In this document: positions 1 to 64,000 of the stretch, in pieces | How positions within the stretch are numbered: position 1 is the first letter of the stretch | How the letters are laid out: each line of letters begins with the position of its first letter | Source: a virus | DNA length: 64,000 nucleotides | Strand: one strand, 5' to 3' | IMG/VR virus record: IMGVR_UViG_3300000956_000001 | Location: 18,630-82,629 of that record | Program-made: the position numbers and the translations under genes | Notes under the pieces: generated by a model | The model's input: the letters and a program-made list of their open reading frames with translations, nothing else | Told to the model about the DNA's origin: nothing | Databases searched by the model: none

Positions 1-805
1 CTGCCCTGTTAATGCGATCCAGCAGATCGGTACGATCGAAGCTCACCTCCTCCTCGTAGGCGAGCGAGGTGATCCTGTGAACGGGAGGCATTTCGCCACC
101 GAGCTTAACGACTTGGATCTGTGTGTAGTCGTCAGGCATAGCGACGAACATATTACCAGTACTGCCAACCAGCACGTCACCCATCTGCTTCATGAGCGAG
201 CCGATACTCCATGCTGGGATGACCATTGGTTCCTTGAGGTCAATCTCGCATGGAACGCGCGCGACCTTGTAGCGATCTGTCGCAAGCATGTGCTGCCCGT
301 CGATGAGCACGCCGTTCAGTGGTGCTGGACCTTCCTTCGACGCAGCCCACTCTACGCGAGTGATGTTGCCACCGAAGTTCGGCGCATTGACGAGTTCGAG
401 CGCATCTACCACCGACCACTCGGGATAGAACGGGTTCTGGTTTAGATTGAGCTGAACCTTCATTCGACCCGATGTGATAATGACAGGCCCCTTGCCGTCC
501 CAGGTAAAGGTAACCTGCTTGCCGGTCGTGGCTGGGAGTGTGCCGATGACGCCAGCAAGAAGCTGACTTGGAAGGCGCCAACGACAAGGATCACCTTCGC
601 ACACGTTCGTGTCGATTACCTCGACGTAGAACGTCTCGACATCAGTTGCGCGGATGACACAGGGAGCATCAGTTCCAGGTGCGATGTCGAAGATAATGCC
701 AGCTGCCTTGTCGAATGAGCTGCCCACCTTTGCTGGGGCCACGCGCGCAGCACGTTTCAAGGCATCCGCGATTGTTCCAGCTTCGAACGTGACCCTTGTT
801 GTCAT
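1..805 (-). CDS. DNA polymerase III beta (sliding clamp)-like protein, 3' end outside window
   Basis: Not in the ORF track because it runs off the edge. Manual translation from ATG 805 (ATGA overlap with upstream gene): MTTRVTFEAGTIADALKRAARVA...IRATDVE...HPLNGVLIDGQHMLATDRYKVA...VIP...FDRTDLLDRINRA. These match the DnaN motifs ATD(L)E, LNGV, ATDxxRL and R.EL..AL.R. Confidence 0.75.
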   Translation of the reverse strand, partial: MTTRVTFEAGTIADALKRAARVAPAKVGSSFDKAAGIIFDIAPGTDAPCVIRATDVETFYVEVIDTNVCEGDPCRWRLPSQLLAGVIGTLPATTGKQVTFTWDGKGPVIITSGRMKVQLNLNQNPFYPEWSVVDALELVNAPNFGGNITRVEWAASKEGPAPLNGVLIDGQHMLATDRYKVARVPCEIDLKEPMVIPAWSIGSLMKQMGDVLVGSTGNMFVAMPDDYTQIQVVKLGGEMPPVHRITSLAYEEEVSFDRTDLLDRINRA

Positions 806-1035
806 ACCTGGGTTTCGTCTTTCTGGTCGATGACCGGCTCTTCTACTGTGCTGCGTATGGCCACGACGCACACAATCTCGTCTACGCTGATCGTGTGAAG
901 TTTACGCGTCCAGTCTTCCGGCGTGTTCCACTTCATTCGAGTGAGATCGCCAGTCATCTCGTTGCGAACTGTGCCGATGTAGTCGCTGTCCACGACTACC
1001 TTGGCGCCGCTCTTGAATGTGATTTCGAGCTTCAC
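802..1035 (-). CDS. hypothetical protein
   Basis: 77-aa ORF tightly coupled to its neighbours by 4-nt overlaps. Confidence 0.7.
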   Translation of the reverse strand: MKLEITFKSGAKVVVDSDYIGTVRNEMTGDLTRMKWNTPEDWTRKLHTISVDEIVCVVAIRSTVEEPVIDQKDETQV

Positions 1036-1349
1036 GTGTTGCTCCGTCCCGCCGTTGCTTGACTAAGCCATCCCTTAATTATCTCAGGAGTAGGAATAAC
1101 CTTGCCCTCCTCTACGTCTATGAGCAGGTAGCACGCCGACACTTCTTTGTGACCTAGAGGATCACCACAGAAGTGACAGGTGTGTCGATCGTAGTTGCAT
1201 CGATCGCAACAATTATACGAGGGATGCTCGCCACCACACACCTGACAAAGGCCGAGAATCCACATAGCCTTGTCGTATTGAAGACCGCGAGCCTGAGCTT
1301 CTACGGCAGCAGCCACAACTTCGACGGCAATCTTGAATTCGCTAGACAT
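1032..1349 (-). CDS. hypothetical Cys/His-rich (zinc-binding) protein
   Basis: CQVC..H, CCDRC, CHFC..H motifs; operon packing. Confidence 0.7.
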   Translation of the reverse strand: MSSEFKIAVEVVAAAVEAQARGLQYDKAMWILGLCQVCGGEHPSYNCCDRCNYDRHTCHFCGDPLGHKEVSACYLLIDVEEGKVIPTPEIIKGWLSQATAGRSNT

Positions 1350-2031
1350 CGAGACCAGGCAGTGGATCCATACTACTCACGTCCTCGGGAATGCTGCAGT
1401 TGAGGAAATTCTCGTAGTAAAAGGTCAGCTCGCGAAGTGTCGCCATCATGTCGTCGCGCACGCGGTGTTTGGCGTTGGCCTTCTGGAACTGAGGCATGAG
1501 CTGCATCTCTGCGAACAGGCCGGGGTTAGCCTGACGACAGACTTCCTTGATGGCGCTGACGTCAGCGTTGCGGTAGGTGAAGAATTCGTGCGCAACGCTG
1601 AGATCGGCAGCCCAGAAGTCCCTGTCGAATGCGACCGACGATCCGGTCATAGGAAACTTTCCAGCTTCAAGACCGCAGATCTCTGTGAGCCATTCCCAGA
1701 TAGCCAGAGACACGAAGGTGGGACTGTAGTCTCCGTACTGCTTTCCGAGTCGGTGATGAATGAACTCGTAACCTTCGGGAAGTGCGCGAACCTCGGCGGC
1801 AAGTCCGTTCTCGACATGCATCTTTCGCACGAGATCAGAAGCGGTTGCGAAGGCGTCCTCCCAGCCCTCTGGGGCAACCAGCCACGAATTGACCGCCAGA
1901 GGGCTCAGCCACCGGTCGACGATCGTGACGCCGACTTCCAGAATGGCGTCCGTAGTCCAGTCGAGACCTGTGGTTTCGGTGTCGACGACAACATATGCCG
2001 CCTTGCTCGGGTCAATCAGATGTGTTGTCAC
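1342..2031 (-). CDS. oligoribonuclease-like DEDDh 3'-5' exonuclease
   Basis: VVVDTETTGLD, ILEVG, GSSVAFDRDF, YRNADVSAIKE, HRVRDDM mirror the Orn motifs. Start placed at GTG 2031 (the ORF track extends to 2175). Confidence 0.85.
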   Translation of the reverse strand: MTTHLIDPSKAAYVVVDTETTGLDWTTDAILEVGVTIVDRWLSPLAVNSWLVAPEGWEDAFATASDLVRKMHVENGLAAEVRALPEGYEFIHHRLGKQYGDYSPTFVSLAIWEWLTEICGLEAGKFPMTGSSVAFDRDFWAADLSVAHEFFTYRNADVSAIKEVCRQANPGLFAEMQLMPQFQKANAKHRVRDDMMATLRELTFYYENFLNCSIPEDVSSMDPLPGLDV

Positions 2032-2260
2032 GGGGTTTGTTTGGTCCTTCCGCAAGGTATCGGTTGACTTCTGCCTTGGAGATTCGCCAGCCCTTACCTG
2101 GCTTGATTGCAGCGATGCGTCCGTCTCGACACATCCGCTGCACAGTGGCCTGCTGAAGACCGAGGATAAATCCAACTTCCACGGGTTCGTAGAGTCTATC
2201 CTTGCCCGATAGCAGGTCTTGCGGGTCAGGTCCGGTGCTGGCAGTCACAACTTGCTCCAC
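2012..2260 (-). CDS. excisionase-like helix-turn-helix DNA-binding protein
   Basis: LYEPVEVGFILGLQQATVQRMCRDGRIAAIKPGKGWRISKAEV is the typical Xis/HTH_17 pattern; start uncertain. Confidence 0.8.
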   Translation of the reverse strand: MEQVVTASTGPDPQDLLSGKDRLYEPVEVGFILGLQQATVQRMCRDGRIAAIKPGKGWRISKAEVNRYLAEGPNKPRDNTSD

Positions 2261-2324
2261 CCCTGCATGAGCTGTGGTCGCCCATCTTGCAGGCTTCGCA
2301 GATGAACTTCAGAATTCTCTTCAT
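2226..2324 (-). CDS. small Cys-rich peptide (32 aa)
   Basis: MKRILKFICEACKMGDHSSCRGGASCDCQHRT, read manually; fills the operon gap. Confidence 0.45.
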   Translation of the reverse strand: MKRILKFICEACKMGDHSSCRGGASCDCQHRT

Positions 2325-2325
2325 G

Positions 2326-2418
2326 TCACGGCCTGTCGTAGATGAGGAAGTAGCACGGAGTTGTCACGATAATAGCAACAAGAAGAAACCACAGGAACAT
2401 CCTCAGTGCTCTTATCAT
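2326..2418 (-). CDS. small membrane peptide (30 aa)
   Basis: MIRALRMFLWFLLVAIIVTTPCYFLIYDRP; ATGA overlap with the helicase stop. Confidence 0.5.
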   Translation of the reverse strand: MIRALRMFLWFLLVAIIVTTPCYFLIYDRP

Positions 2419-3866
2419 GTGACGTACTCCTTTGTACGAAGTGCCTTCAGAATTGCGCGCGTTACCTGGGCATCTTCGATAACCCTGTCGAACTCTTTTG
2501 ACTTTGCCTTATTGATTGCTTCGACGCGTTGCTCTGCGGTGCCGCGTGTGATGAAGTCAGTTACCTGAATCGGCTGCGTGAGGTCCGCTCCGATACGGTG
2601 TAGCCTGTCAACTGCCTGCTGGTTCAAGCCAGGAACAAATAGGCGATCTACACGGAAGGCGTTCCTCGACCACGTCATGTTGAGCCCTACGCCAGCAACC
2701 TGCGTCATGCAGATAAGAACGCCAGCCTGCGGTAGACTGCCCATCTTCTTGACGATATCTTGTCGCTCGTTCGGCGGAACATCACCGTGGAGCTGCATAT
2801 TAGGAATGCCGACCTTTGTGAATCTATCAACAAGACACTGAATCACTGGTCGAAAGCGTGTGAAAATGACAACCTTCTCGTCACGCATAACCAGTTCGCT
2901 TGCGCGATCCACCACCGCGTCGAGCTTGTAGCTATCGTCGGGGTAGCCGAGGGTCGCTGGCGTAGCGCAGATCTGAAGAATCCGCATAAGGCGCAGCATG
3001 GGATCTTCGGTGTCGAAGTTCTTTTCGCTTGGATCAACATTGGCGATCTCAAATTCTTCCTCTGCCTGTTCGTACAATGCAAGCTGCGCTGGGTGCAGAT
3101 CCACAAGCACCTGAATGTACTGAACTTCGGGGAGGTCGAGAACATCCTTTTTGAGTCTACGAAGCATAACCTGATTCAGGATGCCGTGGAGCTGCTTTCC
3201 GTTCTTGTGGCCCGTGACAGTCCTATTTTTGAAACCACCCATTACACAGTAACGGTTCCTGTATGCGTAATAGTTGGGGAAGAACTTCGGCGCGATGCGA
3301 TTCAGCATCGGCCACAGTTCGGATACGTTGTTGAGCACCGGCGTACCTGTGAGGCAGATAGAACGATCGCCTTTTAGTGCGAGGCATGCCTTTGTGCGCT
3401 TGGCCTCGGGATTCTTGATCGTATGCGCCTCGTCGAAGATGAGCATTCGCGCGTTGAGCACATTCAGTTCGGCGAGATGGGTTTCAACCTGCTCGTAATT
3501 GACAATCAGGATCTTCGGCTTTTTCCACAGTGCGAACTCGACGATCTGAGCGGTGCGTTCGATTGAGGTAAGAGTACGTGGTCGTCCAGTTCTCGGGCTG
3601 TACTCTTGTCCCAGAATCTTGTACGGGATGCGCGTGAACTTTTCGATCTCGTCGGCCCAGTTACCACGAAGCGAGACAGGACATACCACGATGCACGTGT
3701 CACCCTGACCGGTAAACACGTCACCGATGAAGACAGTCAGAGCCTGGAGCGACTTCCCTAGTCCCATGTCATCGGCCAGCAGGGAGCTGTTCCAATGCAT
3801 GAGCTGACGGATGCCCTCGACCTGATGGGGGTAGTAGACTACCTCATCCTTCAGGTAGGGCTCCAT
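2415..3866 (-). CDS. SNF2-family (superfamily 2) helicase
   Basis: LLADDMGLGKS, VVCP.SL..NW..EI, IFDEAH.IKN, LTGTP, MLRRLKKDVL.LP, GVGLNM, QAVDRLHRIG; likely start MEPYLK at 3866. Confidence 0.92.
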   Translation of the reverse strand: MEPYLKDEVVYYPHQVEGIRQLMHWNSSLLADDMGLGKSLQALTVFIGDVFTGQGDTCIVVCPVSLRGNWADEIEKFTRIPYKILGQEYSPRTGRPRTLTSIERTAQIVEFALWKKPKILIVNYEQVETHLAELNVLNARMLIFDEAHTIKNPEAKRTKACLALKGDRSICLTGTPVLNNVSELWPMLNRIAPKFFPNYYAYRNRYCVMGGFKNRTVTGHKNGKQLHGILNQVMLRRLKKDVLDLPEVQYIQVLVDLHPAQLALYEQAEEEFEIANVDPSEKNFDTEDPMLRLMRILQICATPATLGYPDDSYKLDAVVDRASELVMRDEKVVIFTRFRPVIQCLVDRFTKVGIPNMQLHGDVPPNERQDIVKKMGSLPQAGVLICMTQVAGVGLNMTWSRNAFRVDRLFVPGLNQQAVDRLHRIGADLTQPIQVTDFITRGTAEQRVEAINKAKSKEFDRVIEDAQVTRAILKALRTKEYVT

Positions 3867-4200
3867 CGACTTCCGGGGGGCTGCCACTGGGTGTCCTCCA
3901 TGTTCCGATGTGCCAAGTTCCGCAGAAGTTGTCGTAGTAGGCACTCTTGCTTCCATTGCGCCTGGCGGCTTCGAGTCCCTCTTCGAGGGAGAAGTAGTGA
4001 CGCTTCTCCTTCAGCGGGAACTTCCACTTTACGACGTGCTGGCGAGGCCATTGCTCCTGTGGGATGTCCAGAGGGTCTATCATCCCAGCGCACTTATAGC
4101 TACAGTACAGACCCTTGATGATATACAGACAGAGATAGTTCCGGCACTTAAAGCATCTAATCCTGTTCGGATAGCGGTGTGCCGAGCCGGTCTTTTGCAA
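3844..4200 (-). CDS. hypothetical zinc-binding protein
   Basis: CFKC...YCSYKC, Y...FCGTWHIG; operon packing. Confidence 0.6.
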   Translation of the reverse strand: MQKTGSAHRYPNRIRCFKCRNYLCLYIIKGLYCSYKCAGMIDPLDIPQEQWPRQHVVKWKFPLKEKRHYFSLEEGLEAARRNGSKSAYYDNFCGTWHIGTWRTPSGSPPEVDGALPEG

Positions 4201-4744
4201 TGCGTGCCTCCTCTCCGTCAGAATGACCCTCGTAGTACTCGTCCAGGTTGGCTTCGAGCTTCTCCAACTCTACAGGGGAAAGGGTAGATTCTCCATCCAG
4301 TCCCTGCCGGTACCCGAGATCATAGGAGACGTGACGATCACTGAAGATGCCGTCGACGTACGCTGTCTTGGGATCTTCGGCGAGCAGCGTTTCGTAATCC
4401 GGCTGGTCGATCGCAAGACCAGCGCGCATCTTCGAGATGCAATCCCGACACGCCAGGCGTCCACTACGTGACCGCAGGACAGCGCTATCCTTTTTCTTCC
4501 CATGCACCCACGAAGTAATTTCCTCGTGCGTGTCGGGATCGCTTGGATCGACACGGCGCTGACAAAAGCAGCACTGGTGCCGTGTCGTAAGATCAGGTTC
4601 CTCTTGTGTAACAGCGTTTTCTTCATGTGCCTCGTCTCCGGAGGGAGGATCAAACAAGGCTTCCTGGCAAGTTTCCAGTACCTGATGGTATCCAGTACCG
4701 ATGTCAATCGTGGGCGAGTCCGTCGGTCCAGTGGACGGTTCCAT
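4157..4744 (-). CDS. hypothetical protein (CxxC...CxxC)
   Basis: 195-aa ORF in the operon frame. Confidence 0.65.
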   Translation of the reverse strand: MEPSTGPTDSPTIDIGTGYHQVLETCQEALFDPPSGDEAHEENAVTQEEPDLTTRHQCCFCQRRVDPSDPDTHEEITSWVHGKKKDSAVLRSRSGRLACRDCISKMRAGLAIDQPDYETLLAEDPKTAYVDGIFSDRHVSYDLGYRQGLDGESTLSPVELEKLEANLDEYYEGHSDGEEARIAKDRLGTPLSEQD

Positions 4745-4889
4745 CAGCGTCTACTCTCATCCCAGGTCCGATTACTGCTTCAGTGAATGGATCGCGCACC
4801 TGCTGGAGGACAGGCTCGCCGGACGGTGCGTCGGGATCGAAGAACTGACTTACGTCAAAATCCCTTTGTTCGGGCGTCAGCTCGGCCAC
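4704..4889 (-). CDS. hypothetical protein
   Basis: 61 aa; stop/start overlap with upstream gene. Confidence 0.55.
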   Translation of the reverse strand: MAELTPEQRDFDVSQFFDPDAPSGEPVLQQVRDPFTEAVIGPGMRVDADGTVHWTDGLAHD

Positions 4890-5251
4890 TAGATGCCGTG
4901 CATCGAGGTCTCGTGCGCCGTGCTACCACAGGTCAGGCACGCCTTGTGCTTGAGTTGCAGGTAGACCGACAGCTGGCCCGACAGGTAGTGCGGAAACACT
5001 GTGTCAGCTTGCGTTGCAAGATGCTGCATGAGCGTGAACAGCGTGTACGTGTGTTCAGCGTTCATCTCTCTCATCATGCGGTCGATCGAGGCGCGCAACT
5101 CTTGCGCCTGTGCATGCGCGCGATCGTGGGCTTCTTGCTGAGCCTTGATGAATGCAGCTGGTCCCACGATTACCATTTCTCCGTCACTGTGCGTCTCGAT
5201 GTCTTGATCATTCTCTTCGTTTTCATCTGGAACGTCGGCATCTTCGCTCAT
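4889..5251 (-). CDS. hypothetical protein
   Basis: 120 aa, AGGA RBS, acidic N-terminus, C-terminal CxxC. Confidence 0.7.
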   Translation of the reverse strand: MSEDADVPDENEENDQDIETHSDGEMVIVGPAAFIKAQQEAHDRAHAQAQELRASIDRMMREMNAEHTYTLFTLMQHLATQADTVFPHYLSGQLSVYLQLKHKACLTCGSTAHETSMHGI

Positions 5252-5280
5252 GATTTCCTGTCTTGTATGGTATCATAGAG

Positions 5281-5318
5281 GCTGGCCCGGTAGCCACACA
5301 CTCGACTACCGGGCCAGC
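5281..5318 (-). terminator. intrinsic terminator-like hairpin
   Basis: 13-bp perfect stem GCTGGCCCGGTAG/CTACCGGGCCAGC just after the SSB-like gene. Confidence 0.7.
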
Positions 5319-5336
5319 TTTACCTTGCAGTGCGAA

Positions 5337-6482
5337 CTAGAAGGGCAGTGCCTCGTCGTCTCGGGCACTGCCAACGACTGGCGTTGAAGGTGCCGAAGTC
5401 GTCGGGAACGGCATACCAGCAGGCTCGACCACCAGGCCAGTAACTACTGGCGCCGGAGTCACGACGACGGGCTGTGCCGCCTGCGCTGCCTGTGCAGCAG
5501 CCTGGTCCCGCTGCCACTGCTCGAATGCCGCGCGCTGTGGATCGACGGCGGGCTGGGCGGGCTGGACAGGTGCTGCCGTCGACGGTTGCACGACGGTCTG
5601 CTGTCCAGGAGCCCAGCTGTTGTTGCCGAAGCCAGCATTGACGTTCTGCTGAGCGATGTTCTGACCGGTCACGTTCTCCTGCTGCTTGTCGTCGTCGTCG
5701 TTGCGCGGCGGACGAGTCACATAGCCTCGAACCTGAAGATAGTTCTGCTGGTACATCGGCCAGAGTCCCTGGTCGGTGCGCCCTGTTGCCACCATGGTCG
5801 GAACGTAGTACTTGTTCTTACCACGCATCTGTGCAGTAAGGCCCCACCTGCCGCGGATGGCAAAGGCGGGAAGCTCCTGTCGGTGGATGCTTCCGAAGAA
5901 CGACTTGCTGATGTTGATACTGGAGCGCTGGGCAGTGAACAGCGCGAGCATCGATGGCTCGTTACCCTCGGATGCGTAGAGGAGTACGATGGCGTGCTGC
6001 TGGCTGCACCAGGTCTTCTTGCCGTCTGGGTGACTTCCCCACGTAGCGAGGCGACAAGTTGAGCAGGGAAGCGTCGTGCGTCCCGCCTCGTTCTTGGCGA
6101 AGTCGTTCGGATTCCAGCCGGTTGCCTGCCAGGGGAAGGCCTCCAGCGGGTCTTTGCTTGTGGTGTTCGGGTAGCCAGCCGAGTTGTCGACCGAGCGACA
6201 CATCGGCTTCTTCTTGGTGCTGTCGTCCATGATGGCGGGCCACAGCACCCGCTGCTTCACGAGACCCAGCGGAATGACCTCGATAACCGGGTAGGCCAGC
6301 TCCGGTGCAAGGCTGTCGACGTAGCCACCCATCTCGTGATTGATCGAGAGTCGTGGGAGCTTGAGGTCTTCGACACCGAAGTCCTCAAGGCCGGTCACAG
6401 AGTCGTCATACACTCCGGGACCAACCAGATCGGTACCTGGCTCTGTCACGTTTTGTCCGTTCTGCCGTTTTGTCTGTTTCAC
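5337..6482 (-). CDS. putative ssDNA-binding/recombination protein
   Basis: PRL...RVLW...CRS.D...C..C...W...C core, Q/P/A-rich linker and SSB-type acidic tail DDEALPF. Confidence 0.6.
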   Translation of the reverse strand: MKQTKRQNGQNVTEPGTDLVGPGVYDDSVTGLEDFGVEDLKLPRLSINHEMGGYVDSLAPELAYPVIEVIPLGLVKQRVLWPAIMDDSTKKKPMCRSVDNSAGYPNTTSKDPLEAFPWQATGWNPNDFAKNEAGRTTLPCSTCRLATWGSHPDGKKTWCSQQHAIVLLYASEGNEPSMLALFTAQRSSINISKSFFGSIHRQELPAFAIRGRWGLTAQMRGKNKYYVPTMVATGRTDQGLWPMYQQNYLQVRGYVTRPPRNDDDDKQQENVTGQNIAQQNVNAGFGNNSWAPGQQTVVQPSTAAPVQPAQPAVDPQRAAFEQWQRDQAAAQAAQAAQPVVVTPAPVVTGLVVEPAGMPFPTTSAPSTPVVGSARDDEALPF

Positions 6483-6517
6483 AGGACTTGTGTGGTTCTG
6501 GCGTTACTGTACGCGGA

Positions 6518-6976
6518 TTAGTACGGCCATTCCTGAGCGCCGACCTGTGCGACCGTTGAAGCTTCCTTCACGGCAGAGAGGTACTTGAAGTACCCACCCA
6601 GTTCGTTAAGGCGAGCAACATGCGCGCGGTGGTTGTACTCCACCGACTTCACCTGAGCGTTGATAGCGTCACGCCGCGCCATGGCGTCGAGCCGGAGCCG
6701 GTTGAGATCCACCAGTTCCTGGCTGTGTGCGTAGGCGAGCTTGATGTGACGCTCGAACTCCGTCGGACGCATCTCCGGATTGTTGAGCGACTCGTAGACG
6801 AGGATGTCCTGGCGCTTCCGCTCAATGTCGGCATCCAGGTTCCGCGTCTCGGTCTCGAAGTTTGCCTGCGTACGGTAGAGATCCGCGAGCTGCGAGGTAA
6901 GCTGCTCCGCCTCAATCCAGGTGCGATGGACTCCGAGCTTGTCTTCCGCGTACGAGATTGCCCTGTTGCTTCCCAT
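6518..6976 (-). CDS. hypothetical coiled-coil protein
   Basis: 152 aa; a promoter immediately upstream implies a leaderless mRNA. Confidence 0.7.
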   Translation of the reverse strand: MGSNRAISYAEDKLGVHRTWIEAEQLTSQLADLYRTQANFETETRNLDADIERKRQDILVYESLNNPEMRPTEFERHIKLAYAHSQELVDLNRLRLDAMARRDAINAQVKSVEYNHRAHVARLNELGGYFKYLSAVKEASTVAQVGAQEWPY

Positions 6977-6982
6977 GCGCCT

Positions 6983-7012
6983 ATCCTAGATCGCAGGATA
7001 CCGGCATGTCAA
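6983..7012 (-). promoter_or_regulatory. sigma70/HrdB-type promoter
   Basis: TTGACA-18-TAGGAT on the minus strand; predicted start site coincides with ATG 6976. Confidence 0.65.
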
Positions 7013-7055
7013 CCTATCGCCACGAAAAGCATGTTATCGGCGCGGCTCGGCTACG

Positions 7056-7349
7056 TCAAGCAAAGTGGGTCATCGTTTGAATCTTGATACCACGACGCTT
7101 ACACCAGCGGACGAACTCGCTAACATTGACACGCCAGTCAGGTCTCTCGTCCGCCGGTGCGATGTTGACTGCGTCCATCTGATGTGACGCCTTGATGCCA
7201 GACGATCTGCCTGCGTAGTACAGGTAGGTATTCATGAGGTGCGTTTCACTGATGTTCAGCATCGAAGCAAGCTGGTCCGTAGTGAACAGGAAGATCACTG
7301 GCGGTAGGCCGACGCTTTGGCCGGTCATTCCCGAGTCAGGCCTGCCCAT
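7056..7349 (-). CDS. HTH (excisionase-like) DNA-binding protein
   Basis: FTTDQLASMLNISE...WRV...EF.RW. Confidence 0.65.
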   Translation of the reverse strand: MGRPDSGMTGQSVGLPPVIFLFTTDQLASMLNISETHLMNTYLYYAGRSSGIKASHQMDAVNIAPADERPDWRVNVSEFVRWCKRRGIKIQTMTHFA

Positions 7350-8308
7350 CAGAAGAAGCCCTTCATGCGCTTATCTGCCTCGCGCTTCGTGCGGTAAGTT
7401 GCGACTTCGAGTCCGAGCTTCAGGACGTTGTCATTGAAGCCCATAAATCGCATTGGCTTGGTGCCGATCATGGCGAACCCCTTGTCGGCCCAGCGATTGA
7501 GGACTGAATAAATCGCGCCTTGACTCGGGGAGTTCTCTGCGTCGATCATGAGCGAGATTGCGTCAGTAGTAAGCAACTCCCAGGGAAGGAACCCGTCCAA
7601 CCAGAGCTTACAGACGATCTCAACGTTCGAATCCAGCTCGCCGCGTCGTCGACGCTCGCCCGTCTCTTCGCGCTGCGACTCGTCGGCCTCCTCGCCAAGA
7701 ACCCTCACGCGCACGAGGTTTGCCAGCTGGTCAGACACCTTCGGAGATGCAATCAACTGGCGGTACATGTGGTACGGGTCTGGCGGAATCACCGTGACGT
7801 CATTACCGGCGGGCAGGATTGTCACGCGCCCGGTGCCCGATTTAACGGCCTCCACGATGTCCCTAACGGCCGTATCCGGCATGTCGTTGGGTAGGGTGAC
7901 CGGCGATGAAGCAACGGCCTCCATGGCCCGTACCGTGGCAGCCAATGCATGACACCAGCAAGTACATGTTGCTCCACTGAATCGCCAGACGTATTCTCCC
8001 TGGCAAGACTGCATGAGTGTACCCAGGTAGCTGAACGTTTTGCTTCCCTCGTGGGCACCGTTGGCACAGTGTCCAGTCACGTAAGGGAACTTAGTCCCCG
8101 GAGGATACTCGTCTACGGGCGCGGTCTTCTTCGACTTCGCGGGCGGCGTTGAATCCACTGCAAATGCCTGTGATGGGATATTCGACGAGAGGTCCGGTAG
8201 CGGGAGAAAGGTCGAAGGTTGTGTCGGCGTGGGCAGAGGAAAGTCGAGTACTACCTCCGTCAGCCTCTCGTCCGTCGACACCGAGCTGTCCACCGGAAAC
8301 GGGAACAT
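7349..8308 (-). CDS. hypothetical protein with C-terminal winged-helix-like domain
   Basis: Likely start MFPFPV after GGGGAG; C..G.H / CTCWCH motif; C-terminal LTTDAI...PSQGAIYSVLNRW. Confidence 0.65.
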   Translation of the reverse strand: MFPFPVDSSVSTDERLTEVVLDFPLPTPTQPSTFLPLPDLSSNIPSQAFAVDSTPPAKSKKTAPVDEYPPGTKFPYVTGHCANGAHEGSKTFSYLGTLMQSCQGEYVWRFSGATCTCWCHALAATVRAMEAVASSPVTLPNDMPDTAVRDIVEAVKSGTGRVTILPAGNDVTVIPPDPYHMYRQLIASPKVSDQLANLVRVRVLGEEADESQREETGERRRRGELDSNVEIVCKLWLDGFLPWELLTTDAISLMIDAENSPSQGAIYSVLNRWADKGFAMIGTKPMRFMGFNDNVLKLGLEVATYRTKREADKRMKGFF

Positions 8309-8543
8309 CGTACTCCCCAGGGATTGACTTGATGAAGAAGATCTCTTCGATGCGAGTGACGTGCATGCCTTCATGTGTTGCCCACTCGCGAATGTTCTCG
8401 TAGTTCAGAGCATCCATTACAATGCTGTGATGAGCGCCCGCTCGGTCCGTGCACGTAGGCGAGAAGGCGCACGCACCAGCCTTTTTATCGTCAGGGCTGT
8501 GCATGACTGGCGGTAGCAGCTTGAATGTCACGATGAAATGCAT
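8091..8543 (-). CDS. hypothetical protein
   Basis: Starts at the recombinase stop; the 3' part overlaps the next gene. Confidence 0.5.
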   Translation of the reverse strand: MHFIVTFKLLPPVMHSPDDKKAGACAFSPTCTDRAGAHHSIVMDALNYENIREWATHEGMHVTRIEEIFFIKSIPGEYDVPVSGGQLGVDGREADGGSTRLSSAHADTTFDLSPATGPLVEYPITGICSGFNAAREVEEDRARRRVSSGD

Positions 8544-9385
8544 TACTTGTTTCCACTCTCGCGCATCTCATCGAACGTCATGCCGATGTAGCGCATTGTC
8601 GTGTTGACGTCAGCGTGACCGAGCCATCGCTGAAGAAGTGTGATGTCTCTTGTTTGCTTGTACAGAACCGTCGCGAATGTCGCGCGCAGGTCATGACTAG
8701 CAACTGGACGAGATATGCCAGCCCTGACGCCCAGCTCCGTAATGAATGATCGCGCACCACGGTCACTGTAGTTAATCAGTCGCTCACGTCCGGAAATCTG
8801 AACGGCGATGATCTGCGGTGCCAGGAACGTGAAAGCTCGATTCGTCACCGGGATGACTCGAAGCTTCTGCCCCTTACCCCACACGCTGATCGATAGTCCC
8901 GAAAGATCGATGTGACTATCTTTCAGCTCTAGAGCTTCATGCATGCGAAGTCCCTCGCACCCGAGTAATGCGACAAGTGCTCGCTTCTCGTCAGTGTCGC
9001 ATGCAGCGAGCATCTTGTTGAGATCATGTTCGCGATTCGGAAGGGGGTGCGCCTCTGCGGTTGGAACGGCTGGAAGCTTGTAACGCTTCAGGACGTCGCC
9101 CTCAAACCCCAGGTATTCCTTCAATGCCAGGATGCTCGCCTTGCGTCGACGAATCGTCATCGGAGCCAACTCGATATCCGTCGACAGCTTCAGCCATGTC
9201 GCTGCCAGCCTCGGCAGGTCCTCCACCTGAAAGGACTTGACCCCCAATTCCTTGAAGAGCATCTTGATATCGCTGGAGTACGCCTTCACTGTGTGCACCG
9301 ACCGGGAGAACTGAACGTCGGACAACCAAAGTCGGAAGCCCTCGATATCCTCGGTCGTCAGAGTCGTCACCTGTGGCATAGTCAT
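8543..9385 (-). CDS. tyrosine recombinase (XerC/D-like integrase family)
   Basis: SAM-like N-terminal domain (S.HTVKAY.SD) and complete catalytic set: GLRMHEAL, GKGQKLR, HDLRATFAT, LGHADVNTTMRY. Confidence 0.93.
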   Translation of the reverse strand: MTMPQVTTLTTEDIEGFRLWLSDVQFSRSVHTVKAYSSDIKMLFKELGVKSFQVEDLPRLAATWLKLSTDIELAPMTIRRRKASILALKEYLGFEGDVLKRYKLPAVPTAEAHPLPNREHDLNKMLAACDTDEKRALVALLGCEGLRMHEALELKDSHIDLSGLSISVWGKGQKLRVIPVTNRAFTFLAPQIIAVQISGRERLINYSDRGARSFITELGVRAGISRPVASHDLRATFATVLYKQTRDITLLQRWLGHADVNTTMRYIGMTFDEMRESGNK

Positions 9386-9668
9386 TCCGTGCTTTCTCGT
9401 CTAGAGCCCTTACGATAGGCTCGGCTAGATCGGTGGCAACAAGCACTGCGAATCTGAATGCAGCAAGCTCTGGCAAGGTCAGCCGCGATAGGTCGATTAC
9501 CGTGGTCGAGTTCCCTCGCGTGAGCGCAACGCAGATATGATCGTAATCGTCTTTGTCTATCTTGGGAATATTGACAGAGACCTGATGCCAGGGAAGTCTA
9601 CACCAAACGGCACGAGAGGCCTTGCTGAAAACATTGCCAGGTTTACGCTGTCCATTACTGATCTTCAC
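9102..9668 (-). CDS. hypothetical protein (long overlap with recombinase)
   Basis: ATGA-type coupling to the upstream gene; fills 9386-9668. Confidence 0.55.
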   Translation of the reverse strand: MKISNGQRKPGNVFSKASRAVWCRLPWHQVSVNIPKIDKDDYDHICVALTRGNSTTVIDLSRLTLPELAAFRFAVLVATDLAEPIVRALDEKARNDYATGDDSDDRGYRGLPTLVVRRSVLPVGAHSEGVLQRYQDALQGIGGQVLSGGGPAEAGSDMAEAVDGYRVGSDDDSSTQGEHPGIEGIPGV

Positions 9669-9919
9669 TTCATGTTCCCTTCGGCGGCGCGAACACGCTC
9701 AAGTGCTGGTGACTGCATGCCCGGTGCGCCACTGTATGCAGGACGTATGTAGTCCTCGTCTACCTCGATGCACTCGTCGCACAACCATCCGACGGTTCGA
9801 GTTCGAAGCGTCTTGGCGCCAGCACCCATGGTTGTGAACGCGATCTTCTTGGCAGTTAGAAGCTCGCGGAGCGTTTTGCGAAGACAGACGGAACACTTAT
9901 ACTCTGAATAGCCAGGCAT
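9665..9919 (-). CDS. small zinc-finger protein
   Basis: CSVC...CDEC. Confidence 0.7.
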   Translation of the reverse strand: MPGYSEYKCSVCLRKTLRELLTAKKIAFTTMGAGAKTLRTRTVGWLCDECIEVDEDYIRPAYSGAPGMQSPALERVRAAEGNMK

Positions 9920-9933
9920 GACTTCCCTAGGGA

Positions 9934-11058
9934 TTAATCGATGTCAATCAGGGCGAGTGCCAATTCGCTAGCCCTGTAACAGGGGACGCACTGATTATAG
10001 TACATGGTGGTCATCACCTGCGCGAAGACTTCATTCAACGGATCGGGCTGGTTTCGATTCAGGAAGTTCCTGAGCATCTTTGTTGTTCCGTAGTTGTGAA
10101 TCGGTGCCGTGCAGCCGTGATTTCCGCCAGCAGTCAGATCTAGGAACGCGCTCACGACATCGATCTGCTGTTTTGCAGCTGGCTCTGTGAGCATGTCGTT
10201 CTCGATCATATCAAAGACCCAACCGAGAGGGTCTACACCGTACTCTATTACTTCCTGCTTCGTGAAGTACTGTGTCACAGGATCCGGACGGAACGTCTGA
10301 AGGCAGACAGTCAGCTCTCGATAGTCGTTCCCCTCCCAGTCGGACACTGTACCGATAGTACAGGCGACACGGTGGAGGATATTACCAAAGAAGGGTAGAG
10401 CGACCTTCATCCAGCCAAGACCAGCATTGTGCTGGATGGTGTTCCAGAGCATCTCTACACCGCCGCGCGTACGAATGAAAGATCTCACTGTTTGGCAAAA
10501 GTAAGCATCATTGCACGAGCACTTAAATGCAACCTCTGGAAGTTCAACGTTTGCGGGGGTGGGTAGGACTTGGGGCGAGACTATGTGTTTGCCAGGCAAT
10601 GCAGGTGACCGTGCGCTGGGTGGCGGCATGATTGGTTTGTCCTTTGGCAACTGAGTTTCTATGTAAGGCTTGAAGCGCAGTGCCGAGACTGCACGTGTGA
10701 CCTTGCCAGTACGTTCGAGTTGTTTGAATTCCTTGTCAAGCCTGTCATACATTGCTGACCTGTACTCGTCTACCAACCGAGAATCAGCTCCATACGGGAC
10801 CACGTGACTTGAACGTAGAACCTCCCAGACGGCTCTGTACTCTGCCAGCTCGCGATGACCGAGGAGCCAGTACCTGACTGCAGGCTCGCCAGGGAAAGCA
10901 TCCGTTTCGATGTAAGCCTCAAAGCGCTGTCCTACCTCATTAACCCAGTATCGATTAATGTCGCGAGGGCCGATGACTGTCGATTTGGTAGTGCTGAACG
11001 ATACTGCGAGAACTTCCTTTAGATCCTCCTCGGTGTGGTACTTGCGTTTAATTGCCAT
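9934..11058 (-). CDS. hypothetical protein (possible SWIM-like CxC..C motif)
   Basis: 374-aa ORF, FKCSCNDAYFC. Confidence 0.7.
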   Translation of the reverse strand: MAIKRKYHTEEDLKEVLAVSFSTTKSTVIGPRDINRYWVNEVGQRFEAYIETDAFPGEPAVRYWLLGHRELAEYRAVWEVLRSSHVVPYGADSRLVDEYRSAMYDRLDKEFKQLERTGKVTRAVSALRFKPYIETQLPKDKPIMPPPSARSPALPGKHIVSPQVLPTPANVELPEVAFKCSCNDAYFCQTVRSFIRTRGGVEMLWNTIQHNAGLGWMKVALPFFGNILHRVACTIGTVSDWEGNDYRELTVCLQTFRPDPVTQYFTKQEVIEYGVDPLGWVFDMIENDMLTEPAAKQQIDVVSAFLDLTAGGNHGCTAPIHNYGTTKMLRNFLNRNQPDPLNEVFAQVMTTMYYNQCVPCYRASELALALIDID

Positions 11059-11435
11059 TCCAGTCGCCTCTGTTTCCAGATTAGAATGCGAAGTCGGTCC
11101 GGAGGGATCAACATCAGGTCTTTATACTTCTCCATGTCATCAGCGCACATCAGTCCGCCCATGCATAGAACTTCCAGCGCGCGTCCGAGTTCAGCGTCCT
11201 CGGCGGCAGCTTCCTGCACCTTCGACGTTTGCTGTAGAGCAGTTCGTGACGGCAGAGTTGGTGGCGATACCACTGTAGGCAGCGCCCTCATCACGAACTT
11301 CTTTGGTTCCGGAGGTGTCTCGGATTTCACAGTCTTAGCGGGCGCCCTGATGACCTTCGTCTTTGGCTTTGTAGCTATGCACGTACAGGGCATGCTACCG
11401 CAGAACATGCACGGATCGACCGTCATGCGTCCCAT
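11019..11435 (-). CDS. hypothetical protein
   Basis: CMFC..PCTC N-terminus; GTGCTAGGAT -10 box immediately upstream. Confidence 0.65.
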   Translation of the reverse strand: MGRMTVDPCMFCGSMPCTCIATKPKTKVIRAPAKTVKSETPPEPKKFVMRALPTVVSPPTLPSRTALQQTSKVQEAAAEDAELGRALEVLCMGGLMCADDMEKYKDLMLIPPDRLRILIWKQRRLEWQLNASTTPRRI

Positions 11436-11450
11436 ACGGGTATCCTAGCA

Positions 11451-11810
11451 CTACCTATCGTAATATGCAAGCCCGTCCTTATCGCGACGTTCGTATAGCA
11501 CTTCATCGCTAGCTCGCAAAACTTCGAGACGATCAATCTCGTCGCAGATCCTTGTAGCCCAGGCGGCCCTCTTGTCTGCAGGTATTCTGTTCATAGAGCC
11601 GTACATAAGCTTGCGTTCGAGTCGTTCGATATCGCGAGAGATCTTCCATCGCATATGCTGTTGCGGATGTTTCTTCGTGTCGAACTGTGGACACACGCGA
11701 AACCTGCCGATCTCGCATTTGCACTGATTGCACTGTTCGCACCATTTGCCGCAGTACAGACACAGTCCGATTCCAGACTGGACAACGTGATAGCGTTCCA
11801 TCACGAACAT
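11451..11810 (-). CDS. hypothetical Cys-rich protein
   Basis: 119 aa, coupled to upstream gene. Confidence 0.6.
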   Translation of the reverse strand: MFVMERYHVVQSGIGLCLYCGKWCEQCNQCKCEIGRFRVCPQFDTKKHPQQHMRWKISRDIERLERKLMYGSMNRIPADKRAAWATRICDEIDRLEVLRASDEVLYERRDKDGLAYYDR

Positions 11811-12673
11811 CAGAACATCGCAATCGGGAACATCGCCTCGTCATCCTCACTCGGCGTAGGGCCAGCGATAGTGTTGATGCGATTCACGGTGACTCCAAAC
11901 ATACTGGCCAGATCCTCAGGGCGCATGCCCTGCTTGTGAATGCCGTCCTGGATCATCGTGCGCTCGGCTACGGTGAAGTCTCGGACTGGCGTAAGGATAT
12001 CGGCCTTAGGCTTCACAGTCTTCTTGGCTGCCTTCAGCGGCGCGCGTGTCTTAACCGGCTCAGGTTCGGGCTTGGCGTAGGCGAGCGGCGCCGCGGGGTA
12101 GTAGTTGTAGCCAGGCGTTGCCTCCCAGGGGATTTGCCCTGTGCGCATCTGCCAGCGCTTGTGCGCATGAAGAAGGATGTCGTCACGTGAACGGAAGTAT
12201 GGAATCGACATGAATGCAAGGCACATTGCGGTTCCGAATGCCTCATGCTTTGCTTTGAGTTGACCCATCTCGGGAAGATTCAAATCCAGAATCCTGTCGA
12301 TCTGCCCATCCAGTAGATCCCACATCTTCTGCAGGACGGTCTTGCCGGACGGCATCATATCCGGCTTAACTTCAGCAGGACAGATATGACCATCCAACTC
12401 GCGACATGCCGACTCCTCGGTGCTGCCGTACGCGACAGCCATACACTCAGTGTTGGCATCACAGAAGTACGTGTAGTGATATCGAACGTCAGGGCCAATC
12501 CTGACAGTCGATTTGGTGATGCCCCTGGGAGGAGTTGCCCAGAAGGTCTCGCGGTCGAATCCCATTCTCATCTCCCAGAACATCTTGCTTGGCTTGCCGC
12601 AGGAAGGGTGGACCCACCATTGATCTCCAATGTGAGCCCACCCCGACTGGGTATCGCATGTGCAGTACATCAT
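11810..12673 (-). CDS. hypothetical protein with C-terminal HTH
   Basis: GMRPEDLASMFGVTVNRINTI; start at ATG 12673 via ATGA overlap. Confidence 0.7.
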   Translation of the reverse strand: MMYCTCDTQSGWAHIGDQWWVHPSCGKPSKMFWEMRMGFDRETFWATPPRGITKSTVRIGPDVRYHYTYFCDANTECMAVAYGSTEESACRELDGHICPAEVKPDMMPSGKTVLQKMWDLLDGQIDRILDLNLPEMGQLKAKHEAFGTAMCLAFMSIPYFRSRDDILLHAHKRWQMRTGQIPWEATPGYNYYPAAPLAYAKPEPEPVKTRAPLKAAKKTVKPKADILTPVRDFTVAERTMIQDGIHKQGMRPEDLASMFGVTVNRINTIAGPTPSEDDEAMFPIAMF

Positions 12674-12750
12674 CCCAGCAATTTCCACGCCGCCGCCACG
12701 AGAACGATAACCAGTGCGGCCAGCTGTAAGAATCCACGCCAGTGTCCCAT
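12670..12750 (-). CDS. small membrane peptide (26 aa)
   Basis: MGHWRGFLQLAALVIVLVAAAWKLLG, with GGAG upstream. Confidence 0.5.
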   Translation of the reverse strand: MGHWRGFLQLAALVIVLVAAAWKLLG

Positions 12751-12753
12751 TAC

Positions 12754-12969
12754 CTACTCCGTCCTATCCCTGCGCGCGTCCAGTACGCGACACCGTGCTG
12801 CCAGAATTTCGGACGGGCTGGCGCTGAGAAGGATTCGCCGTGCCGAACGGCGGGCCATCATGCCATGGAACTTCTTGCTTGCAGCATCAACTGACCAAAT
12901 GAAACCGAGAACGACGAACATCCAGACGATGACGATGAGATACCAGATGAGTTCAGGTGCGGTCGGCAC
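12754..12969 (-). CDS. small membrane protein
   Basis: N-terminal TM helix; GGAGG RBS. Confidence 0.7.
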   Translation of the reverse strand: MPTAPELIWYLIVIVWMFVVLGFIWSVDAASKKFHGMMARRSARRILLSASPSEILAARCRVLDARRDRTE

Positions 12970-12978
12970 GACTTCCTC

Positions 12979-13437
12979 CTATTCCAGTTCGTCATCCTCG
13001 GCGAACTCGTCCTGCGGTTCCTGTTTCTCGAGATCTTTGATGCGATCCTCGGCACTGCGGTGTCGGTGGCCGAGGTCCACGTGCGAGATGTTGTCGTGCA
13101 TGAGTCGTGCTGTTGGCTCGTCCACCGCATTCAGAACACTCACCAGGATGCCGTGTCGATCCGCGAGGTGCTGCTTCACGCTTGCGTCAGCAGGAATGAC
13201 GCGAACCCAACGCTTTACGACACGCTTTTTGCGGATGCGTGGGCTCTCGACGCACGATTCAATCTCGATAAGCCTGACGATCTGGGTGTTGCCGTGAACA
13301 CGAATAGCAACGCCATCCGCGCTCACGGCCAGAATCTTGCCTTCGATCTGAACCGCGTCGTCAGCCTGACCGAGGCTGAGGCGCATCACCACGTACTTCT
13401 TGAAGTACCGGTGCAGGTCATTGATGTGTACTGGCAT
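12979..13437 (-). CDS. hypothetical protein
   Basis: 152 aa; beta-rich N-terminus, QHLADRHG motif. Confidence 0.7.
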   Translation of the reverse strand: MPVHINDLHRYFKKYVVMRLSLGQADDAVQIEGKILAVSADGVAIRVHGNTQIVRLIEIESCVESPRIRKKRVVKRWVRVIPADASVKQHLADRHGILVSVLNAVDEPTARLMHDNISHVDLGHRHRSAEDRIKDLEKQEPQDEFAEDDELE

Positions 13438-13438
13438 T

Positions 13439-16381
13439 CTACCTCGCTGTCAGGATTTTTCCGATGAATTCAATCACCTTGATGACGTCTTCGTCGGAAT
13501 CCACTCGAACTGTAGGCAAGCCATACCTCGATGGTGAATCAGTCTGGATGCCGACGCAGACGAGGTGAATACCCTGTCGCTTGTATTCCTTGATCTCACG
13601 CTCAAGAATGACGAGTTCTTCATCCTTGTTCGCGGCTGGCATCTGACCATCCGTGAAGTAGATCACGATTCGGTCGGTTGCCCTGTGCTGCATTGCGATT
13701 TTGCGGTAGTACTCGAAGCTGTGACCGTCGAGGTTGTCACTGATCGGAAGTACGCTCGCCAGCTTCTCCTTGGCGGCATCATTCCACGCCTCGTGTTCCT
13801 CCTTGAACGGAAGGAAGTAGTTGTAGAACTGCGTACCGCTACCCATGGGCCGGAATGGCTTCAACGGAGAAGGGAATGCGCTGTGCATATAGCCAGCCCA
13901 CGGCACGCCGACGCGAGTCAACAGATCCGACAGGCCGTGCATAATGCGCTTGATCTTCTCGTTCCGCATGTTGCGGTCCGTGCTGAATGAAGCGTCGCCA
14001 CCCAGGATCACGAAGTAGTCTCGCTTTGCAGGGACGACCTTCTTCTGGAACAACCTTGGATCATTGACCGGCGCTCGTCTACCCAGCACGCGGGTGTTGA
14101 TGCGACCAGACTTGCGGTTGCGGTCGTGTGCTGCGCGGAGGTTGTCATCGAAGACGCGGCGTGACTGTAGTACGACACGTCCGATGAGTGATTCCGCAGG
14201 GGCGAATAGCTCTGGCAAATCCTCAATGGCGCAACCGTGATGCTGTGCCGCCATGGTCGGATCCCACTTGATCCCCCAGTGTGGGTACTCTGCTATCTCG
14301 TTGCCAGCGACTTCGATGCTGGGCGCATCGAACTGCCCAACCTGGTTGATCGCCAACTCGAGAACCCGTAGGATCTTGTAGTCGTAGTCCTTGCCATCCT
14401 CGTAGCCGAGGATCTCGGTCAGATCGTCGTCGGATAGCGTGTCCAGTAGGCCGTCACGATCGCCAGCACCGTGAACCAAGAACTTGGATAGGTCCCGTGC
14501 TACATCGTCCGGGGTGCCGTGATCCATGTCGGATGAAGCATCCTGCGCCTGGCTCTGCGTTGGGGTCGGCATCGGACCGTGCTGCTGCGAGCCAGCACTG
14601 CCGAAGATGTCCTCCTGGTTGTCGATATCCCAGGGGTTGTCCGACTCTAGATCCAGAGGGTAGTCAGGCTCCCCATCTTCGGCCTCGACCTCAGCATCAG
14701 AGTCGCTATCGCCGTCTGAGGCCACAACCTCGTCACTTCGATCATCTCTTGCTGTCGGCTCGACATCCCGTCCAGCGCATGACTCTGATGGAATGATCTC
14801 TCCGTCAGCACCCACTTCCGATGGCGCCTCGTTCCCGGCATTGCCGACTTGACTTTCCAGTTCACCGCTCCCCTGAACTGTCGCACCTTGCTCACCCGAC
14901 CCACTGATACCAGCAGCGTCGGTCGAGTTGGATTGCGCATCAGATGACGAATCAGCCATGCCTGCTTCAGGGCTGGAACCCTCTCCAGGAACGTCTCCTC
15001 CAGCTGATGCGCTGTCAGACACGGACGGATCGCCTTCACTGACCTGATCGCCAGGTGATCCCCCGGAGGAAGGAAGTGATGTACCGTCATCTAGTCCTTC
15101 ACCTCCACTACCAGCCCCCGCTCCTTCAGATCCTCCAGTAGAATCTGCATCGCCCGAATCGCTTCCCCCTGGACCTGAATCAGTTCCGTCGCTTCCCGAA
15201 TCGCTGTCGCTTGTTCCTGGATCAGCTGATCCTTGCTCGCCAGCTTCGCTCTCAGGTCCTCCAGAGCCATCACTGACCGAGTCATCGGTACCGGAGGAGG
15301 ATCCGGAATCTCCTTCGCCGGTGCCGGAATCCCCAGGATCCCCGCCGGACTCAGGCCCGCCCTCGCCATCGCCTGCCTCATCGCCAGACCCCTCGGCGTC
15401 TCCATCGTCGCCAGTTTCGCCATTTCCCTCAGGCTGAGGCTCGGCTGGGGGGTCCACAGGATCCTCAGGTTCGCGGACACACTTCGGAACCAAGCAGAAA
15501 CCAAGTTCCTGCGCACGTCGGAACACCTCCAAACTCAATACGAAGATGCCGTGCGCATCCTCGACAAACAGTGCTCGATTGCAGATGTTGATGATCTTAC
15601 TGTCAGCCAGCGCAATCTGCACATCAGGATGCAGTGTGTCCTGCGTCTGATAGTTTGCGGCTACCATCTGCAGGCCGATCATGAACTGCGAGTCGAGTGG
15701 CGCCTCTGACCAGGACAGATACTGATCGATACCGACCTCGGAGCCCTCAGTAAGGAGGCGCTCCATGTTCATCGTGAAGATGTGCTCCATGCCGGGCCGC
15801 GCCGTGAACGTCATCCGATTGACTCGACAGTCCTCAAGTACATTGAAGATCATCGGAAGGTACGGATTGAGCACGTTCAACAGGGTCATCGAGTCGCACG
15901 TCCGGCTGCGCACGTAGCCGAGTTCGTTGCGAACAAAGCTCCAGTGCTCGCAGTCATAGTGATGCCACTCGTTGATGTATTCTTGAGTCAGATCGAAGGA
16001 CTGTCTTGAAGCCTCAATCTGCGTCTTGCCAGCAATATGCGCAATCTCATGGAACAGGTAGAAATCGATAACCTCACGGATCTGGCACGCCTGACATACC
16101 TGTTTGCCAGAAGCATCTCGTTCACCACACTTCGAGCGAAGATGGGGCGTCTTGGACGCAAGCCCCAATGGCGGCCGAATGAAGATCTTGTTGCCCTTGG
16201 TGTGCGGAGTGTCGGTTGTGATCTCAACCTGCACCTTGGCGTTACCCGTCGCAGTGCGCGCGAAGTGAACGAGCTGTGGCATCATGCCACGAAGAACCTG
16301 AACGGCCTTCCATGCAGTCTCTTGTGCGGTAGGATCAAATCCAGGCACTCCCCTACCGCTCCTAGACCTTGCCCTTGCCAT
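13439..16381 (-). CDS. vWA-domain protein (CobT/MoxR partner) with N-terminal HExxH domain
   Basis: FHEIAH, FNVLEDCRVN, long G/S/D/E linker, SGRIN.R, MIDAS-like DASFS and FTDG; start MARAR after GGAGGTG. Confidence 0.85.
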   Translation of the reverse strand: MARARSRSGRGVPGFDPTAQETAWKAVQVLRGMMPQLVHFARTATGNAKVQVEITTDTPHTKGNKIFIRPPLGLASKTPHLRSKCGERDASGKQVCQACQIREVIDFYLFHEIAHIAGKTQIEASRQSFDLTQEYINEWHHYDCEHWSFVRNELGYVRSRTCDSMTLLNVLNPYLPMIFNVLEDCRVNRMTFTARPGMEHIFTMNMERLLTEGSEVGIDQYLSWSEAPLDSQFMIGLQMVAANYQTQDTLHPDVQIALADSKIINICNRALFVEDAHGIFVLSLEVFRRAQELGFCLVPKCVREPEDPVDPPAEPQPEGNGETGDDGDAEGSGDEAGDGEGGPESGGDPGDSGTGEGDSGSSSGTDDSVSDGSGGPESEAGEQGSADPGTSDSDSGSDGTDSGPGGSDSGDADSTGGSEGAGAGSGGEGLDDGTSLPSSGGSPGDQVSEGDPSVSDSASAGGDVPGEGSSPEAGMADSSSDAQSNSTDAAGISGSGEQGATVQGSGELESQVGNAGNEAPSEVGADGEIIPSESCAGRDVEPTARDDRSDEVVASDGDSDSDAEVEAEDGEPDYPLDLESDNPWDIDNQEDIFGSAGSQQHGPMPTPTQSQAQDASSDMDHGTPDDVARDLSKFLVHGAGDRDGLLDTLSDDDLTEILGYEDGKDYDYKILRVLELAINQVGQFDAPSIEVAGNEIAEYPHWGIKWDPTMAAQHHGCAIEDLPELFAPAESLIGRVVLQSRRVFDDNLRAAHDRNRKSGRINTRVLGRRAPVNDPRLFQKKVVPAKRDYFVILGGDASFSTDRNMRNEKIKRIMHGLSDLLTRVGVPWAGYMHSAFPSPLKPFRPMGSGTQFYNYFLPFKEEHEAWNDAAKEKLASVLPISDNLDGHSFEYYRKIAMQHRATDRIVIYFTDGQMPAANKDEELVILEREIKEYKRQGIHLVCVGIQTDSPSRYGLPTVRVDSDEDVIKVIEFIGKILTAR

Positions 16382-16427
16382 GCGATCACCTCCCTTTTCA
16401 CTGACACTCGGTACTGACACTCTAGGG

Positions 16428-16458
16428 GGTGCCACGGAGCCTGCCGATCCGTGGCACC
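16428..16458 (-). terminator. hairpin / terminator
   Basis: 11-bp stem GGTGCCACGGA/TCCGTGGCACC. Confidence 0.55.
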
Positions 16459-16474
16459 TGACTAGTGGGTCAGG

Positions 16475-16741
16475 CTACATGTTTGCGACGGCGCCGAGCG
16501 TGTCGGTTGTCGGAGCTTCGTCGTCGTCCTCGGACTCGACGTCGTCATCCTCGTCATCTTCGTCATCCGCCTGGGGCACGTCGGCGAAACGTCCGATGAG
16601 GTCGATCTCCTCGTCGGTGTAGACGGGATGGCCGTCCTCGATCGCCAGTCGGTCGAGGCCGCCGACGAGGTCCCCGAGGGTCTGCAGCTCGTCCTCGCCG
16701 AGGTCCTCGATCAGTTCGTTGAGTGCGCGCGGATCCTTCAT
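16475..16741 (-). CDS. highly acidic small protein
   Basis: MKDPRALNELIEDLGEDE...DDEDDEDDDVESEDDDE; strong GC3 codon bias. Confidence 0.7.
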   Translation of the reverse strand: MKDPRALNELIEDLGEDELQTLGDLVGGLDRLAIEDGHPVYTDEEIDLIGRFADVPQADDEDDEDDDVESEDDDEAPTTDTLGAVANM

Positions 16742-16911
16742 TCCATCTCCTCGTTGGTTGATGTGTCCACCTCGTAACCGGAGGGTACGGGTGCGTACGG
16801 GTCCAGGCACCAGGCCAGTTCGGGCGTGATCTCCGGCTCGGCCTTTGGCCTATGAAGTCTGGGCTCCCGGTCGTCGGGAAGGTCGCCCAGGATGTGCACG
16901 ATACGAGGCAT
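16738..16911 (-). CDS. hypothetical protein
   Basis: MPRIVHILGD... directly after the ATPase stop. Confidence 0.55.
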   Translation of the reverse strand: MPRIVHILGDLPDDREPRLHRPKAEPEITPELAWCLDPYAPVPSGYEVDTSTNEEME

Positions 16912-16913
16912 TC

Positions 16914-18542
16914 TTACTCCGTGAAGTGAGAGTTGATAGTAGTTGTCATCGCCTCCCACTGCGCGGGTTCGAGCGCGTCTCCGATTGCCCGACGATAAGC
17001 CGTGACTGGATCGAAGTACCTCAGGGAGCGGACGAGTTTGATCTGATGACGAAGGCCCCAACTGGTGTGCAGAACGCCATTTGCGGCCGATTCACGAAGC
17101 TCCTTGGCGGCTGCCATGACGGACTTCATCTGCTTCTCCGGGACCACCCAACGGTCGCGCTCAACACGACGCTGGAGAATCTTGATCTCCAGCTCCTCGG
17201 GCGGATAGTCGAAGAACACATGGGACATGCGACTGTTATCGGCATCGGCAATCATCTGTGCGCCGACATTCAGTACGCCCCACTGAGGATTCATCGCCAT
17301 GAAGAAGTAGCAGTCATCATGACGGTAGTACTTCTGGTCGTGCAGGTGGGCGAGCTTCAGGGTCTTCCGATTGTCCATGAGTGGACGGAAGAGTTGCCAG
17401 ATCTCTGCAGGTGCAGTGTTGGGCTCGTCGGCAAGCAGGATACCCGGCCTCGACCACCCGATTGGCAGCTCCCCGAGGTGAGCTACCGTCTCGCCGTTCT
17501 CGAAGAGCATCTTTCCTGCAACGCTATCGATCTCGGAGCTACCGTCGAGGCCGATATACCGGAATGGCGCCTGCATTTTCCAGGCGATCCATCGACCCAT
17601 TTCGGTCTTGCCAGTACCGGCCGCTCCCCACGCAGCTGGCACCTCGTCCAGTTTCATGAACAGAACGGCGAAGGTGTACAGCAGTCCACCGTGATCTGCG
17701 TAGTCCTCAGGAGCCTCGCGATCACCAGTGTTCGGGATCAAGTCAAGGTCGTCATCATCGAACAGACGCTTCTTTGACTTGCCATCAGGCGTCAAGACCA
17801 TGGCATCACGATCGAAGATGGGCAGGTATACAGGCTCCCCGTACCCCTTGGGGTCTTCGACCTTGCGCCAAGCGCGGATGCCTCGCTTGAGGCGCATTGC
17901 ATCACTGACTGGACGATCGGTCTGGTAATCCTTGGGGTCGACGAAGTGTGTGAGTGATGACTCGTACTGTTGCGCGACGTCGATCTCGCCGAATGTTGCA
18001 CTGTACTGCGGAAAGAAAACAAACGTCTTCAGTGGGTCAACCGGGCGGATGCCAACCTGACGTCGGAAGGTGCCGCACTTCTGTGCGTACAGATTCAGAC
18101 GCGCGTTGGGCATAAGCGATCCGGTCGCTCGGCACAGACTGCCAGTCCAGCCGGTAACCTTCTTGACCTCAACCTGGTCGACGTAGTTCACGCAGCTGAT
18201 ACAGTTCGGAGCGTCGCTTGCGTCCGGGAAGGATCGATGTGCCGACGCTGCCTCTGCATCCATGCCGACTCGCAGAATCGGTGCAGAGTTGGGACCAAGC
18301 GGCGTGATCTCGCCAGAGTATCCGAAGTCGCCACAGTTAGCGGCAATCTTCTTCAGAACCCTGCGACTTGTGTCGGCACCCTGCACTGGCTGGATGAGGG
18401 GCAGCATCTTGAGACCACAGACAGGCGAGGCGATGTTCGTCGACAGCGCATTCGTTTGAGCAGCGCCCGTGAGGAACGAGGGACACGTACGGCACGTGCG
18501 CTCGACTGTCGTTGGTCCAGTGGCGGTCGTGGCAGTAGTCAC
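16914..18542 (-). CDS. MoxR/CbbQ/CobS-type AAA+ ATPase with Cys-rich N-terminal extension
   Basis: GAAGTGKT Walker A, LLADEPN Walker B, MAMNP, DYP..E.E..IL, S.GLR; neighbouring vWA gene. Confidence 0.88.
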   Translation of the reverse strand: MTTATTATGPTTVERTCRTCPSFLTGAAQTNALSTNIASPVCGLKMLPLIQPVQGADTSRRVLKKIAANCGDFGYSGEITPLGPNSAPILRVGMDAEAASAHRSFPDASDAPNCISCVNYVDQVEVKKVTGWTGSLCRATGSLMPNARLNLYAQKCGTFRRQVGIRPVDPLKTFVFFPQYSATFGEIDVAQQYESSLTHFVDPKDYQTDRPVSDAMRLKRGIRAWRKVEDPKGYGEPVYLPIFDRDAMVLTPDGKSKKRLFDDDDLDLIPNTGDREAPEDYADHGGLLYTFAVLFMKLDEVPAAWGAAGTGKTEMGRWIAWKMQAPFRYIGLDGSSEIDSVAGKMLFENGETVAHLGELPIGWSRPGILLADEPNTAPAEIWQLFRPLMDNRKTLKLAHLHDQKYYRHDDCYFFMAMNPQWGVLNVGAQMIADADNSRMSHVFFDYPPEELEIKILQRRVERDRWVVPEKQMKSVMAAAKELRESAANGVLHTSWGLRHQIKLVRSLRYFDPVTAYRRAIGDALEPAQWEAMTTTINSHFTE

Positions 18543-18572
18543 TGGAACCTCTCGGCTTGAGTTATATGGCTA

Positions 18573-18743
18573 TCAGGCGTGCAGGGCAACGTGAAGCAGA
18601 CTCGGCTTGCGGGAACTCGGGTGAAGCTTGCCGAAGATCACGCGACCGAGGTAGTCGAGCTTCTCGATCAGCGTACCCTCCTCGCGCTTGACTACGAGCA
18701 AGACGGTTGCGGCAGCGGCCAGTACCAGGGACAACTTCAGCAT
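18573..18743 (-). CDS. small protein with N-terminal hydrophobic helix (56 aa)
   Basis: MLKLSLVLAAAATVLLVVKREEG...; GGAG RBS; follows the promoter at 18800-18829. Confidence 0.55.
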   Translation of the reverse strand: MLKLSLVLAAAATVLLVVKREEGTLIEKLDYLGRVIFGKLHPSSRKPSLLHVALHA

Positions 18744-18799
18744 AGCTTCTCCAAAGAAGGGTTACCGTTGTTGCATCGCAGGTGTTTCGCGATACGCCT

Positions 18800-18829
18800 A
18801 TCCTAGCACTAGGATCGACGGCAGTGCAA
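18800..18829 (-). promoter_or_regulatory. sigma70/HrdB-type promoter
   Basis: TTGCAC-18-TAGGAT. Confidence 0.6.
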
Positions 18830-18882
18830 ACGGATAAAACGGACAAAAGGGGTGCGTTACCGTTCCGTTATAAATCACTGAG

Positions 18883-19374
18883 TTACAGAGTGAACGGATC
18901 GAACAAAATACCGCTTGCGTTTTGCGCCCCTAGCGTTGCAATGGGTGGTCGGACTATCGATGCGGGGATATCGGCCGTCACCGTTGATTCTACCGGGCTA
19001 GCGGGGGGTGCCGTCGCGTACCGGTTGACGGGTGTCATGACGGATCGCGCTCTGGTCATGATGGTTTCCGACATGGCACCGAAGGTAATGATTTCAGTGT
19101 CGCCAGGGTCATCGTAGGCGAGCAGTGCTGCGTACGACATATGGCCCCTGACGTACGTTACGATTGCCCCTTCGATGATTCGCTTGAAGGTCTTCCACAG
19201 GTTGAGATGAGACTGGCACGCCCATGCAGGCACGCCACTCTTGAACATGCCGACGGCTAGACTGTTGCACTCGGGCACCTCGCATGTGAGGTTCCGAATA
19301 GCAAACTCACGCCTTAGCTGGTCATCATCAACCAGGTCAAGTGTGTGTGCTCTTGATGGACGTGCGTATCCCAT
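18883..19374 (-). CDS. hypothetical protein
   Basis: 163 aa, C..PEC...C..H. Confidence 0.65.
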   Translation of the reverse strand: MGYARPSRAHTLDLVDDDQLRREFAIRNLTCEVPECNSLAVGMFKSGVPAWACQSHLNLWKTFKRIIEGAIVTYVRGHMSYAALLAYDDPGDTEIITFGAMSETIMTRARSVMTPVNRYATAPPASPVESTVTADIPASIVRPPIATLGAQNASGILFDPFTL

Positions 19375-19377
19375 TGC

Positions 19378-19935
19378 TCACCTACCGAGTGCGGTATTGC
19401 AGACTTTGACCTTGCTGTCGTACGCGTTCTGTAGTTCCATGAACTCGTTCGTTGCTGTTCGAGTCTTTGACAGTGCTGCATGTAGCTCGTTGCCTGCGCG
19501 GATAAGACCCTGATGATCTTTCTCAACGATGGCAACGCGTGCACGGCTGATGATATCGGTGACCTGACTGCTCTGCGTGTTGACAGAGTTCATCAGTGGC
19601 ACCATCTTTAGTGCAGTGTCGAGTGCGTCTATGCAGTCTTGTGGTACGGATGGAGCTGTGACCGTGACCGTTATCGTCTTGGTTACCGTGACTGCTGGTG
19701 CCGGTTGACGATCTGGAAGTTCGGTTGGCTTGCAACCGCGACCACAGAAGAAGAACAGGATCGCGGTGAGGACTAACAGAATGAACGCGAGGCAGCCACG
19801 CCCGTTTGAGGCAGATTGAGGTACCGTTTGATACTCTACGGTAGGAATGACGACTGTCGGAACATCACTGAATTCAGGCGGCGTACTGTTCGCATTAGAC
19901 CGGCGAAGATCATCGATGTTGAAGTCGTCATTCAC
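19378..19935 (-). CDS. membrane-anchored protein
   Basis: TM segment, P/T-rich stalk, helical domain closed by two Cys. Confidence 0.7.
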   Translation of the reverse strand: MNDDFNIDDLRRSNANSTPPEFSDVPTVVIPTVEYQTVPQSASNGRGCLAFILLVLTAILFFFCGRGCKPTELPDRQPAPAVTVTKTITVTVTAPSVPQDCIDALDTALKMVPLMNSVNTQSSQVTDIISRARVAIVEKDHQGLIRAGNELHAALSKTRTATNEFMELQNAYDSKVKVCNTALGR

Positions 19936-19937
19936 GC

Positions 19938-20984
19938 CTACTCCTTTGGTGCGTCGACCTGGTCATCGGCCTTGTCATCAGACTCCGGGGTCTGAAATGT
20001 CGGCAGGTCGATCCGCGTTGCACTGACACTCGTATCCCTTGGCGGATGAACCGCACCGAGTTTGCCGTCCTTGCTGAACACCTCGGGCACCACCGGCAGA
20101 TCGTCTGGGTTATCGAAGAAGGTGTTGCCCTCCGGGACCTTGAATTCCACAGTCGGATCAGCCAGAGACCGATACTGACCCGACGGCCAACCGTACCCCG
20201 GACGGTTGAGGCGAGCGAAGTCATCGACGCCCAGGTCTACGCCCAGCTCTGTTGCATCAAAGGGCTCCAGATTACTTACCTCGATGTGTGTGTCGTGCTC
20301 GGTCACCCGACGATGAACCTCAAAGAGTTCCCTGGGAAGATCCAGATCGGCAGGGAACTTCTTGTCAAGGTCAAGGTTATCTGATACGTAGTTCTGTGCC
20401 AGACTGTTCTTGACCTTTTTGTCATGGGGCTTTTCGGGCCGTTCTGCCTTGGGAATCGGAGGCCTCGGAGTGAACTCCAGCTTGTTAAGCCTTCCGATGT
20501 CAATCATGCGCGGCTCCACAACGAGCCTGCTTGTATATTCGCCTGACGGCATGTCATCTGGTTCATTAACGGTGACAACCTCCACCTCAGCTTCGGGTTC
20601 AGGCTGGTCTTCCAGGTGCGTCACCTCTGCGCGCGCAATCAGCAGCTCGCCGTGCTCGCCCGTGTCGGACGCACTGTCCAGCGGCGCCAGCTCCGGACCA
20701 TCGTCGTGACGCAGCGAATCAGTATCGACGGGCGCCTCGGCTACCGGGGCCGAGGCGACAGCGTCAGGATACTCCTCCATCTCCTCCCACACCTTGGCGT
20801 ACATACCGTTCTGGATGACGGTGTGAATACCCCGACCCCCGAATCCGATCTCGATATCACCCCTATCGTTGATGTGCCAGTGGTTAAACTCGTGAGGCTC
20901 CCAGATGACGTGCACTGGCGGGTGGCTAGACGGCTTGCCGTGCAGGAACGGATGCTCCAGTACGTGGAGCTTCGTGACCTTCAT
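19938..20984 (-). CDS. hypothetical acidic/Pro-rich protein
   Basis: Long ORF; likely start MKVTK after AGGAG. Confidence 0.7.
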   Translation of the reverse strand: MKVTKLHVLEHPFLHGKPSSHPPVHVIWEPHEFNHWHINDRGDIEIGFGGRGIHTVIQNGMYAKVWEEMEEYPDAVASAPVAEAPVDTDSLRHDDGPELAPLDSASDTGEHGELLIARAEVTHLEDQPEPEAEVEVVTVNEPDDMPSGEYTSRLVVEPRMIDIGRLNKLEFTPRPPIPKAERPEKPHDKKVKNSLAQNYVSDNLDLDKKFPADLDLPRELFEVHRRVTEHDTHIEVSNLEPFDATELGVDLGVDDFARLNRPGYGWPSGQYRSLADPTVEFKVPEGNTFFDNPDDLPVVPEVFSKDGKLGAVHPPRDTSVSATRIDLPTFQTPESDDKADDQVDAPKE

Positions 20985-21171
20985 CGCATTCTCCTGTCTC
21001 GTTTTGACAGACTGCCGATAACAAGTGCCTGGATAGATCCTGTTTGCCACGGCCCCCGGTGCACGCTACCATAGAAGCACGCAAGCGGTACACGGTCGTA
21101 AGTGCCTAATGCGTGTCCGCTCTTTGGCGAGCAGCGGACGGTAATCTCGTTGATGTGCAGGGGTGCGCAAG

Positions 21172-21206
21172 GGCCCCCGTCAGGTCGTGGCAGCCTGACG
21201 GGGGCC
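21172..21206 (-). terminator. terminator-like hairpin
   Basis: 13-bp stem GGCCCCCGTCAGG/CCTGACGGGGGCC. Confidence 0.7.
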
Positions 21207-21214
21207 TCGCTCTC

Positions 21215-21337
21215 TTAAAGGAGAAGGAGCATGACTGGAATTACGACAAATACTGCGCACGCCAGGGCGACAATCGTAATTACGATGGCGAGCAAGATGC
21301 TGTCGATACTTGGCTGCTCGTCATCATGTCCAGTCAC
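21215..21337 (-). CDS. small membrane peptide (40 aa)
   Basis: MTGHDDEQPSIDSILLAIVITIVALACAVFVVIPVMLLLL. Confidence 0.5.
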   Translation of the reverse strand: MTGHDDEQPSIDSILLAIVITIVALACAVFVVIPVMLLLL

Positions 21338-21340
21338 TGG

Positions 21341-22138
21341 TTACGCCCGAGTCAGGACGCCAGCCGCGAGAGCGGCCTGGGTCCAGGATGCCCACTCGAC
21401 CAGCATGGCGTCGGCGAACTCTGCCTCAGAGCATGCCAGCAGGTCACGCTGGTACGTGCTGCGCTGGGTGTTGATGTTGTCGAGCAGACGCTTCGGGCCG
21501 GTGTATCGGTCCACGTAGTCGAACAGCTCGACGTGCCTGACGACGATCGGCTTGATGAAGATCGGGTAGCGCGACGTCTCCCAGAACAGGTCGAGCGTCT
21601 CGTCGTCGTACCGACGGTTCGAGTTGTCGCCGTCCGACAGGATCGCAGCGTGGATCGGCGCCTTGGCCTTCTTGCCGAGCTTGATGAGCGCCTTGAGTGG
21701 CTGACGCAGGTCCGTGCCGCCCATCCGTCGACGACCACCGAGTCGAAGCTCCCGCTCGATGATGCCTCGATAGTTGCTCACGGAGGCTGTGATGCCCTCG
21801 TAGATATCCCCATCGAAGCCGATGACCGGAACCTGTCCGTCAACATCGATCTGGAGAACGAATCCCAGGTAGCGCTCCGCCATACGCTGGACGGCGCCCG
21901 AACTGTACTCGTTGGCCATTGAGCCGGAGTGGTCGACGATCAGAACGCCGTCCGCCTTGACGCCATTCTGGCCAGCCTTCTTGAGGCTGATGCCAGCGGC
22001 GCGCGCGTTCTTGGCGAGACCCTCGTGACCGGTCTTCTCCAGTGCCTCCAAGTCGATTGCCGACTCGTCGACGTTGGGCCGGTAAATCAGCGGTGCCGAG
22101 TGGGCGACCGTGATCTTGTTGCCTGGCATGCCGAACAT
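21341..22138 (-). CDS. vWA domain protein, TerF-associated type
   Basis: LIVDHSGSMANEYSSGAVQ..AER......D.DG.VPV..F, MGGT, ILSDG, S.YPIF; GAGGAGG RBS before ATG 22138. Confidence 0.85.
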   Translation of the reverse strand: MFGMPGNKITVAHSAPLIYRPNVDESAIDLEALEKTGHEGLAKNARAAGISLKKAGQNGVKADGVLIVDHSGSMANEYSSGAVQRMAERYLGFVLQIDVDGQVPVIGFDGDIYEGITASVSNYRGIIERELRLGGRRRMGGTDLRQPLKALIKLGKKAKAPIHAAILSDGDNSNRRYDDETLDLFWETSRYPIFIKPIVVRHVELFDYVDRYTGPKRLLDNINTQRSTYQRDLLACSEAEFADAMLVEWASWTQAALAAGVLTRA

Positions 22139-22303
22139 GTTCCTCCTCGTTGGGTATGGGGAACGCGATAGCCGAGACACCTCCTGAAACAGGCGGCCTC
22201 TTCCAGTCTCGACTACCGCCGCACTGGGCCTAATCCCTCCCAGTACAGACTCTAGTCACTGCTGCGTCAGCTTGACGGCCCAGGTTTCTCACGCCTGGTG
22301 TGA

Positions 22304-22645
22304 CTAGGGCTGCTTGTTGTTACCTTTACCGTTCCCGTGGGGCAAGCTCTCGGGAGCGATGCCGCCAGGAACGTTGAGCCCCAGCATAGTGTTGACCACC
22401 TGCTGGATGCTGGCGTTCAGGATCGTGAATGGATCCTTGCGGAAGGATTCGGTACCAGGGTTCATGTACCGAAGTTCAACACTGCATGAGTCGACTGCAC
22501 CTTCTGCGACACTCAGGGTATTGAGCAGGCCTCGAACCGTCTGGATATCGTTCGACTGGATCCGAATACCGCAGTTCTCAGTCTCGCCGGACTGAGCGCT
22601 CGGGTACCGGAAGTGCAACGTGCGCACGTTGTTCGGCTCGGTCAT
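22304..22645 (-). CDS. hypothetical protein
   Basis: 113 aa, coupled. Confidence 0.65.
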   Translation of the reverse strand: MTEPNNVRTLHFRYPSAQSGETENCGIRIQSNDIQTVRGLLNTLSVAEGAVDSCSVELRYMNPGTESFRKDPFTILNASIQQVVNTMLGLNVPGGIAPESLPHGNGKGNNKQP

Positions 22646-23022
22646 GATGTCTCCCGGTCTGGCGCGTCAACCAGCTCGGACCAGACCGTGCCCTCTTCGT
22701 CCACGAGCTGGAAGTCCCAGTTCGTGTCGACTGATGGCTCGGCGTCGACGACGCCGAGGATGTCGTACGGACTGGTGTCGTTGTGGATGAGCATGAGTCG
22801 CTCTTCGTTGACGGCATCCAGAATGTTCTCGACGTCGTGACCGATGCGACACGGAATAGTGGCGCTGTTCGCCCTTTCGGCCGACAGGTAGTTTCCCTTG
22901 TCGAAGTGCATGCGCTCCCGCATTACGAACTGCATGCTAAGCTCTTCGAGCGGAGGCGCACCATCTTTCAGCACGATGTGCTTGCCGAGGCGCTCCCGGA
23001 GGATCTTCTCGTAGTCCGTCAC
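22642..23022 (-). CDS. hypothetical protein
   Basis: 126 aa, coupled. Confidence 0.65.
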   Translation of the reverse strand: MTDYEKILRERLGKHIVLKDGAPPLEELSMQFVMRERMHFDKGNYLSAERANSATIPCRIGHDVENILDAVNEERLMLIHNDTSPYDILGVVDAEPSVDTNWDFQLVDEEGTVWSELVDAPDRETS

Positions 23023-23126
23023 TTAAGTCCTTCCATCTGATTTAGTACGATGCCGAGCCAGATCAGTGCGACGCCGAGGACGATCACACACAGTGCAAGG
23101 AAGAAGTTTCCTCCGTCACCTCGCAT
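23019..23126 (-). CDS. small membrane peptide (35 aa)
   Basis: MRGDGGNFFLALCVIVLGVALIWLGIVLNQMEGLK; GGAGG RBS. Confidence 0.55.
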   Translation of the reverse strand: MRGDGGNFFLALCVIVLGVALIWLGIVLNQMEGLK

Positions 23127-23134
23127 GTCGCCTC

Positions 23135-23338
23135 CTAGAAGTTAAGCTTGCCAGCCATCATGAGTGCAATGAGTACAAGCACGACGATTACCCACTTCGG
23201 CAGTGACACCCAGATGCGCCACCCAAGAACTGCGATAAACAGACATCCACCGACTACGCCCCAGAACCTCATGCTTTCGTAGAACGGGACGTCTGGAGTG
23301 CCGATGGTGATGTCAGCCAGATACTGAATCTGGTTCAC
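23135..23338 (-). CDS. small two-TM membrane protein
   Basis: Hydrophobic C-terminal half. Confidence 0.6.
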   Translation of the reverse strand: MNQIQYLADITIGTPDVPFYESMRFWGVVGGCLFIAVLGWRIWVSLPKWVIVVLVLIALMMAGKLNF

Positions 23339-23352
23339 CGGAGGAAAGCTCC

Positions 23353-23490
23353 CTACTTGGTAGCGGGTACGCAGGTCTCGCGCTTCGCTGAATCTTTACC
23401 TGCATTGTACCCGATGACTGCACCTGCGCCAAAGAAGATGATCAGAAGGATTCCAATCATCGTGGCAGGTGATCCGTGCCGTTTCGTCAT
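23353..23490 (-). CDS. small membrane peptide (45 aa)
   Basis: MTKRHGSPATMIGILLIIFFGAGAVIGYNAGK... Confidence 0.5.
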   Translation of the reverse strand: MTKRHGSPATMIGILLIIFFGAGAVIGYNAGKDSAKRETCVPATK

Positions 23491-23491
23491 G

Positions 23492-23953
23492 TCACACCTT
23501 CAGGGGTTCGCGCCACTCGGGCCACACGTACGGAAGACCTGGCTTGACCTCTGGCCAGATGGCGCCGTAGTAGTTGGCGTCTTTCAGCACGAGGTTACTC
23601 TTGTGGCTCTGGTGGAATCCTTCGTGGCCGAGCCACCAGGGGGTGCCAGTATTGTTGGCCGGAGTCCAGATCTTCTCGTACATGGCATCCTGGCACAGGT
23701 CTGCGATCTTGCCGCCCATGTTGTCTTCGTAGCCACGAACTCGCCACTCAGCGCACATTGTGAGGCCGTACTCCATGAGTAGCCACTCGCAACCGCGCCA
23801 CATGTTTATGACTGGATGGTTAGCCCAGCCACTCGTCAGACCCGCGAGTGTTTGCAGAATCTGATACGTCTCCACTCGCTGCTTCCCCAACCTCTGCCGG
23901 TCGAGAATAGTCGCTGTCTCGGAGAAACTCGCAACCGGGAGAAAAGTCTGCAT
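23492..23953 (-). CDS. pyrimidine-dimer DNA glycosylase/endonuclease V family protein (MSMEG_6728-like)
   Basis: MQTFLP...LDRQRLGKQRVE..QIL...GWANHP..MWRG...EW..RGY.D...PWWLG...H.SH.SNL..KD...Y...YVWP. Confidence 0.88.
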   Translation of the reverse strand: MQTFLPVASFSETATILDRQRLGKQRVETYQILQTLAGLTSGWANHPVINMWRGCEWLLMEYGLTMCAEWRVRGYEDNMGGKIADLCQDAMYEKIWTPANNTGTPWWLGHEGFHQSHKSNLVLKDANYYGAIWPEVKPGLPYVWPEWREPLKV

Positions 23954-24497
23954 GTGCAACCTCCGTGTTGCCGAGGAAGGTCTGGCCGCTATCACCAGCC
24001 CAGCGGTCGAGATCGCTGAGGTACTGGTTATTCAGCCACGTGTTGATGCGCAACTTCAGATCTTCGGCCATGTGGATTGGTACCGGCATGAGATAGAACC
24101 CCAGTGCGCCAGCCCATTCTCGCAACGCACCGATGTACGGACGCGAATGACCAACCTCGTAGGCCGTGAACTGATGAACCGCAAGGGTGGTCCACTGTGC
24201 CAGTGTTGTCAGGCGAATGAAACGCTTCCGTCGATACACTGTGAGGAAGTTCACGATCGGATCCAGCCTGTGTCTGACTCGATTCTGAGATGAGCCAGCA
24301 GGTTTTGTTTTCACCTCTTCGTTCGCATCTGGTCTGCGTGTTCCGCGCGCACTGACAACGCCTTCAGCCCTGAAGTGTGCGGTCACGATCATGCGGATTC
24401 TCTTCAGATCCTCTTGGCTAAGATCTTCGCCATCTTTGCGAGTGATGACAATCTTGCCGGAAGAACTGAGATTGATCAGCCAGGCAGGAAAGGTCAC
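23820..24497 (-). CDS. putative HTH_XRE-like DNA-binding protein
   Basis: LTTLAQWT......TAYEVGHSRP....LREWAGALG. Confidence 0.55.
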   Translation of the reverse strand: MTFPAWLINLSSSGKIVITRKDGEDLSQEDLKRIRMIVTAHFRAEGVVSARGTRRPDANEEVKTKPAGSSQNRVRHRLDPIVNFLTVYRRKRFIRLTTLAQWTTLAVHQFTAYEVGHSRPYIGALREWAGALGFYLMPVPIHMAEDLKLRINTWLNNQYLSDLDRWAGDSGQTFLGNTEVAHADFSPGCEFLRDSDYSRPAEVGEAASGDVSDSANTRGSDEWLG

Positions 24498-24601
24498 CAG
24501 TCGTTCCTTCCTCCGCCGCCCTTGCCTCGTCCGAAGATGAGGATCAGAACGATACCGAGAAGTCCGATACCACCCAGGATGGCAGCAACTTCTGTCGGCA
24601 T
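24494..24601 (-). CDS. small membrane peptide (35 aa)
   Basis: MPTEVAAILGGIGLLGIVLILIFGRGKGGGGRNDW; GGGAG RBS. Confidence 0.55.
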   Translation of the reverse strand: MPTEVAAILGGIGLLGIVLILIFGRGKGGGGRNDW

Positions 24602-24629
24602 AACTCTCCCTTCGTTCGGTAATCCAGTG

Positions 24630-24666
24630 CGGTGCGTAGACGGAGGCTAGTCTCGCCTACGCACCG
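24630..24666 (-). terminator. terminator-like hairpin
   Basis: CGGTGCGTAG/CTACGCACCG stem. Confidence 0.55.
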
Positions 24667-24689
24667 GGTCTGAGTCACCGACCGTCTTG

Positions 24690-25031
24690 TTACAGTGCAG
24701 CCAGCTTTGCGTCGAACTTTGCGATGCTGGCCTGCACCGATCTGACGATATCGCCGGGGTGATATACCTCAACCTTACCAGCGAGCACGTCGATCAACAT
24801 GACTTCCGTGTCGTGCTTGAGCTTGTTATCCTTCCAGACAAGCTGGCAGGCGCGGTATCGGTGACTGGCAATCCTGCGCGCCTTGTCCAGTACGGCGACC
24901 ACCTCGTCGGTGGTCTGGATAATCCAGGTCACGCCATACTCGTCGATGACGATGTCATCCTTGACGAGAGATTGCGAATCTCGCACGACGAGGGGTTTGG
25001 GCTTCTCGTCTTCATCGAAGTGCATGTTCAT
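24690..25031 (-). CDS. hypothetical protein
   Basis: AAGGAG before MNMHFD. Confidence 0.65.
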   Translation of the reverse strand: MNMHFDEDEKPKPLVVRDSQSLVKDDIVIDEYGVTWIIQTTDEVVAVLDKARRIASHRYRACQLVWKDNKLKHDTEVMLIDVLAGKVEVYHPGDIVRSVQASIAKFDAKLAAL

Positions 25032-25309
25032 CTCCTTGCAAACAGGACGATGCCCCAACAGATCACGGCAATCACCCAGATGACTTTCGCGCCTGTCGGG
25101 ATATCATGCGACAGTTGGCCAGTGATTTCTACCTCCAGGGCTGATAGACAACGATAATGAAGAATAGGACGCACAGTGCAGTCAAAATGAGGAACGTCTT
25201 GACTGCACGCTTCAGCTCGTCCACGATCAGGCAGTCCAGGCCACGATCAGAACGATGGCGACCACGACCGCCAGCCCGCAGAGAATCTTGAATGCAGTGT
25301 ACGGGCGCA

Positions 25310-25669
25310 CTACTTGTCACCCCGCGTCCGGAAGATACTGTTCAGGATGGTACGGCGACGCTTGCTGAATTTGTTGTTCAGTCGCCGATCCTCGCGGTTC
25401 TGATCGTCCGGCTCCACTGTCTCGGTGTGCGTGTGGCTGTCGTGCTCGGGAACCGTCAGGAACACGTCGGACCGCGTGAAGATAGCGTTCAGTCCCTCGC
25501 GGCTGATCGAGCGAGCCTCGTGGTTGGGCTTGATGCCCTCGCCGCGACGAATTCGGTGACTGATGTCCGACTGCTGGGTCTTGCCGTGCAGACCCTTTTT
25601 GTTCTTCGCCGTACGATCCTTGGCTCGCGTCCGCTCGGTGCACGGCTTGGCCTTCTTGGGGGTGTTCAC
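25310..25669 (-). CDS. basic hypothetical protein
   Basis: 119 aa, K/R-rich, GTGA overlap. Confidence 0.6.
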   Translation of the reverse strand: MNTPKKAKPCTERTRAKDRTAKNKKGLHGKTQQSDISHRIRRGEGIKPNHEARSISREGLNAIFTRSDVFLTVPEHDSHTHTETVEPDDQNREDRRLNNKFSKRRRTILNSIFRTRGDK

Positions 25670-25752
25670 TTGGTGATCCTCCAGATGATGACGAACATAC
25701 CCGCACAGAAGGCGACTGTACAGATGATACCTTCGATCTCAATGGCTGTCAT
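25666..25752 (-). CDS. small membrane peptide (28 aa)
   Basis: MTAIEIEGIICTVAFCAGMFVIIWRITK; 4-nt overlaps on both sides. Confidence 0.55.
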   Translation of the reverse strand: MTAIEIEGIICTVAFCAGMFVIIWRITK

Positions 25753-25844
25753 CTGTGACCCTTCCGATCGAGATAGATGACAACGCCAGCACCAGCCAGG
25801 GCAACGATAACGCTACCAATGCAGATGTACTGCCAGGTGTACAT
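25749..25844 (-). CDS. small membrane peptide (31 aa)
   Basis: MYTWQYICIGSVIVALAGAGVVIYLDRKGHR; overlaps on both sides. Confidence 0.55.
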   Translation of the reverse strand: MYTWQYICIGSVIVALAGAGVVIYLDRKGHR

Positions 25845-26305
25845 CAGGCGTCTGCCTTAAGTCCATCCCTGCGACGACGCGCGTTGACGATGGCAGCGGC
25901 ATTCTCACGCTCACGCTCGACCAGGCGGGCACGCTCTGCCTTGTTGTGCATGCGTCGCGTCTCGTTGCGCCGGTCACGCTTCGCTCGAAGTTCGGCCTTC
26001 GCCGACTCCAGGCCGCTGGGGTGCGCGGCCAGACGCTTGATACTCACGCCCAGGAAGGACTTGCCGGAGGGCTTACCTTTGCCGGTCAGCTTGTTGCCGT
26101 CGGCGCTGTACCGGCGAGTCGTCGTCGTGTTGACCTTCTCCAGGACGAAGATCTTCTCGCTGTCCTTGTTGCTCGGGTCACGTGGCAGCCAGATACCACG
26201 GGGGTCCTGGATGACGGCCATTTCCTGCTTGAACGCCTTGCCATTACGACGCTTGGAGTTCCGCGCGCCCCGCTCTTTCTTGGGCTTCTGCTGCGCACTC
26301 GCCAT
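25844..26305 (-). CDS. highly basic hypothetical protein
   Basis: GGGAGGTG RBS before MASAQQK; strong codon bias. Confidence 0.7.
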   Translation of the reverse strand: MASAQQKPKKERGARNSKRRNGKAFKQEMAVIQDPRGIWLPRDPSNKDSEKIFVLEKVNTTTTRRYSADGNKLTGKGKPSGKSFLGVSIKRLAAHPSGLESAKAELRAKRDRRNETRRMHNKAERARLVERERENAAAIVNARRRRDGLKADA

Positions 26306-26347
26306 GACGAGTCGCACCTCCCTCTCTTGTCTGCTCTTGACCGCTTG

Positions 26348-26464
26348 CTAGTTGGGTCGACCAACCAGGACGCCTGCCAGAAAGATACATATGGCCAGAC
26401 ATACTGAACCTGATCCAATCAGGTACCAGCATACCATCTCGTTGTTACCGAGGGCGTCGAGCAT
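26348..26464 (-). CDS. small membrane peptide (38 aa)
   Basis: MLDALGNNEMVCWYLIGSGSVCLAICIFLAGVLVGRPN. Confidence 0.45.
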   Translation of the reverse strand: MLDALGNNEMVCWYLIGSGSVCLAICIFLAGVLVGRPN

Positions 26465-26522
26465 CTTGTTCACTGTTTAGTTGGCCTTCCCACCGCTTGC
26501 GTCTGTAGCTGAGCTGGCTACG

Positions 26523-26646
26523 TACCGTCGCGAGGAGTCGAACCTCACCTCCTGGTCGCACTCGCCTACCCCGAACTTATAGGCGAGCGACTGCACCCTG
26601 CTAACGCTGACAGGGCGACCAGTGTTTTGCTACTAAACTAGACGGC
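26523..26646 (-). ncRNA. tRNA-like RNA with expanded anticodon domain
   Basis: Acceptor GCCGTC/GACGGT, U8A9, D-arm GTTT-AGTAGCA-AAAC, T-arm TGAGG-TTCGACT-CCTCG; the anticodon stem CTGGTCGC/GCGACCAG encloses two hairpins instead of a 7-nt loop. Confidence 0.65.
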
Positions 26647-26679
26647 TACCCTGGGTTTCGCGTCGCCGATCAGGACGCG

Positions 26680-26787
26680 CTACACCCAGATAGGAATGAG
26701 TGTGACGGACAGATTGACGGCGAGCCAGATGATTATGGCTGTGTCAACCTTGATCCGAGTTGCCGTGCTGATTTGCCAGTTTTTCAT
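26680..26787 (-). CDS. small membrane peptide (35 aa)
   Basis: MKNWQISTATRIKVDTAIIIWLAVNLSVTLIPIWV. Confidence 0.45.
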   Translation of the reverse strand: MKNWQISTATRIKVDTAIIIWLAVNLSVTLIPIWV

Positions 26788-26836
26788 GACGATCCTGACT
26801 AGAACGCCTGAACAGAGTATTTTTTCGGATACAGAC

Positions 26837-26876
26837 AAGCCCTGGCACTCGCTTGGGAGACGTTGTGCCAGGGCTT
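26837..26876 (-). terminator. terminator-like hairpin at the 3' end of the structured region
   Basis: 12-bp stem AAGCCCTGGCAC/GTGCCAGGGCTT. Confidence 0.65.
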
Positions 26877-26879
26877 ACC

Positions 26880-28049
26880 CTCGTGCCGCTACATGTGCCT
26901 GACGGACTGTTACGCTTCACAGGCTTCCACTCAGGCTAGCCATAGAGGCCGTGCCGACTCGTACGGCGACCGGTTCCCCTTGCTGCTTGTGGTGCTCCCT
27001 TGGTTGTAACCCGACTTGGATGCGTACCTCGGGATTGCGCCTCCACCAGTCCGTCAGGACTTGTCTTGCCACATAGCCAATACCCCGCAGTGGGCATTGA
27101 TGGGCTGACCAATCAGAGTCAGAGGTTTGATCAACACACTGACTAAACGTGACTGGTCCGCAGGTGTGTCTACTTGCTAGCTCGCCAGGGTGACGCCAGT
27201 CAAGGCGCCGCTTTGCGCAGGTAGCCGCCAACTGGTCAGCCCGAGGGTTGCATCACGCTGGTGTAATGCGCTGACACTTCAACCTAAACAGGCCCTACCC
27301 GTCTGCAATAGTCGGTGCACGCCTGCCGTTTGTCGCTGGCCCGTTCGGGGTCCAGCCCAGGTGGTCTGCCCATTTCCCAGTTTTTTCGTTGGCCCTGACT
27401 AAGGCCGGTTCATCCTTCCTGTTCTCGGACGTTTCCGTCTCCGAATACAGGGGTCCAACCAGACGCCTTGATCAGGGCCGTACGCGTGATGCAACCTTCG
27501 CGCTAACCAGGTGCTCGTCTACCGGCTAACCGTTCCGTTGTGCGATGCGTGATGGTGCCTGTAGCCCGCTAGGATCGACGCTGACGACCGTTTGTGGCGG
27601 TTGCTAGGGTGGGTAACCCCCGTGCGGTGTAACGCGCTACGGGCGATCCTAGCGGGCTTTGTGCAGTGTTACTGTGCGGACTCGACCAGTCACGTTTGGT
27701 AACCTCACGTGACAGAGGTAAGCGCGGCAGGATTCCGGCCTGTCGTTCTCAGGACTGCTGGACTCCGGGGGTCGCAATGACCCATACTCCGGTTTTCCCA
27801 GGCGGAACCCTGCCGCTGGTTGGACCCATCGTGAGTCAGTCACGTAGCGTTGCGTCGAGTGCGTGCGGGACCTAACCGATGATAGCGCGGGAGCTATGTC
27901 GATCAGTACGGACGCACTGGGAGGCGCGGCTTGATGGCTGGCGTTGATGTGTCCGCTGACGGGACATCGGCTGGGAAAGGTGGGTAACCCTGACCGATGT
28001 ACCGCCAGCGCACACATCACACTGTGTTGTTAGGCAGCGTGATGGTGCC
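26880..28049. ncRNA. candidate large structured non-coding RNA(s)
   Basis: No credible ORF. Many long perfect helices: 26898-909/27047-058, 27102-111/27233-242, 27246-258/27484-496, 27391-398/27472-479, 27563-577/27644-658, 27724-731/27809-816. Confidence 0.65.
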
Positions 28050-28086
28050 CCTGGACGCCTGATCCTGCATGGGCCAGGCGTCCAGG
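28050..28086. terminator. terminator-like hairpin
   Basis: 12-bp stem CCTGGACGCCTG/CAGGCGTCCAGG downstream of the 371-aa gene; the T-rich tail is on the + side. Confidence 0.65.
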
Positions 28087-28105
28087 TTTGTTGCCGTGGT
28101 GCGGA

Positions 28106-29221
28106 CTAGGCGACCTTGCGAGCGCCGCCCACGCCGCCATCCTGGGCGGGCACGATGCCTTCCAGGTTGAACTTGGGGCTGGACAGGGCGGCCGTGATGG
28201 CACCCGAGCTGGCGTTGCCGTCCGGGTACTCTTCCGTGCGAGTCTTCGCAATCTGGCCCGTCTTCAAGAAGGTGCCGACCGGCACGCTCGCGAAGACCTC
28301 CTGGATGTGCGACTTCACGCTGCGCTTCGGACCCGTGTAGGCGTCACGCGTACCCGTGCTGGTGGCGGTACCGGCTGCCTTCGGCGCACGAACCTTCGCG
28401 ACGTTGCCGCCACGACCGTGCGCGATCTTGGCCGCGTTCTTCACGACGACGTGGACCTCGGGCGCCTTCGGCTCGCGGGCCGCGTACGCCTCGTCCGTCT
28501 CGTCGGTCTTCTTGCCCTCGGTCGCCCAGGAGTTGTGGTCGACCTCGTACGCCTGCCACGCCTTGACCTCGGGGGCCAGCGACTTCGACAGCTCCTGGAC
28601 CTTCGCGGTCCAGTCGGGGCTCACGCCCTCGCCCGGGGTCAGCATGGAAACCGCCAGGTAGAACGCGGAGACCTTCTCGACGTGCGCCTGCGTCGGATCG
28701 ACCGGAGGCTTGACGACCTGCTCGCGCTGGGCGGTTGTGGTCTTGACCTCGGCACCGAGATCCATGTAGACCTTCGCCTTGGAGGCGTTCAGCTCCTTGG
28801 TGAGCGAGGTCTTCATCCCGGTTTCGAGGAAGTCGCGGGCCTTCTTCTTCAAGCCCGGGGTCGGCAGGGCCGCGTAGGCCAGCTTGACCGGTGCGACGTT
28901 CACCGTGGGGACGTCGCCGGTCGTCTGGTCGCGCGCCTCGACGGCCTCGTTGACCTTCGCCTCGAACTCGGCGAACAGCTTCGCGTGCTCCGCCTCGGTG
29001 GCAGCCTGCTCGGCGGCCAGCTCCTCGGGGGTCTTCGTCGGGCCGGTCGCGGTGTTGGCGTCCGGCGTCTCGGGGGCCTGCGGGGTTTCCAGGTTTTCGA
29101 CCGGAGTCGCAACCTGCTCGGGCTGCGACTCGGTGGCCATGCCCGGAAGGCTGGACATCTGCTCGGTGGGCTGCGTGACCTCTTCGGCCGAAGCCGTGGT
29201 CACGTCATCCTGGTCACGCAT
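28106..29221 (-). CDS. highly expressed protein with C-terminal winged-helix-like domain
   Basis: Extreme GC3 bias, GAGGAG RBS, two consensus promoters upstream; C-terminal SVKSHIQEVF...TGQIAK..TEEYPD...SSGAITAAL. Confidence 0.8.
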   Translation of the reverse strand: MRDQDDVTTASAEEVTQPTEQMSSLPGMATESQPEQVATPVENLETPQAPETPDANTATGPTKTPEELAAEQAATEAEHAKLFAEFEAKVNEAVEARDQTTGDVPTVNVAPVKLAYAALPTPGLKKKARDFLETGMKTSLTKELNASKAKVYMDLGAEVKTTTAQREQVVKPPVDPTQAHVEKVSAFYLAVSMLTPGEGVSPDWTAKVQELSKSLAPEVKAWQAYEVDHNSWATEGKKTDETDEAYAAREPKAPEVHVVVKNAAKIAHGRGGNVAKVRAPKAAGTATSTGTRDAYTGPKRSVKSHIQEVFASVPVGTFLKTGQIAKTRTEEYPDGNASSGAITAALSSPKFNLEGIVPAQDGGVGGARKVA

Positions 29222-29379
29222 GATGACTCCTCGTCGATGTGATGTGGTGTGCGTCGTTTGAAACTGTAGTGCATCGGGTCTGTTCCGTCAACCCCCGTGG
29301 CAGGGATTGTGGATCCGATCTAGCAGGCCGACGGTATGGCTCCCCGTTATCGGCTCGCTGTTCCCGTCCCGATGCATTC

Positions 29380-29408
29380 AGTCTAGCACATCGTTTCGGG
29401 TAGTGCAA
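29380..29408 (-). promoter_or_regulatory. strong sigma70/HrdB-type promoter
   Basis: TTGCAC-17-TAGACT with extended TG. Confidence 0.7.
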
Positions 29409-29459
29409 CTGGCGTGTTGTGCAATTTCAGGGTTTTTCATGGCTCCCCTACTAGGCCGA

Positions 29460-29488
29460 AGTCTAGCACACCATGCGATGCTAGTCAA
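29460..29488 (-). promoter_or_regulatory. strong sigma70/HrdB-type promoter
   Basis: TTGACT-17-TAGACT with extended TG. Confidence 0.72.
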
Positions 29489-29681
29489 CTGGGCCGTTGT
29501 GCTGTGTTGCTGTGTGCATGCGCCAGGTAACGCTGCCCGTAGGCGAGCGTGCTGGGTCATGCTGCGCACCGTAAACAGGGATCGAACCTGCCTGCTGGGT
29601 ACCAGCCAGCGCCCCACCAGGGGTCACGATGTCACCTGAACGGACGGATAGGCGTCCAGATGAAGGTCTGACAGTGAAGGT

Positions 29682-30020
29682 CTAGCCGTACAACCCGTCA
29701 CGATTGTTGGGCCAATTGGGGCTCATGACTGCGGCCATGGCATCACGACCTGCCTGCTCGGCAGCGGGTGACATGCGAGGAGGCTCGTTGATGGCTTCGA
29801 TGTCGGTCTTGTTCATGTCGCGAATCACCCAGGGCCAGTTGCCGTGGGCGAGTCCGTCTGCAATCGCACGGGCCAGGTAGATCGCCTGCGTTCGCAGAGA
29901 CATGCCGTCGGCAGCCATCCGGTTGACCTGCTCGGCGCAGTACGCCTGGTCACTGCCCTTCGGCGCGTACGATTGCAGAATCGTCAGCAACTCGTACATA
30001 CGATCGTGATCTGTCTTCAT
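29682..30020 (-). CDS. hypothetical protein
   Basis: AAAGGTGGG RBS before MKTDHD. Confidence 0.7.
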   Translation of the reverse strand: MKTDHDRMYELLTILQSYAPKGSDQAYCAEQVNRMAADGMSLRTQAIYLARAIADGLAHGNWPWVIRDMNKTDIEAINEPPRMSPAAEQAGRDAMAAVMSPNWPNNRDGLYG

Positions 30021-30067
30021 GCCCACCTTTCCCGTTAGACGCGGTGCTGATCGGCTGTGCTACCGCA

Positions 30068-30096
30068 ACACTAGCAGGTGTTTCCCGTTTTGGCAA
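30068..30096 (-). promoter_or_regulatory. sigma70-type promoter
   Basis: TTGCCA-17-TAGTGT. Confidence 0.6.
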
Positions 30097-30164
30097 CTCC
30101 CCGGATATTGCGTACCCGGCTCCTCGTTACCTGCGTAACGCACCCGCCTGTGTGGCGTGCGTCT

Positions 30165-30193
30165 AGTATGGCATCAGGTGGACGCGTTGTCAA
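30165..30193 (-). promoter_or_regulatory. sigma70-type promoter
   Basis: TTGACA-17-CATACT. Confidence 0.55.
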
Positions 30194-30416
30194 CGTGTCC
30201 TAGTGGATAGATTGCCCGTTGGCACATATGGCATCTGACCTGCTGTTATGCTAGACCAGGCGCCGGTAATGTCCGAATTGCCAGATTTTACCGTCTTGCC
30301 CGACTAAGAGGGCTTTGCGTAGTGAACGCCACCTTTGAGTGAGAGTGCCTCACTTGTGACGACATGCACGTAGATGCCCTGTGCAGGTGCAATTGCCTCT
30401 TTGCAGTGTATACAAG

Positions 30417-30809
30417 TCATTTGTCCGTTTTGTCCTTCTTGCGGGTCTTTCTGGGCTTAGTTGACTTTGCGTGCTGTAGCCGCTGCAATGTGTTCTTTTC
30501 GATCTCAATCATCATCAAAGCGGCATTTCGGACTTCCGGGGTAAAGGGTCCAGTGTACCCCATAGTGAACAGAACGGCTTTTGCAGCCATATCGTTCTGT
30601 TCGCGGCGAGAGAGAGACTTCTGCACCGGAGCCGAACTTTTGCGCTCAGACTTCCCATCCTTGGATGCCTCACCACGGATGATGACAACTCGGCTACAGG
30701 GGAGCGAATCGTCACCATCCGTGGTAAGGCGGACAACGATACCAATTGGGGCAGAGCTAGACTCGCGCACCAATTCGTAGTATCTCGCCTTATCAGGATC
30801 AAAGAGCAT
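30417..30809 (-). CDS. hypothetical protein
   Basis: AAAGGTG RBS before MLFDPD. Confidence 0.65.
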   Translation of the reverse strand: MLFDPDKARYYELVRESSSAPIGIVVRLTTDGDDSLPCSRVVIIRGEASKDGKSERKSSAPVQKSLSRREQNDMAAKAVLFTMGYTGPFTPEVRNAALMMIEIEKNTLQRLQHAKSTKPRKTRKKDKTDK

Positions 30810-30905
30810 ATCGCGCACCTTTCAGGTTTTACCAGTCATGTGGCACTAACAGGGTAAAACATTACAGTTGCACCATATCAGGGCATATGACTCAAAAAGG
30901 ACATA

Positions 30906-31175
30906 CTACCTGGTAACTACTTCCATGACCTCAGTCTGGCGAGCGATCTCAAATTCGGCAATGTTGCGCTTTCCAGGCGTACCGGGCGAAGCGGACATAC
31001 ACTGCGTAACGGCTTCAAGTGCATCCTCGTACGTATCCCAGGAACACTTCCGATTCCAGTACAATTCCCACCAGATGCCACTTCCGTCCCCATCCAGGTA
31101 ATTCACCCGGAAGCAGACATCAGGTTGATACTTGCGCAAAACGCGCAACTCGGGCTGTTCAGACATCTCGGACAT
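30906..31175 (-). CDS. hypothetical protein (cassette A)
   Basis: AAGGTGGG RBS; ORF exactly fills IR pair A. Confidence 0.7.
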   Translation of the reverse strand: MSEMSEQPELRVLRKYQPDVCFRVNYLDGDGSGIWWELYWNRKCSWDTYEDALEAVTQCMSASPGTPGKRNIAEFEIARQTEVMEVVTR

Positions 31176-31306
31176 AACCCACCTTCCCAGACTTTCGGGG
31201 TAGACGAGACATATGCCCCCATAAGGTACAACTGTGATGTTAATCTGGAATCGTCATAGATGCACCTGATGCGCGCATTCCGGAGGTTACAGACTAAACG
31301 GACATA

Positions 31307-31396
31307 CTACTTAGATGCGTAGTAACCAGTCACGATGACTGCAAATACGACCCAAGCGACGATGAAGCCAAACCAGAACTTCTGGCCATTTGTCAT
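31307..31396 (-). CDS. small membrane peptide (cassette B)
   Basis: MTNGQKFWFGFIVAWVVFAVIVTGYYASK. Confidence 0.55.
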   Translation of the reverse strand: MTNGQKFWFGFIVAWVVFAVIVTGYYASK

Positions 31397-31470
31397 CTTG
31401 TCACCACAAACAACACGAAGGCCGCCCATAGTACCATCAGTACAAAGGCGGCAAAAAGAAGCTTAATCAC
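31393..31470 (-). CDS. small membrane peptide (cassette B)
   Basis: MIKLLFAAFVLMVLWAAFVLFVVTR; GAGGAGG RBS. Confidence 0.55.
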   Translation of the reverse strand: MIKLLFAAFVLMVLWAAFVLFVVTR

Positions 31471-32013
31471 TCATTCCTCCTCAAAACGGACAACCTTCGC
31501 GCCGCCGTCATCTGTCTCCATTACCGTAGGAAGCAACAGATGGCCACGAACCGTAATGCTCTGGTCATCCTTGCCCTTGTTGCGCAACTGCCACTTTTTG
31601 TTAGCAACGCGACAAGAAGGGCACCTGCACCCATACATGGAGTAAGACAGGTAATTGCCGTGACTCGTCCAACTCGGTTCGAAACGGATAAACCAGTCCC
31701 AGCACCAGGTTTCGATGCATTTCGGGCAGATACTCTGGTAATCCGCATCGGCGTCATGAGCACACGTAGTGCACACATCTGTCGAGACGATGACATTACG
31801 CCCGTAAGGCGCGATAATGCGCCTTCTGGGCGCATTCACCGAAGGGGGACGAACGTCCTCATTCAGTGCAATGTGCACGATCTGCCCAACTTGGACATTA
31901 CGCCAGTCAATCTGGCGATTCACTCCGCCGATGACAAACTGGTCGTACTCGCCCTTCACGTCAGATTTCGGGGCAATCGTCTGGTATTGAACAGATGACG
32001 ATCCTTTTCCCAT
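31471..32013 (-). CDS. zinc-binding hypothetical protein (cassette B)
   Basis: CTTC..CPKC and HG..SY..YGCRCPSCR motifs. Confidence 0.75.
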   Translation of the reverse strand: MGKGSSSVQYQTIAPKSDVKGEYDQFVIGGVNRQIDWRNVQVGQIVHIALNEDVRPPSVNAPRRRIIAPYGRNVIVSTDVCTTCAHDADADYQSICPKCIETWCWDWFIRFEPSWTSHGNYLSYSMYGCRCPSCRVANKKWQLRNKGKDDQSITVRGHLLLPTVMETDDGGAKVVRFEEE

Positions 32014-32124
32014 TTTACACCTTTACCCTTTATCAGGCATCAGGTGCATTTATGACGATTCCAGATTATTAGTGCCAACTACACTGAACCCACTATTAGG
32101 GGCAGAACGGACATCGCAGACATG

Positions 32125-32643
32125 TCAGTCTTTCGTGTCGTACCAGACATGACCGTGCTCATCTACGTGAGCTGGCTCATCCAGGACATGCTGTGCATCA
32201 GCGTTGCATTGCGTCTCATATGGTGACATTGCACCACACAGTGACGTTTGGGGCGCTTCGACACATTTGGACACGGGAGTCATGCGGTAGCTTACGTGCA
32301 TCAATACGAGGATTTCGCACGCATTGCGCAACTGCCGCAGAAGGGGCAACTGTTCCGAAACGTAAAACCGTCGCAGAGTGTCATCATCGTCCTCATTCAT
32401 GCGATACGACACATAGTCGACACCGCTCTCATTTGTGACGATTCGGACATACCCGACGATGTGCTCCATCTGGTTTTGGTCCGACTCGTGCCAGATGCAC
32501 GTATCAGACCAAACGCCCGCCCATGGGCCCTCTTGTACGGTTACGATCGGCTTTGCCCAGATTGCACCGTAACGCGTCATTTGACGGACTGCGGTATCTT
32601 TGTCGTCAATGACCCTGTTGTGCGAGTTGTGCGAGTTGTCCAT
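32125..32643 (-). CDS. hypothetical protein (cassette C)
   Basis: AAAGGTGGAG RBS; C-terminal C..C...H...H...W. Confidence 0.7.
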   Translation of the reverse strand: MDNSHNSHNRVIDDKDTAVRQMTRYGAIWAKPIVTVQEGPWAGVWSDTCIWHESDQNQMEHIVGYVRIVTNESGVDYVSYRMNEDDDDTLRRFYVSEQLPLLRQLRNACEILVLMHVSYRMTPVSKCVEAPQTSLCGAMSPYETQCNADAQHVLDEPAHVDEHGHVWYDTKD

Positions 32644-32705
32644 CTCTCCACCTTTTTCAGGTTTTAGCACTGGATGCCCTACTAAGGGACGAGACGCGCG
32701 GTTGC

Positions 32706-32966
32706 CTACGGTTGTACCTTTCGTCCGCCCTGTGGCGATTTGTCGTCGTCTGCTACCTTGTGTCCGTATTGGATCACAAAGTCGTAGATGTCCGATTTAA
32801 TCAGCGTGCGGCTAAGCAGTAGGTGCGCCAGAATTGCACCTCTTCCGGGCCTTTTGTCCTGATCAGGGTATTCTGGGGTGATTGCGTTACAAATCTGCGC
32901 AACCGTCATGAAGTGCCCGTATTCGTGACCTTTGAACGCATTGAGAATGTGGTCCCGGATTGTCAT
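32706..32966 (-). CDS. small winged-helix-like protein (cassette C)
   Basis: Similar to the C-terminus of 28106-29221. Confidence 0.7.
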   Translation of the reverse strand: MTIRDHILNAFKGHEYGHFMTVAQICNAITPEYPDQDKRPGRGAILAHLLLSRTLIKSDIYDFVIQYGHKVADDDKSPQGGRKVQP

Positions 32967-33334
32967 CAGATGTGCGGTCCGTCCAGATGGTCGAAGATGT
33001 CCGATTTGAGGTAAACCGCCATCATCAGGACCGATTGGAGTAGTCCACCCACGTTCTGGCCGTGATCGTCCATTGATCCCTGTTCGGCACCACTGTCCAC
33101 GATGAGGCTAATTGCCTGCTCTGCGGCCTTTTCGTAGTTAAGGTGCATGTCTCCGGTTTGGACCAATTCGCCCAGTTCGTTCGGATCAAGAAGATTGTCC
33201 GGAAGAGGCTGATTGTCCAGATCGCGCCGAAGGACCAACAACGCACCATATGCGGTGAAAATGGCCTTTTCGATGTCATCGCGGAGAAGCTCACGTTCTG
33301 ATGCGGTAAGACGCGAGTTGCGTGTGTTTCCCAT
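32966..33334 (-). CDS. hypothetical protein (cassette C)
   Basis: AAGGTGGGCAAA-ATG start MGNTRN. Confidence 0.7.
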   Translation of the reverse strand: MGNTRNSRLTASERELLRDDIEKAIFTAYGALLVLRRDLDNQPLPDNLLDPNELGELVQTGDMHLNYEKAAEQAISLIVDSGAEQGSMDDHGQNVGGLLQSVLMMAVYLKSDIFDHLDGPHI

Positions 33335-33544
33335 TTTGCCCACCTTGGCGACTAAGTGTGAAATGCGCACCTCGTCCCATAGTAGGGCATCCAGTACCAT
33401 TCTTGACAGAATATGACGTTACCTTACATATTTTGACATATGCCAGTTATGTCCGATTCTGCCCCTAATGGTGGGTTCAGTGTGATTCATACGGCTTGTT
33501 AGTAACATCCCAAATCGTCTGCTATGCACCTGATGTCTGATTTG

Positions 33545-33742
33545 CTAAACAGTGACCGGTTTGCCCGTTTTCAGGTCAATCATCTCGGTTTGTCGTGTTA
33601 GAGGTGCAACTGTCCGCTTCGGGGGATTCTTCCCATTTACCCGCTGCGTGAATGTCTGACCGCATGTGTCACACATTCTGCGGATATGGGTACCTGTGCC
33701 CGGTAGGTGAGTCACCTCCCTATTGCAGTGCATGCGTACCAT
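33545..33742 (-). CDS. small zinc-ribbon-like protein (cassette D)
   Basis: C...CDTC; lies inside IR D. Confidence 0.55.
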   Translation of the reverse strand: MVRMHCNREVTHLPGTGTHIRRMCDTCGQTFTQRVNGKNPPKRTVAPLTRQTEMIDLKTGKPVTV

Positions 33743-33788
33743 TCTCGCCTACCCGTGCTAGTTGGTGCCGTTTGTCCAGTTTGTGACG

Positions 33789-33983
33789 TTACTTGGTGAT
33801 ACCTTTCGGTATCCACCGAGGTGTGGTGCAAACGTAGCATTCGCCACACTTGTACCACGTGTCCGAGTATCCGCAATCCTGGTCGAAATCCCACCATCCA
33901 GGCACTTCGCCCAGTTTGATGGACTTGTCCGTTTTGCGGTTCCTGACAACGTTTCTGATAGCATTGCGCAGATTGATACCCAT
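33789..33983 (-). CDS. small protein (cassette D)
   Basis: AAAGGTGG RBS before MGINLR; C...CGEC.VC. Confidence 0.65.
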   Translation of the reverse strand: MGINLRNAIRNVVRNRKTDKSIKLGEVPGWWDFDQDCGYSDTWYKCGECYVCTTPRWIPKGITK

Positions 33984-34401
33984 TGTACTGATTCCACCTT
34001 TTGTCCGTGTTGCCCGTTTTAAGGGGTTTGTGAACACCAGGTGCATAGCAGACGATTTGGGATGTTGCAGACTGAATCACCATTTACGTGCCAGTTGTCG
34101 CACATTATGCTGGTTTGTCCGTTAGTTCACAATCTGGATAACTAAGGACGTTATCCAGAGAATGACTAGAACTACCCAGATTGCTAGGGCTATCCCGGTG
34201 TGTGGCTTCATGTCCGTTTTGGTCCTTATGTTACCGAGTGTACAGTTTGCGACCCTTGCGCACCAGGTACACATACATACCGTTAGCCCGCTGAAAACGC
34301 AAATGCGTGACTTTGGGTCCGATGAGGTATCCACCCCAGTTGGTCCATTGGCACGTCATGCACTCATTGTCTGCGATGTCCGAAATGCTAGACATGTGCG
34401 A

Positions 34402-34842
34402 TCAGAGCGCCTTGCACACGTTCTGGGCGAACCATTCCCATGCGTCCCGTTGCCAGGCGACAGGTCCGAAGTGGTACGTCCAGTGCGGAAGGTACGGTTC
34501 GGCCATCTCTGCCACGATTCCGGTAAAGCTGTGCGCGTATGCACCGATACCGATCAGATCGCCCGGCATGTCGATAATGCCCTTGGATGCCCGATATGAG
34601 GGGTTGTATTCCGAGACGACCCAAAAGACCAGTGCGGTATTGATTGCCCGCATTGCACCTCTTGGGTCGGTTGCGTGGAAGAGCTGGAATGCCCGTCCCA
34701 TGCGACCTTCGCACAGTGCGTGATACATTGCGGCATTTTCCCGCATTGTCGCACCTGAGTGCATTTCCAGGATTACGCCTTTTGGCTGGTTCGTCCCGTT
34801 GGCACCGTTCGCGAAGGTTTCCTTGATTGTCACAGTTGCCAT
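34402..34842 (-). CDS. hypothetical protein (cassette E)
   Basis: AAAGGTGGG RBS before MATVT. Confidence 0.7.
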   Translation of the reverse strand: MATVTIKETFANGANGTNQPKGVILEMHSGATMRENAAMYHALCEGRMGRAFQLFHATDPRGAMRAINTALVFWVVSEYNPSYRASKGIIDMPGDLIGIGAYAHSFTGIVAEMAEPYLPHWTYHFGPVAWQRDAWEWFAQNVCKAL

Positions 34843-34971
34843 GATTCCCACCTTTTGTGTGTCTTGCCCGTTTTAAGGACAACTGGCACATAAAAGGTGA
34901 TTCAGTCTGCTATGGTTCAAACGCCCTACTAGGTGCCTGATGAGCTGAATGTGCTGGATGTCTGGGTTGTG

Positions 34972-35358
34972 CTAGTCCATCCAGAGTGCGAAGTTTCCGT
35001 CGATAACGCCATAAACAGCCTGGTGTGTACGGTTCTGTCCGTATTTTTCCAGTTTGTCGTATTCGAGCGTTACGACCCAGTCTGAGTCGTCACAGTGCCT
35101 TAGGCACCCATAACCGCACTTATCATCGTGAATGTGCCGTCCGTTACCATCTGTGACGTTTAGCACCCTTACGGACGTGATGTCGTAAAGGGGCCAGTTG
35201 TCACGAAAGTACTGAACGGGCCACATGTCCGAATACTCCGGATCGCACCGAAGTTCCAGACTGTACACATTGCGCTGAATGAGGTCTTTGCGGTAATGTT
35301 CCAGAATGTCCCCGAAAGGTGCATCTGGCCGCTCCGCCACCGTCCGCGTAGCCTGCAT
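34972..35358 (-). CDS. hypothetical protein (cassette F)
   Basis: 128 aa inside IR F. Confidence 0.7.
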   Translation of the reverse strand: MQATRTVAERPDAPFGDILEHYRKDLIQRNVYSLELRCDPEYSDMWPVQYFRDNWPLYDITSVRVLNVTDGNGRHIHDDKCGYGCLRHCDDSDWVVTLEYDKLEKYGQNRTHQAVYGVIDGNFALWMD

Positions 35359-35371
35359 CGGTTTGTCCGTT

Positions 35372-35788
35372 TCAGCCCGTGATGGTGTTGATGTCTTTGT
35401 TGCCCATCACGCGCACACTGCGTGCAAGGTCCGAAAGGAGCTGCTTGACCGTTGCGACCGGAAAGCCCTCATTGAACGGACTGTCCATCAATTTCCGATT
35501 GTCCGAGATGAACCATTCGTCCAACATGACCCCGTAATCCCAGAATGTCCGGTTATACACCGGGCCGCTCGAAGTGTGACCGTATGTCCGGCCGTAAGGG
35601 AACATGTAGAGAGTGTCCCTTTCGTCCGTAATGTACGTGAAGTCGCCGATCGTCACAAAAGCCCGATCGATGACAGTTTGCGAGTCACATCCCATTCCAG
35701 CCAGATTGGCCGCAATGTAGACTTCGTCCGCATAGTCACGCTTCATGGTGCTAAGTGCGCTATGCGTCGGGATGGTCGACTTGTCCAT
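35372..35788 (-). CDS. hypothetical protein (cassette F)
   Basis: AAAGGTGGGCAAA-ATG. Confidence 0.7.
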   Translation of the reverse strand: MDKSTIPTHSALSTMKRDYADEVYIAANLAGMGCDSQTVIDRAFVTIGDFTYITDERDTLYMFPYGRTYGHTSSGPVYNRTFWDYGVMLDEWFISDNRKLMDSPFNEGFPVATVKQLLSDLARSVRVMGNKDINTITG

Positions 35789-35964
35789 TTTGCCCACCTT
35801 TGATGATGTCTGATCTAGTTTGCCCGATCAGGCACCTAGTAGGGCGTTTGAACCATATAAGCCGTATGGGTAGTTTCGCGCTGAATGACCTATTAGTGGT
35901 CGAATGTCTGTATTACCTGTATTGCGTGTAATGCCAGTTTTTACCGTGATGTCCGACTAAGATG

Positions 35965-36321
35965 CTAGTCGACCCCGTTTTCCGATCCGTCGTAAACGCG
36001 CGAGATGTCCTGCATGTCCTCAATGGACTCGATGACCTGCATGCGTGCCATGTCGCGCTTGTTGGTTTTGATCCATTCCACGCAGTACTTCACGGTTTCG
36101 CCGTTGTCGACCCAGATTTCGTAAATGTCCGTTGCGAGTTGGTCTGGGTAGGCGATGGCGATTGCAGCCAAGAACGCCGCATGTGTCACCTTGTAGGCGT
36201 TTCCACCCGCAATGTCACCATCCGGGCTGAATGCCACAGATGAGTGGACCTGTCGCATAAGTTCCGCGAAGTCGGTCTTGCGCGTTTCGCCACCAATGAC
36301 CGGAATGTCCAGTTCTCGCAT
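35965..36321 (-). CDS. hypothetical protein (cassette G)
   Basis: AAGGTGGG RBS before MRELD. Confidence 0.7.
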   Translation of the reverse strand: MRELDIPVIGGETRKTDFAELMRQVHSSVAFSPDGDIAGGNAYKVTHAAFLAAIAIAYPDQLATDIYEIWVDNGETVKYCVEWIKTNKRDMARMQVIESIEDMQDISRVYDGSENGVD

Positions 36322-36570
36322 GATGCCCACCTTGTGTGTGATGTCCGAATTGCCAGTTTTAAGGCATTCGACCACTAATGGGCCATTCAGAGCGAAATGC
36401 CCCCTAACATTCCAGAATCACCCGCTTCGGCCCGTGTAGAGCCGTAATGTCTGTCCGGTCCCGAAATGAGGGGACCTAAGCACATTTGGGTGATTCTGGA
36501 TGCCTTGGGGGTAGTATGCGCTGAATGCCCTATTAGATGACGGTTGGGGTGGGTGAGTCCGTTTTGCCTG

Positions 36571-37065
36571 TTAGATGCCGTATCCGTTGTCTGTCGCGAT
36601 TGTGTCGATCAGTTCGACAAAGGTACAAAGCCCTTTTTGGTAGTTCTGGTACATCTTGCGGATTGCGTCACCGTTCGGACCGTCTTCGCCCGTTTTGCGC
36701 AACCAGAACCCAATTGCCATACGAACAGACCATTCGTACCAATAGTGCGAACTGTGCACATGGTCCGTGATGTCCGTCTGTTCCCACAATTCGTACATCT
36801 GGTCCCACTCGTTACCTTCGTCCCAGATTTCCTCGGATGAGACGTAAAGGGCCAATGCGCCCGTTTCGCACCAGATGTTGTACTGCTCCCGATCCATGAC
36901 GTTCTGGATGATTTTGCCCTCATCGCCCATATGCCAGACGGTTCGGGTGCCTTTGTCCAGAACGTAACGGAATGTCCCCAAGGGACCGTCTTGTCCGATT
37001 TGGCCCAGAATGACCAATTCCTTGACGAATGAGACGGGAGGAGTCATAAGACCCGTGTTGCCCAT
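36571..37065 (-). CDS. hypothetical protein (cassette I)
   Basis: AAAGGTGGGCAAA-ATG start MGNTG. Confidence 0.7.
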   Translation of the reverse strand: MGNTGLMTPPVSFVKELVILGQIGQDGPLGTFRYVLDKGTRTVWHMGDEGKIIQNVMDREQYNIWCETGALALYVSSEEIWDEGNEWDQMYELWEQTDITDHVHSSHYWYEWSVRMAIGFWLRKTGEDGPNGDAIRKMYQNYQKGLCTFVELIDTIATDNGYGI

Positions 37066-37216
37066 TTTGCCCACCTTTTCCCTACTAAGTGCGGTTTTGT
37101 CTAGATAAGTCCGTTTTGTACTCATCTACCCTAACCGTCACCTAATGAGGCATTCAGTGCATACCTACCGGTTCGTCATGATGTGCCCTATTAGGGCCTG
37201 GATGTCTGTTTTCGTG

Positions 37217-37606
37217 TCAGTTGTACTTTTCGTCCGTGACGTCGCAAATCAGCGGGTTCTCACCGTTCGTCCCGATTGCCCATACCTGAGCACGATACGG
37301 GTCAGTATTGGTGATTACGCGCCCGAATGTCGCATCTGACTTGTATTCGCCATACACGTGGATTTCGGTGACTTCGACCGTTTCGCACGTCTTGACCAGT
37401 TCTTCCAGTTTGTCCAAATTGACCGCTACGTACCCACATGCCCAGCATGACTGACACACCCGGATAAGTCCCATTGTGCCGGAAATGACTGGAATGCCCG
37501 CGAAGTCCGTTTTGAACTCTTCGAGGCAAAGGCCGCATTCGTCGTGGTAAGTCCGAATTCCGTCTTCCGCGTTGAAATCGACGGAAGTGACCGTAATGAC
37601 TGTCAT
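37217..37606 (-). CDS. zinc-binding hypothetical protein (cassette J)
   Basis: AAAGGTGGG RBS; CGLC...CQSC. Confidence 0.7.
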   Translation of the reverse strand: MTVITVTSVDFNAEDGIRTYHDECGLCLEEFKTDFAGIPVISGTMGLIRVCQSCWACGYVAVNLDKLEELVKTCETVEVTEIHVYGEYKSDATFGRVITNTDPYRAQVWAIGTNGENPLICDVTDEKYN

Positions 37607-38701
37607 GATAGCTGTGCCCACCTTTAGGTTGTTTTGCACTGGAATGTCGCTGATGTCCGTTTCGGTCTTTCACAAGATGGACATTCCAGGCCCTAATGGG
37701 GCACACCATGCCGAACCATCGGCAATCTATCCACTATGGACAAGTCAAACAACAATGTGACACAAGCCCCTAAAGGCGCCTAAACCGCATAATTGCAACT
37801 GATACACCCTTATATGGGGCAATTTCAGTCTAAAACGGACATTTCCCAGTTTTACCGTCTTTGCCCACTTTAGTACCGTCTACCCACCTTTGTCGCGTTT
37901 GCCCGTCTTTGGTGCCGTCTTGTCGTACTTGTCGGCTACGCGGCATCTGGGGGCCTTTGCCCGGGATGTCCGTTTCAGTGCGGTTTAGTTGTCAATCAAC
38001 CCGTGTCGCCAAGCGTGGCGCCTAGCGGCCGTGCTGTCGTGCGGGTGGTGCCCCACTAGCCTAGCACCCCCCTAGGCGCAGAGCTCGGACAAATCGGACT
38101 TATCACGATAAGAACGCCCGCCTGAAATGTCCGTTCTGGCCCACCTTGCCCCGGTATGACATCGGCCGAAAGTACGATATAGGTCTGACCGTTCGGGGGA
38201 TGGACGAACTAATGCGGCATCTCGGCTACGCCCGCCCATATCGGCCCAGAATCGGACATAAAGACGGCCGGATAAGTCACGATAAATCGTCTTAAAACGG
38301 ACAGGGACATATCACCTCAAACCGTCTCAAAACGGGCACGGACATACCGCCTGATAGCACCTCAAAACGGACGTGATGGCCCTAACCCCGGTTGACCTGC
38401 GAAAACGCCGTAGGATCGCCGTAGGGGCGCTAGAATTGGCCGATGCATACCCGTGCCCCCAACGGGCGTGTAGGCGCGTCAGCGGCGGCGCTAGGGGCCT
38501 TAAATGGCCGATTCCGCTAGCCCCCACGGGTGGGCGGGTAGGTGGGCAAACGGGGGTGTAGTAGGCCAGATGGGGCAGTGTCGTGATATATCATCTTAAA
38601 TCGGACATCTGACGATATAGCGCTGAATGGTACGAGATTGGGGGAAAGAGGGGAATGTCCGATTTATCATCTTATGTTGTAAGGGGGCGTAAGATAGGGG
38701 G

Positions 38702-38927
38702 CTATGCGCGCAAGTCCACTGTGGACAGATGGGATTCATGATCTTCTATATTCAAGATCATGAGAGCGTGACGATCTTGAATATAGAAGATCGTAAGAGT
38801 GTGACGATCTTCTATATTCAAGATCGTCTATCATCACTGATCTTAGATATTCAAGATCATGAGAGTGTGACGATCTTGAATATAGAAGATCATGAATGAG
38901 ATCTGTCCACTGTGGACTCACGCATAG
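38702..38927. repeat. palindromic array of five 20-bp sites GATCTT-N8-AAGATC at 33-bp period
   Basis: Units start at 38740, 38773, 38806, 38839 and 38872; flanked by GTCCACTGTGGAC (38714, 38905) and CTATGCG/CGCATAG. Confidence 0.92.
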
Positions 38928-39512
38928 ACGATCATGGATGGCTCAGCTACGGGCAAGTCGGACATTGGGGACTTAGGTGGAGATTGTGGGGGATAGGGTG
39001 ATATTGAGGTGAAAAGTCCTAGGTTTCGGGAATCTGGGGCTATTTGTGTATAAGGGGTATCTGGGGGACAAGTCGGAAATTACATATCATATGGCATATA
39101 TCGCTCTTTGTCGTTGATCTGGTAAATGTCCTGGTTTGGGTGAAAATGGCGTTTTCGGTAGACTTGTCGCTTGTGTGCAGAATGCCCGCATAAAGGCGAC
39201 ATATACGGTATATACGTCATGGGCCTTATATCGGACTTGTGCCCTATGACTGATAATGACCTTTTATTACACTTTGTCCGTTTAGGGCCCGGCTAGACTC
39301 GGACAAGTCGGACATGTCGCATATAGGCGCTCATCTGGGGCAAATGCGACAGGGGCGGGCAAAGGGTGCCGATAACTTATATTATCGGCAGACGGATATA
39401 TCGTGACAAAGTAGGACAAATCGGACTTGTCCACCATGCCCGAGTTGGGGGGTATGAGAAAATTGTCGGGGGGGTGCGCGCGAGCGCCCTCTGTGCCCTG
39501 TCGCTACTTATG

Positions 39513-39603
39513 AAATTTTTACGAGGGCATGATCAACATAAATCTGGCTATACCATCTGTCACCTCCCGATACACACAAAATTTTTACGAGGGCATGATC
39601 AAC
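39513..39603. repeat. 25-bp direct repeat AAATTTTTACGAGGGCATGATCAAC x2
   Basis: 39513-39537 and 39579-39603 (66-bp period). Confidence 0.85.
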
Positions 39604-39769
39604 TATACCTGTCAAATCTTTGTCCACCTGCCCAGAAGGCGAAACCAGCTCAGCCACCTAGGATTCGCACTGAAGTACGTAACGCCACGTAATGAGTAAC
39701 GGAGACGATAGGGGGTATCGGTGACGGTCCCATGATCGTTTGCCACGAAACCTAAATGGCCTGTGACCT

Positions 39770-40290
39770 GCATATATATAGGGTTTAGGGGTTTAGGGGG
39801 TTTTAATTTTAAAAATCTAATATACCTAGCTCTGACTTGGTTTTCGTCACTGTCCGTAGACGCTGGGTGGTGGGGGAGCATCTTGGGGTATAGACCCGTA
39901 TAAGATGGTTTGCCAATCTGGTTGGGTGTGGGGGCTTATAGGCGAAAAAAACCCCGGAACCCCTAAACCCCTATTTGATCTATGTTTTCGCAGGTCAAAA
40001 CCCCTCCCGAAACCTCCGCCGAAACCCCCCCCGAAACCCCCCTATGATCATCTAGACAGCGTCCCCGAAACCGATAACGTCCCCGAAACCCCTCGGCAAA
40101 CGGAAAAAACGGACAGAGCGATGGCCCGGTCCGTGAGATCTGCAGTGTCTCGCGCGGCCGGGCCATCGTCTGAAATATGTAGTTATCAGGGGTTGTGGGG
40201 ACGATCCCCGAAACCTACGAAACCTATCCTAGCACTACGGTTTCGGGGATTCGGGGGTTTTGGATTGCGTCCCCGAAACCCCCGTGATCG
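39770..40290. repeat. candidate replication origin: CCGAAACC/CCTAAACC iterons plus AT-rich tract
   Basis: About a dozen (C)CC(G/T)AAACC copies in both orientations; TTTTAATTTTAAAAATCTAATATA near 39801; downstream of the primase/helicase operon. Confidence 0.55.
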
Positions 40291-41011
40291 TTGCGTTGAC
40301 GTACTCGGGTACGTCGGGTCGGTAGGTGAGGTGCAGGAACCTGTAGAGTTTCAGGGGGGTATCCAGCTGAATATAGGGGGTTGACTCTTGGGTTGGAAGT
40401 ACTGGACGGTTCGTCTGATGGGTATAGACCGTCCAGGCAAACAAGAGTGGTTCGATCGCTGCGTACTGAGGAACCGACAGCTTCAGCTGGCTGTAGCGTG
40501 CAGTACGGGAGCTAACTGTCGGCTTCAGGCCCATTCTGACCAGGCGAAGCTGGGATGTTTCGTTCTGTGCATCACGTCTCGCACGCCTGCAAAGAGGTCC
40601 CTTGCAGCCCTGCCTGTAGGTGAGTGACGTGCCATGCGTGCTGCTGTAGTCGGGATCTGCCAGCTCTGAGGCAATCAGATCCAGAACGATGACGTGTCGT
40701 TCTGGAATATAGAACCCCAGTTTCGGTACCCTGACACAGCGTTCGTGTTCTGTGAAACGGATGCTGAGTTCGTTCGGTGCGAGCTTAAGCGTCCTAGGAA
40801 GCCGCTCTGCTTTTCCAAGAGGTGGTTGGATCACGAGCATCTCTCTCAGTGGAATTGATGAAAGACTGACTTGAGTAGTGACTGGCTTGTGGTTGTGACG
40901 CGCGCCAACTGAGTTAAGGTCGAAGTGCGGATTCGCGAGACTCGTGAAGTCAGTCATCTCGTCCATCGTGCCATACTCGGCCCGGTAGCCCTGCATGCCC
41001 TTACTCATCAC
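40235..41011 (-). CDS. hypothetical protein with HG..Y..GC..C motif
   Basis: 258 aa, coupled to the primase/helicase gene. Confidence 0.7.
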   Translation of the reverse strand: MMSKGMQGYRAEYGTMDEMTDFTSLANPHFDLNSVGARHNHKPVTTQVSLSSIPLREMLVIQPPLGKAERLPRTLKLAPNELSIRFTEHERCVRVPKLGFYIPERHVIVLDLIASELADPDYSSTHGTSLTYRQGCKGPLCRRARRDAQNETSQLRLVRMGLKPTVSSRTARYSQLKLSVPQYAAIEPLLFAWTVYTHQTNRPVLPTQESTPYIQLDTPLKLYRFLHLTYRPDVPEYVNATITGVSGTQSKTPESPKP

Positions 41012-42984
41012 GCACTCACCGCCACTCCCGGAGCAAGTGTATAGGCAGACGTCGGGCGGCCTCCGTTGGGTCCGGGCGGCACCTTCATCTCGATCAACAT
41101 CCCCAAAACTACAAGATTCTCGAGATTTTTGCGGAACTTCCCAATAGAACTGTTTTTGCGCTTCATTACCTTGTAAAGCTCGTTTGCGGTTGGTCCTCGG
41201 CCAGGTCCTGTCATTCTCATCACATGACGCAGAATCAGATCATTCTCGTCCGACTCCTGAGACGCTGCGATCTCGGTCTCGACGATTCCGTAGGTCTCAA
41301 TCACGTGCGGGAACAGGCTGAGAACGCGAATCACGATGTCAGCAGTGATGACGTCGCTGCCTTCGTTAATTGCGAAGAGCAAGAACAGCTTCTTCATCAT
41401 CAGATCGAGACGCTGTGTGATCGCTACGTCATTACGCTCACGCTGAGGTACGTACACTTTGTGAAAGAAGGTGTCCCATGCGTTCTCCCCGAGGCGCTCC
41501 CAGGTGACAACTTCGTGTGCGCGCGTCTTCATGTTGATCCCGGTCAGGATACTAGCCGCCCTGTCGAGATCAATTCGAGTGCGGTTAATGCTGAACGGCT
41601 TCTTTGGAGTGCCTGAAACGAATGCCCAGCGGTTGGCAAAGCCGCTATTGTCGTCCCCCTGGGTAATGAGCGTCCGAATCGACTTGAACTGCGTCGTAGT
41701 GATTGCGCTACCGAAGGGGCGCTCCGCACCGATGTTGCCGTGCGTCATCGACGTACTGGACAGCCAGCGCGGCGAATCGTACAGATCCATCAGTGTGGTC
41801 TTGAGTGTTGACCCTTGACGGTTGTTCTTGCCGATCAGGGTCGCAAGTTCCTCAAAGTCGACCAGTGCACGAATGAATGGCCAGCTACCGATAACCTTAC
41901 CGGTGCCAGGGTCCACCATATCGTGCTGGAACTGCTTGATGAGTACCTCGCCCGACTGGATGCCGTTAAGATACTGAGCACCGAACGGCGGCTGGTCGTC
42001 CCGCCTGTAGGGGAGCGCCTCGTGAATCAGGTTCGTCAGGTGTCGCTTCGACTTGGACTTGCCGGTACCGGTGCCGCCGACGAGGCAGACAAAGAGGTTA
42101 CCGGCAACCTGAGGACTATCTTCGAGGGTTCGCATCCCCCCAACGGCCAGTCCGAGACCGAGAAGGCCGTTCCAGAAGTGAAATTCTTCCGGACTGTCAT
42201 CCACACTTGTGGCGTCGAGATAAGTTCGGAGGAACGTATCCTCTGGAACAATATCCCGCCAGGCGATTCCTGGGTGCTGTCGGTTGGCGTTGAGGTCATT
42301 TGTGAGCTTCAGCTCCTCCGCTTCAGACCCTTCGGCCGTGTAGATGACGTTCTCGTTGTTGCTCTGGTCAGATCCGGGCTCCGTGACGGTTGTTACTGCA
42401 ATTGGCAGCTGTGGCGTCTGAACTACGAACGGATCGCCAGCAATGCCCTTTTCGATCCTAAGACCGAAGAAGTCGCCAATCGCCTCACGAAGAGCCCTGA
42501 AGCTGGCAGGATCGGCCTTATAGCCAGGCACCGGGTAGCCGAACCGCCACGCAGCGATATCCCAGATGTCTCCACCGCCACACTTGGCACAGTTGAAGAC
42601 GTTCTTCTCGGTGTTGAGCCAGCAGCTTGGGTCGTGGTCGGGGTGTGCAGGGTTCGGACACCGAACCTTGATGCTGTCTTTGCGGCCGCCGGGATTACAG
42701 TGGCCCTTGTCGGCCCACTGGTTGTAAGCGTCCACGATGCTGATCATCGCGATAAAGTCGTCCAGAACGCGCTGCTCTGGACTGATCTGCGAAACCTTGT
42801 CTTCTTCTTCGCTCATATCGGGAATGAACTCCCGATACTGAGCCATGAACATGTCGCCCTGCTGAGCTTCATATTCTTCATAGCCACGCTTCAAGCGCAG
42901 CTTGTACGCAAACGTCGTCTCGCCATCGAGCTGCTGCTGCTCAGCTTCCCATTCGGCGCGGGACTTGTGGTCCAACCATCCCAC
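41008..42984 (-). CDS. DNA primase zinc-finger / helicase (DUF3987-like P-loop) protein
   Basis: CHC2-type CP.P.H.D.DPSC.......FNC..CGGGD; GGTGTGKS Walker A, SGE.L, DFEE, SGF.NRW; C-terminal winged helix. Confidence 0.82.
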   Translation of the reverse strand: MGWLDHKSRAEWEAEQQQLDGETTFAYKLRLKRGYEEYEAQQGDMFMAQYREFIPDMSEEEDKVSQISPEQRVLDDFIAMISIVDAYNQWADKGHCNPGGRKDSIKVRCPNPAHPDHDPSCWLNTEKNVFNCAKCGGGDIWDIAAWRFGYPVPGYKADPASFRALREAIGDFFGLRIEKGIAGDPFVVQTPQLPIAVTTVTEPGSDQSNNENVIYTAEGSEAEELKLTNDLNANRQHPGIAWRDIVPEDTFLRTYLDATSVDDSPEEFHFWNGLLGLGLAVGGMRTLEDSPQVAGNLFVCLVGGTGTGKSKSKRHLTNLIHEALPYRRDDQPPFGAQYLNGIQSGEVLIKQFQHDMVDPGTGKVIGSWPFIRALVDFEELATLIGKNNRQGSTLKTTLMDLYDSPRWLSSTSMTHGNIGAERPFGSAITTTQFKSIRTLITQGDDNSGFANRWAFVSGTPKKPFSINRTRIDLDRAASILTGINMKTRAHEVVTWERLGENAWDTFFHKVYVPQRERNDVAITQRLDLMMKKLFLLFAINEGSDVITADIVIRVLSLFPHVIETYGIVETEIAASQESDENDLILRHVMRMTGPGRGPTANELYKVMKRKNSSIGKFRKNLENLVVLGMLIEMKVPPGPNGGRPTSAYTLAPGVAVSA

Positions 42985-43138
42985 CCATCTTCAGTTGTTG
43001 GTGCTATTCCTTAGCTCTTCGTACTTTTCAAGTATCTCAGCTAGCGTTTTAACAACTGTACCGTTACGGCTGTGCTTCTTGCCAGCTCGCTCGTCAAGTA
43101 TGTCGATGAGCTCTTGTGGGATATCTTCTGGACTCATC

Positions 43139-43393
43139 TTATCCCCAGGTGATACGAGTGCCCATTGCCCGGTGGCCGATCTTTTTACGGCCCTTGTGTG
43201 GGTTTCGAAGAATGGCGCCAAGCAAGATGACTGACTTGATCCGACCGTTGATCTTGCGCGTACTCCAGAGGAATCGACGGCACGGCTTCTTCTCTTCGGC
43301 AGTGCAGATCGGGCAGGCCTTGAAGACCTCCCAGCTTGGCTGCTCGAAGTCTGGTTTATTCTTGTAGCCAGGGAGTCGTCTAGTTGTTGCCAT
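43139..43393 (-). CDS. small zinc-binding protein
   Basis: CPIC.A....PC...PH.GR. Confidence 0.6.
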   Translation of the reverse strand: MATTRRLPGYKNKPDFEQPSWEVFKACPICTAEEKKPCRRFLWSTRKINGRIKSVILLGAILRNPHKGRKKIGHRAMGTRITWG

Positions 43394-43399
43394 TCCTCA

Positions 43400-44284
43400 T
43401 CACTTCCAGTAATTCGTAGTAGTAAGCGCGTCGAGAGCGTCGCGCGGCGTCAGAGCCTGTGAACCATAGTTGGTACGAAAGTCGAGGAAGAACGTCGGAT
43501 CCAGGGGATTCTTGAGGTTCCGACCCAGAGGGAGCCGACAAAGGTTCCCGAAGCCCTTCTTCTCCAAGGCAACCTGCTTGGGGAAGACTTCGACCGTCAT
43601 GCACTGGTAGCTGAGTTCCTCGTCGATGGTTCCGTTGTGAGCGTTGACGATCTTGTGCTTAAAGAAGTTATTGCCCCTACTCGGGGCAAAACAGCCGAGA
43701 TTGTCCAGAATCATCTGTGCGCCATCGCGAACATCTTTGGCTGGCATGAGGCCAGTGAAGCCGTACACATGCACACCCTTGTTGCCGGTGTACGTGGCAG
43801 CAACTGGGATCTCAAGCTCGCGAGATACTGCGCTGGCGAGCTTCTCGGCAAGCATGCGCATCTGCGTCTTGAGGTACTGCCGCTGAAGTCCCAGACTCCG
43901 ATTGAGCCAGTCTTCGCGCGGGTTGGTCGGGAAGAAGTTCTTGTACACGCCGTCCGAGTCACAGTCGACCGGCAGTACCAGCTGTTCGTACGTCTCTGGA
44001 TGCTGAGGGTCCGGCTTGTCCAGATCGATATCAAAGACGAACAGCTTGCACTGGTCATCCTTGTTGAGCAGATAGTGACCGTAAGTTGCATCACTGTTGA
44101 TATGCGCCAACAGATGCTTCATACCGAAACCACTGTCCGGAGTGATGACTGCCGTTCCGTCCGCAGTCCGATCCACGGCTGGCTGGTATGCGCCATCAGC
44201 TCGCTGCGTTGCGCGCACATCAGGTCGTGCGATGAAATTCTTAGCGAACAGCTTTGCGATTTCTTTCTGCTGATCGATGTCCAT
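43400..44284 (-). CDS. archaeo-eukaryotic primase (AEP/prim-pol catalytic domain)
   Basis: GHYLL...CKLFVFDID, TGNKGVHVY, EVFPKQ, GFGNLCRLPL. Confidence 0.85.
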   Translation of the reverse strand: MDIDQQKEIAKLFAKNFIARPDVRATQRADGAYQPAVDRTADGTAVITPDSGFGMKHLLAHINSDATYGHYLLNKDDQCKLFVFDIDLDKPDPQHPETYEQLVLPVDCDSDGVYKNFFPTNPREDWLNRSLGLQRQYLKTQMRMLAEKLASAVSRELEIPVAATYTGNKGVHVYGFTGLMPAKDVRDGAQMILDNLGCFAPSRGNNFFKHKIVNAHNGTIDEELSYQCMTVEVFPKQVALEKKGFGNLCRLPLGRNLKNPLDPTFFLDFRTNYGSQALTPRDALDALTTTNYWK

Positions 44285-44547
44285 GGATCTCCCAGGTGCA
44301 TTCCGGAGGTGCCCGAAAAATCGCTACTTCGGACTGGGTTTATCGGGCAATATGGCCGTTGACGTGCGAAAACGTCGCGGATCAGTAGGTTACCATGCGT
44401 CAATATCCACATGCAACTCTCGGGGTGTTATCGGCTGGACAGAACAGAGTTTATGGTGTATAGTGGCCGATGACGGAGCAGCCCAGGTGCGACGTCGCTT
44501 GGTGCCCACTGCCGACCTCCCCAGGACCCTGCAGAAGCGCGCGCCAC

Positions 44548-44599
44548 GAAACGCCGGTCAACCCTTCCGGAGGGGGGAAGACCGGCGTTTCTGTCTTTC
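44548..44599 (+). terminator. intrinsic terminator in the divergent intergenic region
   Basis: GAAACGCCGGTC/GACCGGCGTTTC stem followed by TGTCTTTC. Confidence 0.6.
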
Positions 44600-44706
44600 A
44601 AGCTAGTCGTTAACTACGCGCTTATGTGCGCGCGTCATGTGTTAGCGGTAGCGTTGCCGTCGGGGTAACCTATGCCAAAGGTCCCTATAGCCCGTAAAGG
44701 CCAACA

Positions 44707-46206
44707 ATGACCGACCTCTGGTTTCGTAATCCACAGTCTTGCCTTTCCGTTCTGGCCGAAGAAGGTATCTCTAAGATCACTTGGACCAGGCAGCATCTCG
44801 GAAGACTCAAGACGGACGGCATCATGCCTGTTCGTCAGTTCTACATGAGTACGCCAGTGCGACCAAGGATCATGCTGATCGGTATTCAGGGAAGTTCTGA
44901 GTACACCATATGGGATCGCTTTGATAAGCCTACGGCGGTGTATCCTACATGGTCTGGCAAGGAAGACCCAATCGAGGACCTGTACGACTTCATTCGGCGT
45001 CCGGTGGGCGAGAATGAAGTGATGTGCTCGAATAGGGAGATTCCTTCTAGCATGAGGCCCGTTCTGGGTCAGCCGCACAGGGTAGTTTTGCATAACTGTC
45101 CGTCTAGCGTCTCGGGCGTTGGCAAGCAGTTCTGGCTCCGCATGTCAGGGATCCAGCAGGAGTTTCCGAATGTCGAGCTATTTGTCAACGGAAGTAAGTC
45201 TTTCAGTACGGTGTTTGGCCTGAGGTTCAAGGCCGGAGATATTGGGCTATCGGATCTCGGTGATTCGAATCAGCACATCACTCTTCCAAATGGCATGACG
45301 ATCAAGTTGAACGAAGGAGAGCTTCGAAAGCTATTCCAGTGGGAAGACTGGATCAAGGCGTTGGGCTTTACGATCGACCAGGTTGTAACGAGTCAGATGG
45401 AGCGGTATCGGTTTCGCGTTCGTGCTGCACGGTGGGCGGCTAAACACTGGGCTGATAACTACAGATTCCATACGAACAGCCTGAACGCATCGCCTGACTA
45501 TGAAGCTACAGATGAAACCTATGTTCCTCCAAAAGCGCGAACTGTAATGCTGTCGCGCAAGTTCACTACACTCGATGCTGATAAGGTTCTGTGTAACCGA
45601 TGCCGCATTGCACCTGGATGTAAGTTGTTTCGATCGGACAGTATCTGCGGATTGAAGGACTCAAAAGTGGGAGATCTAGAGAAATTCTTCCAGTCTCGCA
45701 ATGCGAGTCTGATCATTCAGGGCCTTGCCAACATCGCATCGCTTCAGGCTCAGCGTCTTGAGAATGCTATGGCTGCCGAAACTGCAGCAGGTGAGACTGA
45801 TCCGGACGTTACGAAGCAGATGAACTCGCTGTTTAGTAACGGCGTTAAGCTAGCCAAGTTGGTTGATCCAAATCTGAATGGTGGCCCTAGCGTTCAGGTA
45901 AACGTTGGCGTGAGCGGCGGTAATGCTCAGGTCGTTACGAACATGAATCCGAAGGCCGTGATGGCTGACATCATGCAGGCTCTTGAGCATCAGGGCATTG
46001 CGCGCGAGAACGTCACTGCCGACATGGTCGAGGGTATTCTTAAGTCGATGGCTCACGATGGTGATCGCCAGCGAGCAATCGAGGCTAACACTGTCATGCG
46101 CGAGGCGAAGAGTTCAAAGAAGATTATCGAAGCAATTGATAGTGTCGTTGTGCAAGACGCACTGCCTGTTCCAGTGTCACCGGTTCCGACGGCGCGCGAC
46201 GAATGA
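44707..46206 (+). CDS. hypothetical protein, first gene of virion operon (C-terminus possibly terminase small subunit-like)
   Basis: 499 aa; CNRC..C......C motif; coupled to terminase. Confidence 0.7.
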   Translation: MTDLWFRNPQSCLSVLAEEGISKITWTRQHLGRLKTDGIMPVRQFYMSTPVRPRIMLIGIQGSSEYTIWDRFDKPTAVYPTWSGKEDPIEDLYDFIRRPVGENEVMCSNREIPSSMRPVLGQPHRVVLHNCPSSVSGVGKQFWLRMSGIQQEFPNVELFVNGSKSFSTVFGLRFKAGDIGLSDLGDSNQHITLPNGMTIKLNEGELRKLFQWEDWIKALGFTIDQVVTSQMERYRFRVRAARWAAKHWADNYRFHTNSLNASPDYEATDETYVPPKARTVMLSRKFTTLDADKVLCNRCRIAPGCKLFRSDSICGLKDSKVGDLEKFFQSRNASLIIQGLANIASLQAQRLENAMAAETAAGETDPDVTKQMNSLFSNGVKLAKLVDPNLNGGPSVQVNVGVSGGNAQVVTNMNPKAVMADIMQALEHQGIARENVTADMVEGILKSMAHDGDRQRAIEANTVMREAKSSKKIIEAIDSVVVQDALPVPVSPVPTARDE

Positions 46207-48104
46207 CAAGTCCTGCAGCTAAACATGCGGCTGCACTCGTTCAGAAGCAGATGCTTATTGAGCTTCAGTGGCTTAAGCGTAATCCTGCTTTCTTTGAGCG
46301 TCCTGCTAGCATCGTAGAGTTTCTTGGTGAAGATTACCTGAATATCGCATCTGGTGTTCGTGGAGGTGTGAAAGATTGTCTAGTCAGCATCTTCGGCGAC
46401 AAGCCGAACGTCTACAATCTGGCTCTAGTCCAGGACGCGATGTTTACGGGTGCGATCGGCATCGGGAAGACGACGTTTGCCTCAATTGCACTTCCATACA
46501 TGGTGCATTGGTGCTTGTGCTTGAAGGACCCGCAGGCGTTTTTCGGCCTTCTTCCGGGTTCTCGAATTGCGTTCATGCAGATGTCAACGTCGGAACGGCA
46601 AGCAAAGGAGGTCCTCTTCGGTGACATCTTCGCACGTATTAATCACAGTCCGTGGTTCAAGAAGTATCCTCATGACCCAAAGTTCACGTCGCAGATTCGG
46701 TTTCCGAAGGAAATCTGGATTGTGCCAGGTGACTCTGCTGAAACCACCTTCGAAGGTTACAACATCCTTGGTGGAATCATTGATGAGATCGACTCCCACA
46801 AGGTCACTGAGAAGAAGGATTACGCTGAGGTTGGGTATGACACAATTCGTGCTCGTATTACCTCGCGATTCCAGAACCGCGGCCTTCTTATCTGCATTGG
46901 GCAGATGAAGAAGAGTATTGGCTTCGCTGCAAAGAAGTACAAGGAGTTCACTGACGAGGGTATCGCTGGTGGCGCATTCGCTAAGAAACTAACCATCTGG
47001 GAATCGTTCGGCTGGGATGATAAGCGTTACCTGAAACCAGATGGTACCAGGGATTCTTTCTGGTTCGATACGCGACGCAAGACTATCATTAACGAACTGA
47101 TGGTGGATTTCGTAGACAAGAAGAATCTCATGGAGATTCCGAAGGTCTACCGGAAAGACTTCAAGAACAATCCTGAAAAGGCAATGAAGGACCTGGCTGG
47201 CATTCCGCCGATGGTCGGCGACGCCTTCATCTCCATGGTTGAGCGCGTTGAAGCTTGCAGGGACAAGTGGCATACGCGGTACGGCGTAACTGAATCTCCA
47301 GTACGTCAAAACCTAGCTATTCCCCAGTTCCAGGACTGGTTCTACGCGTCCGACACCCTACGCCGGGTGATGCACGTAGACATCGCGTATAGCGCGCAGG
47401 GCGATGCGTTGGGCATGGCTATGGGACATGTGCGGGAACTAAAGGAAATTGATGGCGAGTTGAAGCCAGTCATCGTTTTTGATTGCCTGATCCGGATGCG
47501 ACCGGTTCCTGGAACGCAACTTGTGCTCGCAGATATGCGACAGGTGATTTATAAGTTGCGAGACGAGCGCGGGTTCAGGATTAAGAAGGTAACCCTCGAT
47601 GGATTCGAGTCGACCGACACGATGCAGCAACTCACGAAGAAGAGAATCATCGGCGAGTACCTATCGGTCGACAAGAATATCCTGCCGTATCATGACTTGC
47701 GGGAAGCTATCTACGAAGGCCGTGTAGAGTTTCCTAAATTCATGACACTGATGAAGCATGGCGATTCAGAAACGGTTGAGATTGCAGTTCAGGAGTTGCT
47801 GCAACTAATCGAAACTGATCGAGGGAAGATTGATCATCCCGAAGGAGGCAGTAAGGACGTCTCTGATGCGATGGCAGGAGTTTGCACTACGTTGATGGGT
47901 GACAGGAGTTACCGGCGCGGTGTATCGTCGGGCACAGGTTCATCAACGTCCGCAGAGATTGGTTCTTCCGGCATTGAAGTGCCGGGATTCTCGGTCGCAT
48001 CTGGTTCAGATCCGATGGGTCTCCCGAAAATGCCATCCATGCCTAATTATGGCTCGCTTGGCAGTCTTCTTCCGAACGTCCCAAGTCATCTGCGTCCTCG
48101 CTAG
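46203..48104 (+). CDS. terL: terminase large subunit
   Basis: GAIGIGKTT Walker A, IIDEID Walker B, nuclease HVDIA...D and KDVSDAMAG. Confidence 0.9.
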   Translation: MTSPAAKHAAALVQKQMLIELQWLKRNPAFFERPASIVEFLGEDYLNIASGVRGGVKDCLVSIFGDKPNVYNLALVQDAMFTGAIGIGKTTFASIALPYMVHWCLCLKDPQAFFGLLPGSRIAFMQMSTSERQAKEVLFGDIFARINHSPWFKKYPHDPKFTSQIRFPKEIWIVPGDSAETTFEGYNILGGIIDEIDSHKVTEKKDYAEVGYDTIRARITSRFQNRGLLICIGQMKKSIGFAAKKYKEFTDEGIAGGAFAKKLTIWESFGWDDKRYLKPDGTRDSFWFDTRRKTIINELMVDFVDKKNLMEIPKVYRKDFKNNPEKAMKDLAGIPPMVGDAFISMVERVEACRDKWHTRYGVTESPVRQNLAIPQFQDWFYASDTLRRVMHVDIAYSAQGDALGMAMGHVRELKEIDGELKPVIVFDCLIRMRPVPGTQLVLADMRQVIYKLRDERGFRIKKVTLDGFESTDTMQQLTKKRIIGEYLSVDKNILPYHDLREAIYEGRVEFPKFMTLMKHGDSETVEIAVQELLQLIETDRGKIDHPEGGSKDVSDAMAGVCTTLMGDRSYRRGVSSGTGSSTSAEIGSSGIEVPGFSVASGSDPMGLPKMPSMPNYGSLGSLLPNVPSHLRPR

Positions 48105-48113
48105 GAGCTGACA

Positions 48114-49850
48114 GTGCCTCTGCTTGACGCAAAGGGCAATCACATTCCACCTACCAGTAACTACACGAAGGCGAAACCGCCCATTAAGGGCGAAGCGTTT
48201 GCGCCTCGGTGGGCTGGCGACCTTGACCGCGACATCTTCAAGATGCCTGGCGGAGGGACGGTCTTGTTTGACCTGTCCCGTCTTACCCTGGCTGACTTCC
48301 GCACCATGCGCGACCACTACCAGGTGAACGCTACCCTGAGTGTGCTGACGTTCATGCTTCATCAGATGGACTGGCGCATCGAGTGCGATAACCCGAAGAT
48401 TAAGCAGATGGTCACCGACAATGTGACCGAGATCTGGACTCAGCTGATTCGCGCGATCAGCCAGGCGTTCTGGGCGGGTTACTCGCCGAATGTTCTGCAG
48501 TACGAGAATATCGGCAAGTACCTTCAGATTACCAAGATCAAGGATCTCATTCCCGAGCAGTGCGCTGTCGAGTGGGACGACGTTCCCGGCTGGGCTCCGG
48601 AGGGGCACATCCCGCCGAAGATCCGTGTCTTCAACGGAATCAAGGTGTGGGGTCAGAACTGGCCCGTGCCGACGCAGAACAGCTTCTGGTACCCGCTGCT
48701 AATGGAGAACGGCGATTACTATGGAAAGAAGCTTCTTCGCCCTGTCTTTACCAGCTGGTACTTCAGTATCCTCATGCATCTCTTTGCCAACCGCTACTTT
48801 GAGCGTTTCGGAGAGCCTGTCCCGGTCGGTCGTGCATCGTATGAAGACGAGATCACGGTCCCCACTTCGGGTGGTCCGCAGAAGGTCAACGGAGCTGATC
48901 TCATGGTCAGCATTCTGCAGAACCTTCGAAATCGATCGGTGGTTGTGCTCCCCAATGACCGATCCCCAACTGGCGTGGGAACTGGTACAGAGTTTGACTA
49001 CAACATCGAGTACCTTGAGTCCCAGATGCGCGGCGCGGATTTTGAGCGCTATCTCATGCGACTGGATGAAGAAATCTCTCTTGGGCTTTTCACGCCTCTC
49101 CTGATCCTGCGTACTGCTGATGTTGGCAGCTACAGCCTGGGCGAGACGCACTGGAACATGTACATCAACATGCTCCACGCGATTTCAGGTGACGCGAAGT
49201 ACTTCATCGACAACTTCATTCTGTCCCGGCTGGTTGACTCGAACTTTGGTGTGAACGCGCCGCGCGCCCGTATTGTCTTCCGGCGTTCGGGAGACGATAG
49301 GAAAGACGCCGTGATGGCGATCCTCCAGGCGCTCATGAGCAAGGGTACCGTCAAGCCTGACCTCGTCGAGCTGGGCAACATCGTGGGGTTGAAGTTGGAA
49401 GAAGTTGAACTTCTTACCGACACAGCACCAGGCGGAGGGCCTGGCGCGCAGCCGGGCGCGCAGGGTTCTCCTTCACAGAAGGAGCAGACGAAAACAGGTG
49501 GGGAAGCATCGAAGAAGCCAGCGGCCACCAAGAAGAAGGCTGCGAAAAATTCTAAGGCAGTCCTTTCGGAAGTTGCTGGGCGTATTTCGTCGCAAGTCAA
49601 CAGGTGGGTAGCGTCCGATAGAAGTGAAGCGTTCATTCCGGACTTTGGCTACAATCGCAAGCTCAGTGATGCCATGGAGTTGGACGGCGCCCGGGAGGCT
49701 AACGCGGCGGTAGATGAACTGTATCGTCTGTCTGCGGCGTGGATGGCCGATCTTCCGGCAGAGGTTCTGGTTGATACTCCTCCGATGACACTTTTGAGTA
49801 TGATCGAGAGTGTCATGACGAATCTCATGCAAGATATCATCGACGCTTAG
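48114..49850 (+). CDS. portal protein (Mu gp29/DUF935-like)
   Basis: Follows terL; YG..LLR..., ERFGEP..VG, DEEIS..L, GSYSLGETH. Confidence 0.85.
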   Translation: MPLLDAKGNHIPPTSNYTKAKPPIKGEAFAPRWAGDLDRDIFKMPGGGTVLFDLSRLTLADFRTMRDHYQVNATLSVLTFMLHQMDWRIECDNPKIKQMVTDNVTEIWTQLIRAISQAFWAGYSPNVLQYENIGKYLQITKIKDLIPEQCAVEWDDVPGWAPEGHIPPKIRVFNGIKVWGQNWPVPTQNSFWYPLLMENGDYYGKKLLRPVFTSWYFSILMHLFANRYFERFGEPVPVGRASYEDEITVPTSGGPQKVNGADLMVSILQNLRNRSVVVLPNDRSPTGVGTGTEFDYNIEYLESQMRGADFERYLMRLDEEISLGLFTPLLILRTADVGSYSLGETHWNMYINMLHAISGDAKYFIDNFILSRLVDSNFGVNAPRARIVFRRSGDDRKDAVMAILQALMSKGTVKPDLVELGNIVGLKLEEVELLTDTAPGGGPGAQPGAQGSPSQKEQTKTGGEASKKPAATKKKAAKNSKAVLSEVAGRISSQVNRWVASDRSEAFIPDFGYNRKLSDAMELDGAREANAAVDELYRLSAAWMADLPAEVLVDTPPMTLLSMIESVMTNLMQDIIDA

Positions 49851-49858
49851 GGGCTGTC

Positions 49859-50062
49859 TTGATTCAGTATATGGTTGACATCGTCATGAAAGATGGAAGT
49901 CCAAAGTTGGCCAGCATCGAGGCTGAAGACTTCGATACTGCTGTTATGCTTGTCTCTCGCCAGTTCGGCGAGCTTGCCAAGTGTGGTGACAAGGAGGCGG
50001 AAGAATTTGCAGCGAACATCGCCGACTACACCGTCAGGCTCGTAGAGAATGCTTCTGTCTGA
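49859..50062 (+). CDS. hypothetical protein
   Basis: 67 aa, coupled. Confidence 0.5.
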   Translation: MIQYMVDIVMKDGSPKLASIEAEDFDTAVMLVSRQFGELAKCGDKEAEEFAANIADYTVRLVENASV

Positions 50063-50358
50063 TGTCTAGTCGGACAGCTAATGGACGGCAGGAGTTGAGA
50101 TGCTTCTGCTCTCGCTCTCCGCTCATGGCTGTCTATGGCATAGATTCTGATGGACAGCCGTTCATCCACTTCAAGGTGTGGAAGCAGCGTAGGCTATACG
50201 GTGAGTTCGTCTTCAAGGGTGGAGTTGTAAAGATCCACTGTAATCACTGCTACAGATGGCATGTGATTACTATCAGGCCAAACTCTCGCCCTCAACTAGT
50301 TGAGACGCAAAAACCCGTAGAGCTAGAAGCTGGAACAATCGAAGACGCAGACGTATAG
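50062..50358 (+). CDS. zinc-ribbon (Com-like) protein
   Basis: ELRCFC...L...KIHCNHC. Confidence 0.6.
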   Translation: MSSRTANGRQELRCFCSRSPLMAVYGIDSDGQPFIHFKVWKQRRLYGEFVFKGGVVKIHCNHCYRWHVITIRPNSRPQLVETQKPVELEAGTIEDADV

Positions 50359-50386
50359 TCACAGGGACGTACGACGAGGGACGGAT

Positions 50387-51565
50387 ATGACAGCATTTGG
50401 TAATCCAGCAGCGCCGTTCTTCTTCACTTCGGACGGTTTCGGCGTCGAGCCGAAGGTCTATGCTGGGGCGAACGGCTCGAAGGTTTACTCTGGCGTAGCA
50501 GTCTTCCGTTCTGGCACTTTCCGTGACAGCATGGGGCGCCAGAACACCTGGGAGGGCGTCCACATCAAGCAGATGGTCGACAATTACGATCATCTGTCCG
50601 AGAAGGGTATTCTCGCTTCAGTTCCTGCCCGTGACGGACACAAGGACTGGCTCGTCAGCAACATCCCTGGGCGCGGCGAGGTCGTCGGGTGGCACAAGGA
50701 TCTCAAGAGGAAGTCTCTTAAGAATCCCATTGACGGCAAGCAGTACTCGTACATTCTTGCCGACTATGAGATCACCCAGGCGTACGCTCTCGAAAAAATT
50801 CAGAATGGTACATGGAGAAACCGGTCTGCAGAGATTGGCGGATACGGCACAAACGACGAGGCCGAGTTTTGGCCCGTTTATTTGGGCTTTGCATTCGTAG
50901 ATTTTTCTGCCGTCGAGGGGCTAAACTTCTCCTCGTCGCAAGGGGCCCGGTTCTACAGCTACTTCGAAGGTAGCGGAACCCTCAGAGGAGAAGCAGTGAC
51001 CGATCAGACTGGCCAGCAGGGTGCGCCCGCGCTGCCTTTCCCGACCAACATGACGCCTCCGGCTCAGGCGACGCAGCACACGCAGGCTCCTGTGCAGCCC
51101 GTCGCGCAGCCGTCGGCTCCGTTCGTGTTCAGCATCGGCGGTCAGAATGTGACCGACCCCAACGCTGTCCAGGCGTACGTGAACCGCATGGAGCAGTTCA
51201 CCAAGGACACGCGCGACACTGTTCGTAAGAACTTCGTCGCCGGTCTGAAGGCGGCTAACCGGATCACTGCTCCCCAGGAAGAGGGCATGGCGGCCTTCGC
51301 CTGCGGTCTCACCGACGAGCAGTATGCGCAGTGGTCGGCCATGTGGGACGTTGCTCCGGTGCAGCCAATTCTCGGTCTTCATGGTGGCCAGGCGGCCAAC
51401 GCGAACCCGACGAATCATGCCCAGCCTGATCCCGAGGATCAGAAGATCGCAGATGCCGAGGCTGTGGTCAAGATGCACGCCACTGGCGGTGTCATGACCG
51501 AGGAGCAGATCAAGCAGACCAGCGCCTACAAGATTCTTGTCGCTGCAGGCAAGCGGCCCGCGTAA
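50387..51565 (+). CDS. capsid maturation protease/scaffold
   Basis: VFRSGTF, H..., VVGW, A.EKI..G.WR.RSAEI, L.G.A....AVEGL (Mu I-like); position between portal and capsid. Confidence 0.8.
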   Translation: MTAFGNPAAPFFFTSDGFGVEPKVYAGANGSKVYSGVAVFRSGTFRDSMGRQNTWEGVHIKQMVDNYDHLSEKGILASVPARDGHKDWLVSNIPGRGEVVGWHKDLKRKSLKNPIDGKQYSYILADYEITQAYALEKIQNGTWRNRSAEIGGYGTNDEAEFWPVYLGFAFVDFSAVEGLNFSSSQGARFYSYFEGSGTLRGEAVTDQTGQQGAPALPFPTNMTPPAQATQHTQAPVQPVAQPSAPFVFSIGGQNVTDPNAVQAYVNRMEQFTKDTRDTVRKNFVAGLKAANRITAPQEEGMAAFACGLTDEQYAQWSAMWDVAPVQPILGLHGGQAANANPTNHAQPDPEDQKIADAEAVVKMHATGGVMTEEQIKQTSAYKILVAAGKRPA

Positions 51566-51605
51566 CCAACGGCAGATCGCAGAAGAAACAAACTGAGAGG
51601 TACGC

Positions 51606-52385
51606 ATGCCTTCCTTCACTAAGGGCGGTGCAGCTAAGACGCCGTTCGGCAAGAACGTCTACCTGCGGTCTACCCAGGGTTGCAAGTTCGAGTCGTACAC
51701 GTGCGCTGCTGCGACCGTTCCGATCGAGATGATCGACGGTTCGCCACAGAAGGTTCTTCAGCCCGGCACCGTCATGGCGAAGGTCACCAGCGGTCCTGAC
51801 ATCGGCAAGGTCGGCCCCTTCCAGGCGGCCGGTACTGCCGAGGTTCAGACGATGACCCCAACCACCGTTACGGCCGGTACATTCACGCTGACCATCATTC
51901 AGCCGACTACGGGCGTCTCGCGCACTACCGCTCCAATCGCCTGGAATGCTACGCAGGCTACTGTTCTCGCTGCCCTTGTGGCGCTGGACAATGTCGGCCC
52001 AGGCGATATCGCCGTTGGTGGTGCAGCAACGGTCAATGCTGGCGCCATGACCTTCACTTTCTATGGTGACTTCATCGGCAATCCGGCCCAGATGGTGGAA
52101 GACGAGACCGCCCTTACCGGCACGCTCGCCATCACGACCACCACGCCTGGTGTGGCTGGTGCGCTGGACGGTCGTCAGACCCTGGCGAACATCGTCGGCG
52201 TCAACGACACCTTCCTTCCCTGGCAGCTGCTGGAGCATGACGAGAACATCGGCGTCATGTACATCGGCACAGTTGTTCAGGGCTGGTGCTACGAACTCAA
52301 CGCCGCTGGCGCTCGCATCGCACTCACCAACACCACGGTGGATGCCATGCGGTCCGTCAAGGGCATGGACATCACGGCCAAGTAA
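51606..52385 (+). CDS. head decoration protein with inserted domain
   Basis: LQPGTVMAKVTSG...GK..P...DG.QT...IVG pattern; precedes major capsid. Confidence 0.75.
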   Translation: MPSFTKGGAAKTPFGKNVYLRSTQGCKFESYTCAAATVPIEMIDGSPQKVLQPGTVMAKVTSGPDIGKVGPFQAAGTAEVQTMTPTTVTAGTFTLTIIQPTTGVSRTTAPIAWNATQATVLAALVALDNVGPGDIAVGGAATVNAGAMTFTFYGDFIGNPAQMVEDETALTGTLAITTTTPGVAGALDGRQTLANIVGVNDTFLPWQLLEHDENIGVMYIGTVVQGWCYELNAAGARIALTNTTVDAMRSVKGMDITAK

Positions 52386-52402
52386 GGGTAGGGATTCCCA
52401 AC

Positions 52403-53668
52403 ATGAATGCTGGTACTGGGCTCGCAGGCCCTGCCCTGGCTGGCGGTGGTGGTGCGCACTTCGCGACTCCACTCGCCCAGGATCGTCTGGTTCGCAAGGA
52501 GGTCGCGCTCGGTGTCATCCGTGACATCGTTCCTCCCCAGAACCACATCGGCCTCGCGACGATCGCTCCGTTCCTGGAGGTTCCGACCGACGACGTGATC
52601 TTCCAGTACGCCCAGGGCCTGACCGATGGCCTCGCCCCGGCGCGTGCCGAGGACGCGGAGTCTGAGTTGAGCCAGAAGGACGACACGTTCCTCTCCGAGG
52701 GTCGCGCGAGCGTCATCGACTGGTCGATCAAGGACCACTACACCGCAAGCGATGTCAACCGGTATCGCGAGTGGCTGCTCATTCAGCAGCAGATTCGTGA
52801 CAGTCTCACGCTGCCCCTCACCGCCCAGTCGGCGACTGAGGGCTGGCAGGCGAAGATGGCCCGCGACACTGCGCGTCGTCGGCGCAAGCTGGACAACCGG
52901 CTCGAGTGGCTCATCATGACCGCACTCGAGAATGCTGGCATCGCCTACAACGACGGCAAGATCAAGTTCACCGTCGACTATGGTCGTCCGGCGACCCAGT
53001 CCATCGGTCCCGGCTCGACGCTGGTGGACCCGACAGGTCAGGGTGTTCCGAACACCGCGATGGCGGCTGGTTCCTGGATCAAGAGCGATGGCTCCGGTGA
53101 TCCCATCGGTGACATCCTCAACCTTCAGAACTGGTTCTACGAGGTCTACGGCGTTCGCCTCTCGCGCGCTATCGCTTCCCGTCGGGTGCTCAGCAACCTG
53201 TGGGCATCGAACAAGTTCACCGCTCGCGCGGGCCTGATCACCAACGCGTCTTCGACGCCGGTGGATCTCAAGTACCTGGTCGACGGCTGGTCCCCCAGTG
53301 CCGCCCAGGCACTGATCGAGGCCGCGACTGGTGTGCAGTTCATCGAGTACGACAGCGTGTACCGCACGCGGCCTGTCGGCTCGAACACCGTCACGAACAA
53401 CCGGTTCCTCTCGCAGAACAAGGTCATCTTCCTGCCTGACGACTCGGATCTTGCCGAGTTCGACGACACTCAGATCGGCTTCGCGAAGACCCTGACCTCG
53501 CCGCACCCGGCGGGCAACTGGACGGCGAGCTGGTACGAGTGGGAGAAGGAGTACGGCGTGGACCCGTGGGGTTACGACGTCGGCACTGGCATCAAGGCGT
53601 TCCCGGTCTTCATGCACATGGACAAGACCGCCGTCTACACGTTCAGCGCGCTGGACGGGTCGGTCTAA
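52403..53668 (+). CDS. major capsid protein
   Basis: Strongest codon bias; R.EW....AL..G.I....VDYG.P, GDPI.DI (phage cap E-like); start ATG 52403. Confidence 0.88.
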   Translation: MNAGTGLAGPALAGGGGAHFATPLAQDRLVRKEVALGVIRDIVPPQNHIGLATIAPFLEVPTDDVIFQYAQGLTDGLAPARAEDAESELSQKDDTFLSEGRASVIDWSIKDHYTASDVNRYREWLLIQQQIRDSLTLPLTAQSATEGWQAKMARDTARRRRKLDNRLEWLIMTALENAGIAYNDGKIKFTVDYGRPATQSIGPGSTLVDPTGQGVPNTAMAAGSWIKSDGSGDPIGDILNLQNWFYEVYGVRLSRAIASRRVLSNLWASNKFTARAGLITNASSTPVDLKYLVDGWSPSAAQALIEAATGVQFIEYDSVYRTRPVGSNTVTNNRFLSQNKVIFLPDDSDLAEFDDTQIGFAKTLTSPHPAGNWTASWYEWEKEYGVDPWGYDVGTGIKAFPVFMHMDKTAVYTFSALDGSV

Positions 53669-53670
53669 CC

Positions 53671-53934
53671 ATGAGGATCACCGCGAAGGCGAAGCTTGGC
53701 AGCAAGATGCTGCTGTCGAACGGGGACTACGGTCTCTACTTCCACCCCGACTACTACGGGGACAAGGCCGAGGTCAACAAGGCGTGGGCCACTGCATCGC
53801 CGAGCCTGTCATTCCAGATGCAGGTTACCGCAGCGGCTGCTGCGAACTTCGAGCAGGGCGCTTCATACACGGTCACGTTCGAACAGGACGTCGCCGAGAA
53901 GGAGGTCAAGGATGGCAGCGACTCGTCTGCCTGA
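53671..53934 (+). CDS. hypothetical protein
   Basis: MRITAKAK...NKAWATASPS....MQV....A..FE.G..Y.VTF. Confidence 0.7.
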   Translation: MRITAKAKLGSKMLLSNGDYGLYFHPDYYGDKAEVNKAWATASPSLSFQMQVTAAAAANFEQGASYTVTFEQDVAEKEVKDGSDSSA

Positions 53935-54109
53935 CGGCAGTGTTGTGACGCGAGTTACTGGCCAGCGTGGTTACCCCGTTCGCGGGGGCACCGGCAAGCG
54001 GGTTCCTGGCGTGGCGGCTGGCGGAGGCAAGGGTGCGAGCGGCTCCCGCGTCGGCATCAAGACCAACCAGCCTGGCCGCAAGGCCGCAGGGCGTAACGCG
54101 TACGCGTAA
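53912..54109 (+). CDS. small basic Gly-rich protein
   Basis: AAGGAGG RBS before MAATRLP. Confidence 0.6.
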   Translation: MAATRLPDGSVVTRVTGQRGYPVRGGTGKRVPGVAAGGGKGASGSRVGIKTNQPGRKAAGRNAYA

Positions 54110-54122
54110 GCAGTAAGTCGGC

Positions 54123-54157
54123 GAAGGGCGGGATCGAGTCTACTCGGCCCGCCCTTC
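54123..54157 (+). terminator. terminator hairpin after the capsid cluster
   Basis: GAAGGGCGGG/CCCGCCCTTC. Confidence 0.65.
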
Positions 54158-54178
54158 ATCTTCAGAAGGAGAACGATA

Positions 54179-54766
54179 GTGTCTGACGACACGAAGCGTG
54201 ACGAGACGGAAGATGGCGTTCGCGAGAACGATCTGTCCCAGGCTCAGGAGAATGGTGACGTCGACGGCTCGACCAATGACGAGACCCAGGCACTCAATGA
54301 CCAGCGCGCGGAGTATGTTCCGGTAGATCCGGATGCTCGTGACTACCGCGTCGAGGGCAATGACGTGCGCGACTACATCGGCGTTGATCCAGAGTACATG
54401 ACGTACGCGAACGAGACCGAGGCGCCCGGCCTGACCGACAAGGAGCGCTTCCTCTACACCGAACAGTATGATCACCTCGAAGGCAATGCCGACGAGGAGT
54501 CCGAGGTTCCCGAGGGCGAGCACGTTGTTGCGGTGGAGGGTCAGCTCGAAGACGACCCGGCCGACTATGACGCAAAGGTCGACATCACGAAGCTCTCGGA
54601 CGACGAGATCCTTGCTCTGGTGTGGAAGGATGAGGACGGCGACGGTCGCGACGACGACACCGGCCTCCATGAGACCGACTTCAAGTACATGCAGCTGGGC
54701 GCCAAGGAGCGCAAGGATCACCCCGAGACTGTCGTCGACGGTAATACCCTCGGCTTCCCCCAGTAA
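54179..54766 (+). CDS. acidic hypothetical protein
   Basis: AAGGAG RBS; D/E-rich. Confidence 0.75.
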   Translation: MSDDTKRDETEDGVRENDLSQAQENGDVDGSTNDETQALNDQRAEYVPVDPDARDYRVEGNDVRDYIGVDPEYMTYANETEAPGLTDKERFLYTEQYDHLEGNADEESEVPEGEHVVAVEGQLEDDPADYDAKVDITKLSDDEILALVWKDEDGDGRDDDTGLHETDFKYMQLGAKERKDHPETVVDGNTLGFPQ

Positions 54767-54788
54767 CTCCGGCCCGTAGGGGAGCACC

Positions 54789-55307
54789 ATGGCAACATAC
54801 TCAGAAGTTGCTGACCTGCTTCTCGGTGACATCCCAGTTCCAAAGGATGCCGAGAAGTGGGTTAATGACGCCACTGACGAGATTGACAGCAAGCTCGGCT
54901 TCAGGTACGTAACGCCGATCGTCGTGGATGAGAATGTTCCGGCGTACAGGGCTACTCCCCTGTTGCTTAAAAGGATCAACAACTTCATTGCGTCTGGAAG
55001 ATTGATCCTTGCGAAGGCGGCGTCCGCCAGTCAGCAGGAGCCAAACGCCTACGGCATGTCAATGCTGATGGATGCCCTTGCTGCATTGACGCAGTTGGTG
55101 AATGGAGACATCACCCTGCCGGGCGCCGCCTTCCTGAACGAGGGTGACGTTGGTCGATCCGGACCCCAGATCAGTAATCTCGATCAGGAGTCGAATGTTG
55201 AAGCCTTCTACGGAATGGTGACGAATCCTCCTGCGTATCCTGGTCAGTCATATCCGGTCATCTATCCTGCTGGTTCTGGGTACTGGACAGATGGATATCG
55301 GGGGTAA
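54789..55307 (+). CDS. head-tail adaptor (Mu gp36-like)
   Basis: Y....D...DA..EIDS.LG.RY.TP...LL..I...IA; position. Confidence 0.75.
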   Translation: MATYSEVADLLLGDIPVPKDAEKWVNDATDEIDSKLGFRYVTPIVVDENVPAYRATPLLLKRINNFIASGRLILAKAASASQQEPNAYGMSMLMDALAALTQLVNGDITLPGAAFLNEGDVGRSGPQISNLDQESNVEAFYGMVTNPPAYPGQSYPVIYPAGSGYWTDGYRG

Positions 55308-55312
55308 GTTGG

Positions 55313-55813
55313 ATGAGTAGTCCTATTGTTCTTGATGTAATCGTCGACACTGTTCAAGTCGAGGCAGCTCTTCTGACGCTTTCACAGCGCCTTGATGTCG
55401 GCATGGTCGCATGGATGCAGAATGATCTCGTTGACCATCTTCAAGAGCGCGCTCGGAATCGTTTTGCATCTGGTGGTGACGATGCTTCCGGGCCATGGGC
55501 ACCATTGCGACCAGCGACGGTAGCAATCCGTGGCAGTCTTGGTTTCCCGCCTTCAGGTCCAATCAATATCCGTACTCATGATCTCTACAATTACATTGTT
55601 GGAGATAATGGGTCGGTGAGTTACTCTGCTGGATGGACACTGAGTTGGCCAAACCTTCCAGGTGATAAAGACACGAACGACAAGCTTCAAACCGCACAGC
55701 GAGGCAAGCCTTCGCCGAATACAACTGATCGTCCTGTTGTTGCGCTTGGCCCTGGAGATTACACGAACATTATGGCGAATCTTGCAGTATTCCTCACGAC
55801 TGGTCTGATATAA
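55313..55813 (+). CDS. virion morphogenesis/tail completion protein
   Basis: RF...G....GPWAPL.P.T...R; position. Confidence 0.7.
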   Translation: MSSPIVLDVIVDTVQVEAALLTLSQRLDVGMVAWMQNDLVDHLQERARNRFASGGDDASGPWAPLRPATVAIRGSLGFPPSGPINIRTHDLYNYIVGDNGSVSYSAGWTLSWPNLPGDKDTNDKLQTAQRGKPSPNTTDRPVVALGPGDYTNIMANLAVFLTTGLI

Positions 55814-56301
55814 TGGGCCTCTTTGATGCGACTACTGCAGTTTTCCCGAATAATGTTTGTAATCTTGTAGCAACAAGAATCGACGACCTTTATCACAACG
55901 ACTTGTACGTTGCTAAGCGTCCCCTTCAGGTGACAGATAACACTCGATCTGTTGGCGTTTCGCCAGCATGGTGGGAGCCGGATGAGGATTCATACGAGTT
56001 CGCGTCTCTTGAGCCAACAGTTCAAACGTATCGGATTCTGATCCAGTCGTTCGTGAAGAACTCCGACCCAGAAGAGGGAATCGCCGAGCATTCTGTGCTG
56101 TCGAAAGTGATTCGTTCGTTGCTTTACAGGGACGGCCCTCTCCGAGTAGGGTTGGACATGTTGAGCGTGACGATGAATGGCGCAACGGAGACAATTCAGC
56201 GACGTGGCATCAGGCGAGCGCAATACATCAGTAATGAGATTCAGGGGAACTGGTTCTTCTTGAGTACCCTGGAATACTACGTTGAGACGGAGACGAAGTG
56301 A
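55813..56301 (+). CDS. tail terminator-like protein
   Basis: Size and position before the tail tube. Confidence 0.6.
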   Translation: MGLFDATTAVFPNNVCNLVATRIDDLYHNDLYVAKRPLQVTDNTRSVGVSPAWWEPDEDSYEFASLEPTVQTYRILIQSFVKNSDPEEGIAEHSVLSKVIRSLLYRDGPLRVGLDMLSVTMNGATETIQRRGIRRAQYISNEIQGNWFFLSTLEYYVETETK

Positions 56302-56732
56302 GTCTTGCATCCAAGCAGGCTCTCGCAGATCAGCTTCGTGGCGAACTGTCGGCCCTTCGAGTTGAGAAGGAAGCCGCACTTCACGACGGTCATGCAGAGA
56401 TTGCGGAAGCCGCAGTCGACGCCGAGATCGATCGCCTTCAGCGCGAAGTCGAGATGGCGAAGGCTGAAACCGAAGCTGTGAAGAGCGGCGGCTCCGTTGA
56501 GGAGGCCCTCGCCGCCATGCGTGAAGCCGCTGCCGCAGAGCAGCCTGACGGAACGGTGGATCTCGCCGTTCCCCTTGAGACTGAAACAAACGGTCCGGTC
56601 GTAGATGAGGCTGCCGTTGTCGACGCCACGGCGCCTGTCGCCGATGAAAGCACTCCGGTTGTGGATGCCATTCCCATGCCCGAGCTGCTGGCCGTCGAAA
56701 ACAATGACGCACCGAAGGCGGATGGGGAGTAA
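56298..56732 (+). CDS. hypothetical acidic/Ala-rich protein
   Basis: 144 aa, coupled. Confidence 0.7.
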   Translation: MSLASKQALADQLRGELSALRVEKEAALHDGHAEIAEAAVDAEIDRLQREVEMAKAETEAVKSGGSVEEALAAMREAAAAEQPDGTVDLAVPLETETNGPVVDEAAVVDATAPVADESTPVVDAIPMPELLAVENNDAPKADGE

Positions 56733-56738
56733 CAAGAG

Positions 56739-58082
56739 ATGGGTTTCAGTTCCCAGTCGGGTAGCGTCGCCGTCCGTACACAGTCGGTAGCGGCCACCTT
56801 CCCGGCAGACTTTGCAAGTGCTGCTGTGGCGATGAAGCTGAAGACGGGCGCCCTGGCTGCGAACCGCGATCTGCTCATTCCCGACCCCGAGATTGGTGGA
56901 GGCCGCGACGTTGTCGACGCCTTCCTTGGCGGTGTGACGTTCACCGGCGACTACGAGTTCTACGTTCGACTCGAAGGTCTTCAGACCCTTCTCAAGGCTG
57001 CATTCGGTACTGAGTACATCGGTCCCGGTGGCGTCAACGAGAAGGAAACGCTCACGATGACGGGCTCGCCTACCGGCGGCACCTTCACCCTGACGTACTC
57101 GGCTCAGACGACTGGTCCGATTCCGTACAACGCAACAGCGGCCCAGGTTCAGCAGGCGCTTATTGCCCTGTCGAACATTGGTCCCGGTGACGTTATGGTC
57201 AGCGGCGGTCCGTTCCCGGCGACCCCGATCGTGGTTGACTTTACCGGCACCCTGTCTGGCACTGTGGCTGGCGCTCCGCTGACATCTACTGACGTTGGCC
57301 TGACTGGTGGCACCTCGCCAGCTGTGGGCGAGGTTCGGACCGTTATTGGACTGAGCAACGTTGGCACGTACCAGCACCTGTTCGTTCCGTTGGACTCCTC
57401 GCAGCTGCCGATGCTTGGTATCGAGGAGAATGTCGGCGGCGGCTTTGATGTGTTCAGGTACCGCGATGCTGTCGTGAATACCCTGCACTTCGAGTCGGAG
57501 GCCAACGGTTACCTCATGGGTACCGCTGGCATCATCGCGCGGCTTCAGGATGCGCAGGCATCACCGGTTGACGTCAGTACGCTGTACGACAACCTCGATT
57601 TGATCGTGGGCACCAACATCACTGTCACCTTTGGTGGCGTGAGCCTGGCGGCCAAGTCTTTCAATTTCGACTACAACAACAACTTCGCGGCGGACGACTT
57701 CCGCCTCGGCAGCTTCTACATCGGTGACCTCACTCCGAAGCGGCGCGAGCTGACCATCGGCGTGAACATTCGCGAGCAGGACAAGACGCTGTGGCGTCAG
57801 GCGACCTATGGCTCGTCTGCTGCGACTGCCGTCGGTGGAACGATCACCAAGTCCAATGTCACGATCACCGCGAGCACGTACAGCACCATTCCGGGCTCGT
57901 CTCCTGCGTTGGCCTACTCGATTACGATCGTCATGCCGAAGTGTGCACTGAAGCCGTACGGCCTCAGTGTCAGCGGCGACGACATCATGGAGTCGGACAT
58001 CGAGTTCCAGGCACTTCGGCCGCTCATCACTGAGCCGCTGTGCTACGTTAAGATCATCAACGCTCGCGCCACCACGGCGTAA
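56739..58082 (+). CDS. major tail (tube) protein
   Basis: Strong codon bias, followed by terminator and tail assembly chaperone; G..S..G, NN...DDF.LGS, R...G. Confidence 0.85.
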   Translation: MGFSSQSGSVAVRTQSVAATFPADFASAAVAMKLKTGALAANRDLLIPDPEIGGGRDVVDAFLGGVTFTGDYEFYVRLEGLQTLLKAAFGTEYIGPGGVNEKETLTMTGSPTGGTFTLTYSAQTTGPIPYNATAAQVQQALIALSNIGPGDVMVSGGPFPATPIVVDFTGTLSGTVAGAPLTSTDVGLTGGTSPAVGEVRTVIGLSNVGTYQHLFVPLDSSQLPMLGIEENVGGGFDVFRYRDAVVNTLHFESEANGYLMGTAGIIARLQDAQASPVDVSTLYDNLDLIVGTNITVTFGGVSLAAKSFNFDYNNNFAADDFRLGSFYIGDLTPKRRELTIGVNIREQDKTLWRQATYGSSAATAVGGTITKSNVTITASTYSTIPGSSPALAYSITIVMPKCALKPYGLSVSGDDIMESDIEFQALRPLITEPLCYVKIINARATTA

Positions 58083-58094
58083 GCGTAGCAAGAC

Positions 58095-58130
58095 TGGCGG
58101 CGCCCTTCTCTCAGTCAGGGGGTGCCGCCA
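58095..58130 (+). terminator. terminator hairpin
   Basis: TGGCGGCGCCC/GGGTGCCGCCA. Confidence 0.6.
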
Positions 58131-58160
58131 CCTACTGTCAGAAGGTCTAGGAGGACCACA

Positions 58161-58712
58161 GTGGCACTGATCGATCTCGAAAACCCCAGCGAACTTCCGA
58201 TGCCCGGCCAGGAAAACTCCACCGCGGAGGACATCTACGCTGGCTACCAGGACTACTTCGGTTCCAGCAATACCGTCAAGTGGTACTTCCCGGACGGCAA
58301 GCAGTACATCGAGTTCCAGCCCATGAACGAGGGCAAGCGCGCGAAGTATGAGTCCGGCACCTCGCGCGATGTCCGCTTCAACCGGCGCACCGATGACGCT
58401 GCGATCCGCATGGACGCTGCGGCAGACCGGAAGACGCTCGTGGTAGAGTCCGTCGTCGGCTGGCACGTCGTCAGCTTCAAGAACGGACGCCCGGAGCCCC
58501 TGCCGTTCTCGATCGGTTCTCCCGGTGCGACGTTCGATCAGTGGTACTCCAAGGCTGACCCGTCCCTCGTCAACCGGCTCGTTGACGCGATCCGCAAGGC
58601 TAACCCGTGGCTCACCGACGAGATGACGTCGGAGATGATCCGCGAGGAGATGAAGCGGCTCGAAGAGCTGCTCGCCACCGTCGAGGAGCGAGAGGCGAAG
58701 GAAAAAAACTAG
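58161..58712 (+). CDS. tail assembly chaperone (G)
   Basis: AGGAGG RBS + GTG; between tail tube and tape measure; ends in slippery GAA AAA AAC TAG. Confidence 0.85.
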   Translation: MALIDLENPSELPMPGQENSTAEDIYAGYQDYFGSSNTVKWYFPDGKQYIEFQPMNEGKRAKYESGTSRDVRFNRRTDDAAIRMDAAADRKTLVVESVVGWHVVSFKNGRPEPLPFSIGSPGATFDQWYSKADPSLVNRLVDAIRKANPWLTDEMTSEMIREEMKRLEELLATVEEREAKEKN

Positions 58713-58975
58713 AGGAGCAGGTGTACCTCTTCGTTAGGGGTAAGGAAGTTCCAAACCCCTGTACTGCAATTCGCATGTTTGCCCTGTGCGACGCAATGAA
58801 GTGGTCACACCTGCCCACTGCTGGTGGCCTGTACGATCAGGATCCAGCATTGCTTGATGCGTTTCGTTTTATCTTTGCTGAACGTGGCAAGGAACAAGAC
58901 CGTGAACGCAAGAAGACAGAGAAAGAAGCTGCGGCAAAGAGTGGTCGGGGAAGACCTCTTGGCCGCGCACGGTAA
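58161..58975 (+). CDS. tail assembly chaperone G-T fusion via -1 frameshift
   Basis: A AAA AAC heptamer at 58703-58709; the -1 frame continues LEEQVYLF...LP.AGGLYDQDP to 58975. Confidence 0.8.
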
Positions 58976-59020
58976 TACAGCCCCTCCATCGCTAGACGGC
59001 GACGGAGGGGCTGTATTATT
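58974..59020 (+). terminator. terminator/attenuator before tape measure
   Basis: AATACAGCCCCTCC/GGAGGGGCTGTATT. Confidence 0.6.
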
Positions 59021-59078
59021 CTATCACCTGTCGGGCACATGAGGCCCATGGTGGATCTAAAGATCCGAGGCGGGTCTC

Positions 59079-62000
59079 TTGAATACTTACATGAACATTA
59101 CGGTGCGGGTTCTGACTGCACAGGCTCGCGGCATGATTGCCGCGTTGCAGCGTCAGATCGCTGCACTAAACTTTGCCAATGCTGCAAACAGCGCACGCGC
59201 TTTCGGCGGTGCGCTCGGAGGCATTGGCATTGCTCGCTTTGGTAGCCAGATGCAATGGCTCGGTCGCCAGATTGAGTACAACTTCACCCTACCGATTGTG
59301 CTAGCTGGCGCCGCCATAACAAAGATGGCGTTGAATCAGGAGAAAGCTCTCACTCGAATCAAGAAGGTCTATGGTGACGGTGCGCGCGATGCACAGTTCT
59401 ATGCTCGCGAGATTAAGGCACTTGAGCAGGCTTTTGTTGCATTGTCTAACCAGTTTGGTATCGCCCAGGCTGATGTACTGAACATCGCTGCCGACTGGGC
59501 GGCGGCTGGCGCCTCCGGCCTGTCGCTTGCCAAGGCTGTTCAGCTTACAATGAAGACAATGGTCCTTGGTGAGATGGAAGCCGCGACGGCCACCAAGGCG
59601 CTTATTGCAATTCAGTCTCAGTACGGGCAAACCGTAGGCGAGCTTACTGAGACTATTAACATCCTGAACATGGTTGAGAACCAAACCGGTACGTCCATGA
59701 AGGACCTGGTCGATGGCTTCTCCCGCGCAGCTGGTATTGCACGTACCGCTGGCGTAAGTGTTCGCGAACTCGCTGCCGACATTGCCGCCCTTACTCCGGC
59801 TACCGGTAGCGCTGCCAACGCTGGTAATGCACTCAAGACGATCTTCTCTCGGCTTATCTCGTCTACCACCGAGAGCTCCGAAGTAATGAAGCTCATGGGC
59901 ATCAACGTATCAGGTCTGGCCTGGCAGTCCAGTTCCGCCCAAGAGAAGCTTCTCATCTTGGCTAACTCGTTCCACGACTTGAGTGATGCACAGAAGGGTT
60001 TCGTAAGCTCCATCATTGCTAGCCGGTATCAGGTTAACCGGTTTGAAGTCTTGATGTCCGAGCTGCTTGACCCTCTTGGTTATTACAAGAAGGCAATGGA
60101 TGCAACTGCTGATAGTACACTCGTATATCAGCAGGCACAGAAAGAGCTTAACGCGGTCCTGACTTCCAGTCCACAGAGACTGAAGATCATCTGGACCACA
60201 ATGCAGAATGCCGCAACGGATATCATCCAGCCGATGATTCCGATGATCCTCTGGCTGGCGGAAGCCATTCAGAAGTTGGTTAAGGCATTCTCGGACTTGA
60301 ATCCTGCAGTCCAGAAGTTTATCTTGATGGGTCTTCTGATCATTGCGATCGTCGGTCCGGTCATCAGGATTTTTGGTGCGTTCCAGATTCTTCTGTTCGA
60401 GTTGTTCAATGTGTTTGGCCTTTTGATTAGGCCAATCTTCATACTCACTCGTGCACTTGCCTATCTGATTTACTTGCCTATTGTGGCGACGCTTGGCCTG
60501 TGGGGAATGGCTTGGCGTGCGCTAATTGCAACAATCTTCCTTATCCCAAGTGCCATTCGCGCTGCAGCACTTGGGATGCTGTACCTCACACGCTTTGTGC
60601 CAGTAATCGTTGGAATTTGGCAAGCTGGTCTTACCGTTCTGCAGATTATTACGATCCAGTTCGCAGCAACGATGGGTCTTATCTGGCGCGGCGGTATGGC
60701 TGCGATTCAGACGATTGTACTTCTTGGCGTAGCAAGGCTCGGCGTAATCTGGCGTGCAGGTCTAGCTGGAATTCAAGCAATCATTCTTGCTGGCGTCGTC
60801 CAGATCGGCGTAATCTGGCGTGCAGGTCTTGCCGCAATCCAGGCGGCAATTATTGCATTCGCTGTATGGTCTGGCGTAATCTGGCGTCTCATTACCATGA
60901 ACCCTGTCTTGTTGTTTCAGGCAATGTTCATTGGTATTATTGCTGTGTTCTCGCGCGCCATTCCAGCCATCCGTGCTGCATCTACTGCAGTAATGGCAGC
61001 ACTGACGGGACCATGGGGCATCGCCCTGTCTGCACTCGTAATTCTTGTCGCAGTGTTTTGGAAGCAGATCCAGAAGATCTTCCAGAATGCAGCGAGCTGG
61101 TTTACGGGCAACGGCAAGCAGATGGCAAGCGTATTCTCGCCACTTGCTAAGGCTGCACAGGCTGTTCAGCGCGTTGTAATCAAGGCGTTCAATGCGTTGC
61201 CTCAGGGTATTCAGAATGCGCTGTTGGCAGTCGTGCGCACGGTAGCTGCTGCCGCGAAGGCCGTATACTCGTGGATGAGCTACATCAATCCTTGGGCTCG
61301 CCACTCACCAAGCCTTGTCGAGAACGTTACGACAGGTGTTGCGGAGATTGCTCGCCAGTACGAGTCACTGACCGGTATTGGGTCTGCCTTCGCGCGCGCT
61401 GCTGATGACCTTGAGATCTTCGCTGCGGCCACGCTGGCTGTTAATCGAAGTGCTGAGGCGAACCACTACGCCGAGATTCGTGCTGATCTACTTGCTATGG
61501 CTGCGGATGCGGTACCTGCATTCGATCGTCTTATCAAGGAACTGTACGAGCTTGAGGATCAGCTCAAGTCCATCGAAACGACGATGGAGGCGCAGGAGGC
61601 TGTTGTTGACAGTCTCAAGGATCACCTCGACGAAGCAAACGCTGCACTAGACATGCAGAAAGATATCCTTCAGAAGATGAAGGATGAGGCTGACGGCTAC
61701 CAGGACACGATTAACAAGATCAATGGTGACCTGGAAGTCCTGACTGGTTCCCGTGAGGCGCTCCGTACAGCAGGTGCTGGTTCTGAGATTCTTGGTCCGA
61801 TGGACGAACAGATCAAGAAGATGAAGGAGCAGCGCAAGGGAGTTGATGACCAGCTTAAGGCTGCACAAAAGGCATACCAGGATCAGAAGAAGCTAGTTGA
61901 TGAGCTTACGGCCGCGCGCGACAAGCTTCAGGCTAGTTATGACGAAGAGAAGAAGAAGCTTGACGCGATCTCTGATGCGTATGGAAAGATTAAGGATCGC

Positions 62001-63884
62001 ATCAGTGATATTACTAGCGCCATCAGTGACTTCGCTTCTGCAGTGCAACAGCTTGAGGCTGACAAGGGTAAGGGCGGCGGTGGCCTAGCTGATCAGTTCA
62101 ATGCTGGCGCTGGTGCCGACTTTGAGGACGTTGGCGGTACTGGTCGTGTCGGTCGCGAGGGCGGCATCGGGGATCAGGCCGCAGAGATTGAAGCATTCAC
62201 CAAGAAGCTTCAGGATGAAACCAAGAAGATGTTCGGCATGTTCAACTTCTTGGATCCGATCAAGAAGGGTTGGAACGCAGCTTGGGGTTGGATTAAGACC
62301 ACCTTCGGTCCGCTTGCGAGCATGATCGGAGACTTCATTGCAAGCTTGTTCGTTGGAGTTGGAAATCCGCTTGATACTGAAGCACTCATGCAGGGCTTCA
62401 ATTCATTCACAGAGGGTCTAAAGTCTCTTGGTGAAGGTATTAAGGGATTCTTTGAGGCTGCCTGGCGATTGATTGGCCCACCTCTCATGGAGTTGTGGGA
62501 AGTAATCAAGACGGCGTTTGACGATGCCATGGCTCAGATCTCTCCGCAGATCATTAAGTTCAAGGAACTGTGGGAGCCACTTCAGAAGCTTTGGATGGAG
62601 ATCGTTCCAGTCCTTAAGGTGTTGGGTGCAATTGTTGGTGGCGTGCTTCTGCTTGCCTTCACGTTGATTGTTAATGTACTTAAGAATGCACTCGGTCCAA
62701 TCATTAACTGGATCATCGATGTTATCAAGTCGTTGATCCAGATCATCCGTGGTATCATCGAGATTATTGTCGGTGTCTTTACGGGTGACTGGGAACTTGC
62801 TTGGCAGGGCGTTAAGGATATCTTCATTGGTATCTGGAACATCATTTGGTCAACCTTGAAGAACGTTGTCCTTCTCATCTGGGGTATCATCAAGGGACTT
62901 GTTGAAGGTATTGTAGACTTCTTCGTGTGGTTGTGGGATGAGCTGGTCGGCCACTCGATTGTTCCTGATATCGTGAATGGCGTAATCTTCTGGTTCGAGC
63001 TTCTGTCATCAGTCCTGAAGGTGATCTGGGAAGCAATCGTTGCCGTTGCACTGTGGGTTTGGCAGAATGGGCTGAAGCCAATCTGGGATGGCATTGTTGC
63101 CACCTGGAACTGGGTAGTTGACCAGATTAAGAATGGCGTCGAGAACTGGAAGCAGAAGTTCGAGCAACTGAAGGCTATCGCAAGTAGCCTCTGGGAGCGC
63201 TACAAGGATGTTGTTGGCTGGATCAAGGACAAGTTCCTTGAACTGGTTAGCAATGCTCGTGACGTGGTGTCGCAGGTGCTGGGTTGGATTGACACCTTCA
63301 TGAGCAAGGTTCTTGGAATCAAGACCAACCTTAGGAATGCCTTTAACGGAATGTTCGACGGCATGAAGGATGCCTTCAAGAGTGCCGTTAACTGGATCAT
63401 CGGCAAGTGGAATGGACTGTCATTCGGTGTCGGGCCATTCAGTGCTGATACTCCTAACATTGACTTCCTGGCCCGTGGCGGCAAGACAAACGGACCTGCC
63501 GTCGTAGGCGAGGGTAATCCGAACTTTGCTGAGTATGTCATTCCGACGGATCCACGATATCGGAAGCGCGCGTGGGAACTGTTTGATCAGCTTGCCTCTG
63601 ACCTTGGTGTTGATAATCTTCTTGGTAGCGGCGGCACAATGAAGCAGTTCGGTCAGGCGCTTAGTCGTGGGATTGTCGGAGATAAGATCCAATTCTACGC
63701 TAGCGGTGGCGTGCTGGGTAACGGTAGGGTTCGTGGTAGCTCGCGAGGTGGAGTGGTTGTTATCGCTCCGCAGGAGCACACAGAGATTCACTTCCACGGA
63801 AATATTGAACTTCCGAACATCAAGAATGGTAACGACGCCGAAGAGTTTGTGAAGAACTTGCGCGCGCTCGTTGGAAAGCTTTAG
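59079..63884 (+). CDS. tape measure protein
   Basis: 1601 aa; TP901-type core (AGNALKTIFSRL), hydrophobic and W-periodic repeats, coiled coil, LARGG....VVGEG...EYVIP. Confidence 0.93.
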   Translation: MNTYMNITVRVLTAQARGMIAALQRQIAALNFANAANSARAFGGALGGIGIARFGSQMQWLGRQIEYNFTLPIVLAGAAITKMALNQEKALTRIKKVYGDGARDAQFYAREIKALEQAFVALSNQFGIAQADVLNIAADWAAAGASGLSLAKAVQLTMKTMVLGEMEAATATKALIAIQSQYGQTVGELTETINILNMVENQTGTSMKDLVDGFSRAAGIARTAGVSVRELAADIAALTPATGSAANAGNALKTIFSRLISSTTESSEVMKLMGINVSGLAWQSSSAQEKLLILANSFHDLSDAQKGFVSSIIASRYQVNRFEVLMSELLDPLGYYKKAMDATADSTLVYQQAQKELNAVLTSSPQRLKIIWTTMQNAATDIIQPMIPMILWLAEAIQKLVKAFSDLNPAVQKFILMGLLIIAIVGPVIRIFGAFQILLFELFNVFGLLIRPIFILTRALAYLIYLPIVATLGLWGMAWRALIATIFLIPSAIRAAALGMLYLTRFVPVIVGIWQAGLTVLQIITIQFAATMGLIWRGGMAAIQTIVLLGVARLGVIWRAGLAGIQAIILAGVVQIGVIWRAGLAAIQAAIIAFAVWSGVIWRLITMNPVLLFQAMFIGIIAVFSRAIPAIRAASTAVMAALTGPWGIALSALVILVAVFWKQIQKIFQNAASWFTGNGKQMASVFSPLAKAAQAVQRVVIKAFNALPQGIQNALLAVVRTVAAAAKAVYSWMSYINPWARHSPSLVENVTTGVAEIARQYESLTGIGSAFARAADDLEIFAAATLAVNRSAEANHYAEIRADLLAMAADAVPAFDRLIKELYELEDQLKSIETTMEAQEAVVDSLKDHLDEANAALDMQKDILQKMKDEADGYQDTINKINGDLEVLTGSREALRTAGAGSEILGPMDEQIKKMKEQRKGVDDQLKAAQKAYQDQKKLVDELTAARDKLQASYDEEKKKLDAISDAYGKIKDRISDITSAISDFASAVQQLEADKGKGGGGLADQFNAGAGADFEDVGGTGRVGREGGIGDQAAEIEAFTKKLQDETKKMFGMFNFLDPIKKGWNAAWGWIKTTFGPLASMIGDFIASLFVGVGNPLDTEALMQGFNSFTEGLKSLGEGIKGFFEAAWRLIGPPLMELWEVIKTAFDDAMAQISPQIIKFKELWEPLQKLWMEIVPVLKVLGAIVGGVLLLAFTLIVNVLKNALGPIINWIIDVIKSLIQIIRGIIEIIVGVFTGDWELAWQGVKDIFIGIWNIIWSTLKNVVLLIWGIIKGLVEGIVDFFVWLWDELVGHSIVPDIVNGVIFWFELLSSVLKVIWEAIVAVALWVWQNGLKPIWDGIVATWNWVVDQIKNGVENWKQKFEQLKAIASSLWERYKDVVGWIKDKFLELVSNARDVVSQVLGWIDTFMSKVLGIKTNLRNAFNGMFDGMKDAFKSAVNWIIGKWNGLSFGVGPFSADTPNIDFLARGGKTNGPAVVGEGNPNFAEYVIPTDPRYRKRAWELFDQLASDLGVDNLLGSGGTMKQFGQALSRGIVGDKIQFYASGGVLGNGRVRGSSRGGVVVIAPQEHTEIHFHGNIELPNIKNGNDAEEFVKNLRALVGKL

Positions 63885-63892
63885 GAGTCTGA

Positions 63893-64000
63893 ATGCCTAG
63901 CGCAACGATTAGTAACCTTGGTTTCACGGCGCAGTTTGCGCCGCAGATCAAGCGCGCCACGGCGACTCTCTCCGATGGCTCCGTTGTTGCAATGGTTCCT
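63893..64000 (+). CDS. minor tail protein, 5' fragment
   Basis: AGGAG + ATG directly after tape measure; open to the window end. Confidence 0.6.
   Translation, partial: MPSATISNLGFTAQFAPQIKRATATLSDGSVVAMVP

Follow-up and report, generated by a model that had tools for sequence, protein, structure and literature searches.

The window analyzed here, a stretch of 64,000 nucleotides, belongs to a complete virus record of 82,629 bp that carries direct terminal repeats and comes from a soil metagenome. The phage proteins resemble those of Gordonia, Tsukamurella and Rhodococcus phages, and the gene order matches that of Gordonia phage Adgers. Because of this likeness to actinobacterial phages in both proteins and gene order, the host is probably an actinobacterium. 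In a long arm of the minus strand, two tiny open reading frames (ORFs) flank an intergenic element of 124 nt that has the shape of a tRNA (Table 1). Stop codons occur in all six frames across the element and no ORF crosses it, nor is there a promoter or terminator consensus near it. Upstream lies a strongly folded region that is free of ORFs.

Other genes in the window deserve mention. Just downstream of the RNA cluster is a gene for a very basic protein, whose first ~26 residues (MASAQQKPKKERG.RNSKRRNGKAFK) are nearly invariant in 8/8 homologues, even at 43% overall identity. The protein matched no Pfam or PHROG family and no PDB fold at E ≤ 0.001 (AlphaFold mean pLDDT 68); judging from its sequence, the N-terminus could be an arginine-rich nucleic-acid-binding peptide. 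A tyrosine recombinase is encoded further away in this phage with direct terminal repeats, and the phage may be temperate, or the recombinase may act in some other site-specific reaction. The genes of a vWA-TerF-like protein and of a MoxR-type ATPase form a pair that is syntenic with the AAA-ATPase/CobT-like pair of Gordonia phage Adgers.

Table 1. Features of the tRNA-like element and its surroundings. Positions refer to the window; element positions p1-p124 correspond to window positions 26646 down to 26523.
Feature	Window position	Strand	Remarks
Whole tRNA-shaped element (p1-p124)	26523-26646	−	124 nt; sequence reading, fold, descriptor and model R1 match here only in the window
Acceptor stem, 5′ strand (p1-6)	26641-26646	−	partner 26524-26529; 6 bp; terminal G1.U123 (G:C in the X11 relative)
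D arm (p9-23)	26624-26638	−	4-bp stem (p9-12/p20-23), 7-nt loop; direct reading; unchanged in the relative
Outer ("anticodon") stem, 5′ strand (p25-30)	26617-26622	−	partner 26552-26557; MFE and two-sequence consensus
Insert hairpin A (p31-52)	26595-26616	−	7-bp stem (p31-37/p46-52), 8-nt loop; MFE and two-sequence consensus
Insert hairpin B (p58-88)	26559-26589	−	10-bp stem (p58-67/p79-88), 11-nt loop; 3′ arm is the GTAGGCGAG copy (26561-26569)
Outer stem, 3′ strand (p90-95)	26552-26557	−	MFE and two-sequence consensus
T arm (p99-117)	26530-26548	−	6-bp stem (p99-104/p112-117), loop UUCGACU (U54 U55 C56 R57 A58), G53:C61
Acceptor stem, 3′ strand (p118-123)	26524-26529	−	discriminator A = 26523; CCA not encoded
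Upstream 35-codon ORF (MKNWQ...)	26680-26787	−	predicted small membrane peptide, putative ORF
Downstream 38-codon ORF (MLDALG...)	26348-26464	−	predicted small membrane peptide, putative ORF
ORF-free, strongly folded region (candidate giant ncRNA)	26880-28095	−	~1.2 kb, ~230 nt upstream of the element; stops in all frames
Very basic protein	25844-26305	−	153-157 aa
vWA-TerF-like protein	21341-22180	−	
MoxR-type AAA_5 ATPase	16914-18542	−	
Tyrosine recombinase	8543-9385	−	Phage_integrase, E = 1e-22
GTAGNCGAG example sites	56, 6731, 8455, 12077, 19114, 24652, 26561, 29539, 33744	both	

The letters of the element agree base for base with those of the first-pass annotation of this DNA, which had described acceptor, D and T arms like those of a tRNA and had noted the lack of an anticodon loop, of an encoded CCA and of the D-loop GG. 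Direct reading of the sequence and folding with RNAfold both bear out this description. The minimum free energy (MFE) structure, at −56 kcal/mol (z = −3.3; 1 of 200 shuffles was equally good), recovers the acceptor, D and T arms together with a three-way junction where the anticodon loop would stand. A U-A linker between the acceptor and D stems occupies the positions of U8 and A9, one unpaired A lies between the D stem and the outer stem, and three unpaired bases separate the outer stem from the T arm. In place of the anticodon loop there is an insert of 59 nt that forms two hairpins, A and B; the outer stem, hairpin A and hairpin B are joined by 0, 5 and 1 unpaired bases. The two-hairpin insert had been recognized previously, but the earlier drawing with stems of 8+4+8 bp has to be revised: both the MFE and the two-sequence consensus favor a 6-bp outer stem, a 7-bp hairpin A and a 10-bp hairpin B, and the T stem has 6 bp.

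The acceptor and T stems add up to 6+6 = 12 stacked base pairs, the canonical split being 7+5. By direct reading, 16 of the 18 universal or semi-conserved tRNA positions outside the anticodon region are present: U8; G10, Y11, A14, R15, one of G18/G19, A21 and R24 in the region of the D arm; and G53, U54, U55, C56, R57, A58, Y60 and C61 on the T side. The two exceptions are the second G of G18G19 and the pyrimidine at position 48, where the element has a purine. Compared with a canonical tRNA, the element thus has the 12-bp acceptor/T stack, a UUCRANY T loop and a D arm with U8/A14/A21, with only one G of G18G19; a 5-bp anticodon stem and a 7-nt loop with U33 and purine 37 are absent, and the 59-nt junction is found instead.

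How often such an arrangement arises by chance was estimated with a descriptor that required a T arm with a TTCRANY loop, an acceptor stem of 6-7 bp, U8, a 4-bp D stem and an anticodon stem of at least 5 bp, with an insert of any size. The descriptor matched once in the 82.6-kb genome, at the element, and not at all in 1873 dinucleotide shuffles; the odds are approximate, since the descriptor was composed after the element was known. The combination of T arm, acceptor and D arm alone occurred 0.004 times per shuffled genome, while a T arm with an acceptor alone is expected 0.24 times per genome. For practical purposes, a chance origin of the fold is excluded.

ARAGORN with default settings reported no tRNA genes in the phage, the element included, and none in tmRNA mode (-m). 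The canonical tRNA family, RF00005, had no match at E ≤ 10 anywhere in the phage, which is without any ordinary tRNA gene. In Rfam, the element had no match at the gathering score; at E ≤ 10, the sole result was a chance match to Rubella_3 (13 bits, overlapping the 5′ edge). We therefore rejected a decoding tRNA, as no finder or model calls the element and the 7-nt loop is absent. A tmRNA was rejected as well, since the pair 3:70 is C:G, the length is 124 nt and neither ARAGORN -m nor Rfam gives a match, and so was a YrlA or Y RNA (RF02553), for which there is no Rfam match, no permuted topology and no TROVE domain in the phage. Neither Ro60/TROVE nor a CCA-adding enzyme was found among the phage genes. 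ARAGORN, Rfam, the topology and the descriptor all agree with the earlier view of a tRNA-like ncRNA that is neither a tmRNA nor a permuted YrlA. No natural family with a non-permuted tRNA body and a folded insert for the anticodon loop is described in Rfam 15 or in the literature searched.

The intron mode of ARAGORN proposed a second candidate at 29566-29704 on the minus strand, with a 47-nt insert. This sequence has a good T arm (GCAGG UUCGAUC CCUGU) and spans a gene junction; its fold has z = −0.8, there is no D arm of the kind in the descriptor, and it was not matched by R1, a covariance model built from the single sequence of the element. It is probably a false positive. A weak intron call in one of the relatives (G003, L061 3441-3616) was rejected on account of an 8-nt T loop and mismatches.

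Near-identical copies of the element are present in several sequencing runs of the probable source soil sample. A relative, ~93-97% identical and present on short contigs, was found in X11, a run from an independent soil sample of 2025. The X11 contigs tile positions 26430-27367 plus further stretches up to ~29360, and have the same order of small ORF, tRNA-like element, small ORF and folded region, with the same neighbors. The element in this relative differs by six substitutions and one deletion, and no pair is broken. Three of the substitutions exchange a G.U pair for a Watson–Crick pair: U>C at p123 in the acceptor stem (G1.U to G:C), G>A at p116 in the T stem (U100.G to U:A) and G>A at p59 in hairpin B (G.U87 to A:U). 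C>U at p89 falls in the junction, or changes G:C to G.U in the drawing of the first-pass annotation. The sole difference in hairpin A, C>G at p41, is in its loop, and the remaining two, C>U at p74 and the deletion of an A at p70, are in loop B.

When the same substitution types were placed at random on the same bases, 3.5% of the placements broke no pair (P = 0.035), a value that holds both for the structure drawn a priori in the first-pass annotation and for the refined structure. The joint chance that includes the conversions of G.U to Watson–Crick pairs is <0.001, but this figure depends on the allele chosen as the start, so we relied on 0.035. Read on the plus strand, these three exchanges would produce A.C mismatches, so it is the minus-strand RNA that is under constraint. 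The MFE structures of both alleles have the same acceptor, D and T arms and the three-way junction at the anticodon position, and neither allele has lost any of the four tRNA helices or of the two insert helices. The divergence of the element, ~5.6%, is that of its surroundings; as judged from these sequences, it is the fold that is conserved, not the letters. The search for covariation in homologues that had been proposed as a check on the element came out in its favor, with the pairs maintained as expected for a tRNA-like non-decoding RNA, although the support is modest, consisting of seven differences between two alleles in one lineage.

More distant relatives gave no sign of the element. 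R1 had no match at E ≤ 1 in 15 IMG/VR relatives (3 complete, 12 partial) with portal proteins 42-58% identical to that of the phage. In the four longest relatives (three complete, one 77%), RF00005 gave nothing above threshold and a relaxed version of the descriptor had no match. A blastn search against 50,697 phage records found no match, and the exact T-arm/acceptor and D-arm strings had 0 matches across IMG/VR. Searches for the locus anchored on proteins led only to distant loci, 32-44% identical, whose gaps show no similarity at the DNA level. In Gordonia phage Adgers, the gene order is kept and there are small ORFs in the gap, with no tRNA and no long gap. Some relatives are closer at the protein level, with 58-79% identity for the upstream 371-aa gene (79%, 72%, 62% and 58%) and 56-62% for the downstream gene of the basic protein; in two cases, homologues of both flanking genes are found on equal-sized contigs, of 8953 bp in one case and 39136 bp in the other. 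Among the relatives examined, the element appears, as far as seen, to be confined to one lineage, comprising this phage and its one near relative. Had relatives carried a normal tRNA at this place, the element might have been taken for a degenerate insertion; instead, the distant complete relatives have neither the element nor a tRNA.

Hairpin B is connected to a motif that is found throughout the phage. Its 3′ arm is a perfect copy of GTAGGCGAG, and its 5′ arm is an inverted copy with 8/9 matches. The degenerate form of the motif, GTAGNCGAG, is present 32 times in the window, compared to 1.6 expected (20-fold; 0/100 shuffles), and is the most over-represented 9-mer of the genome, in which CTCGCCTAC is the commonest 9-mer, with 18 copies. 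The copies of GTAGNCGAG occur on both strands, within and between genes, and 27 of the 32 lie between window positions 1 and 34000. In one distant relative, G002, which has 12 copies, the enrichment is only weak. GTAGNCGAG is probably a DNA-level recognition site.

The ORF-free region upstream of the element contains nested long-range inverted repeats. The 996 nt from 27100 to 28095 fold with −462 kcal/mol, versus −377 ± 9.5 kcal/mol for shuffles (z = −9.0). Two loop motifs are repeated, GGGUUACCCACC twice and GGCACCAUCACGC two to three times. Over positions 26300-28300, Rfam found no family at E ≤ 10, GOLLD and ROOL included, apart from miRNA-like hairpin matches upstream of the element. In the relative, which is ~94% identical here, there are two compensatory double changes, at 27079/27098 and 27587/27601, both from U:A to C:G, as well as many C>U changes opposite G, which yield G.U pairs specific to the minus strand. 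The region is a candidate for a new giant structured RNA, and since it too has compensatory and G.U changes, the whole locus looks like an RNA locus. Within the large RNA, positions 27343-27350 are complementary to 8 nt of loop B, but ~0.1-0.3 such matches are expected by chance, so this one was not counted.

In light of these observations, it is likely that the element is real, tRNA-derived and structurally constrained as an RNA. We considered the possibility that it is instead a dying tRNA gene, in which a palindromic insertion bearing the motif destroyed the anticodon loop and which has been drifting without function. The background rate of divergence, the imperfect elbow and acceptor stem and the absence of the element from relatives outside the lineage would all fit such a history, as would the stem of hairpin B, a dispersed GTAGNCGAG copy that could mark the insertion. 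Under drift, however, about two thirds of randomly placed changes would fall in pairs and many would break them, whereas none does so here (P = 0.035). Moreover, all helices are intact in both alleles, and the phage group has no other tRNA from which a pseudogene would be expected; we consider this history improbable. It is highly unlikely that the sequence serves as a DNA site, either an attP core derived from the 3′ end of a host tRNA or an inverted-repeat operator of the GTAGNCGAG motif. The phage does have a tyrosine recombinase, hairpin B is an inverted repeat of the motif, and 22 nt of the T arm and acceptor 3′ strand are identical to a tRNA-Ile(GAU) from an Actinomycetota metagenome-assembled genome (MAG). 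However, the recombinase gene is ~17.5 kb distant, an attP core needs no 5′ acceptor strand, D arm or U8/A14, and the three swaps between G.U and Watson–Crick pairs are strand-specific, pointing to RNA. The 22-nt identity came out of a search of 185,579 genomes for precisely this string and is expected by chance. A 20-nt string of the 3′ half matched six genomes, two of them in tRNA genes of unrelated phyla (a Brevundimonas tRNA-Met and the Actinomycetota MAG tRNA-Ile), and the D arm and anticodon stem of these genes are unrelated to the element. (The tRNA-Ile(GAU) gene of the MAG, at L044 6590-6779, is itself odd, with the acceptor sequence CCCGUCG, a terminator-like T run before it and a tRNA-Tyr directly after it.)

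An intron-containing tRNA, one of the possibilities raised in the first-pass annotation, would decode after removal of the intron from the transcript. With introns allowed and a lowered threshold, ARAGORN does propose a tRNA-Tyr(AUA) with a 35-nt intron, but only at a score under the default, and the proposed structure relies on an anticodon stem with mismatches and a "variable arm" of 25 nt. There is no excision that would produce a 7-nt loop with U33; whenever the insert is simply excised at the outer stem, position 33 is G or A. The core of a group I intron is ~200 nt or more, for which the 59-nt insert is too short, and Rfam has no match to Intron_gpI, another intron or a ribozyme at E ≤ 10. 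No bulge-helix-bulge motif is present either, and bacteria are not known to have the bulge-helix-bulge endonuclease. A spliced tRNA is therefore scarcely plausible. The suggested role as a decoy for anticodon nucleases is also unlikely, as such enzymes would find no anticodon loop to cleave; the element may act as a decoy for enzymes that recognize the acceptor or elbow end. The element might also be a processing signal and nothing else, its tRNA shape drawing RNase P and RNase Z to cut a polycistronic minus-strand transcript and the excised piece being functionless. Transcript-cutting signals of tRNA shape include mascRNA, for MALAT1, and the tRNAs in mitochondria. Here, the cut would create a 3′ end for the large RNA and small ORF upstream and a 5′ end for the genes downstream. 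This would fit the location of the element between the folded 1.2-kb ORF-free region and the downstream genes, on one strand and with no promoter or terminator consensus nearby, as well as its 12-bp acceptor/T stack. There is also the precedent of phage T4, in which a single precursor is cut to release eight tRNAs along with the species I and II RNAs (PMC2330249). On the other hand, a minihelix of acceptor and T arm would suffice for RNase P, yet the element retains both hairpins as well as a D arm with U8/A14/A21, and the swap from G.U to A:U is in hairpin B. The 35-codon ORF and a hairpin separate the large RNA from the element, which thus does not form the immediate 3′ end of that RNA. We consider it rather unlikely that cutting is all that the element does.

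The interpretation towards which we lean is that of a tRNA-derived, non-decoding RNA that would mature through RNase P and RNase Z of the host and the addition of CCA, and would act as a natural tRNA scaffold displaying the insert. The imperfect elbow, the 6-bp acceptor stem, the background rate of divergence and the restriction to one lineage count against it. The element would be transcribed within a long early transcript of the minus strand. Its open acceptor stem, 12-bp acceptor/T stack, regular T loop and D arm suited to an L shape would make it a substrate for the tRNA-maturing enzymes of the host. Host RNase P would cut 5′ of G1, RNase Z or exonucleases would trim after the discriminator A, and a CCA-adding enzyme would cap the element. 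Since the phage has no CCA-adding enzyme, maturation would depend on that of the host. The product is predicted to be a stable RNA of ~124 nt (127 nt with CCA). Its tRNA body would serve for processing, for stability and as an L-shaped handle, while the working part would be the two-hairpin insert. Cleavage at the element would also give the flanking RNAs defined ends, including the large folded RNA upstream. That the insert hairpins and the D arm have been kept speaks for a role of the excised RNA itself, beyond the cutting. Because hairpin B carries the motif, a phage factor that reads GTAGNCGAG would be the first candidate for a partner of the insert; any particular function of the element can be put forward only weakly.

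Such a maturation pathway has precedents. The tRNA-like module of the Mycobacterium smegmatis YrlA undergoes RNase P cleavage and receives CCA in vivo (PMC4201824); the same paper, though, names a 7-bp stem as a major determinant for RNase P, which counts against the 6-bp acceptor stem of the element. The 12-bp acceptor branch is the substrate geometry common to processing RNases, the CCA-adding enzyme and EF-Tu (PMC5389517). In E. coli, a tRNA scaffold in which the anticodon stem-loop is replaced and the acceptor, T and D arms are retained undergoes processing and is stable (PMC3753655). This scaffold, engineered by Ponchon and Dardel, is similar to the element in design, in that a helix closes a structured insert that stands where the anticodon stem-loop would be. 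It relies on cellular tRNA processing and gains stability, while processing is a prediction for the element. The scaffold is man-made and has the 7+5 split, whereas the element is natural, phage-encoded and has 6+6.

Non-decoding tRNA look-alikes such as tmRNA, YrlA, mascRNA and the viral TLS have each opened a piece of biology. Like the element, tmRNA has an acceptor stem and a T arm without an anticodon, but it is longer than 230 nt and also contains G3:U70, pseudoknots and a reading frame for a tag; the element has none of these features. The mascRNA of MALAT1 (RF01684) is likewise tRNA-like and is cut from a longer precursor by tRNA-processing enzymes; it is eukaryotic, however, and keeps a small anticodon-like loop, and the element has no Rfam match. 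Some small RNAs that are tRNA-like or co-processed with tRNAs have no known function of their own. The species I and II RNAs of T4 (PMC2330249) are comparable as small RNAs that are co-transcribed with tRNAs and released from a longer precursor. YrlA and the other Y RNAs (RF02553; PMC4201824) are also non-decoding RNAs with tRNA-like D and T arms, with members in phages too. They are permuted, however, and end at the Ro-binding stem, with the "acceptor" closed and the gene located beside Ro60, whereas the element ends at its acceptor stem.

The surroundings of the element are reminiscent of the GOLLD and ROOL loci. These RNAs are "often near tRNA islands", and tRNAs are sometimes carried in a linker (10.1101/2024.12.08.627333); the GOLLD gene of mycobacteria is predicted to contain a pseudo-tRNA (PMC6582537). 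In both situations, a large ornate RNA lies beside, or contains, a tRNA or pseudo-tRNA in a phage or prophage, and the hosts include mycobacteria, which are actinobacteria like the inferred host of this phage. Unlike in the GOLLD and ROOL loci, the large region here is outside both families and the tRNA-like element has a large insert in place of the anticodon loop. We regard it as doubtful, but worth stating, that the element and the ~1.2-kb RNA make up a new kind of functional unit, an actinophage counterpart of the GOLLD/ROOL-plus-tRNA loci. The anticodon-less tRNA body, possibly CCA-tailed or aminoacylated, would then be a dedicated cargo, tether or maturation handle for a new giant RNA, and hairpin B would be read by a GTAGNCGAG factor. 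If phages use the design described here, then tRNA finders systematically miss a class of phage RNA genes, and host tRNA-processing enzymes are borrowed for making stable effector RNAs. The link between giant RNAs and tRNAs, known from the GOLLD and ROOL loci, would also gain a clean test case, with one tRNA-like gene, one giant RNA and no true tRNAs in a single phage.

Follow-up and report, generated by a model that had tools for sequence, protein, structure and literature searches.

A putative multi-domain structured RNA locus in the stable-RNA slot of a soil actinophage genome

The stretch of about 1.2 kb at positions 26880-28090 of the window (the 64,000 nt analysed, which are positions 18,630 to 82,629 of the virus record IMGVR_UViG_3300000956_000001) is, with a probability that we put at roughly 0.6, a minus-strand, non-coding, multi-domain structured RNA locus filling the stable-RNA slot behind a highly expressed phrog_6708 gene. 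Its fold is far more stable than expected by chance, and two of its modules are also found in related phages, suggesting that it is probably a new multi-domain structured RNA. With regard to the general criteria for structured RNAs, a folding energy beyond controls is found for the whole region and covariation for the module D3, and for the rest of the region the substitutions in a single variant give weak support.

The non-coding region and its fold

No ORF with a coding signal lies inside 26880-28090. The longest internal ORFs (123, 104, 70, and 69 aa) have flat GC1/GC2/GC3 values of 0.55-0.65, compared to a GC3 of 0.73-0.91 in the true genes of the same arm, and none of these four has a Pfam or PHROGs match. 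Furthermore, a 1-nt insertion in the roughly 94% identical variant from run X10 frameshifts the 104-aa ORF, in which the listed variant substitutions split 4/9/7 over codon positions 1/2/3 by our own count. An earlier note on this DNA, made by eye, had described the stretch as free of credible ORFs, and these results bear it out.

The region is embedded in a run of genes on the same strand, with a 371-aa protein gene on one side and a 35-aa ORF with a ribosome-binding site on the other (Table 1). The 371-aa gene has the highest GC3 among the ORFs tested, as expected from its description as the most codon-biased early gene, and minus-strand promoter-like sites are located upstream of it at 29291-29263 and 29488-29460. 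Homologous proteins (P0002, P0003, and P0004) are 79%, 72%, and 58% identical to its product, for which the predicted structure has a mean pLDDT of 73.5 and a pTM of 0.33. The tRNA-like element that had been noticed beside the region indeed contains a T-arm and an acceptor-like stem; neither ARAGORN nor the Rfam model RF00005 calls a tRNA in the window or in the whole 82.6-kb genome. The same genome also carries an array of gene cassettes, each closed by private inverted repeats of 27-45 nt.

The minimum free energy (MFE) of the whole region is -552 kcal/mol on the minus strand and -573 kcal/mol on the plus strand, which is 75-86 kcal/mol better than the means of dinucleotide shuffles (-466 and -497 kcal/mol). 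Based on 30 such shuffles per strand, this corresponds to z values of -10.1 and -7.1, so that the proposed comparison with shuffled controls comes out clearly in favor of structure. Five coding controls of similar length (1,116-1,211 nt) give z values of +0.8, -2.2, -4.0, -3.1, and -1.6, and the individual domains of the region reach -3.7 to -8.4. A local scan in 300-nt segments finds the region only moderately extreme (z of about -2.8), because its folding signal is long-range.

The perfect helices include one of 15 bp (27563-77/27644-58), one of 13 bp (28050-62/28074-86), and four of 12 bp, accompanied by imperfect inverted pairs of 17 nt (94%), 30 nt (87%), and 26 nt (88%). The nesting that had been seen by eye is reproduced in the minus-strand ensemble, where helices have probabilities of 0.88-1.0, including those with spans of 161, 251-304, and 553 nt. 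For instance, helix 27684-97/27145-58 forms 14 pairs with a mean P of 0.88, and helix 27485-27510/27232-57 has a P of 1.0. These long-range helices nest at least six domains.

Table 1. Features of the region and its neighbors, listed 5' to 3' on the minus strand; P, ensemble probability
Feature	Position	Strand	Description
371-aa protein gene	28106-29221	(-)	Upstream neighbor; phrog_6708, a family of unknown function; GC3 0.91
H0	28050-28086	(-)	13-bp GC-rich hairpin, 20 nt past the stop of the 371-aa gene; P 0.99; z -5.5 minus, -5.9 plus
M1a	28037-28049	(-)	13-nt motif GGCACCAUCACGC, directly after H0
D1	27941-28022	(-)	82-nt bulged hairpin, 28 pairs; P 0.93-1.0; loop carries M2a
D2	27858-27918	(-)	61-nt hairpin (7+8+5 bp); P 0.96-0.99; z -4.6 minus, -2.4 plus
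D3	27724-27816	(-)	Conserved 93-nt three-way junction; covariance model and covariation
Long-range helix	27684-27700 (5' arm) and 27142-27158	(-)	17 nt, 94% complementary; P 0.88
D4	27563-27658	(-)	Domain closed by a perfect 15-bp helix; P 0.99; multiloop carries M2b
D5	27220-27523	(-)	304-nt domain with a 26-bp interrupted closing helix (30 nt, 87% complementary); P 0.91-1.0; z -7.9 minus, -6.5 plus
8-bp hairpin	27078-27099	(-)	P 0.91; in the run X10 variant, A-T replaced by G-C at 27079/27098 (compensatory double change)
3' domain	26898-27058	(-)	Perfect 12-bp closing helix (26898-909 with 27047-58); P 0.90
H-end	26838-26875	(-)	11-12-bp hairpin closing the region; P 0.99; z -6.3
tRNA-like element	26523-26646	(-)	Downstream neighbor; T-arm containing GGUUCGACUCC and acceptor-like stem; not called as tRNA

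The long-range helix closes a domain of 553-559 nt that holds D4 and D5. Within D5, a long hairpin with a GAAA tetraloop (27391-27479, loop 27435-27432) stands next to a branched subdomain (27258-27380); this is the GAAA-capped minus-strand hairpin of the earlier note. Two motifs are confined to the region in the whole genome: M1, of which the second and last copy lies at 27547-27559, directly after D4, and GGGUUACCCACC, which is found as M2a in the D1 loop (27979-27990) and as M2b in the D4 multiloop (27608-27619). The M1-then-M2 pattern was not found in an IMG/VR scan.

Strong hairpins bound the region at both ends as the note had it, whereas the terminator character assigned to them holds for the right one only, and there on the plus strand only. 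H0 has a T-rich tail on plus and no U-tract on minus, and H-end has no U-tract after its stem on either strand, so that on minus neither agrees with the intrinsic-terminator consensus (GC-rich stem and U-tract). The arrangement of the gene followed by a strong hairpin is also present in the relatives L003, L021, and L020.

Recurring modules and the slot in related phages

The 93-nt module D3 is composed of P1 (14 bp), P2 (4 bp) around the P3 hairpin, and the P4 hairpin CCUG-AGAACGA-CAGG, with an invariant 26-nt core (GUCCRGCAGWCCUGAGAACGACAGGC) placed in the junctions and a loop. Its covariance model R1 gives 107.7 bits for the copy in the window and 95.8, 59.5, and 35.1 bits for those of three other phages. 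Across the four phages, 13 of the 27 pairs are changed on both sides, and 95.5% of cells remain paired, compared to 28-48% in slid controls; none of 500 shuffles reaches the observed values. Covariation had been named as a check on the RNA, and it is clear here. In the phages G001 and G006, D3 is oriented as the adjacent tRNA-Met, and in G006 and G007 it stands alone in gene-dense contexts, which suggests that the region could consist of separable modules in a row, or be a precursor, as opposed to one obligate giant fold.

D3 is absent from Rfam, and neither D3 nor the whole region has a match in 50,697 phage records (blastn distant mode). The D3 model likewise finds no real match in the phages Perlina, ReqiDocB7, TIN2, Adgers, and ASerpRocky. 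A scan of IMG/VR for the core with a free loop returned 20 matches, comprising the three known members and 17 non-members; of the latter, 16 are nearly identical to each other and represent one unrelated stretch that is apparently coding, and the last is a lone chance match. In 185,579 species genomes the core was matched twice, in unrelated MAGs and with a poor structural fit (25 and 16.6 bits); we regard both as chance matches.

The second module, D1, and a hairpin of the uncultured relative L003, located at the same distance from the gene stop, have in common the helix CGCUGGCG/CGUCAGCG, which contains a G.U pair and a bulged G followed by ACA. The distal stem of the L003 hairpin differs in sequence and keeps its pairing, so the helix geometry is conserved. 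The D1 pattern has two matches in IMG/VR, both on the opposite strand at the start of a gene, and neither folds into the hairpin. D1 and D3 are the only parts that can be aligned between phages, amounting to about 15% of the length of the region.

The site just downstream of the phrog_6708 gene is an RNA slot in this Gordonia/Rhodococcus-type actinophage group. In Rhodococcus phage Perlina it holds tRNA-Asn, tRNA-Met, and tRNA-Ile, and in G001 it holds tRNA-Met followed by D3. The structured gaps at this site in ReqiDocB7, between gp081 and gp080, and in TIN2, between Orf91 and Orf90, measure 441 and 455 nt (z values of -6.2 and -5.6). Structured, ORF-poor regions of 1.2-1.4 kb lie downstream of the homologous gene in the uncultured L003, G002, and G001 (z values of -12.6, -8.1, and -6.3), built in the same style with helices of 10-19 bp and nested closures. 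Additionally, tRNA-like pieces comparable to the element at 26523-26646 are found in the slot of L021, L020, and ReqiDocB7.

Alternative readings

The most serious alternative, which we consider unlikely, is that the region forms a cis-acting structured spacer of an early polycistronic mRNA and yields no trans-acting RNA product. Its stems would then be sites for RNase III or other processing, partial terminators, or 3'-end protectors, and their effect would be to uncouple the weaker downstream genes from the 371-aa gene with its very high expression. The location inside a same-strand gene run and the hairpin that directly follows the gene in all relatives are consistent with such a spacer. 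So is the style of the stems, many of which are near-perfect helices of 12-19 bp and thus more typical of processing or terminator stems than of the known ornate RNAs, which speaks against a structured RNA product; the inverted repeats that close the gene cassettes indicate that long stems are a general habit of this phage. However, insulation needs far less than 1.2 kb, and the slot holds genes with trans-acting products, the tRNAs, in Perlina and G001. Moreover, D3 with its invariant core is found beside tRNA-Met and without the 371-aa gene in two phages, and therefore looks like a functional RNA in its own right.

A decayed cluster of tRNAs or small genes, that is, non-functional DNA with leftover hairpins in which D3 and perhaps D1 alone are under selection, appears improbable. 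It would account for a slot that has tRNAs in relatives and only tRNA-like fragments in this genome, and for the lack of any alignment between relatives outside D1 and D3. It would also fit the divergence of about 6% between the region and the run X10 variant, which is no lower than in the neighboring gene. Decay would not, however, yield a z of -10 and perfect long-range helices of 12-15 bp with probabilities of 0.9-1.0, nor would it leave equally structured regions of similar size in three other phages. D2, which was considered as a decayed tRNA-Met, has no detectable homology to the tRNA-Met at that position in relatives, so that no trace remains of the tRNA it would replace.

Compensatory double changes in the run X10 variant also argue against decay. 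This variant comes from another soil sample and is a single relative assembled in low-depth contigs, with 33 listed substitutions. When the changes are mapped onto the MFE structure of the minus strand, pairing is kept by 15 and broken by 6, compared to 10.6 and 10.9 under randomized placement (P = 0.013 for 6 or fewer broken), and two compensatory double changes are observed where 0.36 are expected (P = 0.04). Both doubles, 27079/27098 and 27587/27601, lie outside D1 and D3. With the ensemble structure, the test on broken pairs only gives a P of 0.12, and the changes inside helix 27142-58/27684-700 neither clearly support nor clearly break it. On the minus strand, the changes in this variant mostly preserve pairing.

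On the plus-strand structure, the same substitutions keep 9 pairs and break 10, which is not significant. This bears on the possibility of transcription from plus, or from both strands, into an RNA that is antisense to the arm and stops at the U-tailed hairpin 28050-28086, which seems very improbable to us. The plus strand does carry the sole consensus terminator, D4 and the 27142-27700 domain fold slightly better on it (lower energy and stronger z), and in helix 27142-58/27684-700 a C.A mismatch on minus corresponds to a G.U pair on plus. Other features favor neither strand, with one GNRA tetraloop per strand and with mismatches in five inverted repeats (I1, I2, I3, I7, and I8) that split 4 to 3 between the strands when scored as G.U versus A.C. 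On the other hand, D1 (-50.9 on minus versus -40.9 on plus; z of -8.4 versus -5.2), D2, and D5 are more stable on minus, and within 25800-30200 no promoter-like site was detected on plus. The orientation of D3 with tRNA-Met in two relatives, and the G.U pairs in its P1 that would become A.C mismatches on the opposite strand, mark it as a minus-strand RNA, and the conserved D1 helix has the same minus-strand G.U pair in both the window and L003. In D4, the G>A change at 27577 in the run X10 variant keeps pairing on minus only. The strand, which had been called ambiguous for the right half, is therefore largely settled as minus for D1, D2, D3, and D5, and D4 and the 27142-27700 domain still lean slightly to plus.

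A DNA-level element, such as a replication origin, a cruciform, or an array of protein-binding sites, is equally improbable. The perfect 4+1+4 palindrome GGGTTACCC, present twice in this region and nowhere else in the genome, could be a putative operator, and the duplex GGGTTACCCACC a putative binding site, for the 371-aa neighbor, which has no significant PDB match and whose C-terminal ~77 aa are weakly winged-helix-like (E of about 1); inverted repeats, as DNA, also read equally on both strands. Against this, the region is not AT-rich (GC content 0.58-0.60) and has no iterons. The interval 38.6-39.0 kb is a much better candidate for an origin, with a GC of 0.44 in the 300-nt segment at 38672, stacked 20-25-nt palindromes, and the most stable local fold of the genome. 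Moreover, both the G.U-type asymmetries of D1 and D3 and the strand specificity of the substitutions speak for RNA.

Proposed role and comparison with known systems

If the region is a structured RNA locus, its early transcription would start at the promoter-like sites that precede the 371-aa gene and would read through H0, which has no U-tract on minus. The RNA may persist as a transcript of about 1.2 kb or may be cut by host RNases into stable pieces, for which the long stems and the downstream tRNA-like element would be the sites. The invariant core of D3 and the bulged helix of D1 are putative docking sites for a host or phage factor, and the identical motifs in two loops, built around the 9-nt palindrome GGGUUACCC, could pair with each other within or between molecules. 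We tentatively suggest a trans-acting stable RNA that accompanies or replaces phage tRNAs. A more far-reaching idea, which is rather doubtful at present, is that the region and its counterparts in L003, G001, and G002 represent a new class of giant RNAs (1.2-1.4 kb) in soil actinophages. Such RNAs would evolve fast while conserving structure, exchange modules (D1, D3, and the tRNA-like pieces), be highly expressed behind phrog_6708, self-associate via the GGGUUACCC loops in the manner of GOLLD and ROOL, and act early as a tRNA-mimicking scaffold or decoy.

Only a small number of large structured RNAs have been described from phages, and what they do has yet to be established. The locus would add an actinophage example, for which the cultured ReqiDocB7, TIN2, and Perlina carry smaller versions of the slot. 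The compact D3 motif, with an invariant core, clear covariation, and a link to tRNA-Met in two phages, is new to Rfam. The content of the slot suggests a nursery in which tRNAs, tRNA-like RNAs, and much larger folds are exchanged for each other. Should it turn out to be a spacer for processing or insulation only, the region would still account for the way in which the phage deals with a very highly expressed early gene, and it would connect to the gene cassettes with closing inverted repeats elsewhere in the genome.

A cmscan search of the whole window against 4227 Rfam models detected no family at gathering scores, and at E <= 10 over 26300-28300 there was no match to GOLLD (RF01998) or ROOL (RF03087), in agreement with the failure to recognize them by eye. 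The Rfam models for group I and group II introns, RNase P RNA, tmRNA, 6S, and Y RNA-like also gave no match; matches at E values of 0.1-9 are miRNA and sRNA models on plain hairpins, all far below gathering scores. Since no family matched, the locus is not GOLLD, ROOL, an intron, RNase P, tmRNA, or a tRNA, and it is best filed with the large structured RNA loci of phages, new at the family level.

The region resembles GOLLD and ROOL, which are both shorter than about 1.2 kb, in being a large, phage-borne, multi-domain non-coding RNA that adjoins tRNA genes or occupies a tRNA slot. It also has self-complementary loop motifs, which in GOLLD and ROOL mediate multimer contacts according to a preprint (bioRxiv 10.1101/2024.12.08.627333). 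The differences are the host group, here soil actinophages, the longer and more nearly perfect helices, and a conserved core that is known here for two small modules only.

In Cluster A mycobacteriophages (L5, D29, and StarStuff), the promoter Pleft at the right genome end gives rise to early non-coding RNAs that are abundant and stable; the transcribed region of about 500 bp lies at the genome end, directly follows the promoter, and diverges fast between close relatives (PMC5712189). Both cases concern an ORF-free region in an early, leftward-transcribed arm of an actinophage. Here, however, the region is 1.2 kb long and lies mid-genome behind a protein gene; for the Pleft RNAs, expression has been demonstrated (PMC5712189). 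The blastn search of the phage records in distant mode found no similarity to the right-end region of L5 or D29.

The tRNA region of T4 also encodes the stable RNAs species 1 and 2. T4-type tRNA clusters are similar in that the slot holds tRNAs in some relatives and tRNA-like or structured RNAs in others, and both are probably transcribed as a precursor; the present genome differs in having no canonical tRNA and a non-tRNA part that is an order of magnitude larger. RNase III processing stems are found between the early genes of T7-type phages and around rRNA. They share with this locus the long near-perfect stems in an early polycistronic unit, and cassette-enclosing stems occur elsewhere in this phage genome. 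In contrast, the stems of the region enclose no genes, and some of its modules have conserved unpaired cores, which would be unexpected for simple cleavage sites.

Folding and coding potential of the ORF-poor region

The ORFs of the 26880-28090 region have no coding signal and no Pfam or PHROGs matches, and a 104-aa ORF inside it loses its frame in a close variant through a 1-nt insertion. Compared with the mean of 30 dinucleotide shuffles, the MFE is lower by 86 kcal/mol on the minus strand (z -10.1) and by 75 kcal/mol on the plus strand (z -7.1); five coding stretches of this genome taken as controls (1,116-1,211 nt) range from z +0.8 to -4.0. The region contains one 15-bp and four 12-bp perfect inverted repeats as well as imperfect inverted pairs of 17, 26, and 30 nt, and its minus-strand ensemble folds into a nested architecture (see table). 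The description in the earlier note is correct: the lack of a credible ORF, the nested helices, and the GAAA-capped minus-strand hairpin were confirmed, and the region withstands the comparison with dinucleotide shuffles that the note had named as a refutation test.

Predicted elements of the region, 5' to 3' on the minus strand, and tRNA-like pieces of this phage and its relatives
Feature	Position	Strand	Basis
H0 hairpin	28086-28050	minus	ensemble, most 5'
D1	28022-27941	minus	ensemble
D2	27918-27858	minus	ensemble
D3	27816-27724	minus	ensemble
14-bp helix enclosing D4 and D5	27697-84 with 27158-45	minus	P 0.88
D4	27658-27563	minus	ensemble
D5	27523-27220	minus	closing helix P 1.0
Small hairpins	between D4/D5 domain and 12-bp helix	minus	ensemble
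12-bp helix	27058-47 with 26909-898	minus	P 0.90
H-end hairpin	26875-38	minus	ensemble, most 3'
tRNA-like piece, this phage	26523-26646	minus	T-arm, acceptor-like stem
tRNA-like piece, L021	about 4429-4527	plus	T-arm, acceptor-like stem
tRNA-like piece, L046 (ReqiDocB7, cultured)	about 4465-4600	plus	T-arm, acceptor-like stem
tRNA-like piece, L020	sense positions about 370-420 past gene stop		T-arm, acceptor-like stem

The cmscan check suggested earlier (GOLLD, ROOL, and other families) matched no Rfam 15 family at gathering scores; at E <= 10 the only matches were weak miRNA/sRNA hairpins at E 0.1-9, scoring well under the gathering cutoffs. ARAGORN called neither a tRNA nor a tmRNA, whether in the window or across the full genome, and no cultured phage record is similar to the region.

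Contigs of run X10, from another soil sample, cover 26430-27367, 27509-27720, and 28023-28173 at about 93-97% identity. Their 33 listed substitutions, an incomplete list of the differences, were mapped onto the predicted folds. In the minus-strand MFE structure, 15 of them preserve a pair and 6 disrupt one, against 10.6 and 10.9 under random placement (P of at most 6 broken, 0.013); the preserving changes include compensatory A-T to G-C doubles at 27079/27098 and 27587/27601 (P of at least two, 0.04). The plus-strand structure shows no significant effect (9 kept, 10 broken). Scoring the ensemble pairs (P >= 0.5) instead gives 15 kept and 6 broken on the minus strand and 6 kept and 8 broken on the plus strand, with P 0.02 for the doubles and 0.12 for broken pairs alone in the minus-strand tests. 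Because this is one relative, with low-depth contigs and an incomplete difference list, the support for the minus-strand structure is modest.

Modules D3 and D1

Pairwise comparison of the downstream regions yields a single significant match, between the window and the uncultured relative G001 (E 5e-7), and an exact-pattern scan of IMG/VR added members from contigs G006 and G007. D3 is a three-way junction, in which P1 (10-14 bp) is unlike in sequence in each phage, the 4-bp P2 has a U-A pair replaced by C-G, the P3 hairpin also carries exchanged pairs, and P4 is the invariant hairpin CCUG-AGAACGA-CAGG, the joining residues being invariant too. A covariance model built on two members recovers all four (107.7, 95.8, 59.5, and 35.1 bits). 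In the alignment, 95.5% of cells pair versus 28-48% with partner columns slid, both sides have changed in 13 of 27 pairs, and none of 500 shuffles reaches the observed values, figures tempered by having only four rows fitted to the model. The complete turnover of P1 with pairing kept is directly visible in the four-member comparison. The covariation looked for in the earlier note is thus present in D3, the other parts having the modest support of one close variant.

The P1 G.U pairs become A.C mismatches on the opposite strand, D3 lies behind tRNA-Met in the same orientation in G001 and G006, and in G006 and G007 it stands in gene-dense surroundings without the 371-aa gene or the giant region, from which we conclude that D3 is a separable module and an RNA of the minus strand. 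No copy turned up among 50,697 cultured phage records, and core matches in 185,579 species genomes were taken as chance only. A loosened pattern matched 17 IMG/VR contigs (L027-L043, mostly sample 3300045988), none related; 16 have one near-identical, apparently coding stretch in common, and L041 is a lone chance match.

D1 and a hairpin of the relative L003 are equally distant from the stop of the 371-aa gene and have a common helix (CGCUGGCG/CGUCAGCG) that includes a G.U pair when read on the strand of the gene, with a bulged G and ACA next to it; the distal stems are unlike in sequence, and both are paired. Two motifs absent elsewhere in the genome each occur twice, GGCACCAUCACGC directly after H0 and after D4, and GGGUUACCCACC in the D1 loop and the D4 multiloop. 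As GGGUUACCC is a 4+1+4 palindrome, the D1 and D4 loops could base-pair with one another, or across molecules.

Genome setting and the slot downstream of the 371-aa gene

The virus record (82,629 bp; window, bases 18630-82629) is present in soil metagenomes, and its large terminase shares 50-54% identity with the terminases of Gordonia phages Jumbo and GMA3 and Rhodococcus phage ReqiDocB7. Long-range stems are a general habit of this genome. The 31241-37717 stretch has small minus-strand genes in at least seven groups, each within its own 27-45-nt inverted repeat, with arms 452-1349 nt apart and several 96-100% complementary. The 38588-38923 stretch, which may be a replication origin or a regulatory hub, has the lowest GC in the window (0.44, 300-nt window at 38672), stacked 20-25-nt palindromes (GATCTTCTATATTCAAGATC and relatives), an 85-nt inverted repeat, and the most stable 300-nt fold of the genome (z -6.9 versus GC regression).

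By third-codon-position GC, the flanking genes read on the minus strand, with the 371-aa gene (28106-29221, minus) having the top bias among the ORFs tested (GC3 0.91). Its product belongs to phrog_6708, of unknown function, and has 41 metagenomic homologues (29-79% identity). AlphaFold models the first ~62 residues with low confidence, suggesting disorder, and the middle as helical; the C-terminal ~77 aa give weak winged-helix-like matches only (E about 1). Promoter-like minus-strand sites were found 5' of the gene (29291-29263 and 29488-29460) and none inside the region; both sigma-70-like matches fall within 29222-29681, a gap of 460 nt that has no credible ORF.

We traced homologues of this gene and inspected the DNA downstream of each. 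In three uncultured relatives (L003, G002/L021, and G001/L020), the slot is ORF-poor over 1.2-1.4 kb (folding z -12.6, -8.1, and -6.3), with 10-19-bp helices and nested long-range closures in the style of the window. The gap is 441 nt in ReqiDocB7 (z -6.2) and 455 nt in TIN2 (z -5.6), both cultured phages. The slot of Rhodococcus phage Perlina (L047 4377-4933) holds tRNA-Asn, tRNA-Met, and tRNA-Ile (tRNA-Asx, tRNA-Met, and tRNA-Xle in the record; Asn(GTT), Met(CAT), and Ile(GAT) by ARAGORN), and G001 has tRNA-Met directly 3' of the hairpin behind the gene homologue. Ordinary genes occupy the slot in more distant Gordonia phages and in G003 and G004. The tRNA-like pieces recur in this slot in our phage, L021, L020, and ReqiDocB7; called by neither ARAGORN nor Rfam, they combine a T-arm (GGUUCGANUC) and an acceptor-like stem with large insertions at the expected anticodon-arm site. 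From these tRNAs, structured gaps, and tRNA-like pieces, we conclude that this is the stable-RNA slot of the lineage, variable in size and strongly enlarged in this phage. A 35-codon ORF (26680-26788, minus) separates the structured region from the tRNA-like element; it starts MKNWQISTATRIKVD, continues into a hydrophobic tail, has an AGGA ribosome-binding site 6 nt upstream, and possibly encodes a small membrane peptide.

Interpretation of the locus and related systems

We favor, at a probability of roughly 0.6 for the joint reading, a minus-strand, non-coding, multi-domain RNA in the stable-RNA slot. This candidate RNA would be made early via read-through from the 371-aa gene and would then stay whole or be processed to stable fragments, D1 and D3 serving as putative factor-binding modules. 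A purely cis-acting processing or insulation spacer would also fit the long, perfect stems and the cassette-closing inverted repeats elsewhere in the genome, but seems rather unlikely. That the region is a decayed cluster is improbable, and a DNA-level element even more so, given the far better origin candidate at 38.6-39.0 kb.

A plus-strand RNA would agree with the folding energies of D4 and the 27142-27700 domain, the U-tailed terminator reading of H0 (the single one found), and one G.U pair in the 17-nt helix; we regard it as very unlikely. The candidate RNA is probably read on the minus strand because of D3, D1, the substitution test, the larger whole-region z, and the better energies of D1, D2, and D5. 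The strand ambiguity previously claimed for the right half is largely settled toward minus for D1, D2, and D3 and persists in the D4 energy and the H0 terminator reading.

The locus is like GOLLD and ROOL in its size class, in being non-coding, and in its association with tRNAs, but differs in falling outside both families by their membership test (cmscan). Although they share no sequence similarity with it, the abundant early non-coding RNAs of Cluster A mycobacteriophages (PMC5712189) follow a similar genomic logic.

Follow-up and report, generated by a model that had tools for sequence, protein, structure and literature searches.

Layout of the array

The DNA analysed here (the window) is a stretch of 64,000 nucleotides from the 82.6-kb genome of an uncultured soil phage of actinobacteria. 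Between window positions 30201 and 37736, minus-strand genes are arranged in 11 loops, each of which is closed by its own helix. One to three small ORFan genes are found in 10 of the 11 loops, and one loop (c3) is without a gene. The operon contains ~18 such genes, and its spacers consist of back-to-back helix arms. Partner arms are located 0.1 to 1.4 kb apart on opposite sides of the gene or genes, and the helices span 24 to 46 bp overall, or 31 to 46 bp for gene-bearing loops. Linkers between neighbouring helices are 0 to 16 nucleotides in length, loop c9 is nested inside c8, and a 16-bp outer helix surrounds all 11 loops. An initial annotation of this DNA had noted that the genes all face one way; this is correct, with the amendment that they lie on the minus strand. 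It also placed the arms outside of ORFs and ribosome-binding sites, which we confirmed. The ribosome-binding sites are always in loops, and a strong site is shared by the ORFs in ten loops.

A non-coding region at 37.75-39.9 kb precedes the early genes, a 371-aa gene, and genes for an AAA-ATPase and CobT. The 7.5-kb array is most likely the first leftward (early) operon of the phage, positioned just after this 2.2-kb non-coding control region. The same gene order is found in phages with a published repeat region in this neighbourhood, and a non-coding region likewise precedes these genes in the phage Adgers. However, the published repeat region is gene-free, whereas the array described here encloses genes. 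Promoter-like and terminator-like sites in the array are not in excess of shuffle expectation, and a search for U-tracts after the arms found none.

In the following, arms are given as 5' arm / 3' arm in the sense of the RNA, and all features are on the minus strand. The 5' arm of the outer helix (37721-37736) is a perfect 16-nucleotide complement of the 3' arm (30201-30216); an earlier estimate of 21 bp is approached (~21 nucleotides) only if flanking mismatches are included. This 5' arm is two nucleotides upstream of the 5' arm of c1, and a sigma-70-like promoter match (30193-30165) directly follows the 3' arm. The outer helix brackets the array, with the non-coding control region on one side and this promoter-like site on the other. 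Loop c1 (37169-37718; arms 37718-37685 / 37202-37169) holds g1 (37217-37606, 129 aa), and c2 (36513-37165; 46-bp arms 37165-37120 / 36558-36513) holds g2 (36571-37065, 164 aa), both of which are ORFans. The geneless c3 (36400-36511) has a private 24-bp stem (36511-36488 / 36423-36400) around a 64-nucleotide interior that folds as two small hairpins. Loop c4 (35874-36397; arms 36397-36365 / 35906-35874) contains g4 (35965-36321, 118 aa), which has a homologue in the related genome L037.

Loop c5 (34911-35857) is closed by perfect 31-bp arms (35857-35827 / 34941-34911) and contains g5a (35372-35788) and g5b (34972-35358). Loop c6 (34067-34910; arms 34910-34878 / 34099-34067) contains g6 (34402-34842) and possibly g6b (34231-34395), and c7 (33504-34066; arms 34066-34033 / 33537-33504) contains g7a (33789-33983) and g7b (33545-33742). 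Both have orthologous helices in a second related genome, L039, with compensatory changes in that of c6. Loop c8 (32077-33487; arms 33487-33456 / 32108-32077) holds g8b (32125-32643), a gene with a homologue in L039, and also the nested c9 (32665-33399; arms 33399-33365 / 32699-32665) with g9a (32966-33334) and g9b (32706-32966). The final loops are c10 (31241-32068; arms 32068-32037 / 31272-31241), with g10a (31471-32013) and g10b (31307-31429), and c11 (30858-31241; arms 31241-31205 / 30894-30858), with g11 (30906-31175). Gene g12 (30417-30809, 130 aa) resides inside the outer helix with no loop of its own, and its product is 57% identical to an L039 protein. Three repeats singled out initially were all recovered, namely the perfect 31-nucleotide repeat of c5 (34911-34941 / 35827-35857), a 31/32 match closing c10 (31241-31272 / 32037-32068), and the repeat of c7, which extends over 33 nucleotides at 97% (33504-33536 / 34034-34066).

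Specificity of the helices

Under a strict blastn criterion, eight pairs are detected in the array versus none in each of 200 dinucleotide shuffles, and a chance origin of the helices is excluded. Only one further long-range pair of comparable quality is present in the remainder of the 64-kb window. Duplex energies are approximately -49 to -64 kcal/mol for the arms alone, and reach -75 kcal/mol with flanks. For each of the 10 arms, in either direction, no other arm pairs better than the cognate one, and the mean duplex energy is -56.6 kcal/mol for cognate versus -18.4 kcal/mol for non-cognate combinations. Adjacent arms form imperfect local palindromes and pair weakly (-10 to -38 kcal/mol). 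The minimum free energy fold of the full 7581-nucleotide sense RNA includes all 11 helices, with the outer one, and has no crossings, so the folding check proposed at the outset shows that the helices can coexist in a single planar structure of the sense transcript.

The arms of the window and of L039 all form a single sequence family with a shared conserved core, which is absent from the L037 arms. The proposal that each arm pair is distinct therefore holds only in part.

In a static count of mismatches within the helices, the sense strand is not favoured (26 G·U vs 19 A·C, p = 0.37). Because complementarity is symmetric, an antisense RNA or a single-stranded DNA would adopt the fold just as readily. 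The helices could be imagined to act in plus-strand RNA, such as a late read-through transcript, which might fold into long duplexes or shut off the early mRNAs by pairing with them. Plus-strand duplex energies are indeed similar to those of the sense strand, and the C·A mismatch that recurs at the centre of sense-strand helices would be a G·U wobble in plus-strand RNA. We nevertheless regard an antisense role as extremely improbable. No standout plus-strand promoter-like site enters the array, single changes between orthologous helices produce a sense G·U four times and a sense A·C zero times, and private arms would be unneeded because an antisense RNA would pair with the mRNA along its whole length.

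Conservation and turnover among relatives

Covariation was assessed in the two genomes with orthologous arms, the window and L039. In the interior of four orthologous helices, 87 pairs are unchanged and 17 exhibit double changes that preserve pairing (15 to Watson-Crick, two to G·U). Single changes include four between Watson-Crick and G·U pairs versus none from Watson-Crick to A·C. Arm and spacer segments share 70-84% DNA identity between the two genomes, the neighbouring 371-aa gene shares 64%, and most loop contents do not align. In L037, whose neighbouring protein is 34% identical, there are three abutting loops and an outer helix, with arm sequences unrelated to those of the window; the g4 homologue of this genome is likewise enclosed in a loop, by unrelated arms. 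Because of the 17 double changes in L039 and the same layout with unrelated arms in L037, the comparison indicates that selection acts on pairing itself and not on sequence, as had been supposed from the window.

A selfish or neutral origin should be weighed against these data. The arms could be halves of a multiplied palindromic spacer element (REP/MITE-like) into which genes were inserted later, with the complementarity inherited, kept by concerted evolution, and devoid of a function of its own. The single sequence family of the window and L039 arms, the local palindromes formed by adjacent arms, and the geneless c3, which resembles an "empty" element, would all fit such an origin. However, we consider it very unlikely: neutral arms should decay, yet the arms are the best-conserved DNA of the region, compensated changes number 17 versus few uncompensated ones, L037 keeps the layout despite complete turnover of arm sequence, and the phage has no transposase. 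A MITE or transposon with terminal inverted repeats was also rejected, given that neither a Y1 transposase nor a resolvase is present and that the arms covary privately and do not converge on a consensus.

Gene content differs among relatives both at the level of loops and within them. In L039, the c8 orthologue encloses only the g8b homologue, and c9 is absent. Loop c11 is absent from L039 and from run X12, where position 30862 runs straight into the c10 arm and the whole of c11 is missing. The presence or absence of c9 and c11 differs exactly at helix bases. In run X12, g5a is replaced or absent inside c5, and g9b alone is deleted inside c9. The array sequence was found in no RNA run. The suggestion that cassettes are gained and lost as modules is borne out for c9 and c11, but two of the four turnover events seen are inside loops. 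The cultured Gordonia phages Adgers, ASerpRocky and Woes, the three relatives checked, have the same gene order and no gene-enclosing helices, so helices are not needed for an early operon of this type.

Differences located exactly at helix bases are also what might be expected if the repeats were sites of recombination or folding in DNA that render cassettes movable or invertible. Possible routes are integron- or PeSL-like exchange, hairpin-promoted deletion during replication, and inversion by a tyrosine recombinase or by homologous recombination, and gene conversion between arms would then account for the matched changes. A tyrosine recombinase is encoded at window positions 8543-9385, the conserved core common to the arms could be recognized by a protein, G·U is not favoured over A·C, and Logan contigs do not discriminate the orientation of c5. 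Even so, a DNA-level role appears quite unlikely. The recombinase, the sole one of its type, is a generic Xer-like protein of 280 aa that is encoded 21 kb away and scores 69 bits against TIGR02249, compared with an integron integrase cut-off of 265 bits, and no resolvase or Y1 transposase is found in the phage. Recombinase sites need a conserved binding sequence and a short identical overlap, and the private complementarity along 30-46 bp is unlike these needs; in addition, the core is missing from L037 arms, and half of the turnover falls inside loops. With regard to an inverton or shufflon, which was tested on contigs, all 17 gene-bearing loops of the window, L039 and L037 are in operon orientation, no resolvase-type invertase is present, and no strand-change joints were seen in the contigs examined.

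Two known cassette systems share features with the array. Integron arrays also comprise co-oriented, promoterless small-gene cassettes of unknown function that are gained and lost as units, and their inverted repeats are likewise imperfect, with a core that is conserved and a base that is characteristically unpaired. In integrons, every cassette has at its 3' end a locally formed attC hairpin, which depends on an adjacent IntI. The core shared by the arms is presumably unlike the R and L boxes of attC. No IntI, attI or Pc was identified in the phage, and the arms are split around genes and do not form local attC hairpins, so the initial comparison to integrons does not extend to membership. 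PeSL cassettes of T4-type phages likewise have structured spacer repeats between non-essential ORFans in a hypervariable region, and are linked to the insertion, deletion and replacement of genes (PMC2839356). PeSLs, however, are local promoter-plus-terminator stem-loops that are mutually similar and recombine as direct repeats (PMC2839356), whereas elements of the array are inverted pairs private to a cassette, with no promoter or terminator excess and no U-tracts after the arms.

Possible processing of the early transcript

The closest analogue of the phage loops is found in the stalks formed by leader and trailer sequences of 16S and 23S rRNAs in rrn operons. In both cases, complementary flanks separated by hundreds to thousands of nucleotides form a helix of at least 20 bp, several units are present per transcript, which in the phage is a predicted one, and pairing is kept by covariation. 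Unlike rRNA stalks, the array encloses mRNAs with ORFs and ribosome-binding sites rather than stable non-coding RNA, it has 11 abutting units (one of them nested) within an outer helix in a phage operon, and its cleavage is putative.

Based on these sequence features, we lean towards the view that the helices form in the sense RNA and serve, in the manner of rRNA processing stalks, as sites at which host RNase III cuts the transcript into mRNAs with clamped ends. In the minus-strand transcript, each arm would pair with its distant partner and close the 11 loops inside the outer helix. RNase III is known to process rRNA stalks and the early RNA of T7, and its substrate is double-stranded RNA that spans at least about two helical turns. 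Neither an RNase III nor a dsRNA-binding domain is encoded by the phage, and the enzyme of the host would cleave the helices. Cleavage would divide the long RNA into messages of one or two cistrons, each with its 5' and 3' ends still base-paired. These paired ends might keep out both 3' exonucleases and 5'-end-dependent RNase E/J, and each ribosome-binding site would remain free in the loop. We infer each of these steps, that is, formation of the RNA helices, cutting by RNase III, and stabilization of the messages. An earlier idea, that the products are circularized mini-mRNAs, found no support, as neither an RNA ligase nor RtcB is encoded by the phage and the ends left by RNase III do not resemble a nick.

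The early RNase III sites of T7 and T3 also partition a polycistronic early RNA between cistrons. Their processed duplex ends stabilize early messages, and the sites are local hairpins in spacers. In the array, by contrast, cognate partners are distant and adjacent arms pair only weakly; each helix is built from both flanks of a gene, and would therefore join the two ends of a single message. Pairing of mRNA segments hundreds of nucleotides apart is also a feature of cellular RNase III targets. In B. subtilis, duplexes between distant segments of one mRNA are cut by RNase III (PMC11780869), and pairing of the 5' and 3' UTRs of icaR in S. aureus makes an RNase III substrate (PMC3868564). These duplexes are single and mostly regulatory or destabilizing, and that of icaR covers the ribosome-binding site (PMC11780869, PMC3868564), whereas the phage helices form a systematic array in which no ribosome-binding site is covered.

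At the centre of several helices there is a conserved mismatch, either C·A or U·U. A single central mismatch is present in about half of the helices, is kept between orthologues of c6 and c8, and divides a ~32-bp helix into two ~15-bp runs. This mismatch may blunt RNase III, in which case the helices could form in the sense RNA and stay uncut, as clamps or insulators that make the cistrons separate folding domains with free ribosome-binding sites and hide the spacers from Rho and single-strand nucleases. The structural and covariation evidence is common to this possibility and to RNase III processing, and the consistent location of ribosome-binding sites within loops agrees with it. Still, we judge it unlikely that the helices remain intact. 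Stems of 31-46 bp are far longer than insulation requires, and single mismatches generally do not protect long duplex RNA from RNase III. Protection by mismatches is doubtful also in view of the perfect 31 bp of c5 and of c7, which in the window deviates by G·U wobbles only.

In this reading of the array, a gene with its two arms is a self-contained promoterless unit, and the gain or loss of a whole loop can therefore leave the adjacent ones undisturbed. More speculatively, a lineage of actinobacterial phages might build its early operon from stem-closed modules, in which the arms direct excision of messages with clamped ends and, at the DNA level, allow a module to be cleanly gained or lost as a whole. 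Such modules would resemble the integron cassette system in function, but would be based on RNA structure and use no integrase, and they could reflect a general and undescribed principle of phage gene organization.

In the literature, we found no publications that describe a gene-enclosing helix layout of this kind for phage mRNAs. If the helices work as proposed, they would represent a new way of organizing a polycistronic message, and mRNAs would join rRNAs as systematic targets of long-range processing. Each cistron would carry its own processing and stabilizing clamp, and a gene could therefore enter or leave the operon with no need to re-tune those beside it. Early "host-takeover" regions are hypervariable, and such clamps would explain how these regions remain expressible despite rapid gene turnover. 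The layout would also provide a natural design for expressing several insulated genes in actinobacteria.

The helix array

Eleven helices (c1 to c11) are found in the RNA sense of the array, each formed by two complementary arms that lie on either side of the sequence they close. Around genes the helices are 31 to 46 bp long, and ten loops contain one to three small genes; c3, of 24 bp, closes the only gene-free loop (64 nt). Consecutive helices are separated by 0 to 16 nt, with zero linker at three junctions, and no two helices cross. Loop c9 is nested within c8, and an outer helix of 16 perfect base pairs (37736-37721 with 30216-30201) surrounds all eleven. Every repeat named in the initial annotation, which described abutting cassettes inside an outer inverted repeat, was recovered where it had been placed.

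Pairs that pass a strict criterion number eight in this region, versus none in 200 dinucleotide-preserving shuffles. The window's other 56 kb hold a single comparable long-range inverted repeat (27229-27258 / 27484-27513), which encloses 225 nt within an ORF-poor stretch of 1.2 kb. Arms by themselves form duplexes of about -49 to -64 kcal/mol, and the values reach down to -75 kcal/mol when flanks are included. The best partner of each 5' arm is its own 3' arm in ten of ten cases, in both directions, and mean duplex energy is -56.6 kcal/mol for cognate versus -18.4 kcal/mol for non-cognate arms. All eleven helices, and the outer one as well, are kept when the complete 7581-nt sense RNA is folded to minimum free energy.

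In the source sample, independent Logan contigs show 0 differences from the record sequence, and their only breaks fall at the perfect 31-bp repeat of c5 (34911-34941 / 35827-35857), as is expected for 31-mers. Which way round the 945 bp between the two repeat copies lie is not readable from these contigs, and the orientation in the record agrees with the ribosome-binding sites and the direction of the genes. An assembly artefact is ruled out by the identical independent contigs, together with the presence of the layout in a second sample and in relatives. Promoter-like and terminator-like sites in the spacers are no commoner than in shuffles, and the 3' arm of the outer helix runs directly into a promoter-like site (30193-30165).

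Conservation of pairing in relatives

The comparison rests on two informative related contigs, L039 and L037, and covariation in orthologous arms comes from two genomes, the window and L039. L039, a 7-kb contig from soil, encodes a version of the neighbouring 371-aa protein (28106-29221) that is 44% identical to that of the window, and it carries helices orthologous to c6, c7, c8 and c10. DNA identity to the window is 70 to 84% in spacer and arm segments and 64% in the neighbouring gene; most loop contents are unalignable, and where homology can be seen between the proteins they encode, identity is only about 36%. In the interior of the four orthologous helices, 87 pairs are unchanged, and 17 differ in both partners with pairing kept (15 as Watson-Crick, 2 as G·U). 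At about 20% divergence per arm position, chance would yield roughly 5 double hits, about 1.5 of them still pairing. These 17 double changes are of the compensatory kind that the initial annotation had proposed to look for. Single changes in the same helices comprise four Watson-Crick/G·U interconversions and none to A·C.

L037 is an IMG/VR contig with a neighbouring protein 34% identical to that of the window. It has three abutting loops and an outer helix, with arm sequences unlike those of the window, and one of its loops holds a homologue of the array gene g4. Because the double changes in L039 keep pairing and L037 has the layout with dissimilar arms, these comparisons indicate that the conserved property is pairing and layout, and not sequence.

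Each arm pair had been taken to be unique, which holds in part: all arms align to a common core, roughly CTGAAT-N4-CC-N-ATTAG-N-G-N4-GATG, and each pair owes its specificity to private positions interspersed among those of the core. In about half of the helices, one mismatch interrupts the centre, in the same column each time: C·A for c1, c2, c4 and c8, U·U for c6 and c11. It persists in the c6 and c8 orthologues of L039. The helices are possibly RNA clamps or insulators that are never cut, a role that this recurrent mismatch might serve.

The helices are absent from three cultured syntenic relatives, the Gordonia phages Adgers, ASerpRocky and Woes. Neither megablast of the region nor tblastn of g4 gave a match among cultured phages, and pattern scans of IMG/VR with arm motifs returned chance single matches only and no repeat chains. 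Among Logan contigs, the nearest homologues of the neighbouring protein comprise P0002 (79%), P0004 (58%), P0005-P0008, P0013 and P0016. Protein-guided scans by the 371-aa protein alone, by P0016 and by g12, a gene within the outer helix that has no loop of its own, found nothing. Helicase relatives L040 and L041 show no helix chain, and another relative, L038, has one composite long-range helix only. The L039 orthologue of g12 does not conserve a 26-bp hairpin that lies within the g12 coding sequence (30667-30730, minus strand), and the hairpin was rejected as a part of the system.

Cassette genes and genome setting

The source record is an 82,629-bp IMG/VR virus with direct terminal repeats from a soil metagenome, of which the window is bases 18630-82629. 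Coding-potential scoring places the genes of window positions 1-38000 on the minus strand. The gene order (non-coding region, small genes, 371-aa protein, AAA-ATPase, CobT) is identical to that of Adgers, ASerpRocky and Woes. This order, shared with Gordonia phages, and a WhiB-family gene located outside the window (G000:C1:12434-12622, 42 bits) suggest that the host is most likely an actinobacterium. A protein with a TOTE-type archaeo-eukaryotic primase domain (43400-44284, minus strand; PF22548, 51 bits) is encoded next to the helicase-primase gene.

With respect to transcription, the array is directly downstream of a gene-free, repeat-rich region of 2.2 kb (37.75-39.9 kb), and is therefore the first leftward operon, presumably early. 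Within this region (37750-39900), the motif GTCCGAYTTGTCC recurs, promoter-like segments are duplicated and palindromes form a phased block (38708-38923); the region is likely to be an early control region and/or an origin. Rfam searches on the palindromes at 38.7-38.9 kb gave sub-threshold miRNA-like matches and nothing more. A non-coding inverted-repeat region is found at the right genome end of GTE7, ReqiDocB7 (DocB7) and GordTnk2 (PMC4563357), and the region in the window is its counterpart. Just upstream of the outer helix, UGUUGUUUGACU (37743-37754, minus strand) bears a weak likeness to the E. coli boxA consensus, at 8 of 12 positions (PMC13753749), and a comparable arrangement, UUGAAU-N5-AUAGUG, stands at the matching place in L037.

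The cassette proteins are 40 to 180 amino acids long, matched no family when each was searched against Pfam and PHROGs, and have no similarity among themselves, so that they are not paralogues. Such features are typical of phage early ORFans. One of the cassette proteins, g9b (32706-32966), is similar to residues 301-346, the C-terminal domain, of the 371-aa protein (pairwise E = 2e-6), and Adgers gp101 also resembles g9b.

Arms are outside ORFs and ribosome-binding sites in every case. Cassette genes have in common an extended ribosome-binding site, AAGGTGGG, with 13 occurrences versus 1.5 expected, mostly within this operon. A very stable hairpin (27900-28105, minus strand; z = -7.25) just downstream of the 371-aa gene has the loop ACCCACCUUU, which is the exact complement of this shared site (AAAGGUGGG). 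As a candidate anti-RBS small RNA, the hairpin could act to switch off early translation. Another motif, AAACKGRCA, occurs 20 times versus 1.7 expected, is concentrated in the early region (30.4-40.1 kb), and often falls between a 5' arm and a ribosome-binding site. Three direct AAAACGGRC copies are spaced by 35 bp on the plus strand (38295-38372), and AAACKGRCA is present in the distant relative L037 too (around 5900-7050). This motif is probably a site for a conserved DNA- or RNA-binding protein.

Gene turnover and proposed RNA processing

Loop c9, arms included, is missing from L039, in which the c8 helix surrounds a homologue of g8b alone. In X12, a run of a second soil sample at about 90-95% identity, a contig passes from 30862 directly into the c10 arm; therefore, c11 is missing exactly at the helix base, and it is missing from L039 also. 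Gain and loss at arm boundaries, as first proposed, thus describes c9 and c11, which go as whole loops, but not the changes inside loops of X12, where g9b is gone, 32716-32967 being skipped, and where g5a has been either replaced or lost. Across these contigs, loops appear as units of gain and loss, yet gene turnover is not restricted to arm boundaries.

Whole-loop turnover, the core common to all arms and a tyrosine recombinase encoded at 8543-9385 (minus strand, 280 aa) would suit a role in DNA, through integron-like or PeSL-like exchange or through inversion. We regard such a role as improbable, however, as the recombinase is a generic Xer-like protein that is below every curated NCBIfam cut-off, far under that for integron integrases, and is encoded 21 kb away, and the phage has neither a resolvase nor a Y1 transposase. 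Moreover, 17 of the 17 gene-bearing loops across three genomes keep the operon orientation, and private pairing along the full length is unnecessary for recombinase sites. Strand-change joints and excised forms were absent from the Logan contigs examined, which carries little weight since contigs drop rare variants. A selfish palindromic element into whose loops genes were inserted could account for how the layout arose, but not for why it is maintained.

Selection for private complementarity over 30 to 46 bp requires a single-stranded state. Because the arms are in untranslated spacers of one co-oriented unit that lacks an excess of promoter-like or terminator-like sites and is bracketed by the outer helix, the sense transcript is the most plausible molecule in which the helices would act. 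Action in an antisense RNA is unlikely, and the mismatch census on the sense strand, 26 G·U versus 19 A·C (p = 0.37), is a static count that does not single out either strand. No RNA run was among those listed as carrying this stretch.

RNase III classically acts on duplex RNA of this length; it excises rRNAs from rrn stalks and separates the early messages of T7. Long-range intramolecular duplexes in mRNAs of B. subtilis are cut by RNase III (PMC11780869), as is a 5'-3' UTR duplex in icaR of S. aureus (PMC3868564). Given these precedents and helix lengths that fit its substrates, we propose, as the most likely mechanism, that host RNase III would cleave the early RNA, if the helices form in it, into mono- or dicistronic messages. 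Both ends of each message would stay base-paired, which may protect it from 5'-end-dependent and 3' exonucleolytic decay, and ribosome-binding sites would remain open within the loops. Searches of the phage genome found neither an RNase III nor a dsRNA-binding domain. The circularised mRNAs suggested in the initial annotation were rejected for want of support, as the phage has neither an RNA ligase nor RtcB.

The array may be likened to a series of rRNA processing stalks applied to mRNAs, and is similar to integron cassettes and to the PeSL cassettes of T4 (PMC2839356) in its modularity, but it lacks some of the defining features of each. For the genomes of Gordonia phages, tallies of repeats are given with the remark "roles unknown" (PMC4524720). 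In the literature searched, long-range RNase III duplexes are reported for cellular mRNAs, and we came upon no account of phage genes enclosed by chains of helices. The layout is unexpected, and it is directly testable.
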